DNA of 64,000 nt from positions 1-64,000 of the forward strand of contig JAPDJH010000002.1 of the NCBI GenBank assembly GCA_029259175.1. Reading direction: 5' to 3'. The DNA comes from Hadesarchaea archaeon. GTDB lineage: Archaea > Hadarchaeota > Hadarchaeia > Hadarchaeales > Hadarchaeaceae. Under the pieces are notes generated by a model. The model was not told the DNA's origin, did not search any database, and worked only from the letters and a program-made list of their open reading frames with translations. The position numbers were made by a program, and so were the translations under genes. This document shows, one piece after another, positions 1 through 64,000 of the stretch (positions are counted from its first letter, which is position 1; every line of letters starts with the position of its first letter).

Positions 1-2926
1 ACGGTGGGGTCTGGTCGAGGTAGAGCGTGGTCGAGCTGCGGTTCTGGTGGTCGACGTTGCCGGCCCCGTCGCGCAGCCAGACGTAAATCGTGTGGGCGCC
101 GTCTCCCTCGACCTGGATGTTGGTGAGCATGCTCGAAGCCTCCTCGCTCCCGTAGGTCAGCAGGCTATCGTTTCCGGAGTGGTAGGAGGCCTTTATCCAA
201 GCGGCGGAACGGGCAACATTTGAAACCCGCACCTCGTCTATCATACCATCCATCCACCCGTAACCCCAATCAGGGGCATTGTTTTTGTCGTGTCTTACTC
301 CAATGGAAGTCTCGAACTCGTCTGATGGGGTATTAAAGCCAGGAGTGTTGTTGACACTTGCTATTTCATTTCCATTGTAGAAAAGTTTCATTACTCCGCT
401 ACTGTCTTTAGTGGCCACGACGTATGACCAGGTGTTGTTGGGAACATCACCGCCCTCCACGGCTTCGGGGTTGTTCCCGCTGTATCTAACACTGTACCTT
501 AGAACATGATCTGATGTGCGGAAAAAGGTATATTGAGCATAAGGATAAGCACCAGCATCCATATATGTTATGACGTTAACTGAGCAATCGCTCACAGGGT
601 ATATCCAGCCCTCAAGAGTTTGCTCAGTTTCGGCATCAAAATCTATTGGAGGGTCGATATAAATTGCTTGCTTTTGGGATGCATCAAAATTTTGACAATA
701 GCCAATTTTGCCTTCGACTCTTGTTGGACCCTCATTTGGATCGGGAACCCTGCTACCGTGATGAGTGTTCTGGGCCGAATTTTTGTATTCCCCGGAAGCT
801 CCGGTTCCGCTTTCTTTTAAATGGTAAACGGCCACGAAATTGCTATCCCAGACCGCGGTCGGGTCGGCTCCATCCGAAGCATCCGGGTTTTCATAATAGA
901 TATAAAACTCGGTGTCGGTGGTGGAGGAGACGAAGGGGATCTTCACCCAGTACTCCGCAACCTGATTTGCAGCGTCGTGACGCTCCCGCTCGTATTTCAG
1001 CAAGGTTGTGCCGTCTGAGGCTGTGAACCTGATGTCGTACCCGTCGCTCCTCGCTTTGGAGAAGTCGAAGTTGGCGGAGGTAAGCCTCACCAGCACCGGG
1101 AAGTTCTCCAGATTCTCATCGATCTTTGTGTGGTCGATGGTGAGCTTCTTGCGGTAGCTCCACCCGGGCAGCCCCCACTCGACGTAGGTTCCGTCGGTGG
1201 CCGAGGTTGGCTCCGCGTCTAGCTTGTAGTAGGCCCCGGCTATCCCGGAGGGGTCGGAGGGGTTGGTCCAGTCAACCGAGAACGAGTTCACGTTGGTCCA
1301 GGTGCTGGGGGTCGCGACCAGGCCGGTGGGCGCGGGAGGGGCGGTCGTGTCCTTCCCGACATCGATCGAGAGATCCTCTTCAGCTCGAAACACGACGGAG
1401 TCTCCCACCTTCCAGACAAGCCAGTCGCCCCAGTTGTCCACGCAGTTGAAGTAAACGGTGTGGCTGCTGCCCTCCGCGAGCGCGTTCCAGTCATCATCAG
1501 AGATCATCCAGTCCGTGGTGAAGGACTGGGCGTTGATGTTTTGTCCGATCACGGTCGATCCATTAGAAGTGAGGTTCTTCCAGGTGCCTGTGTAGGAGTC
1601 GATTTGGTAGTAAACGTCGTCGAGCACCGCGTCCCCCGCGCTCTGGAAGTCCACATCGAGCAGGGGGTTGGAGCCGTACCACTGGCCGTTCTCGGTGTTC
1701 AGGGTTATGGTGAAGAGGGGGAGCTGCGCCTCGCGGTAGGTTCCGGGGGCACCGTCCGTAGCATAACCACCACCTTCGCCACCACTCTCACTATGGCTAA
1801 AGCCCCCAAGCTTATTGAAGGTTGTCCAGTAGAATATCCTATTCTTGCCCCCGTCGCCGCCAGGGCCGTCGCCGTCGCCCCAGCTGCCGTTGCCGCCGTC
1901 CACAGTCAGCGAACCCGACACACTCACAGTATCGCCCTGAATGGATACCGTACCACCCGCTCCGCCACCGCCGCCGGGGCCGTGGGAACCGCCGTGGTTG
2001 CCGTCGCCGCCATCCGCGCTCAGGGAGTTGTCCACGGTCACGCTGGTGCCCTGGATCGATATGGTGCCCCCGTCGCCGCCAGGGCCTCCGCTGTAGTCGT
2101 TGGAGCATCCACCCTTACCACCGTTCGCGCTCAGGGAGTTGTCCACGGTCACGCTGGTGCCTTGGATCGATATGGTGCCCCCGTCGCCGCCAGGGCCTCC
2201 GTCATTGCCTTGGCCCGAGCCTCCGTTGCCGCCGTCCACGGTCAGCGAACCCGACACGCTCACGGTATCGCCCTGAATGGATATCGTGCCGCCAGAACCG
2301 CCGTCGCCACCCTCACCAGCAGATGGACTGCCACCAGTACCGCCCTTCGCGATTAGCGAACCCGACACGGTCATGGTGGTGCCTCGGATTGATATGGTGC
2401 CGCCGTCACCTCCGTTGGCGTTGGAGCCGCTACCGTTGCCACCGTTGGCCCTGAGAGAACCGCTTATCGTAACGTTATCGGTGGCGTACAGCCTTACCGT
2501 GCCACCGCCCCAGCCAGGGCTGTAATCACCCGTGGCTCGAGGGCCAGCGTAATCAGCGCTCAGGGTTCCCTCAATAATGATGTTCTCGGCGTGGATTTCG
2601 ACCCAGCCACAACCTCCCTCGCTCTGTTTTTTGACGTAAACCGTGACCCCGGCCTCGATCTTGAAGAGCCTGATGTTGTAGTGGTTGTCGGCTATCTCGA
2701 TGTTGTTGTCGGCGGCCGTGATGATCCAGTCCTGCCCCCCGTGGTCTCCTCCGGTGAGGTTGTCCCAAGCTGCTGCCGGGACGGGCTCGAACGTTATCAG
2801 GCCGAGAAGGGCAACGACTCCGGCGGTGAGCATAAGGAGGCTGATCGACAGAGCCCCCGCGCGCCTCGAGCGGGATGGGCCCCTTTTGGAAGAGCGCTTC
2901 GCCCCTAAAGCTTCACGGCTACCCAT
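1..2926 (-). CDS. Large secreted surface protein (signal peptide, Gly-rich GGxGG repeats, Ig-like module, DUF2341, LamG/ConA-like domain); runs off the window start
   Basis: Not in the ORF track; translated by hand from ATG 2926 after RBS GGGGGTGA: MGSREALG...LLMLTAGVVALLGL; repeats GGPGGDGGTISIQG; WSYRKKLTIDHTKIDENLENFPVLV...DIRF...YWVKIP (DUF2341); WSYVVAT...KLFYNG...DGMIDEVRVSNVARS (LamG). Confidence 0.85.
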   Translation of the reverse strand, partial: MGSREALGAKRSSKRGPSRSRRAGALSISLLMLTAGVVALLGLITFEPVPAAAWDNLTGGDHGGQDWIITAADNNIEIADNHYNIRLFKIEAGVTVYVKKQSEGGCGWVEIHAENIIIEGTLSADYAGPRATGDYSPGWGGGTVRLYATDNVTISGSLRANGGNGSGSNANGGDGGTISIRGTTMTVSGSLIAKGGTGGSPSAGEGGDGGSGGTISIQGDTVSVSGSLTVDGGNGGSGQGNDGGPGGDGGTISIQGTSVTVDNSLSANGGKGGCSNDYSGGPGGDGGTISIQGTSVTVDNSLSADGGDGNHGGSHGPGGGGGAGGTVSIQGDTVSVSGSLTVDGGNGSWGDGDGPGGDGGKNRIFYWTTFNKLGGFSHSESGGEGGGYATDGAPGTYREAQLPLFTITLNTENGQWYGSNPLLDVDFQSAGDAVLDDVYYQIDSYTGTWKNLTSNGSTVIGQNINAQSFTTDWMISDDDWNALAEGSSHTVYFNCVDNWGDWLVWKVGDSVVFRAEEDLSIDVGKDTTAPPAPTGLVATPSTWTNVNSFSVDWTNPSDPSGIAGAYYKLDAEPTSATDGTYVEWGLPGWSYRKKLTIDHTKIDENLENFPVLVRLTSANFDFSKARSDGYDIRFTASDGTTLLKYERERHDAANQVAEYWVKIPFVSSTTDTEFYIYYENPDASDGADPTAVWDSNFVAVYHLKESGTGASGEYKNSAQNTHHGSRVPDPNEGPTRVEGKIGYCQNFDASQKQAIYIDPPIDFDAETEQTLEGWIYPVSDCSVNVITYMDAGAYPYAQYTFFRTSDHVLRYSVRYSGNNPEAVEGGDVPNNTWSYVVATKDSSGVMKLFYNGNEIASVNNTPGFNTPSDEFETSIGVRHDKNNAPDWGYGWMDGMIDEVRVSNVARSAAWIKASYHSGNDSLLTYGSEEASSMLTNIQVEGDGAHTIYVWLRDGAGNVDHQNRSSTTLYLDQTPP

Positions 2927-3121
2927 TCACCCCCCCAGCGGGCTTTTTCAAATTTGGCATTGATTCCTCAAGAAGGTGACTGTTTAATGACGTGATAAAC
3001 TTCATGCTCTCACCCTCCCTCTCGCGGAACCGGCTCGAAAAGAACGGTGGTTTGACCTCTATTTTCGAAATCAAAGGCATATTTAGGCTCATTTGGTAAA
3101 TAGTTTTCCCCGCGGCGGTGG

Positions 3122-5215
3122 TCAGAAGGCATAGAGAACACTCCCGGAGGTCACGTACATCTTGCTCGCGATAACGGGGTGGAGCGGGGACTTCCCGATC
3201 GCGCGCGACCACCGCAACCCCCCGCTGGGGTCGAGCGAGCGCAGCATCCCGTCGTCGGAGGTGAAGTAGACGTTGCCCGAGGAGTCGAGGGTCGGTGCAC
3301 CCCTGACCATTCCTCCGGTCGCGTAGGACCAGAGCTTCGAACCGTCGGGGCGGAGGGCATATATCCTGCCGTTGTTCGATCCGAAGTAGACCGTGTTGTC
3401 CGCCCCGATAGCAGGCGAGGAGTAGGAGTAGCTCCCGTGCAGGTAAGCCCACCGTAGCGTCCCGTTCGGGTTCAGGGCGTAGAAGAAGATGTCCCCGGCG
3501 AAGTAGACCGTGCCGTCCGCTCCCACAGCGGGCGAGGAGTGGATATAGGTCCCAGTGTCGTGCGACCACCGCAACGTGCCATCAGGGTTCAGGGCGTAGA
3601 GCCTGCCGTCGTAGGAGGTCACGTACACCGTTCCGTCCCTCGCGATAGCTGGAGATGAGCGGATCTTATCCGCGGTCGTGTACGACCACTTCAGCGTTCC
3701 CTCGGGATCGAGGGCGTAAAGTTTGCCATCGTCTGACCCGAAGTAGACGGTACCGTCGTCACCAATCACAGGTGAGGAGTGAATCTCTCCCCCGGTCGAG
3801 TATGACCAGTTCTCCGTCCCATCCGAGCGGATAGCGTAAAACTTACCGTCCGCGCACCCGAAATAAATAATACCTCCCTCGGTCACGGCCGGTGAAGTCA
3901 GAATCGGGGAACCCGTTGGGAAAGACCACCGCAGCGTCCCGTTGGGGTTCAAGGAGTAAAGTCTATCCCACGAGCCGAAGTAGATGTTGTTGTCGACGTC
4001 TAGCGCAACGGAGGTCCAGACCGCTACATCAGGGTGAGTCCACGTAATGGCATTGTCAGCAGGACCGACGTACGCGCTCTGGCCCGTGTTGCGTGCATCG
4101 CGCCTTGCGCACGCCCAAGCACTCGAAGCCAGGCGGGCCTCGATCCAGACCCTGAAGGAGCTCGAAGACCATTGGCTGTGGTTGCCGACGTTGTCGACCG
4201 CCTGAACTCCCCAGTACCACACGCCGTTCGCGAGCGAGGTTTCTACCGGATAAGAAGAGGTGCTTGTGGTCGTATCGATCAGGGGTGAGGAGAGATCGGG
4301 GTCATTATCGACTTTGACCGCGTAGTGGCTGAGTCCGCTTCCCGGGTCCACAACGTCACTCCAGTCCAAGAGAGGCGTAGAGTCCGATATCGTCACGTTG
4401 TTCACGGGCGAGAGTAAGGAGGGCGCGGGGGTTTGGGTATCAATTCTAAAGGGCCCGATGTGGAGGGCGCCGCTCGCGAGGTTTCCAGCGGCATCGCACG
4501 CCCGAACGTGCAGGTACCAGGAGTCATTGTCCGCAAGTGGTGGGCTGGTCACGCTCGTCGAGGTCGTGTAAGCGTCAGATGTCGTCGGGACGGTGGCGGA
4601 ACTCCTGTCCCAGACGTAGTAGTATCCGGCTACTCCGGAGAGCCCCTCTTGATCCGTGGCACCCGACCAGCTGACGTCAATCGTGTTGTCGTTTGTCCAC
4701 ACATTCACATCCGGGGTCTGGGTAGAGGCAGTGGGATTAGAGGGGGCCTGGGTGTCTTTCTTTATGACTAACGATGGGCTTGAACCCTCCTTCACATTGC
4801 CGCTGTTGTCGACGCACTTGAAGTAGATGGTGTGCGAACCCTCGCTCAGCGCGTTCCAGTCCGCGGTGGAGATGTACCAGTTGGCAGTGAAGGAGGGAGC
4901 ATCGACGTTTAGCCCAACCACCGTCGATCCGTCTGAGGTAAGAGGCTTCCACCCTTGGGCGTTCTCGTAGTTGTCAACCTGATAGAAGCAGTTCTCGACT
5001 GCCGAATCGTCAGCAAAGTCGACATCGAGCAGAGGGTTGGAGCTGTACCACTGGCCCTCAGGGGTGTTAACGGTAATGGTCGGGGGGGTCACGTCGAGGA
5101 CCGTAGCCGTCCCTTCTATCGAGCTCTCCTGCGTGAGCGCAGCAGGAGCCATCGCCAGCACCAGAACCACCGTCATCAACGCCGCACATGTCTTCCTTAC
5201 CCATTTCACTCCCAT
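3122..5215 (-). CDS. Secreted protein with Ig-like/FN3-like modules and C-terminal PQQ-type (BamB-like) beta-propeller repeats
   Basis: Signal peptide; repeated SSPAI..DGTVYFGSxDGKLYALxPDGTLKWSY. Confidence 0.9.
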   Translation of the reverse strand: MGVKWVRKTCAALMTVVLVLAMAPAALTQESSIEGTATVLDVTPPTITVNTPEGQWYSSNPLLDVDFADDSAVENCFYQVDNYENAQGWKPLTSDGSTVVGLNVDAPSFTANWYISTADWNALSEGSHTIYFKCVDNSGNVKEGSSPSLVIKKDTQAPSNPTASTQTPDVNVWTNDNTIDVSWSGATDQEGLSGVAGYYYVWDRSSATVPTTSDAYTTSTSVTSPPLADNDSWYLHVRACDAAGNLASGALHIGPFRIDTQTPAPSLLSPVNNVTISDSTPLLDWSDVVDPGSGLSHYAVKVDNDPDLSSPLIDTTTSTSSYPVETSLANGVWYWGVQAVDNVGNHSQWSSSSFRVWIEARLASSAWACARRDARNTGQSAYVGPADNAITWTHPDVAVWTSVALDVDNNIYFGSWDRLYSLNPNGTLRWSFPTGSPILTSPAVTEGGIIYFGCADGKFYAIRSDGTENWSYSTGGEIHSSPVIGDDGTVYFGSDDGKLYALDPEGTLKWSYTTADKIRSSPAIARDGTVYVTSYDGRLYALNPDGTLRWSHDTGTYIHSSPAVGADGTVYFAGDIFFYALNPNGTLRWAYLHGSYSYSSPAIGADNTVYFGSNNGRIYALRPDGSKLWSYATGGMVRGAPTLDSSGNVYFTSDDGMLRSLDPSGGLRWSRAIGKSPLHPVIASKMYVTSGSVLYAF

Positions 5216-5408
5216 CCTTTACACCCCACGCCCATCATTGATGAGAGAGTGCAAAGGCCACGCCGGATTCTTCTTAAGTATAATGACCACCCAAGCAGGG
5301 AAGCCGGCCAGCCTCTACACTCCTCTGTTCCGTTCTAAAAGGCAGGAGTTTAAAAGGTAATTGTAAAATAACAAAATAAAACAATGGCTGTTTCGCCATC
5401 TTTTGCGA

Positions 5409-5921
5409 TTATCTCTCTACCTGCTCGGGCTCTGGGCGCGGCTTGAACTGGACCCGATAGTCGACCTTACGGTAGATGATCTTGGCACGGTTCTCGTTGC
5501 GGGTGGTCCCGAACCCGATGAGTCCGGCCCGCTCGAGCTCCCGCAAGTGGTAGTGCACCAGGGAGTCACGGTAGTAGCGCCCGGTGACTTCTGAAAGGAT
5601 TTGGGTAAGCTCGTACTGGCGCATAGGCCAGAGCTCGAGGAGTTTTAAAATCGCACGGCGAACGGGGTCGTGAAGCGCACGGACAAAGGCTACCACCTCG
5701 GCCTCGCTCGCAGTTCGCCACTCGTCCTTAGAAGAGAGTTTAGAAACCACTGGTTTTCTTTCACCACATATCTTGATCTGACTCAAGCGGTAGGAGGAGC
5801 GGGCGCGAGGTTCCGCTCCCGAGCTAGCCGAATTGGAGGCTGGCAGGAGCAATATCGAATCGCCACACCCTTCCACATCTCCCACCAGTTCAAAAACTTT
5901 TGAAGACGTTAAGAAGGTCAC
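5409..5921 (-). CDS. Winged-helix (ArsR-like) transcriptional regulator; true start probably downstream of the annotated one
   Basis: ALHDPVRRAILKLL...LVHYHLRELERAGLI motif. Confidence 0.75.
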   Translation of the reverse strand: MTFLTSSKVFELVGDVEGCGDSILLLPASNSASSGAEPRARSSYRLSQIKICGERKPVVSKLSSKDEWRTASEAEVVAFVRALHDPVRRAILKLLELWPMRQYELTQILSEVTGRYYRDSLVHYHLRELERAGLIGFGTTRNENRAKIIYRKVDYRVQFKPRPEPEQVER

Positions 5922-5944
5922 TATAAAACGACGAGATTAAACAA

Positions 5945-5990
5945 ACCTAAAAAAATAAAAACTTTGGCCCGGGTTTGTGCATTTCCGGGC
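5945..5990 (-). terminator. Hairpin plus T-rich tract after the 6015-6728 gene
   Basis: Minus strand GGCCCGG-N12-CCGGGCC followed by AAAGTTTTTATTTTTTTAGG. Confidence 0.45.
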
Positions 5991-6014
5991 CTGATCTTGC
6001 GCTACGCTACGTCA

Positions 6015-6728
6015 CTACGTTGCAGTCTCTCTGGCCTGGATCTCCCACTTCAACGTGTAGTCCTCGGGTATGTTCCACAACCTCGCATAGGTCCCTATGT
6101 AGATCTTGCCGCCTGCTGCGATGTTCGCGGTCACCCAGCCCTCGGACGTCGCCGGGATGCCGTTCATGACCACAGGGATGAACCCAATCCGAGCATCGTA
6201 GGTTGGCCACACCTCGTGGTCGTCACCGGTAGCATAGGTGTTTTCCTCAGCCTGCTGTTCAGCTGTCACGTCCGGGTCGATGTATCCCGTTGCCGTGCTC
6301 GTATTCAGCACCCACACCACCAGTCTGCGCACGTTGTCGTCGTAGGTCGCCGTGACGTCGCCGCCGGTCGTGTTCTCTATCTTGAAGGTGTACGGGATGT
6401 AGCCCACGTCCACGGTCCGTGCCGCGGTGTCTGAGTTCACCAGCCTGACAACATCGGTGAAGAGCATCCTGCGGTTTGAGTAAGCTTTCAGCGATATGGC
6501 AATAGTACCGTCGTTCGTGGGCGTGCTGACCGACACCACGTCGGTATCACTACCAAAGTCTTTACCAACGTCGCCTCCAGCCTCCCAAATGATCTTCGGA
6601 GCCTTGACCGTCGCTGTGTAGGTCGCGTACATAAATACCTGAACCGCTGCAGCCACTGCCGTCACCGTCATGAATATTGCAAGCCCTGCGAGTAACGCGC
6701 GCCTCTTTCGGGCTGCACATTTCACCAT
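6015..6728 (-). CDS. Exported beta-rich protein, candidate TasA/AbpA-like fibre subunit
   Basis: Basic N-terminus plus hydrophobic signal, then VQVFMYATYTATVKAPKIIWEAG strand; no C-terminal anchor; strong RBS GGAGGGGG. Confidence 0.55.
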   Translation of the reverse strand: MVKCAARKRRALLAGLAIFMTVTAVAAAVQVFMYATYTATVKAPKIIWEAGGDVGKDFGSDTDVVSVSTPTNDGTIAISLKAYSNRRMLFTDVVRLVNSDTAARTVDVGYIPYTFKIENTTGGDVTATYDDNVRRLVVWVLNTSTATGYIDPDVTAEQQAEENTYATGDDHEVWPTYDARIGFIPVVMNGIPATSEGWVTANIAAGGKIYIGTYARLWNIPEDYTLKWEIQARETAT

Positions 6729-6918
6729 TTGTTTCCCCCTCCTTATTTTTTACACAGGTAAGTTGAAGGGGGTCTCTTTAAAAGGTAATTATTAAATGAC
6801 AAAGTTTTATGATGGACCCGCATACGGATGTCTGCGATCAGGCGCAGTTCTGAGATTTAACAACATTGGAAAATCAAAACGTTTAAAAACCATTTCAATC
6901 CTCTTCTCAACAGAGAAA

Positions 6919-7371
6919 ATGTGGCCTATTGCAGTTGGAGCTGCATGTGCGTTCGGGGTGACTTCCCTGTTGGCCTATAAAATCCGCAGCAATACTATCA
7001 AAACCTCGAACAAGCACTGGTCTGTCTGCCGAGGGTGCCCTTTGGTTAAAAGGTGTCCCACGGCGAAAAACAACAAAGGCGTCGGTCCGGAGGAGTTTGC
7101 ACTCAGGGCATCACTAGCTGTGCAAAGTGGGATTGGAATTTCGTTCCTTTTCATCAGCTTTATCCTGCTTGGAGACCTCTTCGCGGGCTGGCTCTTCACG
7201 GTGTTCAGGTTCCTGCTCGTGGGCGGTTTGGCTTGCACGTTCTACGCTGTCCTCAAGCCGAACGACCACGATTTTTACTTATTCCTAGGCGGGTGCGCAC
7301 CGTGGATTTTCCTCTTCGTTCTCCAGCTGCTAGGCGTGGCGATGGGGTGGCCATCCCCGTTCGGCGCTTAG
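6919..7371 (+). CDS. Hypothetical membrane protein with CxxCPxxxxCP motif
   Basis: MWPIAVG start, about 4 hydrophobic segments, CRGCPLVKRCP. Confidence 0.55.
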   Translation: MWPIAVGAACAFGVTSLLAYKIRSNTIKTSNKHWSVCRGCPLVKRCPTAKNNKGVGPEEFALRASLAVQSGIGISFLFISFILLGDLFAGWLFTVFRFLLVGGLACTFYAVLKPNDHDFYLFLGGCAPWIFLFVLQLLGVAMGWPSPFGA

Positions 7372-7704
7372 CCTAGCTGATATCAGATCATTCGAGAGCG
7401 TAGCTTGACATACTTGATTAAGTACGTACCTGAGTTTAGGAGGTTGTTATCACAACAAGAGTTGAGCTAAAAGCACCAAATTTAGGGCCTCTGGTGCAAG
7501 GAAGCAGTTCAGAGCCTGGTGCGGAAGCGCAGGCTTGAGCTCAAAACACCTGTGCCTTGCGGCTATGCACCTGCTGAGGCCCTCGAGCCTGAACTAGGTG
7601 GTCAAGAACTTCCACCGTTTTGGCTTGGATGCGTACTTCGGCGAACTCTCGACAGCGGGGCTCTACGAGTCGCTTGACCTCACGGAAGACGAGACTTGCT
7701 CGAG

Positions 7705-8411
7705 CTCAGCCTATACCGCGCTCTCGGGGATCCGGGTGAGCTACAAGAGCATGGAGCGTCTGTACTCTGATCGGGAAGCCGTGCTGATCCTGCACAACAT
7801 GCACGCGCTGATGCTGAGATGCAAAGAGGTGGGGCGCGCCCACTGCTCGGGAGACGGTACTGGGTACTCGCTTTTGATCAAGGAACACTATGCGACCCTC
7901 GTGCAGCAAGTCAAGAAGAGAAAGCCGGGGAAGCGTGGGCGCTTCGTATTCTCGTTCACCGTTCCGGATCTGGACACGGATGTATATGGGATACGGAACC
8001 GGCTTCAGGAGCAAGGAGGAGCATTCCAAAAGGCCGTCGAGATGGTTGAGGAGATCGGGGTTGAAATCAGCAGTATGCAACTAGACCGCCTTTTCAGCAA
8101 GCAAACGCACGCCGAGAAGCTGGGACAGAAATTCAAGGGGATGGTGCTCCACATCATCTGAAGTGCAATCCAACTGTGAAGGATTCTTAGGAGTGGAAGC
8201 AGATGATGAAGCGGTTTTGTCGAAAACCTTTGATTACTTGCGCGAATATTTTTCAGGCAAAACCAATCCGAAAGCACGATTTCTGAAGACAAGCGGAGAT
8301 TTAGATGGCGCGTGGCCCAACGGAGAAATGATCAGATCGATACTACCAACTTCTGCACGGTGGTTTGGCACGTCCTGTTCTGGCTAGGAAAGCCGTGAAT
8401 TTTGTCCCACA
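7705..8411 (+). pseudogene. 5'-truncated, frameshifted ISNCY/ISA1214-like transposase with right terminal inverted repeat
   Basis: SYKSMERLYSD...GDGTGYSL..KEHY homologous to 21245-22134; frameshifts; AATTTTGTCCCACA at 8398-8411 matches the TIR of the 21229-22402 element. Confidence 0.85.
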
Positions 8412-8948
8412 GCCACCTAACAACGATTTTGACTCACGGTTCACCGTTTTCACGATTTCTGCTATCGTGTGCTTCAACACGAGATCTGCGGGATTTTCAT
8501 TCATCAACCAGCATGCAGCCTCAAGATCGCTGCGCGCTCGGGCATAGACGCTCTCTAGATCCCCCCTGTTGATAAGTATCAGCCCCCCGCGTCGGTTCAT
8601 GTCTACTTTCCACTGGGTCGACCTGCGGGTGGATACCGCGGACCCACCCCAGTGTGGTTTCACTCCGTGCTTGAGGAGGACCGCGTCCGTTATTTCAACC
8701 AGCGCGTTGAGTATTTTTCTGCACCCGAAAGCAACTGCCGAGGTGTCTCGTTTCTGCCATCCATCTTGATACTCCCTTATCCCACGCTCGAGGAGGTTCT
8801 GTGCGCGCCAGACTTTCCTAATAATTATCTCTTCGAATGAAGGAGGTGTAGATTTTTTATTTATCCCCCCTTTTCTCTCTCTCTCTCTCTCTGTGTGTTC
8901 ATGATTAACCCCGCGACCAGCATTCACCAAGAAACTAGCTTGTGTCAC
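8343..8948 (-). CDS. HEPN/PaREP1-like helical protein; C-terminus read through the IS end
   Basis: AQNLLERG...GCRKILNALVEITDAVLLKHG pattern; RBS GAGGTGA before GTG 8948. Confidence 0.5.
   Translation of the reverse strand: MTQASFLVNAGRGVNHEHTERERERKGGINKKSTPPSFEEIIIRKVWRAQNLLERGIREYQDGWQKRDTSAVAFGCRKILNALVEITDAVLLKHGVKPHWGGSAVSTRRSTQWKVDMNRRGGLILINRGDLESVYARARSDLEAACWLMNENPADLVLKHTIAEIVKTVNRESKSLLGGCGTKFTAFLARTGRAKPPCRSW
8875..8892. repeat. (CT)9 dinucleotide microsatellite
   Basis: ctctctctctctctctct seen directly. Confidence 0.9.
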
Positions 8949-9260
8949 CGGTCGTCACCTCGTCTGTTTTCGATTTTGTAGAGCCGTAAACAATCCTCTT
9001 TAACTCCGTAAGCAGGTCATTATTTGAATTTTTAATCGTAAATCCACCTTTTTTTTTCTTTTTGCGCATGTCCAGCCCCTTTAATTGCTGTTTTCTTGTA
9101 TTTTTTAAAGTTTTTTTAGAAAAAAAAGATAGTTCTAAGGAAAATTTATTAAATAAAGTTAGTAAAAATTTTTCTTCTTGGAAGGAAGAATTTTTTTATC
9201 CTAGTCAAATGCTTTCCGCCGTATCTACAACTTATTTACCATCATGTTTTATCAAATAAA

Positions 9261-10025
9261 ATGGGAGGTGGTATAACGGATAATCGTGAAAAGATTTTAA
9301 ACGCTCTCAAATCGTCATCGATGGGGCTGACCACCACAGAACTCCAGTCGAAGACCGGATTGAGTTATCCAACCATGTTAAAATGGCTGGAGGTCCTTCG
9401 GGTGGAAGGCCTCGCCGATTACAGGACCATTGGGAAATCGCGGCTCTGGTTTGCTTCCGAAACCCTAAAGAGCATGGAAAAACCGCTCCTGAACAAGCTC
9501 CTCGTCCAAAGGATCCTGACCAGCAGTTTCGAGCAGTTCAAGGAGCAACTCGTTTCTAAGGCGCCAGGTGTGATAGATTTGCTCGATAGCCGCCACGCCT
9601 TGATGGGAAGTTGGGCATTATCTAAGATGGTGTCGATGTACTTGAACAGTTTTGGTTACAAAAAAGGGTCGGAAGTGTTGTACAGATTAGGCAAGGAACT
9701 TGGCGGCACGTATGTGCAATTCTGGAGTGAGCGCTTCGAGGGAGCGGGGAAAGAACTGTTACGAGTGCACTTGAGCCTTCTCTCACTGACTGGGTGGGGG
9801 CAGGGAAAACTCGTGCACTGCAAGCCAGAAGAGGGGAAGTGCACGATCCGGATCTACAACCACCCCGTCTCGATGCCTGAGTTCGGAAAACCCATCCACT
9901 TCCTCGAGGCTGGGATGTTCGCCGAGCTCATGAGCCACATCGCGGGGAAGCGGGTCAAGGTCAGCGAGGTAAAGTGTACCTCCGCCGGGGCGAACTTCTG
10001 CGAGTTCAGGAGCAAGTTCAGATAA
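9261..10025 (+). CDS. HTH plus V4R-domain transcriptional regulator (paralog 1)
   Basis: N-terminal wHTH (GLTTTELQSKTGLSYPTMLKWL); GWG motif; EVKCTSAGANFCEF V4R motif. Confidence 0.85.
   Translation: MGGGITDNREKILNALKSSSMGLTTTELQSKTGLSYPTMLKWLEVLRVEGLADYRTIGKSRLWFASETLKSMEKPLLNKLLVQRILTSSFEQFKEQLVSKAPGVIDLLDSRHALMGSWALSKMVSMYLNSFGYKKGSEVLYRLGKELGGTYVQFWSERFEGAGKELLRVHLSLLSLTGWGQGKLVHCKPEEGKCTIRIYNHPVSMPEFGKPIHFLEAGMFAELMSHIAGKRVKVSEVKCTSAGANFCEFRSKFR
9850..10018 (+). repeat. 169-bp exact repeat, copy 1 (copy 2 at 12997-13165)
   Basis: ggatctacaaccaccccgtc...caggagcaagtt identical in both places. Confidence 0.9.
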
Positions 10026-10039
10026 TGAAAAATCTTATC

Positions 10040-10395
10040 TGAATTACCCCCAGCTTTCGCAGGGGGTTTCCGCGCTCGCTGGCTTTTGAGGCCAGCTCAT
10101 CCGCAGTTCGGGCGTGTTCATGGATGTCCCGTTCCTGGAGGAAACCCTTGATTTGACATCGCCTTTAGAGCGATGTTTATGGCACCATTTACGTCCCGAT
10201 CGATCTCTAGGCCACAACAGGTACAGCGTAGCATTCGATCCCCAAGCTCTGCCATCTTCGAGCCATCTAAGTAGCCAGCAGTGCGTCGTCTCGCGCTCGT
10301 TCCCCCTACCGCGACGATGTCTCGCCCGAACGCCTTGCTGCGAATCCACCATGCCTGCCGCCTGAATGACTACCGGTTTAGTCGCTTTCGCTGAA
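10040..10395 (-). pseudogene. tnpB: TnpB (IS200/IS605) C-terminal remnant with right-end hairpin
   Basis: Hand translation MLRCTCCGLEIDRDVNGAINIALK; right end GAAACCCCCTGCGAAAGCTGGGGGTAATTCA. Confidence 0.75.
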
Positions 10396-10419
10396 TTCCG
10401 CCAGGAACCTGGAACTCAT

Positions 10420-10873
10420 CGAGGCCCTGGAGGCGAGGATCAAGGCAACTGTGAGGCTACTCAAGCAGCGCTGCGAAGGAACACGGGTCATCGAGCTGCT
10501 GCGCACTATCCCGGGGATAGACTTCATCACCGCGGTGGGGCTGTACGCCGAGATCTGCGACATCCGGCGCTTCCCGAACCAGGAGCGCCTCGCCCACTAC
10601 GCCGGGCTCGTCCCGCGCGTGCGGCAGAGCGGTGAGCACACGTGGCACGGCAGGGAGACCCGCGGGAACCGGTGGCTGAAGTGGATGTTCATCGAAGCGG
10701 CGTGGGCCCACATCCGCAGTCACCCGCAAGGTAGGCTGGTGCGCGTCTTCCGCGATGCTCTCAAGCGCAAGCGCAGCAAGACGAAGGCGATCAAGGTCGT
10801 GGCGCGCAAGCTCGCCAATGTGGTGTGGGCGGTCTGGGCCTACGGGCAGCCCTTTGCCACGGGCGAAGCGTGA
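10420..10873 (+). pseudogene. IS110-family transposase, C-terminal half only
   Basis: LLRTIPGIDFITA...RRFPNQERLAHYAGLVP..RQSG...VARKL; N-terminal DEDD domain missing. Confidence 0.85.
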
Positions 10874-10960
10874 GCGAAGACCCCTGAGTTTAACTGCGGC
10901 CTTGACCGCTCGATTTAGGATGGGGCTTAGCTCACGCTCGGCTGATCAAGCCGAAGTGAT
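10874..10960 (+). ncRNA. Candidate bridge/seek RNA (3' non-coding end) of the truncated IS110
   Basis: CCCC-loop-GCGG ccttga CCGC-loop-GGGG scaffold shared with 11998-12119. Confidence 0.45.
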
Positions 10961-10995
10961 ATAATGTTGGGGGGTAAAAGTCCACCTCCCAAACA

Positions 10996-11997
10996 ATGAA
11001 TGTGGAGGTGAAAAACATGCCAAAGTATGTGGGACTGGACATACACAAGCAAACATGCTATGCGACGGTTGTAGATGAAGATGGCAAAGCAAAACAGAAA
11101 AGGTTCGCGAGCACCTTGGAGGGATTCAAGGAGTTCTTCAAAGACCTCGCCCCCGCTGAAGTTGCAATGGAAGCTGGGAGGTTCTGGCAACCAGTCTATG
11201 ACTATCTGGTAGACGCTGGATACACCGTAAAGCTCGCCCATCCGCTAAAGACCCGTTTGATCGCAGATGTGAAGATCAAAACCGACGCGAGCGATTCCGA
11301 GGCTCTGGCACAGCTGCTCAAACTCGGCTGGCTCCCGACCGCCTACGTGCCGCCGAAGGAGATAAGAGAACTACGCGAGCTGGTCAGGCAGTACACCTAC
11401 TTTGTACAACAGCGCACAAGGTTCAAGAACAAGATTTACGGGGAGCTGGAAAAGCGCGGCATACGTCTCGCCGTGGACCCGTTCACTAGAAGGGGTAGGC
11501 GCGCCTTGAGCGACCTCGGAGTAAAACCCGTGGACGACTGTCTGGCGGTCATAGAGGTGCTCAGCGAGCGGATCAAGCAGCTGCAGAGGGAGCTGAGGGC
11601 ACGGGCCAAAGCAAGCGCCGATGCCAGGCTACTCATGACGATCCCCGGTATCGGATACTTCTCAGCATTGACACTGCTGGCCGAAATCGGAGACATCAAT
11701 CGCTTTCCGAGCCCCGAGAGACTCTGCTCATACGCAGGGCTGGTTCCCTCATTGCACCAGTCGGGTTCAACGCAGAGGCTAGGGAGGATCACGAAGGAGG
11801 GGAGCAGTTTACTGCGGTGGGTTCTCGTTGAGTGCGCGTGGATGCATGTGAATCACGCCCGGGACACGAAGCTGACGAGGTTCTTCCACAGGTTAGCCCG
11901 GAGGAAAGGGAGAAAAACTACAATCGTTGCAACAGCCCGCAAGCTGTTGGTCACCGTTTACTGGATGCTCAAGCGACGAGAAGAGTTCCGCAATTAG
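10996..11997 (+). CDS. IS110-family DEDD transposase/recombinase (start may be ATG 11017)
   Basis: YVGLDIHK, AMEAG, KTDASDS, TIPGIG, YAGLVP..HQSG, ARKL. Confidence 0.95.
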   Translation: MNVEVKNMPKYVGLDIHKQTCYATVVDEDGKAKQKRFASTLEGFKEFFKDLAPAEVAMEAGRFWQPVYDYLVDAGYTVKLAHPLKTRLIADVKIKTDASDSEALAQLLKLGWLPTAYVPPKEIRELRELVRQYTYFVQQRTRFKNKIYGELEKRGIRLAVDPFTRRGRRALSDLGVKPVDDCLAVIEVLSERIKQLQRELRARAKASADARLLMTIPGIGYFSALTLLAEIGDINRFPSPERLCSYAGLVPSLHQSGSTQRLGRITKEGSSLLRWVLVECAWMHVNHARDTKLTRFFHRLARRKGRKTTIVATARKLLVTVYWMLKRREEFRN

Positions 11998-12119
11998 TGG
12001 GCGGTGGGCACCCCGCGTGAGCCGCTGCGGCTTGAGACCGCGTCGAACTGATTGGGGCCCTCAAGCGCAAGACAATCCTGCGGCACCGACCGCGTATAGG
12101 TGCATGCGCTCGTCGCCCA
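11998..12119 (+). ncRNA. Candidate bridge/seek RNA of the intact IS110
   Basis: 12-bp closing stem UGGGCGGUGGGC/GCUCGUCGCCCA enclosing two GCGG-loop-CCGC hairpins, each flanked by internal loops. Confidence 0.55.
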
Positions 12120-12344
12120 ATAATTACAGAACTCGAAACGTTTAAAACCCACATAGGTGCGGCCCAGACCGCTAACAGAAGAATGCCGTCCCGGGGTAAA
12201 AGGCTATATGCCTGCTGGGCAAAGGCTACTCGGAGGTTGTCGGGAGCGGGCCTTCACAGAAGAAGATAAACCAACTATGTTAAACAGTAAGTTTAAAAAC
12301 AATGGTAAAACCGAATAAAAGCGGCAACAAAGAGTATGACTTAG

Positions 12345-13175
12345 ATGGAAAATGTTTCAGGCGTTGTTAATCAAAAGGTGGAGGTAACAACCATGCGATC
12401 TGCATCTGCCAGTGAGCTTATCCTCGCCGTGCTTTCGCAGGCCCCAGCTGGAGCAACCGTGGATGAACTCTCACGCTGGCTCAACCTTGATCAGTACTCC
12501 CTCTCAAAATCGCTAGAAAGCCTACGGGAAAGGAGACTTGCGGACTACAGGGGCACAGAATGGGTACAGATCTGGTTTGCCTCCCGATTTCTGAAGAAAA
12601 AACCAGAACCACTCGTTAGGGAAATTTTCTTCGAGAGGATCTTCTTGAGTAACGATTTTGAGAAGCTAAGTTGTCACCTCACCGCTGAGGAACCCGGAAC
12701 GATAGATTTACTAGGCACTCGTTACGTGCTCCTAGCCGATAGGGTGATCACGAAGCTGATCACGGGATTTTTCGAAAGCATGGGCTACTGGCAGGGCTCC
12801 GAGATGCTTTACCGACTGGGCGCGGAACTTGGAAAAATGCATATCAGTCGCTGGAAGAAGCGGCTCGCATCTTTGAGCGAGTTTCACGAGGCGTGTCCCC
12901 GAAAGCTGGTCTTCTACCTTGCCTCCAGCACCCTGCTTGGCTGGGGAAAGAATGAACTAATCGAATTTAACCCTGGGAAGGGAAGGTGTACAATTAGGAT
13001 CTACAACCACCCCGTCTCGATGCCTGAGTTCGGAAAACCCATCCACTTCCTCGAGGCTGGGATGTTCGCCGAGCTCATGAGCCACATCGCGGGGAAGCGG
13101 GTCAAGGTCAGCGAGGTAAAGTGTACCTCCGCCGGGGCGAACTTCTGCGAGTTCAGGAGCAAGTTTAAGGCGTAA
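12345..13175 (+). CDS. HTH plus V4R-domain regulator (paralog 2)
   Basis: Same architecture as 9261-10025; identical C-terminal ~55 aa. Confidence 0.85.
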   Translation: MENVSGVVNQKVEVTTMRSASASELILAVLSQAPAGATVDELSRWLNLDQYSLSKSLESLRERRLADYRGTEWVQIWFASRFLKKKPEPLVREIFFERIFLSNDFEKLSCHLTAEEPGTIDLLGTRYVLLADRVITKLITGFFESMGYWQGSEMLYRLGAELGKMHISRWKKRLASLSEFHEACPRKLVFYLASSTLLGWGKNELIEFNPGKGRCTIRIYNHPVSMPEFGKPIHFLEAGMFAELMSHIAGKRVKVSEVKCTSAGANFCEFRSKFKA

Positions 13176-13185
13176 AACACTCATA

Positions 13186-13795
13186 TCAGAAGGGGCTTCC
13201 TGCTTCAACGACCGAGCTTGTCCCAGCGCGGAGCTGGGATAAGGGCTCGATCTCCACAGGTATGAATTCGGCTAGTTCCTGACCCACTCGCTTCAGTCCT
13301 TCTTGAAGGTCGTTCCACGCGGTGTTCAGGTGGCGGTCTAGCTCTAAGCCGCACTCGGGGCAGCGATGCATCCTCACCCAAAGCGGCTTCTCAACCGCTT
13401 CGCCGCGCCTCGAACATCTCTCTGTCGTCCCCCTCAGCTCGACGCGCACGACCCACCTACCAGCTCTTTCAGCCTTGTAGGTGAGCACGGGAAAAATGTG
13501 GCCCAAGCGGCATCTGCACGGTTCTTGCCGTTGCGGACCATCTCCATTAGCTCTCTCACCCCTAAATCCTCAATAGCGATGTAGTGGTTGGTGTAATGAC
13601 GCGAGAGCTTGTGGAGGAAATCGAGGCGCTGGTTGCAGATTCGCTCGTAGAGCCTCGCCAGCTTGAAGCGTTGCTTTACTCAATTTTTCGAGTCGCGCTT
13701 CTTCCTCGAAAATCTACGCTGCCCCTATTTCAGCTTCTGCTCTGACTTGGCGAGGTTGGGTGGGTGCTCGACGAAGTTGCCGTCGGATAGAGCTT
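13186..13795 (-). pseudogene. tnpB: TnpB (IS200/IS605) pseudogene
   Basis: LSDGNFVEHP, NQRLDFLHKLSR, IAIEDL, HRCPECGLELDRHLNTAWN; stops and frameshifts; GAAGCAGGAAGCCCC right-end-like motif. Confidence 0.85.
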
Positions 13796-13896
13796 GAACC
13801 GATAAGTCAGCTGCATTAGAGCTCATCCCGCGTCTTCATTCTATCGTCTACCCAAGGTACACATACGATTTCTGGAGAGAGATACCCGTAAGTAAT

Positions 13897-13945
13897 CGGC
13901 GGCTCTCATCCCCTAGCTCACGCAAGGAGACTTCCCGCCGCAAGA
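13897..13945. mobile_element. IS200/IS605-type terminal hairpin
   Basis: CGGCGG ctctcatcccctagctcacgcaaggagacttc CCGCCG next to the TnpB remnant. Confidence 0.35.
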
Positions 13946-13950
13946 CTTAA

Positions 13951-14385
13951 TCAAGCGGTGTTTTCTAACACGGTTACCGACTTCCATTCGGAAACCGGAT
14001 CTAGCGCGGTTATAATGTATGCCCATTTTTTTGGGTCGAAGCGGTGAATCACCACCCTGACACGATAGTTGCCGGCTGCTTTGGCTTCTAGAGAAAAGTT
14101 TTCGCTTCGGATTTCCCCCTCCCCGAAGGTGGATAGCCTCGCTTGGGGGAGGAGACCATCAGCGGGTTCGACTTCTATTTCAACTCTCACAGTGGCCTCG
14201 AGCCCGTTATTCTTCACCGTTGCTGTGGCTCCCACCGATTCACCGACCCAAATAGTATCTCTCTCGAGTTCCAAGGAAAGGACCTCAAAATTGAAGCTCT
14301 CGTCGGGAGTGAGCTGTTGATAAACGTACAAGGTCGATCCTAGCATGGCTACCACCCCCACCGCTACAAGAATGTAGAACTTCAT
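13951..14385 (-). CDS. Membrane-anchored Ig-like (CARDB-like) protein
   Basis: N-terminal TM; VGESVGATATVKNNG...AGNYRVRV. Confidence 0.7.
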   Translation of the reverse strand: MKFYILVAVGVVAMLGSTLYVYQQLTPDESFNFEVLSLELERDTIWVGESVGATATVKNNGLEATVRVEIEVEPADGLLPQARLSTFGEGEIRSENFSLEAKAAGNYRVRVVIHRFDPKKWAYIITALDPVSEWKSVTVLENTA

Positions 14386-14395
14386 CTGAATCCCG

Positions 14396-14911
14396 CTAGC
14401 TTTCGTACCACAACCAAGCGATCCCGAGCAGGGTTCCGCCAAATGAGCAAAGCAGGGCAATCAAAAACGCGATAACTAAACGCGTATCCAAAATCCACAC
14501 AACTTTTCCCTCGATTTGGTTTGGGTATATCCTTTGGGCAGGATCGGCAGCGGCAAGCGCTCTTAACCGGTCGCGCTCGCTAGGAGTATTTTGAGCATCA
14601 CCGATCACCACGTAATATAGTTGCCCGTTCTCATCCTCCGAGCGCTCAAATATGCGGTGACATCTTTTCTCGCCCGCAGCGTCTCGATAAACAATGATGT
14701 CTCCACTATTCTCATTATCGACCCTAAGTGACATCGGGTCGATATTGCGCATCACCACGATAGTGTCACCTTCGCAAATGGTCGGGGTCATGCTCGTGTT
14801 CTCGATTCGCGCGAAGGGAAACAGGTTACCTGTGTAGATGATGATCGCGAGATCCGCCCCGAGTAAAACGGCAAACGTCGCCGCACTGAGGCTCATCAGG
14901 ACTTTTCTCAT
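14396..14911 (-). CDS. Signal peptidase I (S26B, SipW/Sec11-like)
   Basis: SMTPTICEGD, GDIIVY, HRI, GD; N- and C-terminal TM segments. Confidence 0.85.
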   Translation of the reverse strand: MRKVLMSLSAATFAVLLGADLAIIIYTGNLFPFARIENTSMTPTICEGDTIVVMRNIDPMSLRVDNENSGDIIVYRDAAGEKRCHRIFERSEDENGQLYYVVIGDAQNTPSERDRLRALAAADPAQRIYPNQIEGKVVWILDTRLVIAFLIALLCSFGGTLLGIAWLWYES

Positions 14912-15055
14912 TTTTACACCTCATGTCAATATCTGCTCAAATCCTAAAACGGTTGGTTCCGTAAAAAGCTTGGGGTAAAAAATTTTGGTTAGGGGAGGTG
15001 GATTTGAGAAAAGTTTGAAATGGATTATCGTTGATTTTTTTGGTGGCACCAAGTA

Positions 15056-15586
15056 CTACTTTCCCTGCAACCAAAGTGAGATGTAACCTATTTTAGGGAT
15101 GGCAAAAATCACTCTGCCTTTGATCCACTCTGGTTTTACTGGGATTGGGTCTGCCCCGGGATTCGCGTCCCCCTTCGTTCTAAAAATGAGCTGGTTATCG
15201 ACCTCTAACTTTTCTACTACACGATGGGTGAGCTCTTGCCTACCTGGCACCTGGAACACTATGACATCCCCAATTGCAATATCTTTTGCATTACACCCTC
15301 GGACGACGAGCAAATCACCCCGCTCGAAACCACTTTGAAACGGAAAGTTCGATGGATCGTACCCCCGATCCAAAAAATATGTTTTCCAAGAATTGTCGTT
15401 GTGCCTCATGCTGTCCGAGGTGACAGCACAGAGTGGAGTAGTTGTGCCAAGGGCGAGCATTAAAATCGCCATAAAAGCAAAATAAACGACTGCAAGAATG
15501 AAAACCGTAATGATTATCTCGCGTATTGTTCGGTGCTTTTTGAAAAAACCGCTGGGCCGACACCTTGCTGTTTTGATACTTTCCAT
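15056..15586 (-). CDS. Signal peptidase I (S26B, archaeal)
   Basis: VTSDSM, GDVIVF, THRV, TKGDANPGADP, IPKIGY. Confidence 0.92.
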   Translation of the reverse strand: MESIKTARCRPSGFFKKHRTIREIIITVFILAVVYFAFMAILMLALGTTTPLCAVTSDSMRHNDNSWKTYFLDRGYDPSNFPFQSGFERGDLLVVRGCNAKDIAIGDVIVFQVPGRQELTHRVVEKLEVDNQLIFRTKGDANPGADPIPVKPEWIKGRVIFAIPKIGYISLWLQGK

Positions 15587-15612
15587 ATCGAATCTCCCGC
15601 CCGGGATGATGA

Positions 15613-17220
15613 TTACTGCAATTCACTTTCTATAGATGACTTATGTTTTACCTCTCGAGCTTGGCCGCCAAAACCTAACATATTTTCTTCACCTGAAGAC
15701 ATGGTAGGTCGGTTTTCAAGTCCTGGATGAACAAGGATCCCACATACCCCAGGGATTTCCAAGTAGTCTCCGTTGTAGCAAACCGCAACCTCATCGTCGC
15801 CTAGGCTCTTTGCCTGATGCAGGGCGGTAAGCCCACTTCCCGCGCTTAATCTGCGCCTCGGACTTCTAGCGCCCTTATCCAGCGACGGCTGGCTCTCCAC
15901 CCTGTCGGGTGCAAGGTTCTCCGGCGAGAGGTCCTCTGCCACTTGATCAGTCAAGTTGTCTGGAGTGAGGTCGTCCAGCGACGGCTGGCTCTCCACCCTG
16001 TCGGGTGCAAGGTTCTCCGGCGAGAGGTCCTCTGCCACTTGATCAGTCAAGTTGTCTGGAGTGAGGTCGTCCAGAGCTGGCGAATTTTTAATCACTCTAA
16101 TCGTATCACTACCCTCAAACGGTATCCTTGCGACTTCACCTCTTACCACCATCGTAACTACATTATCATCAATTAGACCCTCCACCGCTTTTCGATCGAA
16201 CTTTACCATCAAGTCAGATGTGCTGTCGTCGTCGTAGTCTCCAATTCCAGTTAGTCGAGATTCGGCTGGTACTGCGGTTCCGTTGATGATTAGCTTTACA
16301 GTGGTAGCATCAATATCTTTGACGTTGTATGGCTTGGGTAACTCAATGTAGCAAGTTATCCATTTGCCTCGACTCTTCAGGTTTAGAGTATCAGGATCTA
16401 TGTCAACCGTCGCAGGCAGGAGTGTGAAGAGTGGTTTAACCTCCCATCTAGACTGTAAGAAAACTTGAACGCTTCCTGAACTTCCTCCGATTGTTTCTTG
16501 TGCAGCGATTTCAAAGACAGCGCGGCACTGAGTGTTCGACTCAAACCTTGTAAGCAGCGCAAAGCTGTCGAAATCTTGGGATTCGAGAGCAACTACTTGC
16601 GGGGTGCTGGTTATTGTACCATCTCTAACCTCGAGCACGGGCTTTAGAAAAATATGCTCCAAGGCTTTGTGGATGGCCTTGGTGCCCCGTTCAAGGGAGA
16701 GGTAGCTGGCTATGTATCCTCCACGATCCAACCCCATAGTGTAGAGAGCGCCACCGCCGGAGTCATGGGGTGCCACTTCGTTAGTCATGAAGAAAGAGAA
16801 GTTTTGCGAAATCGTTGTGGAGTACTTGGGGCACTCGAGCAAATAGAGTCCAAGGCGTTTTATACAGGTAAGCGGTGCTGGGGCGCCGTTTTCAAAATAA
16901 CACCTAAGCGTGTTGTCTATATATAAAATAGTGAGGCTCCTCGGCATAACATCGAGGTTTTTGAGCCGGAGCGGGTCTAGGGTAACTGGCCATGAGGAGT
17001 TAACGTTCACCATCCCCCCGCTCTCCGAAATTTCCACCTCAACTCCGGGGAATCCCGCACCCCAACCTCGCTCCCACCCAACTTTATGCGGATAGACTAC
17101 TGTTTCGGCAACTGAACTCGCATGGACTCCTACAAGCGCGGTCACTCCCGTTGTTGCCTTTAGGATCACCAGGATGAGCGAAAATGCTATGGCACCTTCG
17201 CTACGTATAGGAGCTTTCAC
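15613..17220 (-). CDS. Exported multidomain protein; N-terminus resembles 6015-6728, followed by an IDPDTLNLKSRGKWIT...DLMVKFDR domain and an acidic tandem repeat
   Basis: Signal peptide; motif comparison; DYDDDSTSDL possible Ca-binding loop. Confidence 0.65.
   Translation of the reverse strand: MKAPIRSEGAIAFSLILVILKATTGVTALVGVHASSVAETVVYPHKVGWERGWGAGFPGVEVEISESGGMVNVNSSWPVTLDPLRLKNLDVMPRSLTILYIDNTLRCYFENGAPAPLTCIKRLGLYLLECPKYSTTISQNFSFFMTNEVAPHDSGGGALYTMGLDRGGYIASYLSLERGTKAIHKALEHIFLKPVLEVRDGTITSTPQVVALESQDFDSFALLTRFESNTQCRAVFEIAAQETIGGSSGSVQVFLQSRWEVKPLFTLLPATVDIDPDTLNLKSRGKWITCYIELPKPYNVKDIDATTVKLIINGTAVPAESRLTGIGDYDDDSTSDLMVKFDRKAVEGLIDDNVVTMVVRGEVARIPFEGSDTIRVIKNSPALDDLTPDNLTDQVAEDLSPENLAPDRVESQPSLDDLTPDNLTDQVAEDLSPENLAPDRVESQPSLDKGARSPRRRLSAGSGLTALHQAKSLGDDEVAVCYNGDYLEIPGVCGILVHPGLENRPTMSSGEENMLGFGGQAREVKHKSSIESELQ
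15878..16074. repeat. Perfect 96-bp in-frame tandem duplication (32 aa)
   Basis: LDDLTPDNLTDQVAEDLSPENLAPDRVESQPS x2. Confidence 0.92.
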
Positions 17221-17417
17221 TGTGATCGCCGTTTTCAGTCAAATAGGAGTTTTTTATAGGGTAACTGTTTAACAAGGTTATATACTCGTGTAATTTTCCA
17301 AAATCAATTAATTATAATCTAAACCCTGGATATTCTCGCAAGTTCCGACTTGATTTCGCGGGAGTTAACCACAACGGAAAGTTTCTTTAGCTACCGCGCA
17401 AATGAACCGGTGATAAT

Positions 17418-18512
17418 ATGCTTATGAAGTTCATAACAGCTTTCGTGTTACTAACCTGTTTCGCCCATGTAGCTGTAGCTCAAACCAGCACCACGACTAT
17501 CGAAGTCATGTCCGAGGGATCCGCACACCTCACCACTGTCACGACAATACAAATGCCCCAAAGCCTTTTGTCTTCCGGCTCCCTTGAACTGAGGGGGGAG
17601 AAGCTTATCGACAACGCTAGCATCACTTGCACTTGGGAGTTCACAACGATTTATTCACAACCTCGGTACCTTTTTGGCTTGCCGGAAAATGCCTGGATTT
17701 CTTCTTCCCAAAATTGGGGTTTCGAAAACTATCTCTCCTCCGAGGTAGAACTCCAGATCTTCGGGTTGGAAAATGCTCAGCAGGTTGCTGACAACATAGT
17801 CAACATCATAGACTCCTTAGCCGAATACCACATCCTTTACCGACTTTGGGGATCGCTCATGATCGACGAGGCAAGCATTCACACCGAGGTTCTAGATGGG
17901 TGTGTAAAAGCCAGTTTTCGAGCTGCTGGGGGCTGGGCGCTTGTTTACCCGCTCGGTGATATACCTGCCCTCTTGGCGGGCGGCTCAGGGATCTGGGTTT
18001 CGTCGGTTGACAATACAACTTGGCAGGGTAGTTTCACTATGGTCGCCCCAAATTTGAACGAAATGTTCGTGAAGCTAGGACACCAAGGCGTGAAAACCTC
18101 CCTCGTCAAGGTCGACTCGTTGAGCCACTCCGCAACTTACGCCGACAACGTGTATACCCAACGCCTTGAGGCAACTCTTCTCGATTTCGCACGGAGGGAA
18201 GACGGTGGTTGGGTGATAGAAAGCCTTGCCCAGAGCTTCCCGCTCGGTGAAAATGAGAACTTTATCATCAAACTACCGCCCGGCGTTGAGACAGTCAGGT
18301 ACTGGGGCACTCAAGCGGCGATCGAGGGCGCGAGTTTCGTATGGAAAGGCCCGACGACTTTAGATAATATTCGGATTGTCTACACGCTTGAAGCTCAGGA
18401 ACCAACGGCGATGGTACCAATACTAATTGTAGAAGCCGTAATCTGTGTGAGCATCGTGATTCTGCTTACCTTTCGCTCGCGCGGCAAGAGATTCAAACTT
18501 TTAGTTTTCTAA
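17418..18512 (+). CDS. Hypothetical surface protein with signal peptide and C-terminal TM plus basic tail
   Basis: MKFITAFVLLTCFAHVAVA; ILIVEAVICVSIVILLTFRSRGKR. Confidence 0.7.
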   Translation: MLMKFITAFVLLTCFAHVAVAQTSTTTIEVMSEGSAHLTTVTTIQMPQSLLSSGSLELRGEKLIDNASITCTWEFTTIYSQPRYLFGLPENAWISSSQNWGFENYLSSEVELQIFGLENAQQVADNIVNIIDSLAEYHILYRLWGSLMIDEASIHTEVLDGCVKASFRAAGGWALVYPLGDIPALLAGGSGIWVSSVDNTTWQGSFTMVAPNLNEMFVKLGHQGVKTSLVKVDSLSHSATYADNVYTQRLEATLLDFARREDGGWVIESLAQSFPLGENENFIIKLPPGVETVRYWGTQAAIEGASFVWKGPTTLDNIRIVYTLEAQEPTAMVPILIVEAVICVSIVILLTFRSRGKRFKLLVF

Positions 18513-21141
18513 TAGCTACCAGCGCGATAGCAACCGATATGCAGGCTACAACAACTAAGATGCCAACCAGCGAGGCTGGAGCGCTATACGGACTTGGCAC
18601 GATGGATTGGCCGCTCACGGCGAACACTGAAAGCCCGGACGAGTTAGCTGAGTAAAAAACGTAGTCAGCGTCCTCTCCTATTCTCTCGGTCGGCAGGGGC
18701 ACCCACCCTCCGGCGCTGTAGCGGTTCAGCGTTATCATGGTGTCATCAATGTTGTTCACTTCGATCCACGACCGTTCGACCCCGAACTGAAGTTCGACAG
18801 CACTCAAGTCATTGTCCGTGATGTTCTCCTTCACGACGTTCAAGTACTTGTAAACGACGCCTTCGGTGATTGCCGGCACTTGACTTGGCACTTCAATTAG
18901 CTCCTGCACTTTTATACCTAAGCTGGTTATTTCTCTAGCAGCTTTGAGTACAATTTTATTTATCGTCATGTTCTCAAACTCTATGTTCTCTTGGGCCCCC
19001 TCCGCCACGGCAGCGATTTCTATCAAAGGTGACTCCGCCGCCACAGCATTTGGTGATACAAAAAGGTTAACGCTCAGCACATAGCTGCATGTGCGCTCGC
19101 TCTCACCGACAACCCCTTTAACAGTTATTGTATAGTCACCAACGGGCACGTTCTCACCAACGCTTATCGTCATCGCCGAGTTAAAGGGAACTCTCCCCTC
19201 ATCTGATTCAAAGCTTACCCAAACGCCCGAGGGCAAACCACTCGCGGTCAGGCGCACGAGGTTATCAAAACCTCCGCTTGCCGTGAGGGTGACCATCGCG
19301 GTCGTTGAACCCCCTTGGTGTATGGTAGCCCTCGACGGCTCTATCGAGATGCTGAAGTCCGGGATTGGCTTGGCGCCGGTGATGCTAAGCAAGTAGGTGG
19401 CAGTTCTTACTTTCCCATCACCTCCGGTGCCAGTAACTGTTATTGTGTACTCGCCGCTGGGCACGTTCTCGCCAACGCTTATCGTCATCGTTGAGTTGAA
19501 GCTAGGTACGCCTGCTGCCTGCGATAAATAGACGGTAACTCCCGAAGGCTGACCGCTTACACTCAGATTCACAACGTACCCATAACCCCCGGTACCACTT
19601 ACCGCAACGGAAGCGGTGCTAGAACCTCCAGCTGGAATCGAACCGCTTAGCGGACGAACTGAAACAGTGAAATCCGGGGACGGCTGCGGTGACGGCTGTT
19701 CCTTTTCCGCGACATCCGGTCCGCTGTAGCTTCCGCTCCCCGGTAGCCTCGCGGTATAAACGCCATCACTGGCCTCAAAGTAATAGGTGTGGTTGTCCCC
19801 AACATCCGCGGAGGTGGGCGTCCACGAGTAACGGTACACGGCGCCACCCGCATAGGTTCCGCTCACGTAGCTCATGCTCTTGGCCGAGCCGTCGATGTAG
19901 ACCTTGACATAAGACGGTGCATCGCCGTCCGCATCGGTGTAAATCACTTCGTAGGTGAAGGTAGCACCGGCTTGACCTGAGGTTGGGGATAGGCCCCTCG
20001 AGCTCAGGGTTGGCGGAGTATTTCCGAATAGGTAAACTTTGGAGTCCCAGCTTCCGGCGGCGATGGTGTCTCCGTTAGATGAAACTGAAACTGAGTAAAC
20101 CTGACCGCCAGTTGGGTAGCTCCAGAGAAAGGTGCCGGAGGTGCGGCTGAATAGGTAGACCCTTCCATCTTTACTTCCCGCTGCCACGATAGAACCATTT
20201 TCAGAGATATCAACCGACCAAACACCGCCGCCGGTCGCATGACTCCAGAGCGGAGCATTATCAGAGCGCGAGAAGAGGTAGACCTTGTGGTCGTCGCTCC
20301 CAGCTGCTATGTACAAGCCGTCGGAGGAGATCGTGATGGACTCAACGTAACCTCCGGTCGCGTAACTCCAGAGGGGGGTGCTGGAGTCGCGGGAGAAGAG
20401 GTAGATTTTGCCACCAGCGTTGCCAGCAGCCACGTCCGAGCCGTCCCCCGAAATGGCAACCGATGAAACCGTGTTGCCGGTCGCGTAACTCCAGAGGGGG
20501 GTGCTACTCTCCCAGCTGAATAGGTAGACCTTGCCGTCGTCGCTACCCGCAGCTATGTACGAGCCGTCTTCGGAAATCGCGACCGATAAAACCTTGCCGC
20601 CCGTTTTGTAGCTCCAGAGGGGGGTGCTGGAGTCGCGGGAGAAGAGGTAGATGTTCTCGTCCCAGCTTCCTGCAACTATGTACGAGCCGTCTTCAGAAAT
20701 CGCGACCGACTCCACCCAGCCCTGGGTTTGGTAGCTCCAGAGGAGGGTGCCGTTGTTGTCAAAGAGGTGAACTTTGTAGTCGTCCGCGCCCCCGGTGACG
20801 ACGTACGAGCCATTTTCCGAAACGGCAACCGACAGGATCATGCTATCCGTCGCGTAGGACCAGAGCGGAGCATTATCAGAGCGCGAGAAGAGGTAGACCT
20901 TGTGGTCGTCGCTCCCAGCTGCTATATATGACCCATCTGGGGAGACGGAGACCGATTCAATCCAACCTCCGGCCGTGAAACTCCAGAGGGGATGCTTCTC
21001 GAACCCGGGTGAAGACGCCGAAACGACCCAACAACCCACCGCACTAAACAACAAGATCAAGGCACAGGCGATTAAAAAAATGACCATGCATCTAGACACT
21101 TTGAACCTCTCGCAAGCTCCGACCATCGTTATCGTAACCAC
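18493..21141 (-). CDS. WD40/PQQ beta-propeller plus Ig-like repeats plus PGF-pre-PGF domain, C-terminally anchored (start may be 21087)
   Basis: About 8 repeats of SVAISxDGSYIAAGSxDxKVYLF..PLWSY; two PDFxxS Ig modules; VYKY...FGVERSWIE...GLSVFAV; TM tail. Confidence 0.9.
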   Translation of the reverse strand: MVTITMVGACERFKVSRCMVIFLIACALILLFSAVGCWVVSASSPGFEKHPLWSFTAGGWIESVSVSPDGSYIAAGSDDHKVYLFSRSDNAPLWSYATDSMILSVAVSENGSYVVTGGADDYKVHLFDNNGTLLWSYQTQGWVESVAISEDGSYIVAGSWDENIYLFSRDSSTPLWSYKTGGKVLSVAISEDGSYIAAGSDDGKVYLFSWESSTPLWSYATGNTVSSVAISGDGSDVAAGNAGGKIYLFSRDSSTPLWSYATGGYVESITISSDGLYIAAGSDDHKVYLFSRSDNAPLWSHATGGGVWSVDISENGSIVAAGSKDGRVYLFSRTSGTFLWSYPTGGQVYSVSVSSNGDTIAAGSWDSKVYLFGNTPPTLSSRGLSPTSGQAGATFTYEVIYTDADGDAPSYVKVYIDGSAKSMSYVSGTYAGGAVYRYSWTPTSADVGDNHTYYFEASDGVYTARLPGSGSYSGPDVAEKEQPSPQPSPDFTVSVRPLSGSIPAGGSSTASVAVSGTGGYGYVVNLSVSGQPSGVTVYLSQAAGVPSFNSTMTISVGENVPSGEYTITVTGTGGDGKVRTATYLLSITGAKPIPDFSISIEPSRATIHQGGSTTAMVTLTASGGFDNLVRLTASGLPSGVWVSFESDEGRVPFNSAMTISVGENVPVGDYTITVKGVVGESERTCSYVLSVNLFVSPNAVAAESPLIEIAAVAEGAQENIEFENMTINKIVLKAAREITSLGIKVQELIEVPSQVPAITEGVVYKYLNVVKENITDNDLSAVELQFGVERSWIEVNNIDDTMITLNRYSAGGWVPLPTERIGEDADYVFYSANSSGLSVFAVSGQSIVPSPYSAPASLVGILVVVACISVAIALVAIRKLKV

Positions 21142-21244
21142 GATCCCACCGTTGTTGTTTCAACACCCACATCCTAAAGTTTTTCCTGTACGTATTTAGC
21201 TCTTTGTCCCAGCCGATGTGAGCAACCGGGTGTGGGACAAAATT

Positions 21245-22134
21245 TGCTTCACCCAGCCAGAATAAATTATGCCAGACCACCGTGCACAGATTAGCCGTGT
21301 CTATCCGATCCATTCTCCGCTGCGCCACGCGTTACCCGAACCTGCGCTCGGTCCCCGCATGGTCGCATTGCTCTTCGGAATCAAGTAGAAGAGTAATTCC
21401 CCGAATTTCTGTTCCAGATCCTAGACGCATGCCTGCGTGCTGTACAGGCGGTCGAGGCGCATGCTCTCGATCTCTATTCCGAGCTCGGACGAGCTCAACC
21501 GCCTTCCGGAACGCCTCCTCTTCGCTCTCGAATCCCGTCCCGTAGCCCACGTACATGCGCGTGTCCAGATCCAAGATGGTGAAGGTGAACACGAACCGTC
21601 TGCGCGTGCCACGCTTTCCCCGAACGCGCTGGATGAAGGTCGCGTAGTGCTCCTTCACCGACAGCGAGTATCCGGTACCGTCTCCGGCGCAGTGGGCACG
21701 TTTGACCCCTTTGCGCTCCAGCATCAGCGCGTGCATGTTGTACAGAACCAGGCGGACCTCTTGGTCCGAGTACAGGCGCTCCACGCTTTTGTAGCTCACC
21801 TGGATGCCTGAGAGGGCGCTGAAGAGGTGAGCATGAGGGACATCTCGCGGTTGCTTCGTCCAATCAGGTGCTTCAGGAGGAGCAGGGTCACGCGCTACTC
21901 GACACTCAAGGCGCGTTTCTGCTCACGCCCATTTTTGGACGGATGCTTGAGCACGGCGGCGATTTCCGCGATGAGCGGCCGGAACTCGGCCAGAGCCATC
22001 TGGACGCGCTTGGCCAAGCGCTGTTCGTAGGTTCTCCAGTCCCGCATCCGCTCGGGCGCGAGTTGTTTGTACTCCTCAACGATTTCATCGAGAAGCCTGA
22101 CGGTTTCCCTGACATCTGTGGTGGTCAGCACCAT
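21245..22134 (-). pseudogene. ISNCY DDE transposase with in-frame stop and frameshifts
   Basis: RDWRTYEQRL, SYKSVERLYSD, GDGTGY, RLDRLYS spread over several frames. Confidence 0.85.
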
Positions 22135-22185
22135 AAGGGCCTTGAAAGGTATATAAGGTTTTCCATGGATATCCCTAATGGGAGA

Positions 22186-22380
22186 ATGGTTCTGAAACGT
22201 CGCTTGCTCGGTGGAAGTCGGGGGAGAAAGATAGAGATCCTGGAGGGGCGCATCGTTCTGACCGACGAGGTCGAAGTGTTCTTTGAAAAGCGAGTGACCC
22301 CGGTGGGGAACAGCGCGAAAGTCGATGCCCCGCGCCGGTACATTGGCAGGAGAGCCTACGTGATCATCCTGAAAGAGTAA
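22186..22380 (+). CDS. DUF2080 transposase-associated small protein
   Basis: EKRVTPVGNSAKVDAPRRYIGRRAYVII. Confidence 0.85.
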   Translation: MVLKRRLLGGSRGRKIEILEGRIVLTDEVEVFFEKRVTPVGNSAKVDAPRRYIGRRAYVIILKE

Positions 22381-22483
22381 TCATAGGATTTTGTCCCACA
22401 CCTCCGTCTCCCCTAAAACTTTTGACACACGTTTTTAACCATAACTTGAAAAATAAATACACAAGGAAGAATGGAGGGAGAAT

Positions 22484-23374
22484 GTGAAACAGATTGGGGA
22501 AGCTGATAGAGCAAAAATTACGGTGCTGGTTGAGGATTACGCTGGGTATGGGGGGTCGCTCTGGGCTGAACACGGTGTCTCGTTTTTGGTGGAGGTCGTG
22601 GCCGGGAAAACCTCCAAAACCATTTTGTTCGATACGAGCCAGTCCTCGGCTCTAGTCTCCCACAACATGGAAATGCTGGGGATAGAGCCGAAATCGGTGG
22701 ATCTCATCTTCCTGTCCCACTGTCACTACGATCACACCGGAGGCTTGGTTGGAATGCTGAAGAAGATAAAAAAGAGGGAGATCCCGATCATTGCTCATCC
22801 GAAGTTGTTCAGGCCCAGCTTTGCTTTAAAACCCCGCCGCAGGTGGATAGGGATGACCAAGAAAAACACCAAGGCGAACATAAAGAGGAATGGCGGACTA
22901 CTGAAACTGACGGATGAACCACTTGAGCTAATGACGGGAGTGCTCTCCACCGGGGAGATAAAAAGAACAACTGATTTCGAGAGAAGAGTCACCGTGGGGA
23001 GCTACACTATCGAGAAAGGGAAAACCGTAAAGGATCCGATGAAAGACGACATGTCCTTGGTGGTCAACATCAGAGATAAGGGTCTCTTCATAATCACTGG
23101 ATGCTCGCATGCCGGGATCGTGAACATAGTCAAGCACTCGATGGCGGTGAGCGGTATAAAAAAGGTCAAGGCTGTGATTGGCGGCTTACACTTGATAGAC
23201 GCAAGCGACGATAGGATCAAGAAAACGGTGAAAAGTTTGAGGGGACTCGGAGTTGAAAAGGTCTACGCGGGGCACTGCACGGGGTTCAAAGCGGAGATGG
23301 AGCTTTTCAAAGAGTTCGGGAATAACTTCCAAAAACTCCGATGTGGAAAAGTGATCGACTCGGATGAAATTTGA
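22484..23374 (+). CDS. MBL-fold metallo-hydrolase (COG1237)
   Basis: EHGVS, FDT, SHCHYDHTGG, GCSHAG, GGLH, GHCTG. Confidence 0.92.
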   Translation: MKQIGEADRAKITVLVEDYAGYGGSLWAEHGVSFLVEVVAGKTSKTILFDTSQSSALVSHNMEMLGIEPKSVDLIFLSHCHYDHTGGLVGMLKKIKKREIPIIAHPKLFRPSFALKPRRRWIGMTKKNTKANIKRNGGLLKLTDEPLELMTGVLSTGEIKRTTDFERRVTVGSYTIEKGKTVKDPMKDDMSLVVNIRDKGLFIITGCSHAGIVNIVKHSMAVSGIKKVKAVIGGLHLIDASDDRIKKTVKSLRGLGVEKVYAGHCTGFKAEMELFKEFGNNFQKLRCGKVIDSDEI

Positions 23375-23399
23375 ATTAAGAGGGCAGTGCCTCGATTTT

Positions 23400-23978
23400 T
23401 CAAACCGAATCGAGCAACTTTCTCAGCGTTTTATAATTTTCAACCATCTTCTCTTCGAGCGAGCTGTGGTAAAGCAGCGCTGCTGGGTGGCCCAAAGGAA
23501 CGATTTTTTTGAAACCGACCGAGAAAACTTTGCCGCAAACCTTTGGGAAGTCCAGCTTGTCTTCAATTCCAAATTTCTTGAAAATGTATCTGGCAGGAAA
23601 GTAGCCCAAGGTGGCCACGATGGTTGGGTTTACAAGGTCTAGCTCTCTGTCCAGATAGCGGGCGCAGGTTTCGATCTCGTCGGGGCGGGGTTTTCGGTTG
23701 TGGGGGAGGACACACTTGACGAGGTTTGTCATGAATATTTCATCTCTTGAGATGGAGGCCTTCTCGAACAGCCTGTCCAGCTTCTTTCCAGAGGGACCCA
23801 CAAACATCCTTCCCTCCCGGTCTTCGGTGTAGCCGGGAGCCTGCGCGATGATCATCAATTTTGAAGAGAGGCTACCCTCGCCGGGAAGCGCGTGCGTTCT
23901 GGTTTTCCACAACCTGCATTTTTTGCAATTCCTGATTTCCCAGCTCAGTTTTCTGAATTCATTTATTTTTTCATCCAT
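23400..23978 (-). CDS. udg: Uracil-DNA glycosylase, family 4 (Fe-S)
   Basis: CKKCRL, QAPG, MFVGPSG, TNLVKC, HPAA. Confidence 0.9.
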   Translation of the reverse strand: MDEKINEFRKLSWEIRNCKKCRLWKTRTHALPGEGSLSSKLMIIAQAPGYTEDREGRMFVGPSGKKLDRLFEKASISRDEIFMTNLVKCVLPHNRKPRPDEIETCARYLDRELDLVNPTIVATLGYFPARYIFKKFGIEDKLDFPKVCGKVFSVGFKKIVPLGHPAALLYHSSLEEKMVENYKTLRKLLDSV

Positions 23979-24052
23979 CTTTCATCCACCAGTTGGTCGG
24001 AAAAAGCCCCATTAAGTTTTAACGTTCCTCTTTGCTAGCTTCCTAGGGGCGC

Positions 24053-24253
24053 ATGGCTCGCAAGATCTGCAAATGGTACGAGGTCTGCCCGATGAAGAGA
24101 TTTTACGATGAAGGGAAGTTGGAGGAAAAATGGATTGAGTGTTACTGCAAGGGCGATTACAAAAGTTGCGTGCGTTACCAGATGGAGGAGAGAGGAGAGC
24201 CCCATCCCGACAACATGCTGCCGAATGGTGAAATAAGGGAAGATTTAAAGTAA
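24053..24253 (+). CDS. Small Cys-rich protein
   Basis: CKWYEVCP...YCKGDYKSCVRY...PDNMLPNG. Confidence 0.75.
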   Translation: MARKICKWYEVCPMKRFYDEGKLEEKWIECYCKGDYKSCVRYQMEERGEPHPDNMLPNGEIREDLK

Positions 24254-24375
24254 GTGCTCGCTATTGCAAGATATCAAGTTTTTAAAGTATCAGAGGAATG
24301 AAGGGTTGAGGACTTGAAGGTCATGCAAGAAATCGTATTGAAGAAGGAAAGAGTTCTTTTAGTGGGAGCGGAATT

Positions 24376-25311
24376 ATGAAAGCCTATGGGCCGGTTCCGT
24401 CTAGGCGTCTGGGGCGCAGTTTGGGAATAAACAATATCCCTCCCAAGATATGTACCTATTCTTGTGCTTATTGTCAGCTCGGGAGAACAATAAGAATGCA
24501 GTTCGATCGTCAGGAGTTCTACAAAGTTGAGGATATAGTCTCGGATGTCAAGGAAAAGGTGAAGAAAGCTAGGCAAAAAAAGGAAACCATTGATTACCTT
24601 AGTTTCGTGCCTGACGGAGAACCGACTTTGGATCTCGGTCTGGGAAAGGAAATTGATCTCCTGAAACCTTTAGGAATTAAAATCGCTGTGCTTACAAATG
24701 CATCACTTCTGTGGCGCGAAGATGTAAGAGACGATTTGTTAAAGGCCGACTGGGTTTCACTAAAAATAGATGCTCTGAGCGAAAAAATTTGGCGGAAGCT
24801 TGACAGGCCTCACAGATTCCTGAAATTCGAGACAATTTTAGAAGGCATGGACGATTTTGCCAACACTTTCAAAGGAACGCTAGCGACCGAAACGATGCTT
24901 ATTCGGAATGTCAACGATGACGAGGAAGAAATCAGAAAAATAGCTGATTTCTTGGCAGAGTTAAAACCGGATGAGGCTTATATTGCTATCCCCACTAGGC
25001 CGCCGGCGGAAAAGTGGGCCGAGCCAGCGAGTGAGCAGAGCATCAACATGGCTTATCAAATCTTCAGCGAGAAGCTACGCAGAGTGGAGTATCTAATCGG
25101 CTACGAAGGAAACGCCTTTGCGTTCACTGGAAATGTCGAAAACGATTTGCTTAGCATCACGGCAGTTCACCCGATGAGAGAAGAAGGCGTTAATGAGTTT
25201 TTGTCAAAGGCCAACTCCTCGTGGGATGTTATTGAGAAGTTAGTTAAAGAGGGCAAACTCGTAGAAACGGAGTACCGAGGAAAAAAATTCTATATGAGAA
25301 AGCTATCGTAA
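24376..25311 (+). CDS. Radical SAM protein (COG0731-type)
   Basis: YGPVPSRRLGRSLG, CTYSCAYC, GEPTL. Confidence 0.92.
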   Translation: MKAYGPVPSRRLGRSLGINNIPPKICTYSCAYCQLGRTIRMQFDRQEFYKVEDIVSDVKEKVKKARQKKETIDYLSFVPDGEPTLDLGLGKEIDLLKPLGIKIAVLTNASLLWREDVRDDLLKADWVSLKIDALSEKIWRKLDRPHRFLKFETILEGMDDFANTFKGTLATETMLIRNVNDDEEEIRKIADFLAELKPDEAYIAIPTRPPAEKWAEPASEQSINMAYQIFSEKLRRVEYLIGYEGNAFAFTGNVENDLLSITAVHPMREEGVNEFLSKANSSWDVIEKLVKEGKLVETEYRGKKFYMRKLS

Positions 25312-25346
25312 ATGGTTAAGCACGGGCACGACTCGATATGAAATCT

Positions 25347-25715
25347 TCAATTAGCTAAATCCTCTTTCAACTTTTCAAGCTCTTGCAAGGTTTTTTCTGC
25401 AATGATTTTCTCGTTATTGAAATGTTTTATCATCCTTGCCAAACATTTCTTTTTTTCTTCGATATTACCTAGATACTTTGCACAGGCTTCCATGAATTCC
25501 TTTGTTCTTTCGACATTGGATTTTACAATTTCAGGTATTTTTTCGCTGTCATGCCTGACCGCCTGTTGCGGACAAACTTCGTGGCATACACCACAGCGGA
25601 TACACCCCTCCATGTTTATTCTTGCCTTACCGCTTTCCATCGATATCGCGTTCACTGGACACTTCTCCGCACATATTCCACAGCCGACGCATCTATCCTC
25701 ATCAATCCATGGCGT
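25347..25715 (-). CDS. 2x[4Fe-4S] ferredoxin-like protein with helical C-terminal extension; apparent ACG start
   Basis: (T/M)PWIDEDRCVGCGICAEKCP...CIRCGVCHEVCP; RBS GGAGGT upstream of ACG. Confidence 0.8.
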   Translation of the reverse strand, partial: TPWIDEDRCVGCGICAEKCPVNAISMESGKARINMEGCIRCGVCHEVCPQQAVRHDSEKIPEIVKSNVERTKEFMEACAKYLGNIEEKKKCLARMIKHFNNEKIIAEKTLQELEKLKEDLAN

Positions 25716-26008
25716 CTTAAGACCTCCTTCTAAAAAGTCTCTCCAATCAATTATAAGTAGTTTGGGCTACGTGGCCACACATGTCCATTGAAAAGGGGAA
25801 GCTAAAACAAATGATTGTGTGATATCGTCGATGGTTCTCGCTCATGAGTTTCGTTTGGGACTTCGTGAAGCTGTAAATGAGATCCAACCCACAAGCATTC
25901 AGAAATCAGAGGTCATCGTCCACCAGCCTCAAACGACGAGCGAGGTTGGTAGACAAAAACCCTTCCACATGTGACCGCACGGTGTCAGAAGCAAATAACC
26001 TTCATTCT

Positions 26009-26407
26009 CTATTTCTCAGCGGTCTGACTCAACTTGCTTGGCCCGTAAATCGCAAGTGATTTGTCATAGAAAGAGAGCATTGCCTCGGGAGTCATCGTAA
26101 GCGCTTTCGTTGGACACCTCTCAACACACAATCCACAAAAACAACATTTTCCCAAATGGATCTGGGGATATGTTTTGCCGTTAAATTTCACCATTTCGAT
26201 AGCATTATTGGGGCAGACTCTCGAACACATTCCACAGCCCACACATTTTTCTAAATTTAAGAAATGTCTTCCTCTATAGTCCTTTACGGGTTCTAAAGAT
26301 TCGCTAGGAAATTTCAGAGTCATCGGCTTTTTAAAGAGTATTCTAAAAATCACTTTGGCAGGTTTAATCAAACCCATGACGGACTTCAACAAATTCATTT
26401 CGATCAC
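26009..26407 (-). CDS. NuoI/MbxN-like 2x[4Fe-4S] subunit
   Basis: TLKFP, YRGRH, CVGCGMCSRVCP, CCFCGLCVERCP. Confidence 0.9.
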   Translation of the reverse strand: MIEMNLLKSVMGLIKPAKVIFRILFKKPMTLKFPSESLEPVKDYRGRHFLNLEKCVGCGMCSRVCPNNAIEMVKFNGKTYPQIHLGKCCFCGLCVERCPTKALTMTPEAMLSFYDKSLAIYGPSKLSQTAEK

Positions 26408-27957
26408 CTATCCATATCGCTCGGGCAGGGATCTAAACTCCAGTATATTGCGGGAATGTCAGCCACTTGGGCCCCCTTGGCCAAGTATGAAAATGTCATT
26501 AATGTGTGAGAAAAACTCGGTCCCCGCACCTTTACTCGATATGGTTTGTCAGTTTCGTTGCCCACCATGTAAAAGCATGCCTCTCCCCTTGCAGCCTCGA
26601 GGCAAAAACGGGCGTCTCTTTTTGGGATCTTGCGCGGAAGCTGTTTTCTCGTTTCTCCCTTGGGTATTTTTTCCAACAATTGTTTAATGATCGAAATGCT
26701 TTCAGCGATCTCCCCTCTTCTGCACAAAACTCTGGCGTAGGAGTCCCCTTTCGTTTGTGTCACAATTTCAAAATCGACTTCCGGATATGCCTCGTAGGGT
26801 TCATCTTTTCTTATATCGGACTTTACTCCGCTTGCTCTCAGGTTGGGACCCGTAGTGCCCAGCTCTACGGCTTTTTTGGCGTCGAGTACACCCACACCTT
26901 CCGTTCTTTTGATGACCGTGGCATTTTTGAAAAACAAATCATCATAAAAAACCAGTTTCTTTTGCAAATGGTTGAGCACTCTCGAAATTTTTTCTTCAAA
27001 TCCTTCAGGGAAATCCCTTCTCACACCCCCAGGAACAAAATGGCATGGATAAATTCTTCCTCCGGATGCGATCTCGATCAAACGGATAATTTTTTCCCTG
27101 TCCCCCCAAGCGATTCTATTCGCGCTCTCAAAACCCAAAGCAAACGACATCATCCCTATCCAAGTTATGTGGCTCAGGATTCTTCCGAGCTCCGTCATGA
27201 TGGTCCGTATGAACTTCGCCCTTTCAGGTGCTTCGACTCCCGCAATCTTTTCAGCCACGTTAGCATATCCCAGTTCGTAGGAGTAGGGCTCTAGAACACA
27301 TATCCTGTCAACAAGCATGGCATTTTGTTCATGGGTTCTGTATTCCATTAGCTTCTCTATTCCCCGATGGAGGTATCCAGGGTATAGCATCAGCCCGGTC
27401 ACTTCTTCGCCCGCGCAGTCGATCAAAGCCCGAAAATGGCCCGAAGCTGGGTGTTGGGGACCAAAAGGCAAGAGAAAGCAGCCTCCCTCTTTTTGTTCGC
27501 TGCTGCTTTCATCATAATATTCTCTCTTCACGTATTCGCGCGTGTCGAAATCCTTTCTCAGCGGGGGAATTTCTTTCCAATCTTCGAGAAAAAGGGGAGA
27601 GGGATCCGGATGCTCTTCAAAATTTACTCCAAACAGTTCACATATTTCTCTTTCGTGTATCTGTGCTCCCTCCCATATATTAGAGACCGACTCTATCGAT
27701 GGCGATTCTCTTGGAAGCCTAATCTTGACAACCTTCCTACATTTTTTTGCGTGCGACCAGAGGTGATAAAGTATTTCAAACTCTCTTTCATCGGGATAAT
27801 CCACGCAAGTAACATCTGAAAGATGATCAAACCCAGCATCCTTGAGCTGAGATAAAACTTTGCGGAGCTCTTCTTTTTTTACTGAGATGGTTGCGTTTTC
27901 TAGGAGCGCTCGAGGCGTCGATCCCTGGAACCCGGGCTTCAATTCTTCGCTGTTCAT
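26404..27957 (-). CDS. Fused NuoC+NuoD-like (MbxK+MbxL-like) subunit
   Basis: HEREICELFGVNF..HP, PPLRKDF; FGPQHP, GYLHRGIEK, DRICVLE, SLDPCPSDMDR. Confidence 0.9.
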   Translation of the reverse strand: MNSEELKPGFQGSTPRALLENATISVKKEELRKVLSQLKDAGFDHLSDVTCVDYPDEREFEILYHLWSHAKKCRKVVKIRLPRESPSIESVSNIWEGAQIHEREICELFGVNFEEHPDPSPLFLEDWKEIPPLRKDFDTREYVKREYYDESSSEQKEGGCFLLPFGPQHPASGHFRALIDCAGEEVTGLMLYPGYLHRGIEKLMEYRTHEQNAMLVDRICVLEPYSYELGYANVAEKIAGVEAPERAKFIRTIMTELGRILSHITWIGMMSFALGFESANRIAWGDREKIIRLIEIASGGRIYPCHFVPGGVRRDFPEGFEEKISRVLNHLQKKLVFYDDLFFKNATVIKRTEGVGVLDAKKAVELGTTGPNLRASGVKSDIRKDEPYEAYPEVDFEIVTQTKGDSYARVLCRRGEIAESISIIKQLLEKIPKGETRKQLPRKIPKRDARFCLEAARGEACFYMVGNETDKPYRVKVRGPSFSHTLMTFSYLAKGAQVADIPAIYWSLDPCPSDMDR

Positions 27958-28389
27958 CTAGTGTCCCTCGAATCCATTTTCTATTTTCTTCATGAGCATG
28001 ACTAGCCCGTGACCTATGTTCTCAGGTTTTGGTGGGCATCCGGTGACCCAGACGTCCACCGGGATGTATTTATCTATGCGCTTGATTGTGGAATAAGAGT
28101 CCCAGTACATTCCTCCAGTCATGGGGCAACTCCCAAGGGCGAGAACATATTTGGGAGACGGCATTTGTTCGTAAATTCTCTTTATACGCGGAAGGGCTTT
28201 TTTTGTCACGTAACCAGCTATGATGAGCACGTCTGCATGCCGGGGGCTCCCCTTGGCCAATATCCCGAAGCGTTCCATGTCGTAACCTGATCCAACCCAA
28301 GGAAGCAGTTCTATGAATCCGCAAGCGGTGAAGTAATTGATAACCCAAAGCGAGCGAGCGCGCGTTTTGTGTTTTATACCCACGGGCAC
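27958..28389 (-). CDS. NuoB/MbxJ-like small subunit
   Basis: SLW...TACGFIE, YDMERFG, SPRHAD, GSC, GCPP. Confidence 0.9.
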   Translation of the reverse strand: MPVGIKHKTRARSLWVINYFTACGFIELLPWVGSGYDMERFGILAKGSPRHADVLIIAGYVTKKALPRIKRIYEQMPSPKYVLALGSCPMTGGMYWDSYSTIKRIDKYIPVDVWVTGCPPKPENIGHGLVMLMKKIENGFEGH

Positions 28390-28579
28390 GCCTCCTCAGT
28401 TTTTCATATTATGGTGGGTGAGGGTTTATAAAGGCTGGGAGCAAAAATCGAGGGTACAAATTCTGATTTTGCCTGCCCACGAGTTCCAGCACGCGCTTAT
28501 CCTCTAGTTTGAGTTTCACCACTTGTGAACTTTCTCGTGCCGCCTGAGGAAGCCGAGAACAAAATTGTTATCTCCATCC

Positions 28580-29119
28580 TTACGCTGGCCACACGTGTCC
28601 GTGGCAGTGATCGATTGGAAAGGGGAAGCTGAAAACGATGATCGTGTTGATATTATCAATAGTCCCCGCCCACGAGAGTTCCCTTTCGGACTTGGTGAAG
28701 TCGTAGATGAGATCCAATCCATGAGCATTCAGAAACCAGAGGAGATCGTATGAGTTTTCCGCATATTCCTTGCCGTGAACATCGCATCTCAAAGTCGTCG
28801 TCTTGTTTTCCTCATCGAACTCAACGCTGAAGTTATCGGCAACCACATTGTATTTCTTGTTAAATTGCTCAATTTGGGCGGATTGGAAGCCACTTTGGTT
28901 TTCCATGATTTGGGAGAATTGATTTTCATCCCAGAAGAGAGTTTCCTGATAATGCAGAACCGGTCCATCCGCGACTATCTCGATGTATCTCTCTACGGCG
29001 TTTTCTCCCTGCCAAAGTGGGACTGGCTTTCGTTGGGCAACCCACCAAGCAGAAACACTGATGAGAACAACGCAGATCACTGCAACGATGATAATTTTTC
29101 CAGCCATTTTCACTTTCAC
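28580..29119 (-). CDS. Hypothetical membrane-anchored protein
   Basis: N-terminal TM; C-terminal DHCHGHVW. Confidence 0.7.
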   Translation of the reverse strand: MKVKMAGKIIIVAVICVVLISVSAWWVAQRKPVPLWQGENAVERYIEIVADGPVLHYQETLFWDENQFSQIMENQSGFQSAQIEQFNKKYNVVADNFSVEFDEENKTTTLRCDVHGKEYAENSYDLLWFLNAHGLDLIYDFTKSERELSWAGTIDNINTIIVFSFPFPIDHCHGHVWPA

Positions 29120-29583
29120 ACCTTCCCTTCCAGCCAGCCAATTCTGACATTGTCCTTCTGGTCAAACTTTGGAACGTATGGTTTGATGTCCAAAAGAGGA
29201 GTACCATCAAGCATATCAACGCCTTTCACCTTGAGGATATTTCCTTCACGCTTTAGTAGCTCCACAATCGTGAGCCCTATTGGGTTTGGCCTGTTAGGGG
29301 ATCTCGTGGCGAAAACCCCATGAAGAGCATCGTCTAGGTAAGGTTTTACCAAAAGTCCCAGCGAATCCAAGCGGTGTTCTTTTTTCACAGAGTGCTTCAC
29401 CGGTTTATGGAACTCGTACAGGATTATGAGGTGAGAAAAGCCTTCTATGTCTTTCAGCCCCTCCTCATATTCCTTGAAAACCTCGATCTCCCCAATTTCC
29501 TCTGACACGTAGGCTTGATGGGGTGCCTCTCCGTCCTTTTTGTATGGCGTGTGGATTATTCCTATTGGCTTTAGTTTTATCAT
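29116..29583 (-). CDS. tsaA: TsaA/TrmO-family tRNA m6t6A37 methyltransferase
   Basis: LKPIG, GFSHL, GVFATRSPNRPNPIGL, DGTPLLDIKPY. Confidence 0.92.
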   Translation of the reverse strand: MIKLKPIGIIHTPYKKDGEAPHQAYVSEEIGEIEVFKEYEEGLKDIEGFSHLIILYEFHKPVKHSVKKEHRLDSLGLLVKPYLDDALHGVFATRSPNRPNPIGLTIVELLKREGNILKVKGVDMLDGTPLLDIKPYVPKFDQKDNVRIGWLEGKV

Positions 29584-30227
29584 TCTACCACAAGCCCTGC
29601 CCCACACCTCACGTATTGTTTCGGGAATGCGCGCGCCAACTCCTTTTTGTATACAGTGCAGTGGCAGGGAGAAATCAACCTAAGGCCCTTTAGAGCGTCG
29701 AAATCGCTGAACCCGTGAAAGCCTCCAACGATACCGTATATCTTGCCAATTTTTGATGCTGCGTTTAGGATGCTGCGCACTCCCGGATGAGAGCAGCCCG
29801 TGATCACAAACGCGCCTCTTTTGTCCAGACAAATCAACGACTGCTCTTTAGTGTATGCGCCCAACTCACCTGTCGTGAATATCTCCTTGCGTATCTGTGT
29901 TGGCCCACGGACTTCAACCAACCTCGTTTTTGCTGGGATCTCGTTTTTTAACCACCTAGAAAACGATGCCAAGGCGTACACGGTAAGATTTGGGTTCACC
30001 TCAAGTAGCTCCGATAGCCCACCGGTGTGATCCCCATGCCCGTGCGACAATACGACAGATTTTATGTTGCTCGGATCTATGCCCAATTTTTCCATGTTAT
30101 GCAATAAGGCCACACCATCGCCACCCGTGTCGAACAAGGTGTCGTTGTCGATTAAACAGGAGAAACCCCAGCCCGCTATTAGTCCTTTCTTTAACACTTC
30201 ATTGTCATAAACCACTGTTATTTTCAT
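29580..30227 (-). CDS. MBL-fold metallo-hydrolase (COG1237, short form)
   Basis: WGFSC, FDTG, SHGHGDHTGG, GCSHPG, GGFH, HCT. Confidence 0.9.
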   Translation of the reverse strand: MKITVVYDNEVLKKGLIAGWGFSCLIDNDTLFDTGGDGVALLHNMEKLGIDPSNIKSVVLSHGHGDHTGGLSELLEVNPNLTVYALASFSRWLKNEIPAKTRLVEVRGPTQIRKEIFTTGELGAYTKEQSLICLDKRGAFVITGCSHPGVRSILNAASKIGKIYGIVGGFHGFSDFDALKGLRLISPCHCTVYKKELARAFPKQYVRCGAGLVVE

Positions 30228-30289
30228 CAGTACCAGCTTCCGATTGGGAATCTTCTGTAATTTAATGAGCACAGTTAAGTTTATATGTA

Positions 30290-30311
30290 ATTATGTGCAT
30301 ATGCTAATAAT
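30290..30311. promoter_or_regulatory. Palindromic operator candidate
   Basis: ATTAT-GT-GCATATGC-TA-ATAAT between divergent genes, downstream of a TTTATAT box. Confidence 0.55.
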
Positions 30312-30317
30312 GGAGGA

Positions 30318-30806
30318 ATGGAAGAGATGGCTTACGGTCAAGGGGGTTGGAGAAGGGGAAGAAGAAACATGTATTACCTCACAGGCATGCCGGGATGGAT
30401 GAGGTTTGGATATCCCCCGTGGTGGATGGGCGGTCCAGCAGGAACGCCGGCCGCCCAACCTCTGGTGCAGGCTGGGCAGATACCACAACCTTACTCGACG
30501 CAAGCACCAGCCCAAGGTTCGGTTCCCTCTCACGAGAACTGCGCCAATTACAGGGATGGATTCTGCACGTTATATGGCATCCCTATAGATCCCAACACTC
30601 CTGTGTGTCCAAACTTTACGCCGAAGAATATCTCTTCAACACCACCAATGCCATCAACCTCACCCTCGTTCCAAGTCCCTGTTGGTTTTCCTCAAGCACA
30701 AATGTCCAAAGACCAAGAAGTCCAGATGTTGGAAAGTCAGGCGAGAATGGTGGAGCAACAGCTCGAGCTGATCAAGAAAAGGCTTGAAGAACTCAAAAGG
30801 AGGTGA
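30318..30806 (+). CDS. DUF5320-family protein with inserted Cys motif
   Basis: GRRNMYYLTGMPGWMRFG; CANY..GFC...CPNF; C-terminal coiled coil LESQA...IKKRLEEL. Confidence 0.8.
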   Translation: MEEMAYGQGGWRRGRRNMYYLTGMPGWMRFGYPPWWMGGPAGTPAAQPLVQAGQIPQPYSTQAPAQGSVPSHENCANYRDGFCTLYGIPIDPNTPVCPNFTPKNISSTPPMPSTSPSFQVPVGFPQAQMSKDQEVQMLESQARMVEQQLELIKKRLEELKRR

Positions 30807-30811
30807 GATAG

Positions 30812-31228
30812 ATGCCGTTTGGAATGGGCCCCTATGGCTGGATGGGAATGTACGGGTATCCATACTGGGGGTGGAGATGCAGGTGGTTCCCGTGGTTGCC
30901 CAGATGGTGGTGGACTGGAATATACGGTCCCATCACACCTTTCACGGGAGCACCATGGATGCCTTACAGCTCATATAGCTCCTACGCTCTAACGACTACA
31001 CCATGGACAGCCTTCTATGCGCCCTACTACGCATCCTCCTACAGCCCGTATGCACCGCCAATCGCGGCAATGCCGAACGTGGCGTACCCGTTCCCATATC
31101 TAGCCGGTGCAGAGGCTCCCCAAATTCCGAGGGAACAGGAAATAGAGATGCTCGAGAGCCAAGCAGCAGCGCTCCAGCAGCAATTGGATCAGATCAAGAA
31201 GAGGCTTGAGGAGCTCGGCAGAATATAG
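30812..31228 (+). CDS. DUF5320-family protein (Trp/Tyr/Pro-rich)
   Basis: RCRWFPWLPRWWW; EQEIEMLESQA...IKKRLEEL. Confidence 0.8.
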   Translation: MPFGMGPYGWMGMYGYPYWGWRCRWFPWLPRWWWTGIYGPITPFTGAPWMPYSSYSSYALTTTPWTAFYAPYYASSYSPYAPPIAAMPNVAYPFPYLAGAEAPQIPREQEIEMLESQAAALQQQLDQIKKRLEELGRI

Positions 31229-31353
31229 GACTCAACGGTCGGCGCTGTTCAGGTCGCTCTTTCTCATCCCAAATCCGGCTGGTTGGGCTAGGAGATGTCA
31301 TTGTTTAAATTCTTGAGTCGATAGGGGGTTAGAGAAGAGGAGGCAAGGCTAAA

Positions 31354-32721
31354 ATGAAAATCTTACTTCTTTCTCCTCCAACCACGAGTGCGGTAAAAGC
31401 AGTTGTGGGAACAACGGGTCCGCCTCTCGGTTTGGCTTATCTAGCATCCATGGTGAGAGAAGAGCATGAGGTACGTATAGTCGATTCGCTTGCCGAGGGC
31501 TATGATCACGGAGATGTGAAAAGAATAATGAAAGGGTACGATCCCGATGTGGTTGGAATAACTGCAACCACCTCGATGATGCCCGATGCCTATCGAGTCG
31601 CGAGAATGGCGAAAAGGCTCAATGAAAACGTAAAAGTAGTAATGGGTGGCCCTCATGCGACATTTTTGCCAGAAAGAACCTTTAGAGAATGTCCTTATTT
31701 GGACTTCATAGTGAGAGGAGAAGGGGAAGTCACTTTCAAGGAACTTGTTGATGCTTTAGAGGAAAATAAGAACCCTTCCAACATTTTGGGTCTGAGTATA
31801 AACATGGATGGCAAAGTAAAGAACAATCCCTCGCGACCCCTTATAGAAAACCTCGACACAATTCCTATGCCTTCTTACGATTTGCTCCCCATGGAAAAGT
31901 ATCAAGTTGACGGAGTTAGATTCGGAACTTTGATGACGAGTAGAGGCTGCCCGTTCAGGTGTGTATTCTGCTCATCTTCTCTTCTATTCGGTAACAGATG
32001 GAGAGGGCATAGCGATTCGAGGGTGATTGAGGAGCTGAAATATCTTCGGGAAGAATACAAGATTCAGGAGATAGAGTTCTTGGACGATACCTTTACTTTA
32101 AATAAGAGAAGAGCACTGAGAATAGCTAAAAGGATTGTAAAAGAAGGGCTCGATGTTTCGTGGTCTGCCTCCTCGAGGGTCGACCTGTTCACGGATGAAG
32201 TTGCTGAAGCTATGAAAAGAGGCGGATGCCACACAATATATTTCGGCATTGAATCCGGTTCCTCAAAGACCCTCGAGTTCATCGACAAGAGGATAACTCC
32301 TGAGCAATCGATTTCTGCAGTGAAGAAAGCAAAAAAGCATAAACTCCAAGCCTTAGGAGCATTCATTATAGGATTTCCTGAGGAGAGTAGAGAAGACGTA
32401 GAGAAAACGATAAAATTTTCAAAAAAGGTGGGTGTGGATTACGCACAGTTCACCATAGCCACACCCTATCCGGGAACGAGGTTATGGGATTATGCTTTGT
32501 CTAAGAAACTTATACGGACTTTTGATTGGAAAAAGTACACCACATTGGATCCGGTGATGAGATTGAAAAATTTCACCACCAAGCAAATAAGGAAGCTCTT
32601 TCGGAAGACATACGTGAGCTTCTACCTGCGCCCGTCCTATGTGATTAAAGACCTGATTTTAAGAAAAGGTTTTACGTTTAGAAGGGCTATTTCAGGAATC
32701 ATAAAATGGTTTAATCGATAA
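31354..32721 (+). CDS. Cobalamin-binding radical SAM protein
   Basis: PPLGLAYLA, GGPHAT, GEGE, SRGCPFRCVFC, GIESG, TPYPGT. Confidence 0.93.
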   Translation: MKILLLSPPTTSAVKAVVGTTGPPLGLAYLASMVREEHEVRIVDSLAEGYDHGDVKRIMKGYDPDVVGITATTSMMPDAYRVARMAKRLNENVKVVMGGPHATFLPERTFRECPYLDFIVRGEGEVTFKELVDALEENKNPSNILGLSINMDGKVKNNPSRPLIENLDTIPMPSYDLLPMEKYQVDGVRFGTLMTSRGCPFRCVFCSSSLLFGNRWRGHSDSRVIEELKYLREEYKIQEIEFLDDTFTLNKRRALRIAKRIVKEGLDVSWSASSRVDLFTDEVAEAMKRGGCHTIYFGIESGSSKTLEFIDKRITPEQSISAVKKAKKHKLQALGAFIIGFPEESREDVEKTIKFSKKVGVDYAQFTIATPYPGTRLWDYALSKKLIRTFDWKKYTTLDPVMRLKNFTTKQIRKLFRKTYVSFYLRPSYVIKDLILRKGFTFRRAISGIIKWFNR

Positions 32722-32871
32722 ACTGGGCTTCAAATCGAGTCTTCAGCGCAAGCGCAGATAGAGGCAAATACAGACTGGAACAATGAATTTTGCCACTCAT
32801 GTGAGGTTCTCTTAAATCGACCAAGCGCATATTTATTTTGTGCAATCGCTGAAAAGAAATTCTGAGCGAGT

Positions 32872-33708
32872 GTGAGGCGAGTGGAAGAAAAGATGAGGGA
32901 GATGCAGGAGCTGGAAAGGCGCATCAAAGCACGGATGGCGAAAATCAAGCATAAGCTGGCGATCCTGAGCGGGAAAGGGGGCGTAGGGAAAAGCACCATC
33001 GCCGCGAACTTGGCAGTAGGGCTGGCACAGCGCGGATGCAAGGTTGGCATCTTGGACGCGGATATCCACGGGCCGAGCATACCGAAGATCCTTGATTTGG
33101 AGAATCGAGAGGTAGCTGTTGGACCGAATGGCATGCTTCCGCTTGCCGGGCCTTTTGGGACAAAAGTTTTCTCAATTGAGTTTCTGCTCGATAGCAGGGA
33201 GACTCCAGTTATCTGGCGAGGTCCTCTAAAAATGCGGGCGCTTCAACAGTTTCTGGCAGATGTGGAGTGGGGAGAACTCGACTGTTTTATAGTTGACCTG
33301 CCTCCCGGAACGGGCGATGAACCACTAAGTATAATGCAGCTGATTCCTAGCATAAGCGGGGTCGTGATAGTCACCGTACCGTCGGAGGTTTCGCAGATAG
33401 TGGTGAAAAAAGCGATTACCTTCGTGAGGACGGTCAACGCGCCCCTGATCGGAGTGATTGAAAACATGAGCGGATTCGTGTGTCCGAATTGCGGTTCTGA
33501 GTTCAACATTTTGGGAGCTGGAGGGGGAAGAAAAATCTCTGAAGAAATGGGCGTTCGATTTCTGGGAAGAATTCCGATAGATCCGAATGTGTGTGAGGAC
33601 TCGGACAGAGGCGTTCCCTTCATAATCGGACATCCAGACTCGCCCGCCACCAAGGCCTTTTACCAAATAGTGGAAAAGATAGAAGAACTCTTGGACAAGG
33701 AGAGGTGA
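32872..33708 (+). CDS. apbC: Mrp/NBP35 (ApbC) Fe-S cluster carrier ATPase
   Basis: SGKGGVGKS, DADIHGPS, WRGP, DLPPGTGD, ENMS..CPNC. Confidence 0.95.
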   Translation: MRRVEEKMREMQELERRIKARMAKIKHKLAILSGKGGVGKSTIAANLAVGLAQRGCKVGILDADIHGPSIPKILDLENREVAVGPNGMLPLAGPFGTKVFSIEFLLDSRETPVIWRGPLKMRALQQFLADVEWGELDCFIVDLPPGTGDEPLSIMQLIPSISGVVIVTVPSEVSQIVVKKAITFVRTVNAPLIGVIENMSGFVCPNCGSEFNILGAGGGRKISEEMGVRFLGRIPIDPNVCEDSDRGVPFIIGHPDSPATKAFYQIVEKIEELLDKER

Positions 33709-33719
33709 GGGGAGCGTTC

Positions 33720-34307
33720 ATGGTCAGCTGTGCTTTCTGTGAGAAAAAATCTTGCGCGAGGGGCGAGCCGTGTCCGGTTGGTCTGCCGCTGAAGAAACAT
33801 GCTGTGGGAGAATATCGAAAGAGAGCGAATTCGAGGCTTTACCGGAAGTCAAGCGCGCTTGAAATAGAAGGGTACATGAAGTACCCGCGGGTGCGTGAGC
33901 TGATCGAGCTGGCGAAGGACATGGGATGGAAGAAGCTAGGAATAGCTTTCTGCATCGGGCTCTCGGAGGAAGCGAGGAAACTTCAGGAAGTTTTGGAAAC
34001 CCACGGGTTTGAGGTTCACTCGGTGGTGTGCAAGGTTGGAAGTGTTAAAAAACGCGAACTGGGCGTCTCCCGGAGGGATGATGAGACCGCGTGCAACCCG
34101 ATTCTGCAGGCAATGGTTCTCAACCAGGTGAAAACCGACCTCAACATCATTGTGGGGCTCTGCTTGGGACATGACATTCTCTTCCAACGATACTCGGAAG
34201 CGCCCACCACAACGCTCGTGGTCAAGGACAGAGTGCTGGCTCACAATCCGCTCGGAGCCCTCTACTCTAGGTATCATCTCAAGAAACTGATGGGGAGGAA
34301 AAGTTGA
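33720..34307 (+). CDS. DUF1847 putative metal-binding protein
   Basis: GIAFCIGL, VCKVG, CNPILQA, GLCLGHD, KDRVLAHNP. Confidence 0.9.
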   Translation: MVSCAFCEKKSCARGEPCPVGLPLKKHAVGEYRKRANSRLYRKSSALEIEGYMKYPRVRELIELAKDMGWKKLGIAFCIGLSEEARKLQEVLETHGFEVHSVVCKVGSVKKRELGVSRRDDETACNPILQAMVLNQVKTDLNIIVGLCLGHDILFQRYSEAPTTTLVVKDRVLAHNPLGALYSRYHLKKLMGRKS

Positions 34308-35074
34308 GGTTCTCGGTGGTTTACGGTCCTGTTTCTTCGTGGAGGCTCGGCAGGTCCCTCGGCGTGGATCCGATATGCGCGGCCGAGAAGGTCTGCTCCT
34401 TCGATTGCGTTTACTGCTCCCTTGGCCGGACCACCGAGAAAATTATTGAGCGCAAGATATTCGTTCCGACCGAGGCTGTGGAAAAATCGCTCGGGAAGGT
34501 TCTGCCCAAAGTCAAGCCCGATGTGATAACCTTCTCCGGAACCGGCGAACCAACGCTGGCGAAAAACTTGGGCGAGATGATAGAAAGCGTCAGGCGGCTC
34601 TCAAAGCTTCCCATTGCTGTTCTCACAAACTCTTCTCTCCAGTTCAAAAAGGAAGTCAGGCGGGATCTCGTGAAAGCGGACATCGTTAAGGGAAAACTGG
34701 ACGCGTCAAACGCAGAGCTTTTTGCTCGGGTGAACCGGCCGCACAAGGGAATCGCGTTTTGGAAAGTTTTGAAGGGCTTGAAAAGGTTTCGAAACGAGTT
34801 CGCAGGAAAGTTTGCCTTGGAAGTGATGTTTGTTCCTCACAACAAGGAGCTTGCGGCCGACATCGCAGAGATGGTCAAAGAGATAGAACCAGATGAGGTT
34901 CATATCAACACGCCACTGCGGCCGAGCCCCGTAGCCCCGCTCAGCCGGGCGGAGCTGGAGGAGGTGGAAAAGAGCTTCCGCGGGCTCAACTACATATCAG
35001 TTTACAAGACCAAAAAACCTCCCAAGATTTCGAGAGTGATTGGGAAGGAGAAAATAAAGCGGCTTAAGCGGTGA
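34304..35074 (+). CDS. Radical SAM protein (COG0731-type, paralog 2)
   Basis: YGPVSSWRLGRSLG, CSFDCVYC, GEPTL. Confidence 0.9.
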   Translation: MRFSVVYGPVSSWRLGRSLGVDPICAAEKVCSFDCVYCSLGRTTEKIIERKIFVPTEAVEKSLGKVLPKVKPDVITFSGTGEPTLAKNLGEMIESVRRLSKLPIAVLTNSSLQFKKEVRRDLVKADIVKGKLDASNAELFARVNRPHKGIAFWKVLKGLKRFRNEFAGKFALEVMFVPHNKELAADIAEMVKEIEPDEVHINTPLRPSPVAPLSRAELEEVEKSFRGLNYISVYKTKKPPKISRVIGKEKIKRLKR

Positions 35075-35310
35075 GGGTGTAAAATGAAGATACAACTTGC
35101 TCACGTTCTGATTTTATTGTTGCGTGTATAGGAACAAGGTTTGCTTTGGAACCGCTTTGGATGTTTCATCACGATTCCGTTCAGTTCTGGGTTTTGACAT
35201 CAATTGAGATCGGTGCTAAAATCGCAATCCTCATTGCTTAGGGAACGATAGAACGCTAAATACGTATCACTAATCAAAGAAAAAAGGAATTCATTACAAA
35301 GGTGAACTGA

Positions 35311-35541
35311 CTATTTCAAAAGCCGCTTTATCTCTTCCACGGTCGGAACCCTTCCTGCCACTTTGACCTTTCCGTCCACCACAAGTGCAGGCGTTGAAAC
35401 TATTCCTCTCCTTGCTATTTCGACGGCGTCGTATACGTGGGACACTTCCGCCTTTATTCCCAGCTCCTTCACTGCCTTTCTGGCGTTCTCTTCCATTTTC
35501 CTGCACTTGGGGCAACCTATTCCTAATACCTCTATTTTCAT
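35311..35541 (-). CDS. Small redox-active disulfide protein (MTH895-like thioredoxin family)
   Basis: IEVLGIGCPKC, TPALVVDG. Confidence 0.92.
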   Translation of the reverse strand: MKIEVLGIGCPKCRKMEENARKAVKELGIKAEVSHVYDAVEIARRGIVSTPALVVDGKVKVAGRVPTVEEIKRLLK

Positions 35542-35915
35542 GTTCTCACCTCCGGTCTGTATTTTTTAAAGTGTTTGACGATGCTCTTCCCAAAAGGGGT
35601 GAGAGAATATATGAAGTAATTCCCCAAACGCTCGGAGTGCACGAGGCCACCCTTCTTGAGTTTGGAAAGATGGTATGAGCATCTGGAATAAGAGCTCCCA
35701 ATCACTTTTCTCAACATGCAGACGCACATCCGTTGACGTTTCAATGCATAAAGGATCTTCACCCGCTGGGGGTCCGAGAGAGTGTTCATAACCTTGGCCA
35801 CCATCCTTATCTCATCTCGAGGAAGCTCCTTGATGATTCGCTCGAACCCTCCTTTTTCCTCGACTTCCACCCTGATTTCTTCAGGAATCACGAATCTCTT
35901 TTTCACTCCCGCCAT
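35538..35915 (-). CDS. ArsR/SmtB regulator
   Basis: LSDPQRVKIL, MCVC, SYHLSKLK. Confidence 0.9.
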   Translation of the reverse strand: MAGVKKRFVIPEEIRVEVEEKGGFERIIKELPRDEIRMVAKVMNTLSDPQRVKILYALKRQRMCVCMLRKVIGSSYSRCSYHLSKLKKGGLVHSERLGNYFIYSLTPFGKSIVKHFKKYRPEVRT

Positions 35916-36926
35916 CTACAACCCCCCCAGCGCTAAGAAACACAAACCAGATATTATCGCCACGATCACCGCAAGAAACGCATACGTACCGACGACTCTC
36001 CATCCCACGATACGTGAAACCCCTAGCATAGAGGGAATGGAGGCCATGGGAGCACCTATCAGGAAAGCCAGGGCGGCAGCAGGGGTCATCCCTAAATCCA
36101 AGAGGGACTTGACAAAAAATACCTCTACTAGTGTGGGCGTGTAGGTGGGAACCCCTAAGGCTCCTCCCAGCACTACTCCTTTGGTTCCAGTCAACCATCT
36201 TGCCACCACATCCTCGGGGAGGTAAGCCTCGATGTAGGAGACGAAGAACACCCCTGCCAACAAATAAGGAATGACTCGCTTAGTGAGATCCCAAGCCACC
36301 CTTCCTGCTTCCCAGCACTTTTCCTCGAACCCCATCCGTCCGATTTCCACTGCGCGCTCGGAGGCCGTCTTCCCGAACTTTTCCTCTATACTTCGACCCC
36401 ACGGGGTTCGGGCCACCGCTGCTCCGATAATGATCGCACCAACGAACGAGAATATCAATCTTGCGAGTGCGAGCTTGACGGATATTATCTCAGAAGTAAA
36501 GATTAGCGCCATGACGTTTGCAGCAGGTGCCATCAGTAAGAAAGATATTGCAGGACCTATGCCCGCTCCCGCCATCATTATCCCACCAAAGATTGGTATC
36601 ATTGCACACGAACAAACGGTAAACACAGGTGCCAAAGCCGCAGCGAGAAAATAGTTCTTTATTTTTTTGCTCGAGAAATGCTGCATCATTTTCTCTTTTG
36701 GGATGAAGGCTGAGAAGAATCCTCCGAGCATGAAAGCAAAAAGTAATGCTCCCCACGCACGAGTCATGTAGCTGAAAGTGTAAACAAGAGGAACCTCCCA
36801 CACAGGATAGTTGTCTAGGTCTTCATACACGAAGACTGGTGTTAGGGTAGAGCCAGTGACTTTGGGATACACGATGATAACAAGTCCGAGAAGCAACAGG
36901 CCTATTGTTAAGAGTGCTTTCTTCAT
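35916..36926 (-). CDS. Permease (DUF318/ArsP family)
   Basis: VCSCAMIP, FLLMAP, multiple TM segments. Confidence 0.88.
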   Translation of the reverse strand: MKKALLTIGLLLLGLVIIVYPKVTGSTLTPVFVYEDLDNYPVWEVPLVYTFSYMTRAWGALLFAFMLGGFFSAFIPKEKMMQHFSSKKIKNYFLAAALAPVFTVCSCAMIPIFGGIMMAGAGIGPAISFLLMAPAANVMALIFTSEIISVKLALARLIFSFVGAIIIGAAVARTPWGRSIEEKFGKTASERAVEIGRMGFEEKCWEAGRVAWDLTKRVIPYLLAGVFFVSYIEAYLPEDVVARWLTGTKGVVLGGALGVPTYTPTLVEVFFVKSLLDLGMTPAAALAFLIGAPMASIPSMLGVSRIVGWRVVGTYAFLAVIVAIISGLCFLALGGL

Positions 36927-36936
36927 TTTTCTCAAG

Positions 36937-36958
36937 TATTTAAAAAATTTTTGAAATA
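36937..36958. promoter_or_regulatory. Probable ArsR operator
   Basis: Near-perfect palindrome TATTTAAAAAA/TTTTTGAAATA just upstream of the permease-arsR-trx operon. Confidence 0.55.
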
Positions 36959-36992
36959 TTTAAATCTTTTGGGATAGGGGAAGAGCTGCTCA

Positions 36993-37604
36993 TCATCTTT
37001 TGCTCCCTTTGATGACGTACAGAGCTGCCCAGTCTTTTTTATCGGTTGTGAAAACATCTTCTCCACGAATTCCCAAAAAGTATTCAGCTTTTGTGTGAAA
37101 ATGTTTAAAAACAAGGTTTTCAATTTCTTTCAAATTCCTATGCCGGATTTTCCTGAAGTAGGAACCTCTCCTTTTCACACGGGTTTTGAAATATTTTGAC
37201 TCCGGATTCAACAGCATGAGGATAAATTTGCCACTGGGCGTGAGAACTCTTGCCACTTCCTCCACCGCCTTCTTAGGATTTTTCAGAAACTCCAGAGTTG
37301 TGACCATAAAGGCCCCATCGAACGAGCTGTTGCGAAAAGGGAGTTCTTCCGCGCTTCCAATAACGAAATGTTTGTTGCTCCGCTTTTTCGCCTCTCTCAG
37401 CATCGCTTCTGAGATATCGAGACCGAAAACATTCAATTCAGGTAGCGCCTGTTCGAAAACGCCGATACCGCATCCGATGTCGAGAATCTTGTTTCGCCCT
37501 TTCAGTTCCTTTCGTAGATATCTCACTTCTCGTTGTAACACCCGCTTTCCGAATCTACTCTCGTAGAACTTTTTGAACTTCCCAACTTCATTGAAGCTTG
37601 TCAA
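36993..37604 (-). CDS. Class I SAM-dependent methyltransferase
   Basis: ILDIGCGIG, GLDISEAML, AEELPF..SFD. Confidence 0.9.
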   Translation of the reverse strand: MTSFNEVGKFKKFYESRFGKRVLQREVRYLRKELKGRNKILDIGCGIGVFEQALPELNVFGLDISEAMLREAKKRSNKHFVIGSAEELPFRNSSFDGAFMVTTLEFLKNPKKAVEEVARVLTPSGKFILMLLNPESKYFKTRVKRRGSYFRKIRHRNLKEIENLVFKHFHTKAEYFLGIRGEDVFTTDKKDWAALYVIKGSKR

Positions 37605-37706
37605 ACCCGTCTCCCGGTTTAATCAGCAGGTAAATCATATATAAACCGTGCAAATGAACATAAAATAAAGATTTCAGGAAAATGGGTGTGTTGTGGGTGT
37701 GCAAAA

Positions 37707-38018
37707 ATGGCGGTGATGGAAATCAGTGTGATCCCAATGGGAACCTCTGCCTCGGTGAGCGGTTTTGTCGCCGGGGCAGTTGAGCTCATCAAAAAAAGCG
37801 GGTTGCGATATCGGCTCACCGCCATGGGGACGATCGTGGAGGGAGAGGTCGACCAGCTTTTGAAGCTCGCGGGAGAGGTTCACAAAAATGTGCTGGATCG
37901 AGGTGCCCCCCGCGTGGTCACTCTAATCAAACTGGACGACCGGAAAGACAAACCTCTGTCTGCTGAGGGAAAAATTCGGTCCGTGCAATCCAAGCTGGAG
38001 GGATTGAATGCGGGCTGA
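37707..38018 (+). CDS. MTH1187/YkoF thiamine-binding-family protein
   Basis: ISVIPMGT..SVS, LTAMGTIVEG, RVVTLIKLDDR. Confidence 0.9.
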   Translation: MAVMEISVIPMGTSASVSGFVAGAVELIKKSGLRYRLTAMGTIVEGEVDQLLKLAGEVHKNVLDRGAPRVVTLIKLDDRKDKPLSAEGKIRSVQSKLEGLNAG

Positions 38019-38430
38019 GGTTCGCCACGTGGCTGGCCTAAGCTTTGTGGGGAAAGCCGATTCCAACCACTGGGTCGCGATGGACGGACCCACCGCTTGG
38101 GGGGGCGCGGAAGCCGGGTCAAAACCCATGGAACTTATCTTGATAGCCTTGGGTGGATGCACAGGAATGGATGTGGTGAGCCTTCTCAAAAAAATGAGGG
38201 TGGCGTTCAGTGATTTCAAAGTAGAAATCTCCGCCGAAAAGAAAGAAGAGCATCCAAAAACGTTTACCAAAGTTCACATCAGATACGTCATCAAGAGCAC
38301 CGCTCCCAAGCAGAAAATAGAGAAAGCTGTCGAGCTCTCACAGAAAAGATACTGTCCGGTTTCTGCGATTCTCCGACAGTCAGCTGAAGTTACCTATGAA
38401 ATTGTTGTGTTGCCGCCGGGAGAAGGCTGA
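38008..38430 (+). CDS. OsmC-family protein
   Basis: PMELILIALGGCTGMDV, YCPVS. Confidence 0.92.
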   Translation: MRAEVRHVAGLSFVGKADSNHWVAMDGPTAWGGAEAGSKPMELILIALGGCTGMDVVSLLKKMRVAFSDFKVEISAEKKEEHPKTFTKVHIRYVIKSTAPKQKIEKAVELSQKRYCPVSAILRQSAEVTYEIVVLPPGEG

Positions 38431-38435
38431 GGAAG

Positions 38436-39212
38436 ATGACCACGGTAATCGAGGATCTGCTGTCCGCCGTCGGAAGAAGGAAGGAATTTATCGCCGGGCT
38501 CAAACTCTCAAAAGTTTCCGTGAGCCTGTGCTACACCGCCGTGATGCTCAGCAATGGATACGTGGGACTCTGTCATACACCCACCGAGGATATCCCCCAC
38601 GTGCACACCCGCCGGACGAGGAACTTCCACGAGATGGACGTGGAAGAGGCAGTCTCGCTTGCATCCTCCACGGATTTCTTGGAGAGGGTGGTGGGAATCG
38701 CCACCGTTAATGCGCTGTCGCAATATCTCATGGATCAGCAGAACTATCCGCGCGAGATGGAACGCGATGTTTTCGACGCTCTGGATTTGCGCGGGTGCGA
38801 GGAGGCCGTCGTCGTGGGATACATCCGACCACTGGTTGGCAAGCTAAGAGGAAAGGTGAAAACCGTGAGGGTCTTCGAGCGCAACCCCCAGCTCCGGGGC
38901 GACGCCCTGCCTGACACACTTGCGGACCAGTTCCTTCCTCGGGCCGACGCGGTGGTCATTTCAGGTTCTGCAGTAGTAAACGGGAGCATCGATCGGTTGC
39001 TCGACCTCTCCAGGAATGCTCGAATCGTCGCGTTGGCCGGGCCCACAGCGAGTTTTGTCCCAGAACCTCTCTTCCGAAGGGGGGTCAGCGTTATAGCGGG
39101 TGTTTGGGCGAAAGGCGACGCGGCGGTGCGGGCGGTGGCGGAGGCAAAATCTTTCAGAGAAATCAAACCCTTGGTAAAAAAATACGTGATCAGAAAAAGT
39201 GGTAAAGCGTAA
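38436..39212 (+). CDS. DUF364 Rossmann-like putative metal-chelation protein
   Basis: GIATVNAL, ADAVVISGSAVVNG, GPTAS. Confidence 0.85.
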   Translation: MTTVIEDLLSAVGRRKEFIAGLKLSKVSVSLCYTAVMLSNGYVGLCHTPTEDIPHVHTRRTRNFHEMDVEEAVSLASSTDFLERVVGIATVNALSQYLMDQQNYPREMERDVFDALDLRGCEEAVVVGYIRPLVGKLRGKVKTVRVFERNPQLRGDALPDTLADQFLPRADAVVISGSAVVNGSIDRLLDLSRNARIVALAGPTASFVPEPLFRRGVSVIAGVWAKGDAAVRAVAEAKSFREIKPLVKKYVIRKSGKA

Positions 39213-39234
39213 CGTGTTGGGTTTTTGTCCAGAG

Positions 39235-40065
39235 CTAACCGAACACCAAGCTTGCTGCTATTCCAACGAGCAAACCGAAGACCACGTTGAAAATCTTCAC
39301 CAGCACCGAATCCCGTATGGTGTAGGAAAGCAGCGGAAGCATGCCGTGTCCGTCCTGAACCACTGAGCTCGTCAGCAACACGGAAAACGGAATGGCTCCG
39401 TCCGCGTAGAGAAGTACGAACGGGATGTGGGGTCCGGAGCCGGGTATCAGCCCAACTACGGCAGCGGAGAAAATCAGCAGGGGGAGGGGAAGACGTGAGA
39501 TGGTGGGCTCCAAGTTCGGGATGAGGCGGATCACGAGCAGGGCCCCCAGCAACCACGCGAAGAGTTTGGGGAGGTGCTGCTTGATGATGTGGTTGAAAAC
39601 GTGCTCCTTCACGAAGTGGCGGAGCTCGGTGCGCTCACGCTCGATGCGATGAACTTTGATCACGCACTTCTTGTCTCTGGTTATTCCGAATTTCCGAACG
39701 ATCGAGTCCGTCAGGAAACCGCCCAAGATCCCGAGCACAAACAACAGGGCGAACAGCGCCAGCGCAGTCGCAGGAAATTTGGCCAACATCACGAACGCTT
39801 CATCCCCCGAAGTAGAAATCATGCAGGCTGTTATTGCCCCCATGCTCAGGAATCCGTGCACGTAAAGCGAAACGCTGGCAAAAGCCCCAACACAGCCCGG
39901 AGTGGCTCCGAGGAAAGAGGCGAGGAGATACTGCCTTAGCGGTCCTCGGGTCATCCACTTGCTCATGCGCTTCTGGGTCCGGAGTTCGATGTATTCGATC
40001 ACCGTCATCAGAACGAACACTATGGCTAAGATGTGGATGGTTTCGCGCAGGACTTCGATTATCAT
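39235..40065 (-). CDS. Putative manganese transporter (DUF2899-like)
   Basis: LGATPGCVG, TSGDEAF, IPGSGPH, QDGHGMLP. Confidence 0.8.
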   Translation of the reverse strand: MIIEVLRETIHILAIVFVLMTVIEYIELRTQKRMSKWMTRGPLRQYLLASFLGATPGCVGAFASVSLYVHGFLSMGAITACMISTSGDEAFVMLAKFPATALALFALLFVLGILGGFLTDSIVRKFGITRDKKCVIKVHRIERERTELRHFVKEHVFNHIIKQHLPKLFAWLLGALLVIRLIPNLEPTISRLPLPLLIFSAAVVGLIPGSGPHIPFVLLYADGAIPFSVLLTSSVVQDGHGMLPLLSYTIRDSVLVKIFNVVFGLLVGIAASLVFG

Positions 40066-40503
40066 TCACCTCACCTCTTCACACTTGGGATCCGGGAAGA
40101 TCGGCTTGTTGCAGGGGCACAGGCGGGGGTGCCCATAGGCCCGGCATATGGAATTGACCAGTTCCTCCGAAACGTGGTAGTCCAGCCTGGAGGCTTCTTG
40201 GCAGGCCTTCTCCTTATCATGTCCCAAGAAGTTCGCTAGCAAGACTTCAAGGATCCGGTGCTTTCTCAGGAGCTTTTGGGTTATTTTGATACCCTTGGGG
40301 GTGAGTTCTACTCCACGATACCGGTGGTGGATGACGAGCTTTTTCCTAGAGAGGTTCCGGAGGACCTCCGTCACGCTGGCTGGGCGAACCCCGAAGAACT
40401 TGGCTAAAGAGGTGGTTTTTACTCTTCTAGACTCCTCATACTGCTGTCTGTAGATGAACTTGAGGTGCTTCGCCTCGTTCTCGGTCACTTCAATTTTTGT
40501 CAT
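40066..40503 (-). CDS. DtxR/MntR metal-dependent repressor
   Basis: PASVTE, RKHRILE, EASRLDY, HPRLCP. Confidence 0.92.
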   Translation of the reverse strand: MTKIEVTENEAKHLKFIYRQQYEESRRVKTTSLAKFFGVRPASVTEVLRNLSRKKLVIHHRYRGVELTPKGIKITQKLLRKHRILEVLLANFLGHDKEKACQEASRLDYHVSEELVNSICRAYGHPRLCPCNKPIFPDPKCEEVR

Positions 40504-40509
40504 CAAAAA

Positions 40510-40528
40510 ATTTAGGTAATCCCTAAAT
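40510..40528. promoter_or_regulatory. DtxR/MntR box
   Basis: ATTTAGG-taatc-CCTAAAT immediately upstream of the repressor start. Confidence 0.75.
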
Positions 40529-40717
40529 AAAAAGATCCATCATGAGGGAAGGACCGACTTACACTATGGGGAGGAATGGGCGCTCTCATGGGGCGATTCC
40601 TGATCAGGCCCCGAAGCTTCACAAGAAAGTGGACACCGAGCGGCAACGGCCTCGTTCGTTTTGTTTATAGGGAGTTCTAGTTATGAAAATGATGAAGTAC
40701 TCGCCGGGGGTTGGCAG

Positions 40718-41380
40718 ATGAGAATCGAGGAGCTCCGGGCACTAATGGAGAAATATGCCAAGATGAAGGGGTACCGATTGAATCCAGATGAGGAAACGGT
40801 CATGACTGTTCTGCAGGGGCTGCTGAAGAACGAGGAAAGGTACGGGTATCGGTACTGTCCGTGCCGGCCGGTAACGGGTGACCGACAGGCCGATCTGCCG
40901 AAGATCTGTCCATGCAAGTGGCATCAGGAGGAGATAAGGCAGATGGGCCGCTGTCTCTGTGGTTTGTTTGTGAGCGGAGTGGATGAGGAGCTCGAGCGAA
41001 TAAAGGAGCGCAAGCTCAAAGAATTGGAGCGGCGTTTGATCGAGCGGCGCAAGTCTCTGGCAGAACCGGCAATCCTCACGGATGCAACCTTTGATCGCTT
41101 CATCCGGGAGCACCCGGCGGCGGTCGTGGATTTCTGGGCCGAGTGGTGCATGCCGTGCAAGCTGCTGGCCCCGGTGATCGAGGAGCTGGCTAGGCGGTAT
41201 GCTGGCAAGGTCGCCTTCGGGAAGCTCAACGTGGACGAACACCCGCGGACTGCCGCGCGGTTTGGTATAAGCGCCATCCCCATCTTGATCTTTTTCAAGA
41301 ATGGGAGGCCGGTCGATCAAGTGGTGGGGGTCGCTCCCCGAGGCGAGCTCGAATCCAGGATCGCCAGGCTGCTCCGGTGA
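40718..41380 (+). CDS. Ferredoxin:thioredoxin reductase catalytic domain fused to thioredoxin
   Basis: YCPCR, ICPC, RCLCGLF; linker; DFWAEWCMPC, IP. Confidence 0.9.
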   Translation: MRIEELRALMEKYAKMKGYRLNPDEETVMTVLQGLLKNEERYGYRYCPCRPVTGDRQADLPKICPCKWHQEEIRQMGRCLCGLFVSGVDEELERIKERKLKELERRLIERRKSLAEPAILTDATFDRFIREHPAAVVDFWAEWCMPCKLLAPVIEELARRYAGKVAFGKLNVDEHPRTAARFGISAIPILIFFKNGRPVDQVVGVAPRGELESRIARLLR

Positions 41381-41389
41381 GCGGCTTGT

Positions 41390-41728
41390 TCACTGAGTTT
41401 TGAATTCCTTCAGAGCCTGAAGGGCAAACTTGGAGTATGCGAGGGAAGGTCCTCCGCCCATGACCACCGCGATGTAGCACGTTTCGACGATTTCCTGCTC
41501 CGTTGCTCCGGCTTCCAGCGCCTTTTTCACGTGGGTGGCAATGCACCACTCGCAGCCGCGCACGATTCCCCCAGCAAGCGCGATTAATCTCTTGGTTTTC
41601 GCTGAGAGGGCGCCGTCTTCAAAGGCATGTCTGAGAAATACGTTGAACTGTCCTCCCACTCGTGGGGAGCGCTTCCCAAGCTCTTCAGCCACTTCGTTCA
41701 GTTCTTTTGCCAGTTTTTCCATTTCCAC
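41390..41728 (-). CDS. Carboxymuconolactone decarboxylase/AhpD-family protein
   Basis: GALSAKTKRLIAL, CEWCIATH, MGGGP. Confidence 0.9.
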   Translation of the reverse strand: MEMEKLAKELNEVAEELGKRSPRVGGQFNVFLRHAFEDGALSAKTKRLIALAGGIVRGCEWCIATHVKKALEAGATEQEIVETCYIAVVMGGGPSLAYSKFALQALKEFKTQ

Positions 41729-41939
41729 TTTTTCACCTCTTTAACCCTTAAAACACCGTTTTTTAGCTTTACGGAATAATCCATATTCATCATAGTGTGA
41801 AGTAATCAAGCGTGGGATTTACTGTTGGGGATAGTTAAATCTTGTTCGTCGCCGAGCGTCACCGTTTTCCCACTTCCTCTTTGGTAAGCACATCATTACG
41901 GGAACAACAACGCACTGCGCTACCAGCGGCGGTTTTTAT

Positions 41940-42509
41940 TCACCCCCAACGCCCTCGTCCCCCATGTTTTTCGGAATTCCCCGTTCGGCCGACAAACCGC
42001 GTGTAGAAAAGGTGGAAGAGGAGTCCAATCGCCGCTACGCCCGCGAAGGCGAAGAGTATCCTCACTCCCACCACGTACGCTCCGAAAACCGCCAGCCCGC
42101 AGAAGAGCTGTCCCACTTCCACCGTGGTGGTCGCAACGAGCATTGTTATCAGCGGAAGGAATTTCACCCCTCCGTCTTTGAAACCTCTGATTATCGGGTA
42201 TGACACGACGGGACAGGGGGGCAGAACGGACCCCACAATGCCCGCGTTGACGACCCCGCGCGCTTCGCTTCCTCCTTTTCCGAACCACTTGCCGACCCGT
42301 TGGGGGGTGAGCAGGTTTTTTACAGCCGCTCCGACAAAAATCGCGGCGATGAGGGGCAGCATCAGCTTTTCAATTTCCTTCAGGCTTTGGGTTACTGCGC
42401 GCTGAAAAGCACCGGGATCCAGCAGAGCCATACCTGCGTAAAGAATCACTGCTGCAAAGAGAACGGCGCGCAGCCCCCATGTTTCGCCCAGCGATCTCCA
42501 CGAAATCAT
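41940..42509 (-). CDS. Half-size permease (DUF318-like)
   Basis: TM segments; GSVLPPCPVVSYP. Confidence 0.75.
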   Translation of the reverse strand: MISWRSLGETWGLRAVLFAAVILYAGMALLDPGAFQRAVTQSLKEIEKLMLPLIAAIFVGAAVKNLLTPQRVGKWFGKGGSEARGVVNAGIVGSVLPPCPVVSYPIIRGFKDGGVKFLPLITMLVATTTVEVGQLFCGLAVFGAYVVGVRILFAFAGVAAIGLLFHLFYTRFVGRTGNSEKHGGRGRWG

Positions 42510-42513
42510 TGGC

Positions 42514-43104
42514 TCACCCCAGCAGGAAGTAGACTAAGAATCCCGCCACGAGGGCTGCGAGGTAGGTGAGGGCGATTCTCAGCGCCATGATTCGGTGGTC
42601 GAAATAAGTCAGATCACAGGACAGGTAGCAGGGAAAAGCCAGGCCAGCTCCGAAGAGCATCCCCATGATTCCCGGGAAACCCGCCCCCGCCGCCCACAGC
42701 CCTGCGATCAGTGGATACGAGACAAACGGACAGGCGGGGAGCACACTCCCTATTCCGACCCCAAGCAATACCGCGATGGGCCCTGCCTGTTCTCCCAGAT
42801 ATCCGGCGAGGATTTCTTTGGGCACGAGAGTCACGGCCGCTCCCGCGATGAAGAGCGCCGCGAGAATGAATGGGAAGAGTTTTTTCAGGGTCGAGAACGA
42901 GTCGCGAATGCTCTTTCTTGCCATGGTGGGGCTAGTCAGGCTCAACAGCAGATAAAGAGAAACGCCGAAAACGATCATGACGTGAATGAGGGGATTCTTT
43001 CCAAACCAGAGGGGCACAGTCCCGCGAAGGGGGCCGAGGAAGGCCCAGCTGCCAATCGCCGTGATCGCGATCACACTCATGGTTGCCGCTCTTTTTCGAT
43101 TCAT
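42514..43104 (-). CDS. Half-size permease (DUF318-like)
   Basis: TM segments; GSVLPACPFVSYP. Confidence 0.75.
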   Translation of the reverse strand: MNRKRAATMSVIAITAIGSWAFLGPLRGTVPLWFGKNPLIHVMIVFGVSLYLLLSLTSPTMARKSIRDSFSTLKKLFPFILAALFIAGAAVTLVPKEILAGYLGEQAGPIAVLLGVGIGSVLPACPFVSYPLIAGLWAAGAGFPGIMGMLFGAGLAFPCYLSCDLTYFDHRIMALRIALTYLAALVAGFLVYFLLG

Positions 43105-43142
43105 GCGCTCAGTTTATTGCTGTAAATAGGTTAATTTAAGCA

Positions 43143-43170
43143 TTTTGTTTACTAGAAGCGGTTAACAAAA
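43143..43170. promoter_or_regulatory. Spaced palindrome in a divergent promoter
   Basis: TTTTGTTTAC-N8-GTTAACAAAA. Confidence 0.4.
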
Positions 43171-43215
43171 ATCCATATAAAGAAAAGCCGAGTGGAATGA
43201 GGGGGGCGGTTAGAG

Positions 43216-44001
43216 GTGAGTGGAGTCTCGGACGTGTACGCCCGCGTCCGCGAGGAGTTCGAGAAGTTGGTCAGAAATCATCAGATCGGCGGCGAACCGG
43301 TCTACTGCGAGGTGCTGGCCAAGGGATTCGTCGGAAAGGCTCCGGCTAGGGATGACATGGTGTATTTCGAGATGCCGTCCTCCGATTACGCCTTGGTGAG
43401 AGGCAAGGAGGTTCTGTTGAGGTGCAGGTTCAGAGACGCGTGGGGGGATGCTTTCACGGATGAGCCGAAACGATACAGGGGCACGGTAGAGGAGGTGATC
43501 CGCTTACCTTTTACCTCCTCCTCCGCCCGAGCCGTGTTTTTCGCCACGCTCAACGCGGTCTGCAGCTCTCTGGGCTTGGTCAGCGGAGGCGTCCACTGTA
43601 AGGAGGGGGATCCGGAGCGGTGCGGCGAAAAGCTGGTCGAACACCTCCGGGCGCAGTTCGGTAAGGAGGTCACGGTTGCGCACATCGGCTACCAGCCAGG
43701 CCACGTGGGGGCGCTGGGCAAATCTTTCAAAACGCTGGTCACCGATCTGGACCCTGAGAACATCGGAAAAGTGAAGTCGGGCGTTCCCATTCTGGATGGT
43801 GGGGAGAACGAGAGCGTGATCCAGAAAGCAGACGTGGTTTGTATAACAGGGAGCGCTCTGGTGAACGGGACGTTTCCGGAGCTGCTCGAGTGGGCCCGCC
43901 GGTATTCGACCGCGGTGCTGGTGTATGGAGTGTCAGCGATCGGGGCCTGCCGCCTTTTGAACCTCCCTTTTTTCTGTCCTTATGTGCGAAAATCTGCTTA
44001 G
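43216..44001 (+). CDS. DUF364-like Rossmann protein
   Basis: RAVFFATLNA, HC...C, IGYQP, ITGSALVNGT. Confidence 0.8.
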   Translation: MSGVSDVYARVREEFEKLVRNHQIGGEPVYCEVLAKGFVGKAPARDDMVYFEMPSSDYALVRGKEVLLRCRFRDAWGDAFTDEPKRYRGTVEEVIRLPFTSSSARAVFFATLNAVCSSLGLVSGGVHCKEGDPERCGEKLVEHLRAQFGKEVTVAHIGYQPGHVGALGKSFKTLVTDLDPENIGKVKSGVPILDGGENESVIQKADVVCITGSALVNGTFPELLEWARRYSTAVLVYGVSAIGACRLLNLPFFCPYVRKSA

Positions 44002-44056
44002 CGTTTTCGTTCTGTACAGCTTTAATTCCGCAAGAGAAAACAGAAGTGGTGCGACG

Positions 44057-44470
44057 ATGAGCTCTAGAAGGTCCTATCTCACTCCTCGCCAAATCCAAGT
44101 CCTCGAGCTCAAAATTCGGGGAAACAGCGTGTCACAGATTGCGCGAAAGTTAAGAACTAGCCGGTCCAACGTGAGCCGCCTGCTCAAAACGGCCGAAGAA
44201 AACATAGAGCGTGCGAAGAACACTCTGAAGCTTTTGGAAACTCTCGAGTGGCCGGTAAAGGTGGTGGCTCGAAAGAACGCGAACATCTATGAAGTGGCCG
44301 AACGTGTTTTTAAGTCGGCCGATCAGCGCGGGATAAAAATCGCTCACAACTATGCCGAAGTTGTGCGAATCATAACCGAGTTCTTGGGTCGCAGGGGTTT
44401 GAGGCGGAGGAGGGCTTTGCGTTCGTTCGTTGTCGTGGTCAGCGCGGATGGAAAACTCGAGGTCATTTAG
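44057..44470 (+). CDS. tfx: Tfx-family DNA-binding protein
   Basis: LTPRQIQVLEL, IARKLRTSRSNVS, AEENIERAKNTL. Confidence 0.88.
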   Translation: MSSRRSYLTPRQIQVLELKIRGNSVSQIARKLRTSRSNVSRLLKTAEENIERAKNTLKLLETLEWPVKVVARKNANIYEVAERVFKSADQRGIKIAHNYAEVVRIITEFLGRRGLRRRRALRSFVVVVSADGKLEVI

Positions 44471-44512
44471 AACCTGAAAACTTCTTTACTCGAGCAATTC
44501 CAATATTTCTGG

Positions 44513-45157
44513 ATGCGCACGATTACAGTGTCACAGATGAAAAAAATTGAGCAGCGCGCGGAGCGGATTGGGATTTCGCCTCTGCTTCTAATGGAAAATG
44601 CGGGACGGGCAGTTGCGGAAACCGTGCTGAGTTTTCATCCGAAACGGGCTCTGGTCTTAGCTGGATCGGGAAACAATGGGGGAGATGGGTTTGTTGCCGC
44701 TCGGCATCTGCTCTCAGCTGGTGTGAAGGTTCGTGTTTGGTTACTAGGCTCGTTTTCCAAGCTGCGCACACCGGAGACGCGAATCAACGCCCAAGCGCTT
44801 CGCCGGCTCGATCGAAGCGTGATTTCTTGCTTGCGATCCACCAAGGATTTAACACGGCTCAAGCGCGATTTGTTGACCGCGGATGTCGTGATCGACGCGA
44901 TGTTGGGCACCGGAATCAGGGGAGAGCTGCGAGAACCCTTTTTTACGGTCGTGCAGCTGGTCAACTCTGCACGCAAACCGGTCGTGGCCGTTGACGTGCC
45001 GACGGGGGTTGATCCCACGACCGGAGCGATTGCGGGCGCTGCTGTTCGAGCCACCATAACTGTTAGTTTTCATGCTGTCAAGCGGGGATTGCTGAAGGCC
45101 CGTGAGCACGCTGGAGAAATCCGAGTGGCGAGTATCGGGATTCCACCCAACTTGTGA
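44513..45157 (+). CDS. nnrE: NAD(P)H-hydrate epimerase
   Basis: LMENAG, GNNGGDG, DAMLGTG, AVDVPTG. Confidence 0.93.
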   Translation: MRTITVSQMKKIEQRAERIGISPLLLMENAGRAVAETVLSFHPKRALVLAGSGNNGGDGFVAARHLLSAGVKVRVWLLGSFSKLRTPETRINAQALRRLDRSVISCLRSTKDLTRLKRDLLTADVVIDAMLGTGIRGELREPFFTVVQLVNSARKPVVAVDVPTGVDPTTGAIAGAAVRATITVSFHAVKRGLLKAREHAGEIRVASIGIPPNL

Positions 45158-45158
45158 C

Positions 45159-45806
45159 TCACCACATTCGTTTGATCGCCCACACTGCGAAAAACCCGAC
45201 GAGACCGAAGAGAAATCCTAGTGAGTGGCCCAGCACATCGATTCCCGGCGCCATTCCGAAAAACTCTGCGGGGGCCAGGAGCAACCTGAGGGGGATCACG
45301 ATGATGAAGCTCAGATTGAGCGCTCCACGACCTGCTGCACCCCATGCTCGCACGTTCAAACGATCTGATCTGAGCGATTGGAGCGCGCGGAGAAATCTCT
45401 CCCAGTTGCGTGCCGAGCTCAGAGACGCAACGGAATAGGTGATGCCGAGCACAGCATACACCATCCCTGAGGCACCTCGTGATGTTAGATTTGTGGTTCC
45501 TTTGAGTTCCCACATGATGAGTTCGATGGCATTGGTCAGAAATGCAGCTCCAAAGGCGACTAGAAAGAGCATGAGAGTGATGGTTCGTCGATCTTTAGGG
45601 GGGAGAGAGCTCGTGAAAATAATGAAGAAAGCCATCCATGTGAGGAAGCCGTAGACGTTGTTTAGCAAGTGGTCTGGATTTTCGTGAACGAACACCGAAG
45701 TTATTATTCCCCACGGTCGATCGGCGGAAAGGGAGAGAGCGTCTTTCAGCTCTAGGGCCGAGCACAGGCCGAAACAAAGAAAGTTGAGCCCTAGGAAGAC
45801 CAGCAC
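45159..45806 (-). CDS. Rhomboid intramembrane serine protease (start may be ~45851)
   Basis: FVH..DHLLNN, GASG, GHSLG. Confidence 0.85.
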   Translation of the reverse strand: MLVFLGLNFLCFGLCSALELKDALSLSADRPWGIITSVFVHENPDHLLNNVYGFLTWMAFFIIFTSSLPPKDRRTITLMLFLVAFGAAFLTNAIELIMWELKGTTNLTSRGASGMVYAVLGITYSVASLSSARNWERFLRALQSLRSDRLNVRAWGAAGRGALNLSFIIVIPLRLLLAPAEFFGMAPGIDVLGHSLGFLFGLVGFFAVWAIKRMW

Positions 45807-45863
45807 TAGCAGTAAAAGCGGCTCGTACCCTCGGATCGATTTTGTTTTGATGGTCTCACCCTT

Positions 45864-46724
45864 TCAAGGTTTTCTCGCAATGATTCCGGCGGCGACTTGT
45901 TTTTTCGTTTCAAATCCGGCTTCTTTTAGTCGTTTGTTTACTCCGGCAACCAATTTTTTCCTTCTCCATTTTCCGGGATCGCCCACATAGTGATAGAGCC
46001 ATCCGCCGGGTTTGAGCACTCGGAAGAGTTCGTCGTAGAACGACTTGGAATAGAGCTCGCCGGCAAGGGCGAAACGCGGGGGGTCGTGCAGGATTCGGTG
46101 GAAGTGGTTTTTGGGCAGCTCTGGCACTAGCGTTGCTGCGTTTTCGAGCCACAGGTGGATGTGAGGGGCGGCAAGTTCGTGTGACCAGGGATTCACCTCA
46201 GCCATCTCGAGCACGTGTGGATCGATCTCCACGGTGGTCACCTCGGCTCCCTGCCGGTACGCGATTATGGATGTGTAGCCTAGCCCGGTTCCTATGTCTA
46301 GGATCCGAGCCCCGTCGAATACGCGAAGTGCACGGACCTTTTCCAGAGCGTCCCGCCAAGGCGTTATGTTTTCGATTCGGTGCATGTGGATGCCCGAGAC
46401 TTCTAGGGTGGGTGCCCGATCCGGTCCCACAGCGAGCAGGCGATAGTAGCGCCCATTCGCGTAAAAAGCCACTTTGAACACGTTTCCTTCTTTTACCATG
46501 CACACATCGCCGGTTTTCATCTTGTCGAGGATCTCTAGTTCCACTATCGAACCATCTGGGAACACAACACCACTTTCGTTCAGTTTCACTTCGCTTTTGG
46601 TCAGCCCCAGATCGAGGCTGATTTTGACGTTTGCTTTCTTCTCTCCCAGTGCTCGCTTGAGGACGTCGACCGTTTCGCGCACGAGCAATATGGCGGCTTT
46701 CGGGCGGAATGTGTAGCGCTTCAT
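45864..46724 (-). CDS. Archaeal SAM-dependent methyltransferase (COG2521-like)
   Basis: SLDLG, PTLEVSGIHMH, GTGLGYT, NPWS, HDPPRF..AGELYS. Confidence 0.88.
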   Translation of the reverse strand: MKRYTFRPKAAILLVRETVDVLKRALGEKKANVKISLDLGLTKSEVKLNESGVVFPDGSIVELEILDKMKTGDVCMVKEGNVFKVAFYANGRYYRLLAVGPDRAPTLEVSGIHMHRIENITPWRDALEKVRALRVFDGARILDIGTGLGYTSIIAYRQGAEVTTVEIDPHVLEMAEVNPWSHELAAPHIHLWLENAATLVPELPKNHFHRILHDPPRFALAGELYSKSFYDELFRVLKPGGWLYHYVGDPGKWRRKKLVAGVNKRLKEAGFETKKQVAAGIIARKP

Positions 46725-47866
46725 GCTGTCCCCACGATTTGGAGTGCCAGTTCTATGGCGCGAGTCGGAGAGGGCACGATCACAGCCCCGCACTCTGCTA
46801 GCTTTTTTTCTTGGCTGGTGCGAGAGGGGGTGTCGCCGTCGGTGCCCAGAACGGTTCCGATAACGCTCAGATATCCACCTGTGTCTTCTACGGTTTGCTT
46901 GGCCTTTCTGATGGCTTCTCCTATTATTGTTGCGGGGTTTGGGTGTCCTCCTCGCCCAAGTTCGAGGTCGAATACGATGACGGCCAATCCCAGGTCGCTC
47001 GATTCTTTTATCATTCTGGATGCCAATGGGGCCGGATCCATCAGCAACTCCTGTTCGCCCGTGAATTCGGCGGCGCTCATGTCGACGAGCGCGTGCCCCC
47101 GACTGGAGTGAGGATCCGCCAACCGGTTGCGTGGTTTCAACGGCACATTGGAGTAGGGCGTTTTTCCACGTTTTTCGAGCACGACTTGAGCTTCAGCACA
47201 GAGAAAGCGTCCCGTGTACAGCCCGCGGATGTGTCGCTGACCATAAGCGAGTTCTGCAGATTCGCGCTCTACGATTTTTTTCGCAGCCGTTTCATTGGGA
47301 AGTTGGTGGTTTAGTGCGGAAGCCATCTTTCCGGCCGTTTCGAGTAGGGTTTGAGAGATTCGCCTTGAGGGGAGGTGATCCGGCATACAAAAGAAGCAAG
47401 GTTTATCTAATGTGTTCACGGCTTCCATGATCTTTCGCTCCACCGTTGTGGCCGGAGTGAGGCCCACCACCCCTATGACCTCGACTTTAGGATCCTCGTT
47501 TAGAAATCGAAGCGCTTGGATGGTGCTGCTCCCCGCAATCCTTTGAGATAGATCGCGGGCCCCCACATAGAGAACATGTCTGATCCCCACCGGGGCCAGC
47601 AGAACAGACAAGCCTCTCAGCCCGGAAGTGGTGGTGCCGACGAGCCCGACCGGACCGGGTGGAAGGGCATTCCAGCTCCCGAACCGGAGATCTCCAACTA
47701 TGGAGAAGGAGCACCTGGGCCCCAGAAGCAGTACTTCGCGTTCACCCGCAAGCCGCTTTATCTCGCTTTCCTCTTCGATGGTTAAATCGCAGCGCAGAAC
47801 CACGTGTTTTTTCGAGTTGATGGCCTCGACCGCTTGCGTGCGGCTGTGTGCTTCCGCAACTTCCAT
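46721..47866 (-). CDS. Divergent FdrA-like acyl-CoA synthetase homolog
   Basis: LLLGPRCS, VGARDLS, IRGLYTG..LCAEA, DLELGRGGHPNPA, LGTDGD. Confidence 0.7.
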   Translation of the reverse strand: MEVAEAHSRTQAVEAINSKKHVVLRCDLTIEEESEIKRLAGEREVLLLGPRCSFSIVGDLRFGSWNALPPGPVGLVGTTTSGLRGLSVLLAPVGIRHVLYVGARDLSQRIAGSSTIQALRFLNEDPKVEVIGVVGLTPATTVERKIMEAVNTLDKPCFFCMPDHLPSRRISQTLLETAGKMASALNHQLPNETAAKKIVERESAELAYGQRHIRGLYTGRFLCAEAQVVLEKRGKTPYSNVPLKPRNRLADPHSSRGHALVDMSAAEFTGEQELLMDPAPLASRMIKESSDLGLAVIVFDLELGRGGHPNPATIIGEAIRKAKQTVEDTGGYLSVIGTVLGTDGDTPSRTSQEKKLAECGAVIVPSPTRAIELALQIVGTA

Positions 47867-47909
47867 CGGATAATTGTCGGTGCGGTGGCTTTTTTTGATT
47901 TTAGGAAGG

Positions 47910-48195
47910 GGATTCTCTTCGAAACCCTTGACTCGCAAATACTTTCGCCGGCCTCTCCCCGAAACGAGCTTAAACGGGAAGGCGGAACCGCTTTACGGAA
48001 TGCCCGGGTCAGTGACTCCAGAGAGCGCTTCCCGCACCGTCCGTGGCGCTCTGCGGGAAGCAGGTCACGCGCGGATCAACAAGCCCGGAAAAGAGGTTCC
48101 CGGAGCAGCGCTCCGGGAACGGGGCCGTGCGGGTTCCGGCCCTGAAGGCGGCCTAGAGCCGCCAACTTCGGAGGTCAAGGCTTCCGAGGAGAACC
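47910..48195 (+). ncRNA. ~290-nt structured repeat element, copy 1 (MITE-like / novel ncRNA)
   Basis: Homologous to 58923-59211; complementary ends; TAGGAAGG on both flanks. Confidence 0.7.
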
Positions 48196-48233
48196 TAGGA
48201 AGGGTTTTAGAGTTGCAACGCTAGAAGGAATGG

Positions 48234-48671
48234 ATGACTCGGGCGGAGTACGGGAGCGGCAGAGTGATTCTTGCACGTTTGCCCCACAACGGGGTTATTC
48301 CGGAGGAGATCCAGAGGGCCGCGGAGGACTTCCAGATTCGGATGGGGGTTTTCACTTTGGTGGGGGCTCTGAAGCGGGCAAAGCTCGCGTATTATGACCA
48401 GCGACGCAGGGAATACAAGGTTCTCGAGGTGCTCGGTCCGCACGAGATAGTCAGCTGCGTGGGCAACGTGTCGCTCTACAAGCGGAAGCCCTTCGTGCAC
48501 GCGCATATCGTGCTTGCTGACGAGCACGGAGGCACTAAAGGAGGACATCTGTTGCAGGGGGTTGTTTTCGCCGCCGAGCTTCACTTACACGAGTTGAGTG
48601 GACCGATTCTGGAGCGGAGACCGGATCGGACCACAGGTCTAGCACTCTGGCAGCGCTCAAAACTCTTATGA
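48234..48671 (+). CDS. PPC-domain (DUF296) protein
   Basis: VGAL, EIVSCVGNVS, HAHIVL, GGHL. Confidence 0.92.
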   Translation: MTRAEYGSGRVILARLPHNGVIPEEIQRAAEDFQIRMGVFTLVGALKRAKLAYYDQRRREYKVLEVLGPHEIVSCVGNVSLYKRKPFVHAHIVLADEHGGTKGGHLLQGVVFAAELHLHELSGPILERRPDRTTGLALWQRSKLL

Positions 48672-48825
48672 TGGACAATCGCGACCAGCACGGTTCGTCA
48701 AGCGCTGAGATTATCGAGTTCAAATCGAGGTCGAAAAAGGTCTAGTACGGCATGCTTTGAAGCCGAAAACCCTGTACATAGCTTGCACGTCGAGGGGGCC
48801 TGTTGGATTTTTCATGTTTAGTTGG

Positions 48826-48874
48826 TACAACTGGGGAGTTGTATTCCTGCGGGTTATACAACCGGGGAGTTGTA
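48826..48874. promoter_or_regulatory. Two tandem palindromes TACAAC-N6-GTTGTA, 31-bp period
   Basis: TACAACTGGGGAGTTGTA (48826-48843) and TACAACCGGGGAGTTGTA (48857-48874). Confidence 0.6.
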
Positions 48875-49061
48875 AGCCCTTGCATCCTTTGCGCCCGGCT
48901 AGCCAGAATTGAGCATGGTGGTGTGAATCGTGAGCGCGCCAAGCTCGGAACCCGTTCGATGCATCCCGACCTCTTCCGCCACCGAGTGCTCCACCGGGTT
49001 GGAAAAAGCCTCGGAGGGTCAAACCTAAATAACGCCTTTCATATGTTCTCGAGGTGGAAGA

Positions 49062-50297
49062 ATGGCCAGCTTCGACCTGGTGATCAAGAACGCGAGGACG
49101 AGGGCAGATCCTAAGCAAACCGTGGAGATCGCGATAAGCAACGGCAAGATCGCGCGGATTGGACACTCCGTCGGGAAGGGTGACCAGGAAATTGATGCCG
49201 GAGGCGGCTTGGTCACGGAAAGCTTTGTGAACGCTCACCTGCACATGTGCAAAGTGTACACCTTGGAAATGATTGGGGAGGATGCGATGCGGGCATACCA
49301 AGAGGGAGGCATGGACAAAGCGATGATCGCGATTGAGCTGGCCTCCAAGGTCAAGCGCAAGTACAAAGCGGACTGGATTTACGAGAACGCAAAACGCGCT
49401 TTGCTTCTCGGAATCAAACACGGTGTTCTGCACTACCGCGCGTTCGTGGACACCGATACCAAAGGAAAGCTGGAGGGCATCAAAGCTCTGCTCAAGCTAC
49501 GCGATGACTTCCGTGACCTGGTGGACTTGCAGGTGGTGGCGTTTCCCCAAGACGGTGTTGTTCGCGATCCGGGAAGCGAAGCGCTTGTGCGAAAGGCTGT
49601 GGAGCTCGGAGCCGATGTGGTTGGCGGTATCCCTTGGATCGAGTACACCGAGGAAGACGCCCAGCGCCATGTGGATTTGATGTTTGACATCGCGGTGGAG
49701 CACAATCGAGACATTGCCATGCTCACTGATGACGCGGGAGATCCGGGACTGCGCACCACAGAGATGCTCGTGCGCCGAGGCATCAAAGAGGGATGGACTG
49801 GAAGGGTAGAGATCTGCCATGCTCGTGCCATGCAGCTTTATCCCGGCCCGTACTTCGAGAAGCTCGTGGCGCTGCTGAAGCGATGCGACGCGGGAGTCGT
49901 TTCCGATCCGCACACCGGACCGCTCCACGCCCGTGTTTTTGAACTGCTCCAGCACGGCGTGACAGTAGCTCTGGGTCAGGACGACATTGCCGACGCCTAC
50001 TATCCCTACGGCCAGAACTCCATGCTTGAAGTGGCCTTCTTGGCCTCTCACCTGTTGTGGGCGACCACCTTTCACAAAATGGACGTTCTCTACGACATGA
50101 TCACCGTGAATCCAGCCAAAATTTTGAGATTGTCGGCTTACGGGCTCAAAGAGGGTAGCCGTGCTGATCTGGTGGTGCTAGGGGCGCGCTCGGTGTATGA
50201 GGCCCTGACGTACCAAGACCCGCCGCGGTACGTGATACGAGCTGGCAGGGTGATCGCTGAAAACATCGCTGAGACCAAGTACGGGTTCTCCCTTTAG
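49062..50297 (+). CDS. Cytosine/creatinine deaminase-like amidohydrolase
   Basis: NAHLHMCK, VAFPQDG, VGGIP, CHA, LGQDD..D.YYPYG. Confidence 0.88.
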   Translation: MASFDLVIKNARTRADPKQTVEIAISNGKIARIGHSVGKGDQEIDAGGGLVTESFVNAHLHMCKVYTLEMIGEDAMRAYQEGGMDKAMIAIELASKVKRKYKADWIYENAKRALLLGIKHGVLHYRAFVDTDTKGKLEGIKALLKLRDDFRDLVDLQVVAFPQDGVVRDPGSEALVRKAVELGADVVGGIPWIEYTEEDAQRHVDLMFDIAVEHNRDIAMLTDDAGDPGLRTTEMLVRRGIKEGWTGRVEICHARAMQLYPGPYFEKLVALLKRCDAGVVSDPHTGPLHARVFELLQHGVTVALGQDDIADAYYPYGQNSMLEVAFLASHLLWATTFHKMDVLYDMITVNPAKILRLSAYGLKEGSRADLVVLGARSVYEALTYQDPPRYVIRAGRVIAENIAETKYGFSL

Positions 50298-51487
50298 AGC
50301 CATCCACGACTGCGCATGGTCTCGACCAAATTCTGTGTTGCCAATGCCAGAGCAGCCGTGCGCATGGAGACCTTGTGTTCGTCCGCAAACTCTAGCACGT
50401 GGTCGAAGGTCTCAGAGAGAATGGATCGGATGGTGTCAAAGGTTTCCTCCCGTTTGGTTCGCGTGCCGGACTTGCCCTTTCTCCACTCGTCGTAACTGGC
50501 GATAACACCTCCAGCGTTTGCCAAGATGTCCGGAACGACGGGGATTCGCCTTTTCGTCAGGATTTTGTCCCCTTCCGGAGTCGTGGGTGCGTTCGCGGCC
50601 TCGATCACCAGCCGGGCCCTGACCTCGGGCGCACTCTTAGTGTTGAGCACCGCACCTACAGCGGCTGGGATGAGCACGTCAACGTCTAGGCTTAAGAGCT
50701 GCTCGTTGGAAATCCGCTGGGCCTCGAATCCTTGCACACTGCCCGTTTGTTGCGCATGTTTTCTCAGTTCGACGATGTTCAAACCATTGGGATCGTACAG
50801 GCCTCCGCTTACATCTGAGACGCCCACGATCCGCGCCCCCCACTCCGAAAGAAACGTGCACAACCACGACCCGACGTTTCCGAATCCCTGCACCGCCACG
50901 GTGGTTTCTGACAGTTCCTTTTTCAGAAACTCGCGCACTGCACGCGCGGTGATGACGGCCACTCCGTACCCCGTGGCCTCGAGACGTCCCGGAAGCCCGC
51001 CGATCCCAACGGGTTTTCCTGTCACGCTTTCTCGGATGTGTGTTTCTGAGAAGATGTCGGCCATCTCGGAGGGCCCCGTTCCTAGGTCGGGCCCGGGCAC
51101 AAAGTTCCCAGAAGTCAGTTCGTACCGGAGTTCGTGGGCAAAGCCGTGCATGATCATTGATTTCGCTTCGCGTGACAATGTGCTTTCTGCGGCTATCCCG
51201 GCCTTGGCTCCACCGAAGGGCAAGTCCATGAGTGCGTTTTTGTAGGTCATGAGCTCCGCTAGCTGGATGGTCTCTTCCAGGGTCACGTGAGAACTCATTC
51301 GAACGCCCCCCTTGTAGGGAGGACCGCGCGCCGTGTTGTGATACACCACGAATACGTGCACAACGTGGTGTCCGGGCGGCAGATAGCGGCGGATCCGGAA
51401 GTGAATTACGCGGTCCGGTTCGCTTAACAGCTCGAGGGTTCGCTCTGGAGCGCCTATGAGATCGAGGATCTGAGAGTTGATGAGCAT
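50294..51487 (-). CDS. Glu/Leu/Phe/Val dehydrogenase
   Basis: KGGVR, MTYKNA, GGAKAG, VTGKP, EATGYG, QGFGNVG, EAAN, PDILANAGGV. Confidence 0.93.
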   Translation of the reverse strand: MLINSQILDLIGAPERTLELLSEPDRVIHFRIRRYLPPGHHVVHVFVVYHNTARGPPYKGGVRMSSHVTLEETIQLAELMTYKNALMDLPFGGAKAGIAAESTLSREAKSMIMHGFAHELRYELTSGNFVPGPDLGTGPSEMADIFSETHIRESVTGKPVGIGGLPGRLEATGYGVAVITARAVREFLKKELSETTVAVQGFGNVGSWLCTFLSEWGARIVGVSDVSGGLYDPNGLNIVELRKHAQQTGSVQGFEAQRISNEQLLSLDVDVLIPAAVGAVLNTKSAPEVRARLVIEAANAPTTPEGDKILTKRRIPVVPDILANAGGVIASYDEWRKGKSGTRTKREETFDTIRSILSETFDHVLEFADEHKVSMRTAALALATQNLVETMRSRGWL

Positions 51488-51574
51488 CAGTTCTGTATGG
51501 GTGAGTGTGACAAAATAAAGGTGGCGGTGTACACGCCAGTCAGATTTTTAGGCGGTTGGTCGAGGTTATTGTGC

Positions 51575-52402
51575 ATGGAGCGAGTTGCGGATCTGCATGT
51601 CCACACCACCTACTCCGACAGCATTTATTCGCCAGAGCAGGTTCTCAGGGTAGCGAAGGAGCGCGGTCTTGCGGCCATCGGGATCTGTGATCACGACTCG
51701 GTCAGCGGGATTGAAGAGGCGCTGGAGCTCGAGAGCCGATACGGGGTCGAAGTGGTTCCAGGGATTGAGTTGAGCACCGAATACCGCAACATGGAGGTTC
51801 ACATCTTGGGATACTTCATGGATTGGAATGATTTGCAGTTTCAGGCACTCTTGAAGACCATTCAGGAGGTGCGAAAGTGGAGGGCGGAGCTCATGGTCAC
51901 CAAACTCCGACAGCTGGGATTCAATCTGGAGTTCGAGGAGGTGCTGGCCGAGTCGGACAAGGGCGCGGTGGGCAGACCACACATCGCGAGGCTCATGGTC
52001 AAGAAGGGCTATGTGGCGACGATGGATGAGGTGTTCGAGAAGTACTTGAAGTACGGGGGGCCCGCTTACGTTCCGAAGTACAACATGCTGCCGGAGGAGG
52101 CGGTGCGGCTGGTGCGAAAGCTGAGGGGCATTCCGGTGCTGGCCCACCCGAAGTTTTCTCCTCTGAGTGAGGAAGAGATCGAGTACTTGATAAGCCAGGG
52201 GCTGAGGGGGATCGAGGCCTATCACGCACGGCACACTCCAGAGGAGGCACAGCAGTACGTGGCGCTCGCGGAAAAGTACGGATTGCTCATCACGGGGGGC
52301 AGCGACAGTCACGGAGAAGAGGATCCAATCGGGTGTGTGCGCCTGCCGTACGAGCACGTGCGCAGATTGAAGGAGGAGCGAAAGCGGATGGTGTTCGAGT
52401 GA
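51575..52402 (+). CDS. PHP-domain phosphoesterase
   Basis: DLHVHTTYSD, CDHD, HILGY, GRPH, LAHP, GGSDSHG. Confidence 0.93.
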   Translation: MERVADLHVHTTYSDSIYSPEQVLRVAKERGLAAIGICDHDSVSGIEEALELESRYGVEVVPGIELSTEYRNMEVHILGYFMDWNDLQFQALLKTIQEVRKWRAELMVTKLRQLGFNLEFEEVLAESDKGAVGRPHIARLMVKKGYVATMDEVFEKYLKYGGPAYVPKYNMLPEEAVRLVRKLRGIPVLAHPKFSPLSEEEIEYLISQGLRGIEAYHARHTPEEAQQYVALAEKYGLLITGGSDSHGEEDPIGCVRLPYEHVRRLKEERKRMVFE

Positions 52403-53094
52403 GGGTACGGGCGAGGGCCGCCATTTTCGACCTCGACTGCACTCTGGTCGACACTCTGGAAAGATTTTTTGAGGTGTTCAACGAGTGTCTGAAGCGCAGG
52501 GGGCGCGGGGAGCTCGGCTGGGACGAGTTCTTCAAGCACTATGTGGACGATACCCTCGACGATGTGGTCGCCCCCTCGGGCACTTCAGACCGGGACCGCG
52601 TCCTCCACGAGTTCTGGATGGAGTTCCTGTGGAAATACCGGGAGGGGGATCCAAAGGCCAGGCTTATTCCCGGAGTACGGGAGGTTTTCGAGGAGCTCTG
52701 TCGTCGCGGTGTCCCCATAGCCGTTATCACGAGTTGCATTGTTCCGTTCGGGAAGGTGCGGGAGGAGCTGGACGCCCACGGAATTGGTGAGTTCGTTAAA
52801 GTCGTGGTTACGGCTCACGATGTGGTGCAGGAGCTCGAGCGCGGTCATCACTTCTCCAAGGTCGAGATTTTTCAGCTGGCTGCCGAGCGGCTTGGGGTGA
52901 GGCCCCAAGAGTGTGTGGTGGTGGGCGATTACTGGAATGACATCCGCGACGGGAAAAGGGTGGGTGCGCGCACGGTGGCGGTTCTCACGGGGCTGATGAG
53001 GCGTGAGCTGCTCGAGCGCTACGGGCCGGACGCAATAATTCCCTCAGTTAAAGAGCTGTTTGATGTGGTTCAGTTCGAGCCACCACAAGAGTAA
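52399..53094 (+). CDS. HAD-family hydrolase
   Basis: FDLDCTLVDT, VVGDYWND. Confidence 0.9.
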   Translation: MRVRARAAIFDLDCTLVDTLERFFEVFNECLKRRGRGELGWDEFFKHYVDDTLDDVVAPSGTSDRDRVLHEFWMEFLWKYREGDPKARLIPGVREVFEELCRRGVPIAVITSCIVPFGKVREELDAHGIGEFVKVVVTAHDVVQELERGHHFSKVEIFQLAAERLGVRPQECVVVGDYWNDIRDGKRVGARTVAVLTGLMRRELLERYGPDAIIPSVKELFDVVQFEPPQE

Positions 53095-53122
53095 AAACTA
53101 GTGGAGTTCTTCTGGTGAATGG

Positions 53123-53461
53123 ATGCACATAGATGGCACGAGTTTCGGATCGATTACAATCGACGGAACCGTATACAATCACGATGTCTGGATTCGTGTA
53201 GACGGATCAGTGAAAAGGCGCGACCGCAATCACGAGTTCACGCTGGACGAGGCGTGGGAGCTGCTCGAGGGGGATCCGGAAATCATCGTGGTGGGCACGG
53301 GACAAGCCGGGCGTGTTCGGATCGAGGATGCGGTTGTTGAGGAGCTGCGAAAGCGTGGGGTTGAATTGGTGGCAGCTGAAACGCCCAAGGCCATCCTGTT
53401 TTTCAACGACGCGGTCCGGAAGGGAAGACGAGTTGCCGCAGCGCTTCACGTCACTTGCTGA
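53123..53461 (+). CDS. Mth938-like domain protein
   Basis: FGSITIDG, VVGTG, ALHVTC. Confidence 0.9.
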   Translation: MHIDGTSFGSITIDGTVYNHDVWIRVDGSVKRRDRNHEFTLDEAWELLEGDPEIIVVGTGQAGRVRIEDAVVEELRKRGVELVAAETPKAILFFNDAVRKGRRVAAALHVTC

Positions 53462-53496
53462 ATTTCTCGATATTTAGAAAACGGCGGACTTACGCG

Positions 53497-54093
53497 CTAC
53501 TTCGAAAGCGCTTTCATCCCCAGCTCAAACGCCCTCGCGTTGGCATCGATGGTTTTCGGCGGGACGTTTTCCTTTATAGCCTCCTTCAGGACCTCGGCTG
53601 GAAACGGAAGCTTTCCCGTCGCCGCCAGAGCTCCGAGCATCACCGTGTTCGCAGTCCGAACATTGCCCGCCTCCTGCGCCAGCTTGGTGGCATCCAGCTT
53701 GATCAGCTTCCCCTTCAGCTTGCTGATCGCCTGCTCGATCTCCTCCATGCTCGGATACCGCGCCCTCCCTATGTTTACGTCCATCGGATACCACGGATGG
53801 ATGTTCGTTATCACCAACCCCCCGGGCTTCAGGAACTTCACAGCGTTCCGCAGCCCCTCCAGCGGCTCAACAGCCACTATGACGTCCGCCCCGTCGCACG
53901 GCACCAGCGGCCCTTCAACCGTTTTACCAATCCGCACATGGCTCGCCACCGCTCCTCCTCGCATAGCCGCCCCAAAGGTTTCTCCAACCCTGGCCCGCAG
54001 CCCTGCCTTGATGGCAGCGATCGCCACGATGTGTGAAGCCAGAATGCTTCCCTGACCTCCGACCCCCGCAATGATCAGGTTCAGCTCGCTCAC
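53497..54093 (-). CDS. iorB: Indolepyruvate:ferredoxin oxidoreductase beta subunit
   Basis: AGVGGQG, ETFGAAMRGGAV.SHVRIG, N.VMLGAL. Confidence 0.92.
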   Translation of the reverse strand: MSELNLIIAGVGGQGSILASHIVAIAAIKAGLRARVGETFGAAMRGGAVASHVRIGKTVEGPLVPCDGADVIVAVEPLEGLRNAVKFLKPGGLVITNIHPWYPMDVNIGRARYPSMEEIEQAISKLKGKLIKLDATKLAQEAGNVRTANTVMLGALAATGKLPFPAEVLKEAIKENVPPKTIDANARAFELGMKALSK

Positions 54094-56066
54094 TCCTTCA
54101 CCTCCTCGATCGCCCCGAACGGGCACACCTGTTTGCACATCCCGCAGTTCACGCACAGAATCGGATCGATCCCCGCCTTCTTCCGCTCAGTGTCGAAGGT
54201 CGTAGCGGGACATCCAAAGCTCACACACAGCATACAGCCCGTGCACTTTTCCTCGTTGACCCGGGTCTGCTTAGCCCTCGGCTTGTACTGTTTCAGTCTC
54301 AGTGCCTGCAGAGTGCACACGCGCCTGCTCACCACTATCGCGAACTTGCCGCTTTGGATCGCCCGCTCAATGGTTTGCTGCGTGGCTTTCAGATCGTATG
54401 GATCCGTCACCTCCACGAACTCCACTCCGATGGCTTGCGCTATCCCCTCGATGCTCAGCTTCGCAGCCTCCTCCCCTGTGGCGGTGACCCCCGTGCACGG
54501 ATCCGGCTGGTGACCCGTCATCGCAGTCCAGTGGTTGTCCATCACCACGAACACGCCCTTCGCCTTATTGTACACCGCATTCACGATGGCTGGCAAGCAC
54601 GCATGGAAGTACGTGGAGTCTCCAGCTACAGCCACGAGCGCACCGTCTTTGTATCCCGCGTGGTGTTGCCCCTGCATGAGCCCGATACCTCCCCCCATGA
54701 TGTAGTTGGTGTCCAGCGTCTCATACGGCGCTTGGATGGGATAGGCCTTCGACTCGCTGGAATCGCTCGGCTCGTAGCGTTTTCCCGCAATGCCGTACCC
54801 TCCCTGTTCGTAACACCCGATATCCCCGTTTACTATGGGAACTTTTCCGCCAACCCGCTTCAGCGCCTGTTTCAGCGCCCAGTAGGTGCCCAGGTGCGGA
54901 CAACCGGCGCATAGTGTTGAGGACCGGGGCGCCACGAGCTTCTGGATCTCCTCCTTGATTTTTTCCCGTTCTTCGTCCTTCTCGAGTTCCATCCCGAGAG
55001 CCTTCGCTATGGATTGCTTGGCTATATCCGGGTTGAGCTCCCCCACCCGCGGGACGTGCCCGGTAAACCTCCCGAGCAACTCCACCCCCGGTGCCACATC
55101 TTTTGCCAGCGCCTTGACCTGCAGCTCGATCACGGGCTCGCCTTCTTCCACGACCAGCACGCGCTTCACCGATTTCAGGAGCTTGGACGTGAGCTGCTTG
55201 GCGACGGGCACCGGAGCCGCCAGTTTGAGAAAAGCAACTTTGTCTTCCACCCCCAGCAGCCGGAGAGCGTCTTTCGCAAAACTGGCAGCAATCCCGCTGG
55301 CGATTATCCCGAGCTCAGCCCCCTCGACCAGCTTGAGCTCGTTCCAGGGGAGTTTCTCGACGGCCTGCTCGATCTCAGCTTGTTTGGAGTGCAACCACCG
55401 GTGCTTCTCCACTGGGCCCGGCGGACCGTAGACGTTCCATCGCCACGCCATCCGCCAGTGCTTGTCAAAGACCGGTCGCCGCTCCGGGGCCTTGATGGGC
55501 CCAAGCTCGACATCACCGGATGCGTGCGATATCCGTGTGACCGACCTCAGAAAGACCGGAAGCTCCAGCTGCTCCGAGAGTTCGAACGCATACTTGCACA
55601 TGTCTTTCGCTTCCTGAGCATTGGAAGGCTCCAAACACGGGATCTCTCCATAGAACGCGGCGAAGCGGGTGTCCTGCTCGTTGGACGAGTAGTGCGCATC
55701 GGGATCATCAGCCACCGCTATTACAAACCCTCCCCGCACCCCTCCGTACACGAGCGTCATAAACATGTCCATCACCCAGTTGAGCCCAGCGTTCTTCATC
55801 GAGGTTATCGCCCGCACTCCCGTTATGGCGGCCCCAGCAGCGACCTCGAATGCAACTTTTTCATTGGTCGACCATTCCGCGTGAAAGCCCAGCTTCTGTG
55901 CCGCATCTGCGAGGGTTTCGAGAATCTCAGATGCTGGAGTCCCGGGATAGGAGGCGGCAACTTGGACTCCAGCCTCGATCGCGCCCCTCGCGATCGCTTG
56001 ATTACCCATCAGCAAAACGCGTTTTCCCGGAGCATCTTGCGTTATGAAGTCCGTGAGTTTGCCCAT
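54090..56066 (-). CDS. iorA: Indolepyruvate:ferredoxin oxidoreductase alpha subunit
   Basis: GNQAIARGA, YPGTP, NEKVA, LCAGCPH, GDIGCY, GDSTYFH, TAMTG.QP, two Fe-S motifs. Confidence 0.95.
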   Translation of the reverse strand: MGKLTDFITQDAPGKRVLLMGNQAIARGAIEAGVQVAASYPGTPASEILETLADAAQKLGFHAEWSTNEKVAFEVAAGAAITGVRAITSMKNAGLNWVMDMFMTLVYGGVRGGFVIAVADDPDAHYSSNEQDTRFAAFYGEIPCLEPSNAQEAKDMCKYAFELSEQLELPVFLRSVTRISHASGDVELGPIKAPERRPVFDKHWRMAWRWNVYGPPGPVEKHRWLHSKQAEIEQAVEKLPWNELKLVEGAELGIIASGIAASFAKDALRLLGVEDKVAFLKLAAPVPVAKQLTSKLLKSVKRVLVVEEGEPVIELQVKALAKDVAPGVELLGRFTGHVPRVGELNPDIAKQSIAKALGMELEKDEEREKIKEEIQKLVAPRSSTLCAGCPHLGTYWALKQALKRVGGKVPIVNGDIGCYEQGGYGIAGKRYEPSDSSESKAYPIQAPYETLDTNYIMGGGIGLMQGQHHAGYKDGALVAVAGDSTYFHACLPAIVNAVYNKAKGVFVVMDNHWTAMTGHQPDPCTGVTATGEEAAKLSIEGIAQAIGVEFVEVTDPYDLKATQQTIERAIQSGKFAIVVSRRVCTLQALRLKQYKPRAKQTRVNEEKCTGCMLCVSFGCPATTFDTERKKAGIDPILCVNCGMCKQVCPFGAIEEVKE

Positions 56067-56086
56067 CGGCTCACCTTTTCATCATT

Positions 56087-57436
56087 TCATTGCTGGTTTA
56101 AATTTTTGCGTTTTGCGTACCGGTACATGGCGGCCAGAGCCTTTGCCCCGCGCACCGGATCGGAAAACACTGGTATGCGCTTTTCCGCGAGCTTTCTTTT
56201 TTCCTCCTCTTCTGCTCTGCCACCGCCCAGCATTACCGCGATCACCGGCTTTCCCTTCTTCAAGTGTTTTTCCACCACCTCTGCGATCCCGGGCATCGGA
56301 TCTCCCACAATCGCCAGAACCGAGTCGACCCCCTCCTCCCCCAGCAGGATTTCGAGAGCATCGTCGTACATCTGAGTCGTGGCGCTCCCAGTGAGATCCA
56401 GCGGATTCTTGAAAATGCACTGCGGCGGCAGCTTCTCTTTGAGCCTGTCGACGGTGGCGGACGAGAGATCCACGACTTCGAGCCCGCTCTCCTCGCACGT
56501 GTCCGTTGCCAGGATTCCGCATCCGCCGGAGCTTGTTATGATCACCGTCCGCGGCCCTCGTGGCAGCGGCAACATGGCCAGTGCTTTGCAGTAATCGTAG
56601 AGTTCCTCCACCGAGTACGCCCTTATCAGACCCGCTTGCTTGAACGCGGTGTCGAACACCTGATCCAGCCCCGCCAGCGTGCGCGTGTGCGACTGGGCCG
56701 CTTCCGCCCCCTTCTCCGTCCGCCCGCCTTTCAGCACAACCACCGGCTTGTTTTGTGCAACCTTGCCTGCAGCTTCCAGAAATCTTCGGCCATCACGCAC
56801 GCCCTCAATGTAGAGGGCGACAACCTTCGTTTGGTCGTCGTCCGCGAAGTACTCCAGCAGCTCCGTTTCGTCCACATCGCATTTGTTCCCGAGGGCCACT
56901 TGTTTCGACGTCCCTATTCCTTCGTCTTCAGCCCAACACCCGAGCGCAGCGAAGACAGTCCCGCTTTGAGAAACCACCGAGATCGGGCCGGAGAGCTTGA
57001 CCAGAGGCCAGCTGGCGCACAGCCTGGCAGGCATGCTGTTTATCCCCTGACAGTTGGGCCCAATCACTCTGACATTCGACTTTTTCGCCGTCTTCACGAG
57101 CTCCTGCTCCAGTTTTTCCCCATCCGGCCCGACCTCTCTGAACCCGCCGGAAATAATCACAGCAGCTTTGATCCCCTTCTGCCCGCACTCTTCTATCACC
57201 CTGTTCACAAACTTGGCGGGGACGACGATGATTGCCAGATCCACTTCCCCCGGGATCTGAGTAACCGAGGGATAGCATTTCAGCCCGAGGACTTCGTCGG
57301 CCTTTGGATTGATCGGATAGATCCCGCCCTCAAAACCCGCATCGATGATGTTGCGCAAAATCTCATGCCCCAGCTTGCCCGGCTCACGGGACGCGCCCAC
57401 TACCGCAACTCCTCGTGGCTGGAAGAACTCCTTCAT
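56087..57436 (-). CDS. acdA: ADP-forming acyl-CoA synthetase alpha subunit
   Basis: VAVVGAS, GPNCQG, SQSG, LKGGR..GA.AAQSHT, NPLDLTG. Confidence 0.9.
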   Translation of the reverse strand: MKEFFQPRGVAVVGASREPGKLGHEILRNIIDAGFEGGIYPINPKADEVLGLKCYPSVTQIPGEVDLAIIVVPAKFVNRVIEECGQKGIKAAVIISGGFREVGPDGEKLEQELVKTAKKSNVRVIGPNCQGINSMPARLCASWPLVKLSGPISVVSQSGTVFAALGCWAEDEGIGTSKQVALGNKCDVDETELLEYFADDDQTKVVALYIEGVRDGRRFLEAAGKVAQNKPVVVLKGGRTEKGAEAAQSHTRTLAGLDQVFDTAFKQAGLIRAYSVEELYDYCKALAMLPLPRGPRTVIITSSGGCGILATDTCEESGLEVVDLSSATVDRLKEKLPPQCIFKNPLDLTGSATTQMYDDALEILLGEEGVDSVLAIVGDPMPGIAEVVEKHLKKGKPVIAVMLGGGRAEEEEKRKLAEKRIPVFSDPVRGAKALAAMYRYAKRKNLNQQ

Positions 57437-58836
57437 TCGATCACCGGCCAGTTGGGCCCGATTCTCAGTCCGCGTCTCGCATCGACTTCCGGCCCTACTC
57501 TGGAGGCCTCCTCGATCACTTTTTCCTCGTCTATGGTGAGTATTTTTCTTTTTTCCATCACGACTCGCCCGTCGATTATTACCGTTTCTACATCGCTCCC
57601 GTTTGCCGCGTATACCAGGGTGGACACCGGGTTGCGAACCGGCACGAGGTGCGATTTCCGCATGTTTACCACTATGACGTCGGCAAGCTTTCCGGGCTCG
57701 ATCGATCCCAGCTCATCGCCCCAAAGCGTGGCTTTCGCCCCGTTGACGGTGGCCATCTCCAACACGCGCTCGGCGGGCATGACGATGGGGTTCAACAAGC
57801 GAGCTTTGTGAATTATGGCTGCCAGCTTCATCTCTCGGATCATGTCGTAGCAGTCGTTGCTCGGACCCCCGTCGCACCCAAGCGCAACATTCACTCCCGC
57901 GTCCAGCATCTCGGGAATCGGGGCGAAGCCGGATGCCAGCTTCAAATTGGAGGCCGGACAGTGGCACACGGTGCCCCCCGTTTCACGCAAGATGGGGAAG
58001 TCTTCCGGTGGCATCCACACGCAGTGCACGTAGATCACCTTCACATCTGGACCCACCAAGTTGCAGTGTTTCATGAACTGCATGGGGGTCATACCAAACT
58101 CGTTGCGCATGTAGCGGATATCGTCCTGGACTTCTGCGAGGTGCAGCGTTATCCCCGTCTGGTACTTGCGGGCGTTTTCTCCGATCTCACGATAGTACTC
58201 CACCGTGGCTCCCCCCGGGGTGCGCGGCCCGAACCAGATGTGAATGCGATTGTTGGCCTTCCCGTGCCACCGTTTGATCATCTGGATGCACTGACGCATC
58301 GCCGTCTCTCCGTCCTCCCGCATGTCCGGATGGATCGCCTCCGGGAAGTCCGCGTATCCAGGGAGGTTCATGAGCTTCTTGCTTATGGCCCCCCTCATTC
58401 CCACTTCCTCCACGGCTCGAGGTACCTCGTCCAGACCGTACTTCCAGTGAAGACTGCTCTCCACGAAGCAAGTGGTACCGGATTTGATCATCTCGATGCA
58501 GCACAGCTTGGCGCTCAGCTCGCCCTCGCGGGGGGTGTAGCTTCCCTGGAGCGGGTGCACCCGCTTGGTCAGCCAATCGACAAGCGAGAGATCGTCCGCA
58601 CACCCCCGCAACAAAGCTTGGGCGAGGTGGACGTGACAGTCCACGAAGCCCGGCAGGATCAAGCGATGGGTACAATTGTATTCACGATCCGCGCGCGGAT
58701 ACTCCTTCACGATGTCAGAGGTTTTTCCGACAGCGACTATGCGGTTTCCATCGATGGCGACTGCGCCGTCCTTGATGATTTCGCGCCGTTCGTTCATGGT
58801 GATTACGGTACCGTGCTTGAGCAAGATGGAAACCAT
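57433..58836 (-). CDS. Amidohydrolase (MTA/SAH deaminase / AtzA-TrzA family)
   Basis: DCHVH, LHLAE, VHCV, HCPASNLKLASG, LGCDG..SN. Confidence 0.92.
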   Translation of the reverse strand: MVSILLKHGTVITMNERREIIKDGAVAIDGNRIVAVGKTSDIVKEYPRADREYNCTHRLILPGFVDCHVHLAQALLRGCADDLSLVDWLTKRVHPLQGSYTPREGELSAKLCCIEMIKSGTTCFVESSLHWKYGLDEVPRAVEEVGMRGAISKKLMNLPGYADFPEAIHPDMREDGETAMRQCIQMIKRWHGKANNRIHIWFGPRTPGGATVEYYREIGENARKYQTGITLHLAEVQDDIRYMRNEFGMTPMQFMKHCNLVGPDVKVIYVHCVWMPPEDFPILRETGGTVCHCPASNLKLASGFAPIPEMLDAGVNVALGCDGGPSNDCYDMIREMKLAAIIHKARLLNPIVMPAERVLEMATVNGAKATLWGDELGSIEPGKLADVIVVNMRKSHLVPVRNPVSTLVYAANGSDVETVIIDGRVVMEKRKILTIDEEKVIEEASRVGPEVDARRGLRIGPNWPVIE

Positions 58837-58922
58837 ATCAACCCCGTTAATAGACGAATCTCGCTTTAAAAAACTCTCGCCCCAAGTCCCGCGCGCTTCT
58901 GAAAATATTTCTAGATCTAGAG

Positions 58923-59211
58923 GGGTTCTCTTCGAAACTTTGACCCGCAGATACTTTCGCCTACCCCTCTCCCCGAAACGGGCTTAAAGAGAGAGGTGGA
59001 ACCGCTTTACGGGATGCCCCGGGGCCAGTGACTCCAGTGCGCGCTTCTCGCACCGTCCGTGGCGCTCTGCGGGAAGCGGGATTGCGCGGGTCGACAGGCC
59101 CGGGGAAGAGGTTCCCGGAGCAGCGCTCCGGGAACGGGGCCGTGCGGGTTCCGGCCCTGAAGGCGGCCTAGAGCCGCTAACTTCGGAGGTCAGGGCTTCC
59201 GAAGAGAACCC
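58923..59211 (+). ncRNA. ~290-nt structured repeat element, copy 2 (MITE-like / novel ncRNA)
   Basis: GGGTTCTCTTCG...CGAAGAGAACCC ends; TAGAG on both flanks; homologous to 47910-48195. Confidence 0.7.
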
Positions 59212-59242
59212 TAGAGAGAACACCGGAAATTGATGGGGTCAA

Positions 59243-59851
59243 ATGGAGCTCGTGCTCGTGGGCCGTTCCAACGTGGGCAAGTCCAGCCTGATCAGACGAT
59301 TAACCGGCCTGCGCGTCCGAGTGGGAAAACGTCCGGGCGTTACGCGCAGGACGAGACGATACCGATTGGATGGATTGGAAGTGGTGGACCTCCCCGGCTT
59401 TGGCTTCATGTCCGGCGTTCCAAGGGGGATCCAAGAAAGGATTAAAACTCAGCTTATCCGTTATCTCGAAAGTCACAGCAAGCGCATTGGAGTGGCAATA
59501 GAGGTCATCGACGCCCGCTCGTTCCCAGAGATAGTCGAGCGCTGGGAGCGCCGGGCCCAGATCCCTGTCGATGTGGAGTTCTTCCATTTTTTGAAAGACC
59601 TGCGCCTGGATCCGATCATAGCCGTGAACAAAATCGATTTGATATATCCGGACGAGCGCGACGATCTCTTGGACTTCATTTGTGAGCGAATGGACATGCT
59701 GCCTCCCTGGAGACAGTGGCTTGACGTGGTCGCGCCGGTGTCAGCGCGCACGGGTGAGGGGATTGCCCATCTCCGCCGGCTGATCGAAAAGAGGCTGCGA
59801 AAAAAGAAAATGGAGCACCTCATGAGGGTCTTCCGCAAGCGTAGCGGATAG
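59243..59851 (+). CDS. engB: GTP-binding protein EngB (archaeal)
   Basis: GRSNVGKSS, PGVT, DLPGFG, NKID, WRQW. Confidence 0.93.
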   Translation: MELVLVGRSNVGKSSLIRRLTGLRVRVGKRPGVTRRTRRYRLDGLEVVDLPGFGFMSGVPRGIQERIKTQLIRYLESHSKRIGVAIEVIDARSFPEIVERWERRAQIPVDVEFFHFLKDLRLDPIIAVNKIDLIYPDERDDLLDFICERMDMLPPWRQWLDVVAPVSARTGEGIAHLRRLIEKRLRKKKMEHLMRVFRKRSG

Positions 59852-59855
59852 CGAA

Positions 59856-60746
59856 CTATTTCAGTTCAGAACGAGCGGGTGACGTGACGAGTTTTCTGAT
59901 GACTTTCCAGAGATCGATGTCCGGGGTCTTCCCGCGCCGGAGGTCGTCAACGGCTACGAGCGTGTCGAGCCCGATTTTGATCATGTCCTCTTCCAGTTTT
60001 TTCTTGTCCACCTTGCTGACATCGATCTCTCCCTCCGCCGCTGGCGATGCCAGTATTGCGAGCAGTTCACACGTGAGGATTTTACCGGGGCGTTGGCCTT
60101 CATAGAAGTCCCGGATTATGCAGTACACGGAGAACTCCATCGAGCTGGCCATCACTCCCATTCGCTTGTATGATTCGAGCTTGGGCTCCATGAACTCGCG
60201 CAGCGGTGAAAAGTGTGGTGTTTCCACGAAGTAGAGATCGTCTTTGACGTGCGTGATCCCCACCCATAGATTCTCCAGCAGCTCGTACCCGTGTTTTTCT
60301 GCCACTCCCGCCACGATGGGGATCAGCTCCGGATTCGCCATGGCTGGATACTCGGCTCCCACAACGGCTCTGGTCGTCCCCTCGTCTCGCACGCAGCCGG
60401 CGCTTATCACGAGGTCTCCAACGCGGATAAACGTCTGGAGCGCCCCCGCGGTCCCGAGTCTGAGCAGCGTTACGGGGCCCTCGGTGGCTTCGATGGCCTC
60501 GGGAAGAACTATTGCGGTGCTAGCGGGCCCCATGCCTGTGGGGAAGGCAGAGACTGGAATGCCTCGGTACTCGCCGCTGACAACCGTGTGCCCCCGATCC
60601 CCCTCCACCATCTCAACGTTTTTCAGGTATTTCGCAATTTTTTTCACCCGCCCGGGAGAACCTGCCGTGAGGATGTTGGGATGGAGTTTGTCGATCTCTA
60701 GGTGATAGGCTTTCCCCGTTGCGGTTTTGAAAGTTATGGACACCAT
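59856..60746 (-). CDS. Nucleoside (uridine-type) phosphorylase
   Basis: YHL, GSPGRV, TGMG..S, RLGTAG, RDEGT, SME. Confidence 0.88.
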   Translation of the reverse strand: MVSITFKTATGKAYHLEIDKLHPNILTAGSPGRVKKIAKYLKNVEMVEGDRGHTVVSGEYRGIPVSAFPTGMGPASTAIVLPEAIEATEGPVTLLRLGTAGALQTFIRVGDLVISAGCVRDEGTTRAVVGAEYPAMANPELIPIVAGVAEKHGYELLENLWVGITHVKDDLYFVETPHFSPLREFMEPKLESYKRMGVMASSMEFSVYCIIRDFYEGQRPGKILTCELLAILASPAAEGEIDVSKVDKKKLEEDMIKIGLDTLVAVDDLRRGKTPDIDLWKVIRKLVTSPARSELK

Positions 60747-60902
60747 GGGCACACCTTGTTTTAGTCGCAGCCCCGGATTAAAAACATAATGGGCTTTGGG
60801 AGTTTGTGTCTGTTTTGAGAAGTCTGTATGAGCCACTCGCTTGTCCGGCCTGGGCAAAGGTTTCTGAACCTTCTTTAGCACGTATGTCGCATCCTTATAA
60901 CC

Positions 60903-61175
60903 TCAGGTGTGCACACGTGTGCAGTGCCAGCCCTCGATCCTAAACTTGAACCACTTGAGTTCGGGTCCCTCAAAAGACCTCAAGAACTCAGCGAACTCCA
61001 CCGAGTGTTTTTCTTCAACAATGTAGACGGAACCACCGATCTTCCTCCAGCTCCCGGCCGGAAGGTCGTTCAAGAGCCGCTGAAGCCTTGCGTAGAACCA
61101 CCGCCTTTTCTTTGTCCCCCTCCTCAGATCCCAAGTGAAGAGGATCCAGCGCTCTGTGTGTGCACACGTGTGCAT
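60903..61175 (-). CDS. Small Cas2/VapD-like ferredoxin-fold protein (tentative)
   Basis: About 90 aa; WILFTWDL...RRWFYARL...IGGSVYIV pattern. Confidence 0.5.
   Translation of the reverse strand: MHTCAHTERWILFTWDLRRGTKKRRWFYARLQRLLNDLPAGSWRKIGGSVYIVEEKHSVEFAEFLRSFEGPELKWFKFRIEGWHCTRVHT
60907..60923. repeat. 17-bp palindrome-containing direct repeat, copy 1
   Basis: GTGTGCACACGTGTGCA. Confidence 0.9.
61158..61174. repeat. 17-bp palindrome-containing direct repeat, copy 2
   Basis: GTGTGCACACGTGTGCA. Confidence 0.9.
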
Positions 61176-61336
61176 TCCCGTTCCCCATTCACGTGGAGGC
61201 CGCTTATAAAGGGAAAAAAACCCCAATTGAGCATGGTGGGATGCTTACGCTACGGAGTTTCTTCTAGATCCGCGTCCACCAATCGTTTTCCGCCGAGCAT
61301 CCGCAAAGTTTGTATCAGCCGAGCCCCGACCGCAAT

Positions 61337-62023
61337 TCAGAACTGCCCGTGGTTCAAGCGGAGATGCAGCCGCAGGTGTTCTATGGCCAGCAGGCCGAAG
61401 TATAGGGGGAGGGTCCCCTCCGCCGCCGTCCGAGCGCCTCCCCACACAGGGCACAGAATCCAACTCCCGAGCGCGAACACGCCCGTTCCAGCACATGCTA
61501 GGCCTATTTTTCGCTCCAGCGGATCTGCCAGCTCCCACACAAAGAGCTGAGGCGCGAGAACCGCTACTGCCGCGAGGGGGGCCAAAACGAGGGTTATGAG
61601 CGCACCACCACCCACACCCAGTGCGGCGCCGAGCGCGAACACTATCCATGCGTAAGCTAGGCCTGCCGGAACGGACCAGCTGCCGATCCGGAGGAGCTTG
61701 CTTCGCTCCGAGTCCCTTTTCCCCCACAGCAGAGCCCATGCCGAGAGCCACAGAACCAACACCGCCAGCCCGAAGTGCAGGCTCAAGATGCGGGGAAATC
61801 TCCCGAAAACCGAGTAGAGATAGTAAAAGGGGGCGTCGGGCGATAGAGCAAGGGTTGGGAAGAAAAAGGTGGTGAACATGTAAAATCCGATATAGGAGGC
61901 GATGAAGAGCCGGAAGGCCCATCTCACTTGGTTCTTTGTCCGTCCGCGATAGAGCCAGCGGGTTCGCACACGCTCTATTTGGGCTCTCCGAGTTATAAAT
62001 CTGAACTTTTTATCAATGTACAA
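61337..62023 (-). CDS. Hypothetical multi-pass membrane protein (start uncertain)
   Basis: About 6 hydrophobic segments. Confidence 0.55.
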   Translation of the reverse strand: MYIDKKFRFITRRAQIERVRTRWLYRGRTKNQVRWAFRLFIASYIGFYMFTTFFFPTLALSPDAPFYYLYSVFGRFPRILSLHFGLAVLVLWLSAWALLWGKRDSERSKLLRIGSWSVPAGLAYAWIVFALGAALGVGGGALITLVLAPLAAVAVLAPQLFVWELADPLERKIGLACAGTGVFALGSWILCPVWGGARTAAEGTLPLYFGLLAIEHLRLHLRLNHGQF

Positions 62024-62052
62024 AAGTGTACACTAAAGTATTAAATAGTACA
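62017..62052. promoter_or_regulatory. TRP boxes (TrpY operator)
   Basis: TGTACA-N4-TGTACA-N4-AGTATT-N4-AGTACA upstream of trpE. Confidence 0.7.
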
Positions 62053-62070
62053 TTGGACAAAGATGGGAGG

Positions 62071-63501
62071 ATGACGAAACTGGAATCACGTGCCGGTGGT
62101 GCCCAGCGCGCCTTAAGGCTCTCCATCCGGACGAGCGAGGGGGAAAGAGACCCGGCGTTGCTTTACTTTGGGATCCAGCAACTGGGCAAGCCCTCGTTCC
62201 TGTTGCAGTCGGCCGCCGGTCCGGGTGAGAGCGCTCGCTACTCGGTAATAGGTTTTGACCCCTTGCTCTACATCCGGATTCAGCGTGGAAAAGTCGTCTT
62301 GGACGGAGATCCGGATTTCGTTGAGTTCGCGGAGAACCGAGTGGGCGACGGTGACTCCCTCTCCAAGCTTCAACGCGCCATGGGATTCGGAGAACTGCTG
62401 ACCCCTTCCCCCGATCCCCGGTACGCCCTTTCCTGTGTCGGATACATCAGCTACGATTTTATCCGGGAGCTTGTGGATGTGGGCGACACGGCAGTGGATG
62501 ACACCGCTCACCCCGTATTGGAGTTCATGCTCCCCTCACGCGTGATAGTGATAGACCACCTCTCGCACAAGACCCACTGGGTGCGCGTGGGTTTTGGAGA
62601 TCAGAACGTGTCCGGTGGCTTGGACGAGATGGGCGCTTTCCAGCCGGTCTCACCCGGTGAGGTGTCCAGTCAGGGGTCTGTCAAACAGACGAACATAGGG
62701 CGTCGCGATTTCGAATCGGCAGTCCAGCGAGCCAAGGAGTACATACGGGCGGGCGATGTTATCCAAGTGGTTCTCTCCCGCCGCATCGAGCTGTCTCCCA
62801 TGCCTGATCTGAGATATTTCTATTTGAACCTCATCCGGATCAACCCCTCTCCGTACATGTTCTTCCTTGACTTTCCCGCGGCCCGCGTGGTCGGATCCAG
62901 TCCCGAGATTCTGGTGAGAGTGAAAGACCGAGAGGTGATCACACGCCCCATCGCTGGAACGCGGAGGCGGGGTAGAGACCCGGCGGACGAACACGCGATG
63001 GAGACGGATCTGCTCTCAGACGAGAAAGAAAAAGCTGAACACGTGATGCTGGTGGATCTCGGCCGCAACGACATCGGAAGAGTGTCAGAGTTCAACTCGG
63101 TGCGGGTAACGGAGTTCATGCGGGTGGAAAAATACAGCCACGTGCAACACTTGGTGAGCAACGTGGTCGGACGCTTGCGTCCGGAATGCGACGCGTTCGA
63201 TGCCTTGCGCGCAACATTTCCTGCTGGCACAGTTACCGGCGCACCCAAGGTTCGCGCAATGGAGATAATTGAGGAGCTGGAGCCAACGCGACGTGGCATT
63301 TATGCGGGGGCGGTCGGCTCCTTCAGCTACGGTGGCGACGCCGACCTTGCCATCACCATTCGAACCCTGGTGGCCGACGAAAGACGAGCCTTTATCCAGG
63401 CAGGCGCTGGCGTGGTGGCCGATTCGGTACCCTGGAAGGAGTACTATGAAACCGAAAACAAAGCTAGAGCGCTGCTCGTCGCTGCGGGGGTGGAGGAATG
63501 A
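62071..63501 (+). CDS. trpE: Anthranilate synthase component I
   Basis: GDVIQVVLS, NPSPYM, SSPE, PIAGT, EHVMLVDLGRND, FPAGTVTGAPK, QAGAG. Confidence 0.93.
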   Translation: MTKLESRAGGAQRALRLSIRTSEGERDPALLYFGIQQLGKPSFLLQSAAGPGESARYSVIGFDPLLYIRIQRGKVVLDGDPDFVEFAENRVGDGDSLSKLQRAMGFGELLTPSPDPRYALSCVGYISYDFIRELVDVGDTAVDDTAHPVLEFMLPSRVIVIDHLSHKTHWVRVGFGDQNVSGGLDEMGAFQPVSPGEVSSQGSVKQTNIGRRDFESAVQRAKEYIRAGDVIQVVLSRRIELSPMPDLRYFYLNLIRINPSPYMFFLDFPAARVVGSSPEILVRVKDREVITRPIAGTRRRGRDPADEHAMETDLLSDEKEKAEHVMLVDLGRNDIGRVSEFNSVRVTEFMRVEKYSHVQHLVSNVVGRLRPECDAFDALRATFPAGTVTGAPKVRAMEIIEELEPTRRGIYAGAVGSFSYGGDADLAITIRTLVADERRAFIQAGAGVVADSVPWKEYYETENKARALLVAAGVEE

Positions 63502-64000
63502 GAGTGGTAGTGATAGACAACATAGACAGTTTCGTGTACAATTTGGTTCACTACCTTGGCGAACTCGGGGCACAGCCGGTGGTGTTTACCAATCGAGCCT
63601 CGTTGAAACAGATCGAGAAAGCGAAGCCGGAGCGAATAGTCATCTCTCCAGGGCCCAAGCGACCGGAAGACGCCAGGGTCTCTTTGGAGGTGGTCAGACG
63701 ATTTGCTGGAGAGATCCCGATTTTGGGCGTCTGTTTAGGTCACCAAGTAATCGCATATGTATTTGGCGGACGCGTGGTTCAGGCCAAGCGTCTGATCCAT
63801 GGCAAGGTCTCCAAGATCCGGCACAACGGCGACCCCCTCTTCCGCAGCATCCCCAGCCCCTTCGAGGCCACTCGGTATCACTCTCTCGCTGTGGAGCGGA
63901 AGAGTCTTCCGCCAGAGCTCGAGATTATAGCCGAAACCGATGACGCCGATCGAGAGGTGATGGCCATCCGGCACCGCGCGTACCCCGTATTCGGCGTGCA
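63498..64000 (+). CDS. trpG: Anthranilate synthase component II (glutamine amidotransferase), partial
   Basis: Hand translation MRVVVIDNIDSFVYNL...ISPGP...GVCLGHQ...RYHSL. Confidence 0.93.
   Translation, partial: MRVVVIDNIDSFVYNLVHYLGELGAQPVVFTNRASLKQIEKAKPERIVISPGPKRPEDARVSLEVVRRFAGEIPILGVCLGHQVIAYVFGGRVVQAKRLIHGKVSKIRHNGDPLFRSIPSPFEATRYHSLAVERKSLPPELEIIAETDDADREVMAIRHRAYPVFGV

Follow-up and report, generated by a model that had tools for sequence, protein, structure and literature searches.

Two diverged repeats in divergent intergenic regions

The window, that is, the whole stretch of 64,000 nucleotides analysed, contains two direct repeats, copy A (47911-48195) and copy B (58924-59210), which are 88% identical over ~290 nt (E 5e-99). 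As originally predicted, these are diverged copies placed ahead of plus-strand genes, each in a divergent intergenic region, with the downstream ORF starting 38 nt further on in copy A and 32 nt further on in copy B. The features of the two copies and their flanks are as follows:

47902-47910, plus strand: left target-site duplication of copy A, TAGGAAGGG, preceded by TTT; a second copy of these 9 nt occupies 48196-48204
47911-48195, plus strand: copy A of the MITE (miniature inverted-repeat transposable element), with a length of 285 nt, 88% identity to copy B and three blocks homologous to parent element F
47939-47975, plus strand: putative tnpB promoter kept in copy A, with upstream motif ACTTTC..CTCTCCCC, BRE-like CGAAA and TATA-like CTTAAAC
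48096-48195, plus strand: predicted omegaRNA scaffold of copy A (fold, H1/H2 covariation, loop-tail pseudoknot classes), with H1 48096-48120, H2 48121-48143, H3 48147-48163, H4 48166-48189 and tail AGAACC 48190-48195
48196-48204, plus strand: right target-site duplication of copy A, direct repeat of 47902-47910
about 48196-48215, plus strand: putative guide of copy A, beginning with the right duplication and placed there because the scaffold stops at the end of the element
58917-58922, plus strand: left flanking repeat of copy B, CTAGAG, a degenerate duplication that recurs at 59211-59216
58924-59210, plus strand: copy B of the MITE, 287 nt, repeat of copy A; the site lacks the element in the congeneric genome G043
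58924-58938, plus strand: left terminal inverted repeat of copy B, GGTTCTCTTCGAAAC, reverse complement of the right terminus ..CCGAAGAGAACC (59199-59210)
58951-58989, plus strand: putative tnpB promoter kept in copy B, with TATA-like CTTAAAG at 58983-58989
59014-59016, plus strand: ATG of copy B, a remnant of tnpB
59043-59077, plus strand: middle hairpin of copy B, GCTTCTCGCA / TGCGGGAAGC, from an internal tnpB piece (blastn and folds)
59111-59210, plus strand: predicted omegaRNA scaffold of copy B (fold, covariation), with H1 59111-59135, H2 59136-59158 (loop GGGTTC 59146-59151), H3 59162-59178, H4 59181-59204 and tail AGAACC 59205-59210
59211-59230, plus strand: putative omegaRNA guide segment of copy B, in the DNA flanking the right end and placed from the scaffold architecture

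The paired ends noted in the original prediction are terminal inverted repeats of 14-24 nt, with GGTTCTCTTCGRAAC on the left and its complement on the right of every copy (0-3 mismatches). Flanking 9-nt direct repeats, fixed in length and variable in sequence, are clean in four of six copies, match at 8 of 9 positions in one and are degenerate in copy B. The flanking repeats proposed for the window copies are present, in copy A as the clean 9-nt duplication TAGGAAGGG and in copy B just as the 6-nt CTAGAG, which is out of the 9-nt register. An empty site is found in G043, in which the orthologues of the two genes flanking copy B lie ~50 nt apart with no element between them.

Internal-deletion derivatives of a tnpB element

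The genome of the window (G000) holds five full-length ~287-nt copies, two of them in the window, and the copy search also recovered the parent, split into two pieces, as well as a single incomplete right end. The copies are short (285-288 nt, below ~500 bp) and have no protein-coding gene, the only protein traces being 29-37 residues left over from the TnpB C-terminus. Parent element F, of which G000 has a single full copy (1,177 bp, G000:C6:24883-26059), has as its sole gene an intact tnpB of 356 aa. MITE positions 3-82 align to the left end of the parent, positions 109-152 to an internal piece (78% identity to the interior of F for copy B, blastn) and positions 155-289 to its last 135 nt, so that what survives in the MITEs is the left end, putative tnpB promoter included, then 45 nt of the interior and finally the 135 nt at the right. 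Devoid of coding capacity and derived from the 1,177-bp tnpB element by internal deletion, the ~290-nt repeats are MITEs, and all five share one ancestral deletion, their common architecture representing a single event and not five.

A search of 65 genomes of the order recovered full-length copies from G000 alone. The closest relative element, in genome G059 (63% amino-acid identity), has a different inverted repeat, 10-nt duplications in four of six end pairs and many independent deletion derivatives. Many of the latter keep just 66-93 nt of the right end, which implies that the whole scaffold is not obligatory for persistence.

The TnpB protein of the parent element

The 356-aa ORF of the parent matches Pfam PF07282 (1.1e-19) and the NCBIfam model guided_TnpB (NF040570; 155.7 bits, cut-off 100), and is the only intact one among seven tnpB matches in G000. 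Its catalytic motifs include a D (DLGE), a G that replaces the E of RuvC-II, a conserved alternative E (SEAHTS) and NADLN, and it contains a CxxC..CxxC zinc-finger motif. These motifs match the RuvC-II-rearranged class as described in PMC10691335. By homology, the parent TnpB is an RNA-guided nuclease, with predicted cleavage activity.

Promoter, transcription and downstream genes

In F and in its closest relative, the tnpB ATG is preceded, at a distance of ~22 nt, by the upstream motif and TATA seen in the MITEs, and the same upstream motif also stands before host genes. Each of the five MITEs is followed, after 32-149 nt, by a co-oriented ORF, as would be expected if the copies persisted as mobile promoters or 5' leaders that drive or regulate host genes. 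Four of the five sites are divergent intergenic regions, though, where either orientation would face a gene, and MITE orientation therefore carries little weight. In our own reading, copy B separates the TATA-like AAAATATTT from the start codon of a GTPase gene, while the ~50-nt gap between the same genes in G043 carries a TATA of its own; against this, copy A leaves the TATA-like TTTTAGAG between the element and its downstream gene. Two RNA-library contigs overlap copy B, both without strand or level information and with DNA carry-over possible. One (run X14) spans 59030-59248, ending 38 nt past the right end and thus bridging copy B and the gene start, and the other covers 58931-59089, upstream of the predicted start. 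No evidence of regulation emerged from these data. A leader or promoter effect on downstream genes is possible, but that such an effect is the reason for the persistence of the copies seems quite unlikely.

Insertion sites and the transposase

To the left, directly 5' of the duplication, 8 of 10 insertion sites have the trinucleotide TTT (background frequency 0.022), as do 4 of 5 MITE sites; AAA is absent on the other side. This one-sidedness is compatible with a TnpB TAM, but could instead stem from the transposase's own target choice.

The parent, which has the same ends as the MITEs, encodes TnpB and no transposase, with no DDE gene inside. DDE transposase genes are present in G000, one of them in an IS5-like IS with a 9-bp duplication, shared by its homologue in genome G049, and with ends that differ from those of the MITEs. 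The original prediction had suggested a search for an autonomous IS with the same ends; neither a transposase nor any ORF flanked by matching ends was found in the 91%-complete G000 assembly, nor was a transposase with matching ends found in G059, where in our own alignment 14 of 17 positions agree between the ends of the relative and the IS5-like inverted repeat. The search for Y1 transposases (PF01797), positive as a control in 6 of 14 genomes, gave 0 matches in the same G000 assembly.

A predicted omegaRNA scaffold at the right end

The last ~100 nt fold into four hairpins (H1-H4) and a pseudoknot of the H2 loop with the terminal GAACC, a conserved structure that in the parent overlaps the 3' end of tnpB and reaches the right end. 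In 46 related sequences, pairing in H1 and H2 amounts to 83.1% against 66.2% when shuffled, both sides change in 15 of 17 pairs, and the covariation score is 0.515 against 0.230 when shuffled, a level reached by 0 of 500 shuffles and compared with 0.272 at most in slid controls. Wobbles in these helices are mostly of the kind tolerated on the sense strand (91 G-U vs 22 A-C). Judged by motif class, 46 of 65 sequences, from five classes, have an H2 loop complementary to the terminal 5-6 nt, among them all five MITEs and the parent. Moreover, the four-hairpin layout is common to G000 and G059, although the sequences of H4 and the tail are entirely different. Sense-strand covariation across the TnpB family thus argues that the last ~100 nt are an omegaRNA scaffold. 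The original prediction had paired the loop UGCGGGUU with 5' GACYCGCA, which is present in this family but has no counterpart visible by eye in the closest relative; the GGUUC of this loop pairs with the terminal GAACC instead, and it is this pairing that covaries across the family.

The internal helices listed earlier can all be found in the sequence, and the minimum-energy folds contain them too. Strand-specific structure, claimed for the element as a whole, is confined to the 3' ~100 nt and becomes apparent there once relatives are added: over the entire element, three of five copies have a minus-strand fold at least as good as that of the plus strand, and the consensus energy is -114.6 kcal/mol for the plus strand vs -116.8 kcal/mol for the minus strand. 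In the five-copy consensus both sides change in just 2 of 96 pairs.

The fold z-scores of the two window copies (-3.65 and -5.34) are strong, and no Rfam 15 family matched at gathering score across the window, nor below E = 1 with either copy alone (best sub-threshold scores 16.2 and 14.1 bits). Both results would fit an independent new family of structured ncRNA or ribozyme that happens to be repeated. The silence of Rfam is explained by the fact that this omegaRNA type matched none of its families, and a new family is extremely unlikely: every block has its homologue in the tnpB element, the parent shows the structured 3' part overlapping the coding end of tnpB, the minus strand folds as well, the 65 genomes of the order yield no full-length copies beyond G000, and nothing points to catalysis. 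The structured part shares homology with the 3' end of a tnpB gene and its downstream end, and so corresponds to a TnpB omegaRNA scaffold, a known class; the proposal of an unnamed family, be it a novel ncRNA, a ribozyme or a regulatory leader, finds no support. The other proposal, an RNA-structured MITE, is right, given the inverted termini, the duplications, the longer parent and a 3' RNA structure under sense-strand constraint.

Relation to known systems

OMEGA (TnpB-omegaRNA) systems of IS200/IS605 elements such as ISDra2 share with the elements described here a TnpB gene with RuvC and zinc-finger motifs (in the parent) and a scaffold that extends from within the 3' part of this gene to the right transposon end; a guide taken from flanking DNA and a short motif 5' of the target would be further common features, predicted in our case. 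TnpB-omegaRNA function in these elements is described in 10.1101/2023.03.14.532601 and PMC8612924. According to the descriptions in PMC13565253 and PMC3119063, IS200/IS605 elements have asymmetric subterminal hairpins and, as IS607, neither terminal inverted repeats nor target-site duplications, whereas here inverted-repeat ends and 9-bp duplications are present, no Y1 TnpA was found in G000, and the partner of the H2 loop in the pseudoknot is the inverted-repeat terminus itself.

PATEs (palindrome-associated transposable elements) derive from IS605-type elements and 'often encode omegaRNAs' that are acted on in trans (10.1101/2023.03.14.532601, PMC3119063). Like PATEs, the MITEs are protein-less deletion derivatives of a tnpB element in which both ends survive and which rely on proteins supplied by other loci, and they keep the guide-RNA scaffold, as omegaRNA-encoding PATEs do. 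The copies could even be regarded as PATEs of the IS200/IS605 type, moved as single-stranded DNA by a Y1 TnpA, given that TnpB belongs to the IS200/IS605-associated superfamily, that relatives in G049 (~40% identity) show typical subterminal hairpins and no inverted termini, and that the right end includes a hairpin (H4) with a short tail behind it. This is very unlikely, as PATEs are described without inverted termini or duplications and as moved by Y1 TnpA, whereas the copies here fall under the definition of MITEs and keep the tnpB promoter. Membership in IS200/IS605 (IS1341 group) or among PATEs is contradicted by the inverted termini and duplications and by the lack of a Y1 match in G000.

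Branches of TnpB associated with DDE transposases and bounded by inverted terminal repeats have been reported (Altae-Tran et al., 2023; PMC10691335) and are summarised as ISL2, IS630 and IS1031 in PMC13565253. As in these branches, the parent TnpB lies inside symmetric inverted repeats and its 3' end is less than 250 bp away from the end of the transposon; solo TnpBs bounded in this way are also known (PMC10691335). Unlike these branches, the element has no DDE gene inside, and none with matching ends was found. The main-text description in PMC10691335 mentions neither MITE progeny nor loop-terminus covariation, and this Hadesarchaea-type family may already be listed in that work. Fanzor, found in eukaryotic TIR/TSD transposons (PMC3627910, PMC13565253), is similar in combining a TnpB-family nuclease and a guide RNA in cut-and-paste elements that make target-site duplications, but the present elements belong to a prokaryote, have a compact TnpB of 356 aa (in the parent) and are much smaller. 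With classical prokaryotic MITEs the copies share a short, non-coding, multi-copy and intergenic nature, inverted termini and duplications; they differ in their interior, which is not arbitrary but comprises a putative promoter and a predicted guide-RNA gene for a nuclease other than the transposase. Rather than a new kind of RNA, the repeats represent a known type of mobile element in an unusual form (DDE-linked TnpB; omegaRNA-bearing PATEs).

Proposed function of the MITE-encoded RNAs

The copies might be inert, decaying deletion derivatives in which scaffold and promoter are leftovers, not usefully transcribed and unused by TnpB. Pairwise divergence among them is 0.10 in the 3' region vs 0.12-0.20 elsewhere, a modest excess of conservation along a weak gradient (0.20 to 0.087), and recent spread together with the transposase's need for the ends could account for it. 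Inertness would also suit the frequent loss of most of the scaffold in G059 derivatives and the paucity of both-side changes among the five copies, and strandless RNA-library contigs are no proof of transcription. However, H1-H4, the H2 loop and the tail are intact in all five copies, changes in H1 and H3 among them comprise six G-U vs one A-C (alignment read by eye), TTT is one-sided at four of the five sites, and the same genome encodes an intact TnpB whose element has a scaffold 94% identical to that of the MITEs. Inertness thus appears rather unlikely.

Most probably, the MITEs are protein-less copies of the tnpB element that keep its promoter and omegaRNA scaffold, are mobile through a DDE transposase acting in trans, and produce RNAs that serve TnpB in trans, a use that we infer from sequence features. 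In the proposed mechanism, a DDE transposase making 9-bp staggered cuts would move parent and MITEs in trans. The kept archaeal promoter would start RNA near MITE position ~90, and this RNA would run through the scaffold into flanking DNA, so that each copy would make an omegaRNA with its own target-site duplication and right flank as guide. The TnpB of the single full copy would load the MITE RNAs and cut element-free alleles bearing the TTT motif (TAM) 5' of the target, after which recombinational repair would restore the element; such cutting and repair of TTT-flanked empty alleles would account for TTT being one-sided at insertion sites. The outward transcript may incidentally also feed into the co-oriented gene that begins 32-149 nt further downstream.

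The copies and their parent element

The two ~290-nt repeats of the window, copies A (47911-48195) and B (58924-59210), are very probably MITEs derived from a TnpB element, and carry with them the omegaRNA scaffold of that element. The direct repeats on which the original prediction was built are real, as copies A and B share 88% identity over ~290 nt (E 5.2e-99; repeat families D7, D11 and D12), and their placement was correctly described: each copy lies between divergent ORFs, 38 nt (A) and 32 nt (B) before a plus-strand ORF, the downstream ORFs encoding a PCC-domain protein and a GTPase. Ten matches, five of them full-length, came from a BLAST search of the genome that holds the window (G000; 1.31 Mb, 23 contigs, 90.9% complete).

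Matches to the repeat in the genome of the window (contig:positions, strand, description)
C3:47909-48195, plus, full-length copy A
C3:58922-59212, plus, full-length copy B
C4:115501-115788, minus, full-length copy
C4:30186-30471, plus, full-length copy
C2:184207-184491, minus, full-length copy
C6:24883-24941 and 25952-26059, copy divided by ~1 kb (the parent)
C6:61329-61401, partial right end
element positions 30-69 only, two short matches

The divided copy is a 1,177-bp element whose sole ORF, of 356 aa, encodes TnpB (PF07282 at 1.1e-19; NCBIfam guided_TnpB at 155.7 bits, cut-off 100). The genome has 7 tnpB matches, of which this one alone is intact; 5 of the others are C-terminal remnants of 29-37 residues located within the short copies. 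In the protein alignment, TnpB has the D in DLGE and NADLN; glycine occupies the position where RuvC-II usually has its glutamate, and an alternative glutamate is conserved in SEAHTS. This is the rearranged type, presumably active, of PMC10691335. Aligned with the full element by blastn, copy B resolves into three collinear blocks, in which positions 3-82 correspond to the left end of the parent, 109-152 to an internal piece of tnpB and 155-289 to the last 135 nt of the parent (86% identity), and the short copies are thus internal-deletion derivatives. Because all five share this deletion architecture, a single ancestral event followed by spread is indicated. Divergence among the MITE copies declines little along the element, from 0.20 at the left through 0.15, 0.12 and 0.10 to 0.087 at the right. 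Full copies were not found elsewhere among 65 genomes of the order, in which the only matching part was a 36-39-nt promoter motif, present in 4 other genomes, and TnpB scans of metagenomes and species genomes returned nothing closer than 62-63% identity.

The structured RNA

The strong fold predicted for the copies was confirmed, both being more stable than dinucleotide shuffles (z -3.65 and -5.34). Its proposed extent and strand specificity did not hold. The minus strand is equally or more stable in three of five copies and the consensus energies of the two strands lie within 2 kcal/mol, so that the full 290 nt is not taken as one RNA fold; structure-preserving changes over the whole element were also not borne out, as both sides changed in just 2 of 96 pairs across the five copies. 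The terminal ~23-nt helix, proposed as RNA, corresponds to the inverted repeat of the DNA, and the predicted RNA starts only downstream of its left arm. For the proposed pairing of a loop with a 5' segment no counterpart was seen by eye in the genome with the closest TnpB relative (G059), and a loop-to-tail pseudoknot takes its place. No match at gathering score to Rfam occurs in the window, scans of copies A and B by E-value gave only noise at E > 1 (naRNA4, DnaX, sar and similar), and ARAGORN detected neither tRNA nor tmRNA in the window. Rather than an unnamed novel RNA class, the copies represent known kinds in an unusual form.

The structure at the 3' end is an omegaRNA scaffold, in which the last ~100 nt form four hairpins (H1-H4) and then a 6-nt tail. 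This layout is identical across the parent, the G059 element and both window copies, with H4 and tail sequences wholly unlike between the two genomes. In the parent, H1 and H2 lie within the tnpB reading frame and the stop codon falls in the H3 loop. A fixed H1+H2 structure was counted on an alignment of 46 elements, in which the parent and copies A and B were combined with the copies in G059 and with relatives taken from genomes and metagenomes. There, 83.1% of cells are paired versus 66.2% when shuffled, both sides changed in 15 of 17 pairs (150 cells), and the covariation score is 0.515 versus 0.230, reached by none of 500 shuffles, figures that are conservative because ten rows of one subgroup, one column off in H1, count as unpaired. 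Sliding the structure by 1-3 columns lowers the score to 0.272 or less. Moreover, G-U cells outnumber A-C cells (91 vs 22 in all rows; 73 vs 10 in the 36 in-register rows), which places the constraint on the sense strand.

The last 5-6 nt of the element can base-pair with the H2 loop. When 65 sequences were sorted by regular expressions into motif classes of H2 loop and element end, a matching class pair was found in 46.

Matching classes of H2 loop and element end (loop / end, number of sequences)
GTGAAC / GTTCAC, 21
TTGACA / TGTCAA, 12
GGGTTC / AGAACC, 8, the parent and all five MITEs among them
GGCTTT / AAAGC, 4
GTCAAC / GTTGAC, 1

Another 13 loops of the 65 fell outside the patterns; 5 of them read GTGAAC or GTGGAC by eye and occur together with GTTCAC ends. 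A further 6 sequences were classified without a partner end (L024, L050, L100, L112, L034 and L037), L024 and L050 being pattern artefacts that by eye combine GTGAAC with GTTCAC. Since the H2 loop pairs with the last nucleotides of the element, the scaffold ends exactly at the inverted-repeat terminus, and the guide must therefore come from the duplication and the right flank. An alternative reading of GGTCAA in the right end as a vestigial IS608-like end, with the inverted repeat as guide, was ruled out, because the same bases also occur in the left-end inverted repeat and the pseudoknot uses the final GAACC.

Element ends and mobilization

All six elements start with GGTTCTCTTCGRAAC and finish with its complement, imperfect similarity extending out to ~24 nt. 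Four of the six are flanked by 9-nt direct repeats of unlike sequence (TAGGAAGGG, CATCCCATC, TCAGCCTCT and TAACTAGCC) and one further copy has a flanking repeat that agrees at 8 of 9 positions. The flanking repeats originally reported for both window copies are present, that of copy B being CTAGAG alone and out of register. A fixed target motif, as in IS605, was rejected as the origin of the duplications, as the six sequences differ. In the parent, the right-hand duplication TAACTAGCC overlaps the stop codon of a convergent SRP54 gene (G000:C6:26063-27409, minus strand), and a contig of the DNA sequencing run X5 joins the right end of the element to a similar SRP54-like flank, so that the parent insertion may be common to a related strain.

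The closest TnpB relative (63% identity, G059) resides in an element of equal size with another inverted repeat, GCTTTGCACAAAAAT, and a 9-10-nt duplication. That genome contains 44 DNA matches to its own element, including three full-length ones (one intact) and many independent deletion derivatives; of six end pairs, four have 10-nt duplications and two none. The TnpB relatives of ~40% identity in a further genome, G049, show the usual IS200/IS605 ends: hairpins in subterminal position and no inverted termini. An automatic inverted-repeat search at ten TnpB relatives found an inverted repeat with a matching flanking repeat only at the parent and at G059; L023, L050 and L029 gave inverted-repeat hits without a matching flanking repeat, and five loci gave no hit. 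Elements of the IS200/IS605 and IS607 families are described in excerpts of PMC13565253 and PMC3119063 as lacking both inverted termini and duplications.

No match to a Y1 transposase was found in G000, the control being positive in 6 of 14 genomes. DDE_Tnp_1 (PF01609) has 4 matches there, 3 above the cut-off. One of these genes belongs to an IS5-like IS outside the window (G000:C3, ~98.4-99.9 kb; 377-aa transposase), with the inverted repeat GGGCTTGGGACAAAAAT and the 9-bp duplication GGATAATTC. Its G049 homologue is 54% identical, shares these ends and likewise shows a 9-bp duplication; no homologue was found in G059. In our own alignment, the ends of the G059 TnpB element agree with the IS5-like inverted repeat at 14 of 17 positions, whereas the G000 ends do not. 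An autonomous IS with the same ends as the copies was not found in G000 by fuzzy inverted-repeat scan, genome self-BLAST or PF01609, and the search in G059 revealed no partner either. From the anatomy of the ends, we infer that a DDE enzyme moves the element in trans. Two small contigs of G000, C19 (1,458 bp) and C23 (1,046 bp), have a GC content of 0.64 versus ~0.53 for the genome and a DDE transposase ORF each, and C23 starts with GGCTTGTAGAAAAAT, the type of end seen in the IS5-like IS. Contamination, or IS copies left out of the assembly, may account for both contigs. In G059, locus L143 (C15:1486-5016) shows by eye a fragment like the N-terminus of a serine recombinase (IS607-type TnpA) beside a degenerate DDE ORF.

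Insertion sites

On the left (tnpB-upstream) side, TTT immediately precedes the duplication at 8 of 10 independent sites, namely those of copies A, C, D and E in G000 (with CTT at the parent and an unclear state at copy B) and all four in G059. No mirroring AAA occurs on the right side at the sites examined. With a background TTT frequency of 0.022, the probability of at least 8 of 10 is 4e-7 even at an assumed 0.1. As a symmetric transposase is expected to leave a symmetric preference, and a target-adjacent motif (TAM) is one-sided and on this side, the one-sided TTT is suggestive of a TnpB TAM. In a congeneric genome (G043), the orthologues of the genes flanking copy B lie ~50 nt apart without an element, in DNA too diverged for base-level mapping. 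Among reads and contigs, no contig joins across the element in the covered parts and an empty allele was not observed, the loose ends at 59210/59211 being those of other copies.

Putative promoter and expression

MITE positions ~30-69 contain ACTTTC..CTCTCCCC, a BRE-like CGAAA and a TATA-like CTTAAA, the latter located ~22 nt 5' of the tnpB ATG in the parent and in the G059 element. By archaeal promoter geometry, this fits a leaderless tnpB mRNA. Because the MITEs keep both the motif and a remnant ATG, an RNA running from position ~90 through the scaffold is plausible. The motif ..TTTC-N-CTCTCCCC-N-CTTAAA also occurs 5' of host genes, including radA, and may represent a lineage-specific promoter class or a regulator site that the element shares.

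Copies of the promoter-type motif before host genes
window ~45620, minus, host gene
G000:C2:30608, minus, radA
C15:5254, minus, host gene
C1:113529, minus, host gene
C7:40067, plus, host gene

Fifteen sequencing runs contain part of the window, two of which (X12 and X14) are metatranscriptomes of one sample. On 58300-59900, X12 has one 159-nt contig (58931-59089, no differences) and X14 one 219-nt contig (59030-59248; 9 differences, all before 59115), contigs that are without strand, ends or level and of a multi-copy element that would assemble preferentially from carried-over DNA. The DNA run of the same sample covers the flanking genes too.

Probable mechanism and relation to known systems

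Most likely, the MITE is a parasite of a DDE transposase that is retained by TnpB. It would depend on the transposase to move and, by means of its own promoter-driven guide RNA, on the one TnpB of the genome to be retained, with possible side effects on the adjacent gene. That TnpB actually uses the MITE RNA is as easily doubted as believed. A broader scenario is conceivable, although we lean slightly against it: in this archaeal order, the TnpB-omegaRNA module may have left the IS200/IS605 chassis for DDE-type cut-and-paste ends, which carry unlike inverted repeats in two genomes, with the pseudoknot co-evolving with each terminus (GGUUC/GAACC, GCUUU/AAAGC); the MITEs would then be guide-RNA-only hyperparasites that take their transposase from one element and their nuclease from another, and the one-sided TTT would be a footprint of RNA-guided homing. 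If true, this would be a prokaryotic counterpart of Fanzor-bearing transposons.

Several of these components have precedents. TnpB-omegaRNA homing in IS200/IS605 elements has been published, as have PATEs that 'often encode omegaRNAs' and are acted on in trans (excerpts of 10.1101/2023.03.14.532601). Excerpts of PMC10691335 cover TnpBs that are tied to DDE transposases and lie between inverted terminal repeats, as well as solo TnpBs whose ends are of this sort, and DDE-associated TnpBs are summarised as ISL2, IS630 and IS1031 in those of PMC13565253. In the article texts searched, no description was found of a prokaryotic TIR/TSD MITE with an omegaRNA, nor of a loop that covaries with the terminus of an inverted repeat; the supplement of PMC10691335 may list the family.

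The benefit that IS200/IS605 and IS607 elements draw from TnpB is attributed to their scarless excision, which leaves an empty site open to cleavage. Prokaryotic links between TnpB and DDE transposons are called rare, and their logic open, in the excerpted PMC13565253. The locus is a compact natural case in which this logic could be tested: beside a single nuclease gene there are five guide-RNA genes without protein, the duplications are clean, a candidate TAM is present, and the scaffold stops exactly where the inverted repeat does. Use of the MITE RNAs in trans would show that a guide-RNA gene can be selfish by itself, and the system would in that case provide a small archaeal TnpB-omegaRNA pair (356 aa, ~100-nt scaffold) with a simple T-rich motif. 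For annotation, the case shows that omegaRNA remnants absent from Rfam can underlie 'novel structured RNA' calls made beside genes of small archaeal genomes.

Other repeats and mobile elements

The region 9261-13506 of the window is a mobile-element hot spot. In it, the 233-nt repeat D6 consists of the 3' ends of two paralogous genes, at 9261-10025 and 12345-13175, which hardly differ there.

Mobile-element features of the hot spot (window positions, strand)
10996-11997, plus, IS110-like transposase ORF
10451-10873, plus, IS110-like C-terminal fragment
10154-10402, minus, TnpB C-terminal remnant
13186-13506, minus, TnpB C-terminal remnant

A second dispersed repeat family of G000, with 80-94% identity and a small repeated ORF, is found at C1:221875-222353, C2:129726-130347, C7:60833-61423 and C5:15888-16133. 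Tandem repeat arrays with periods of 96-123 nt lie at window positions 1871-2415, 3382-3840, 15878-16069 and 20026-20991.
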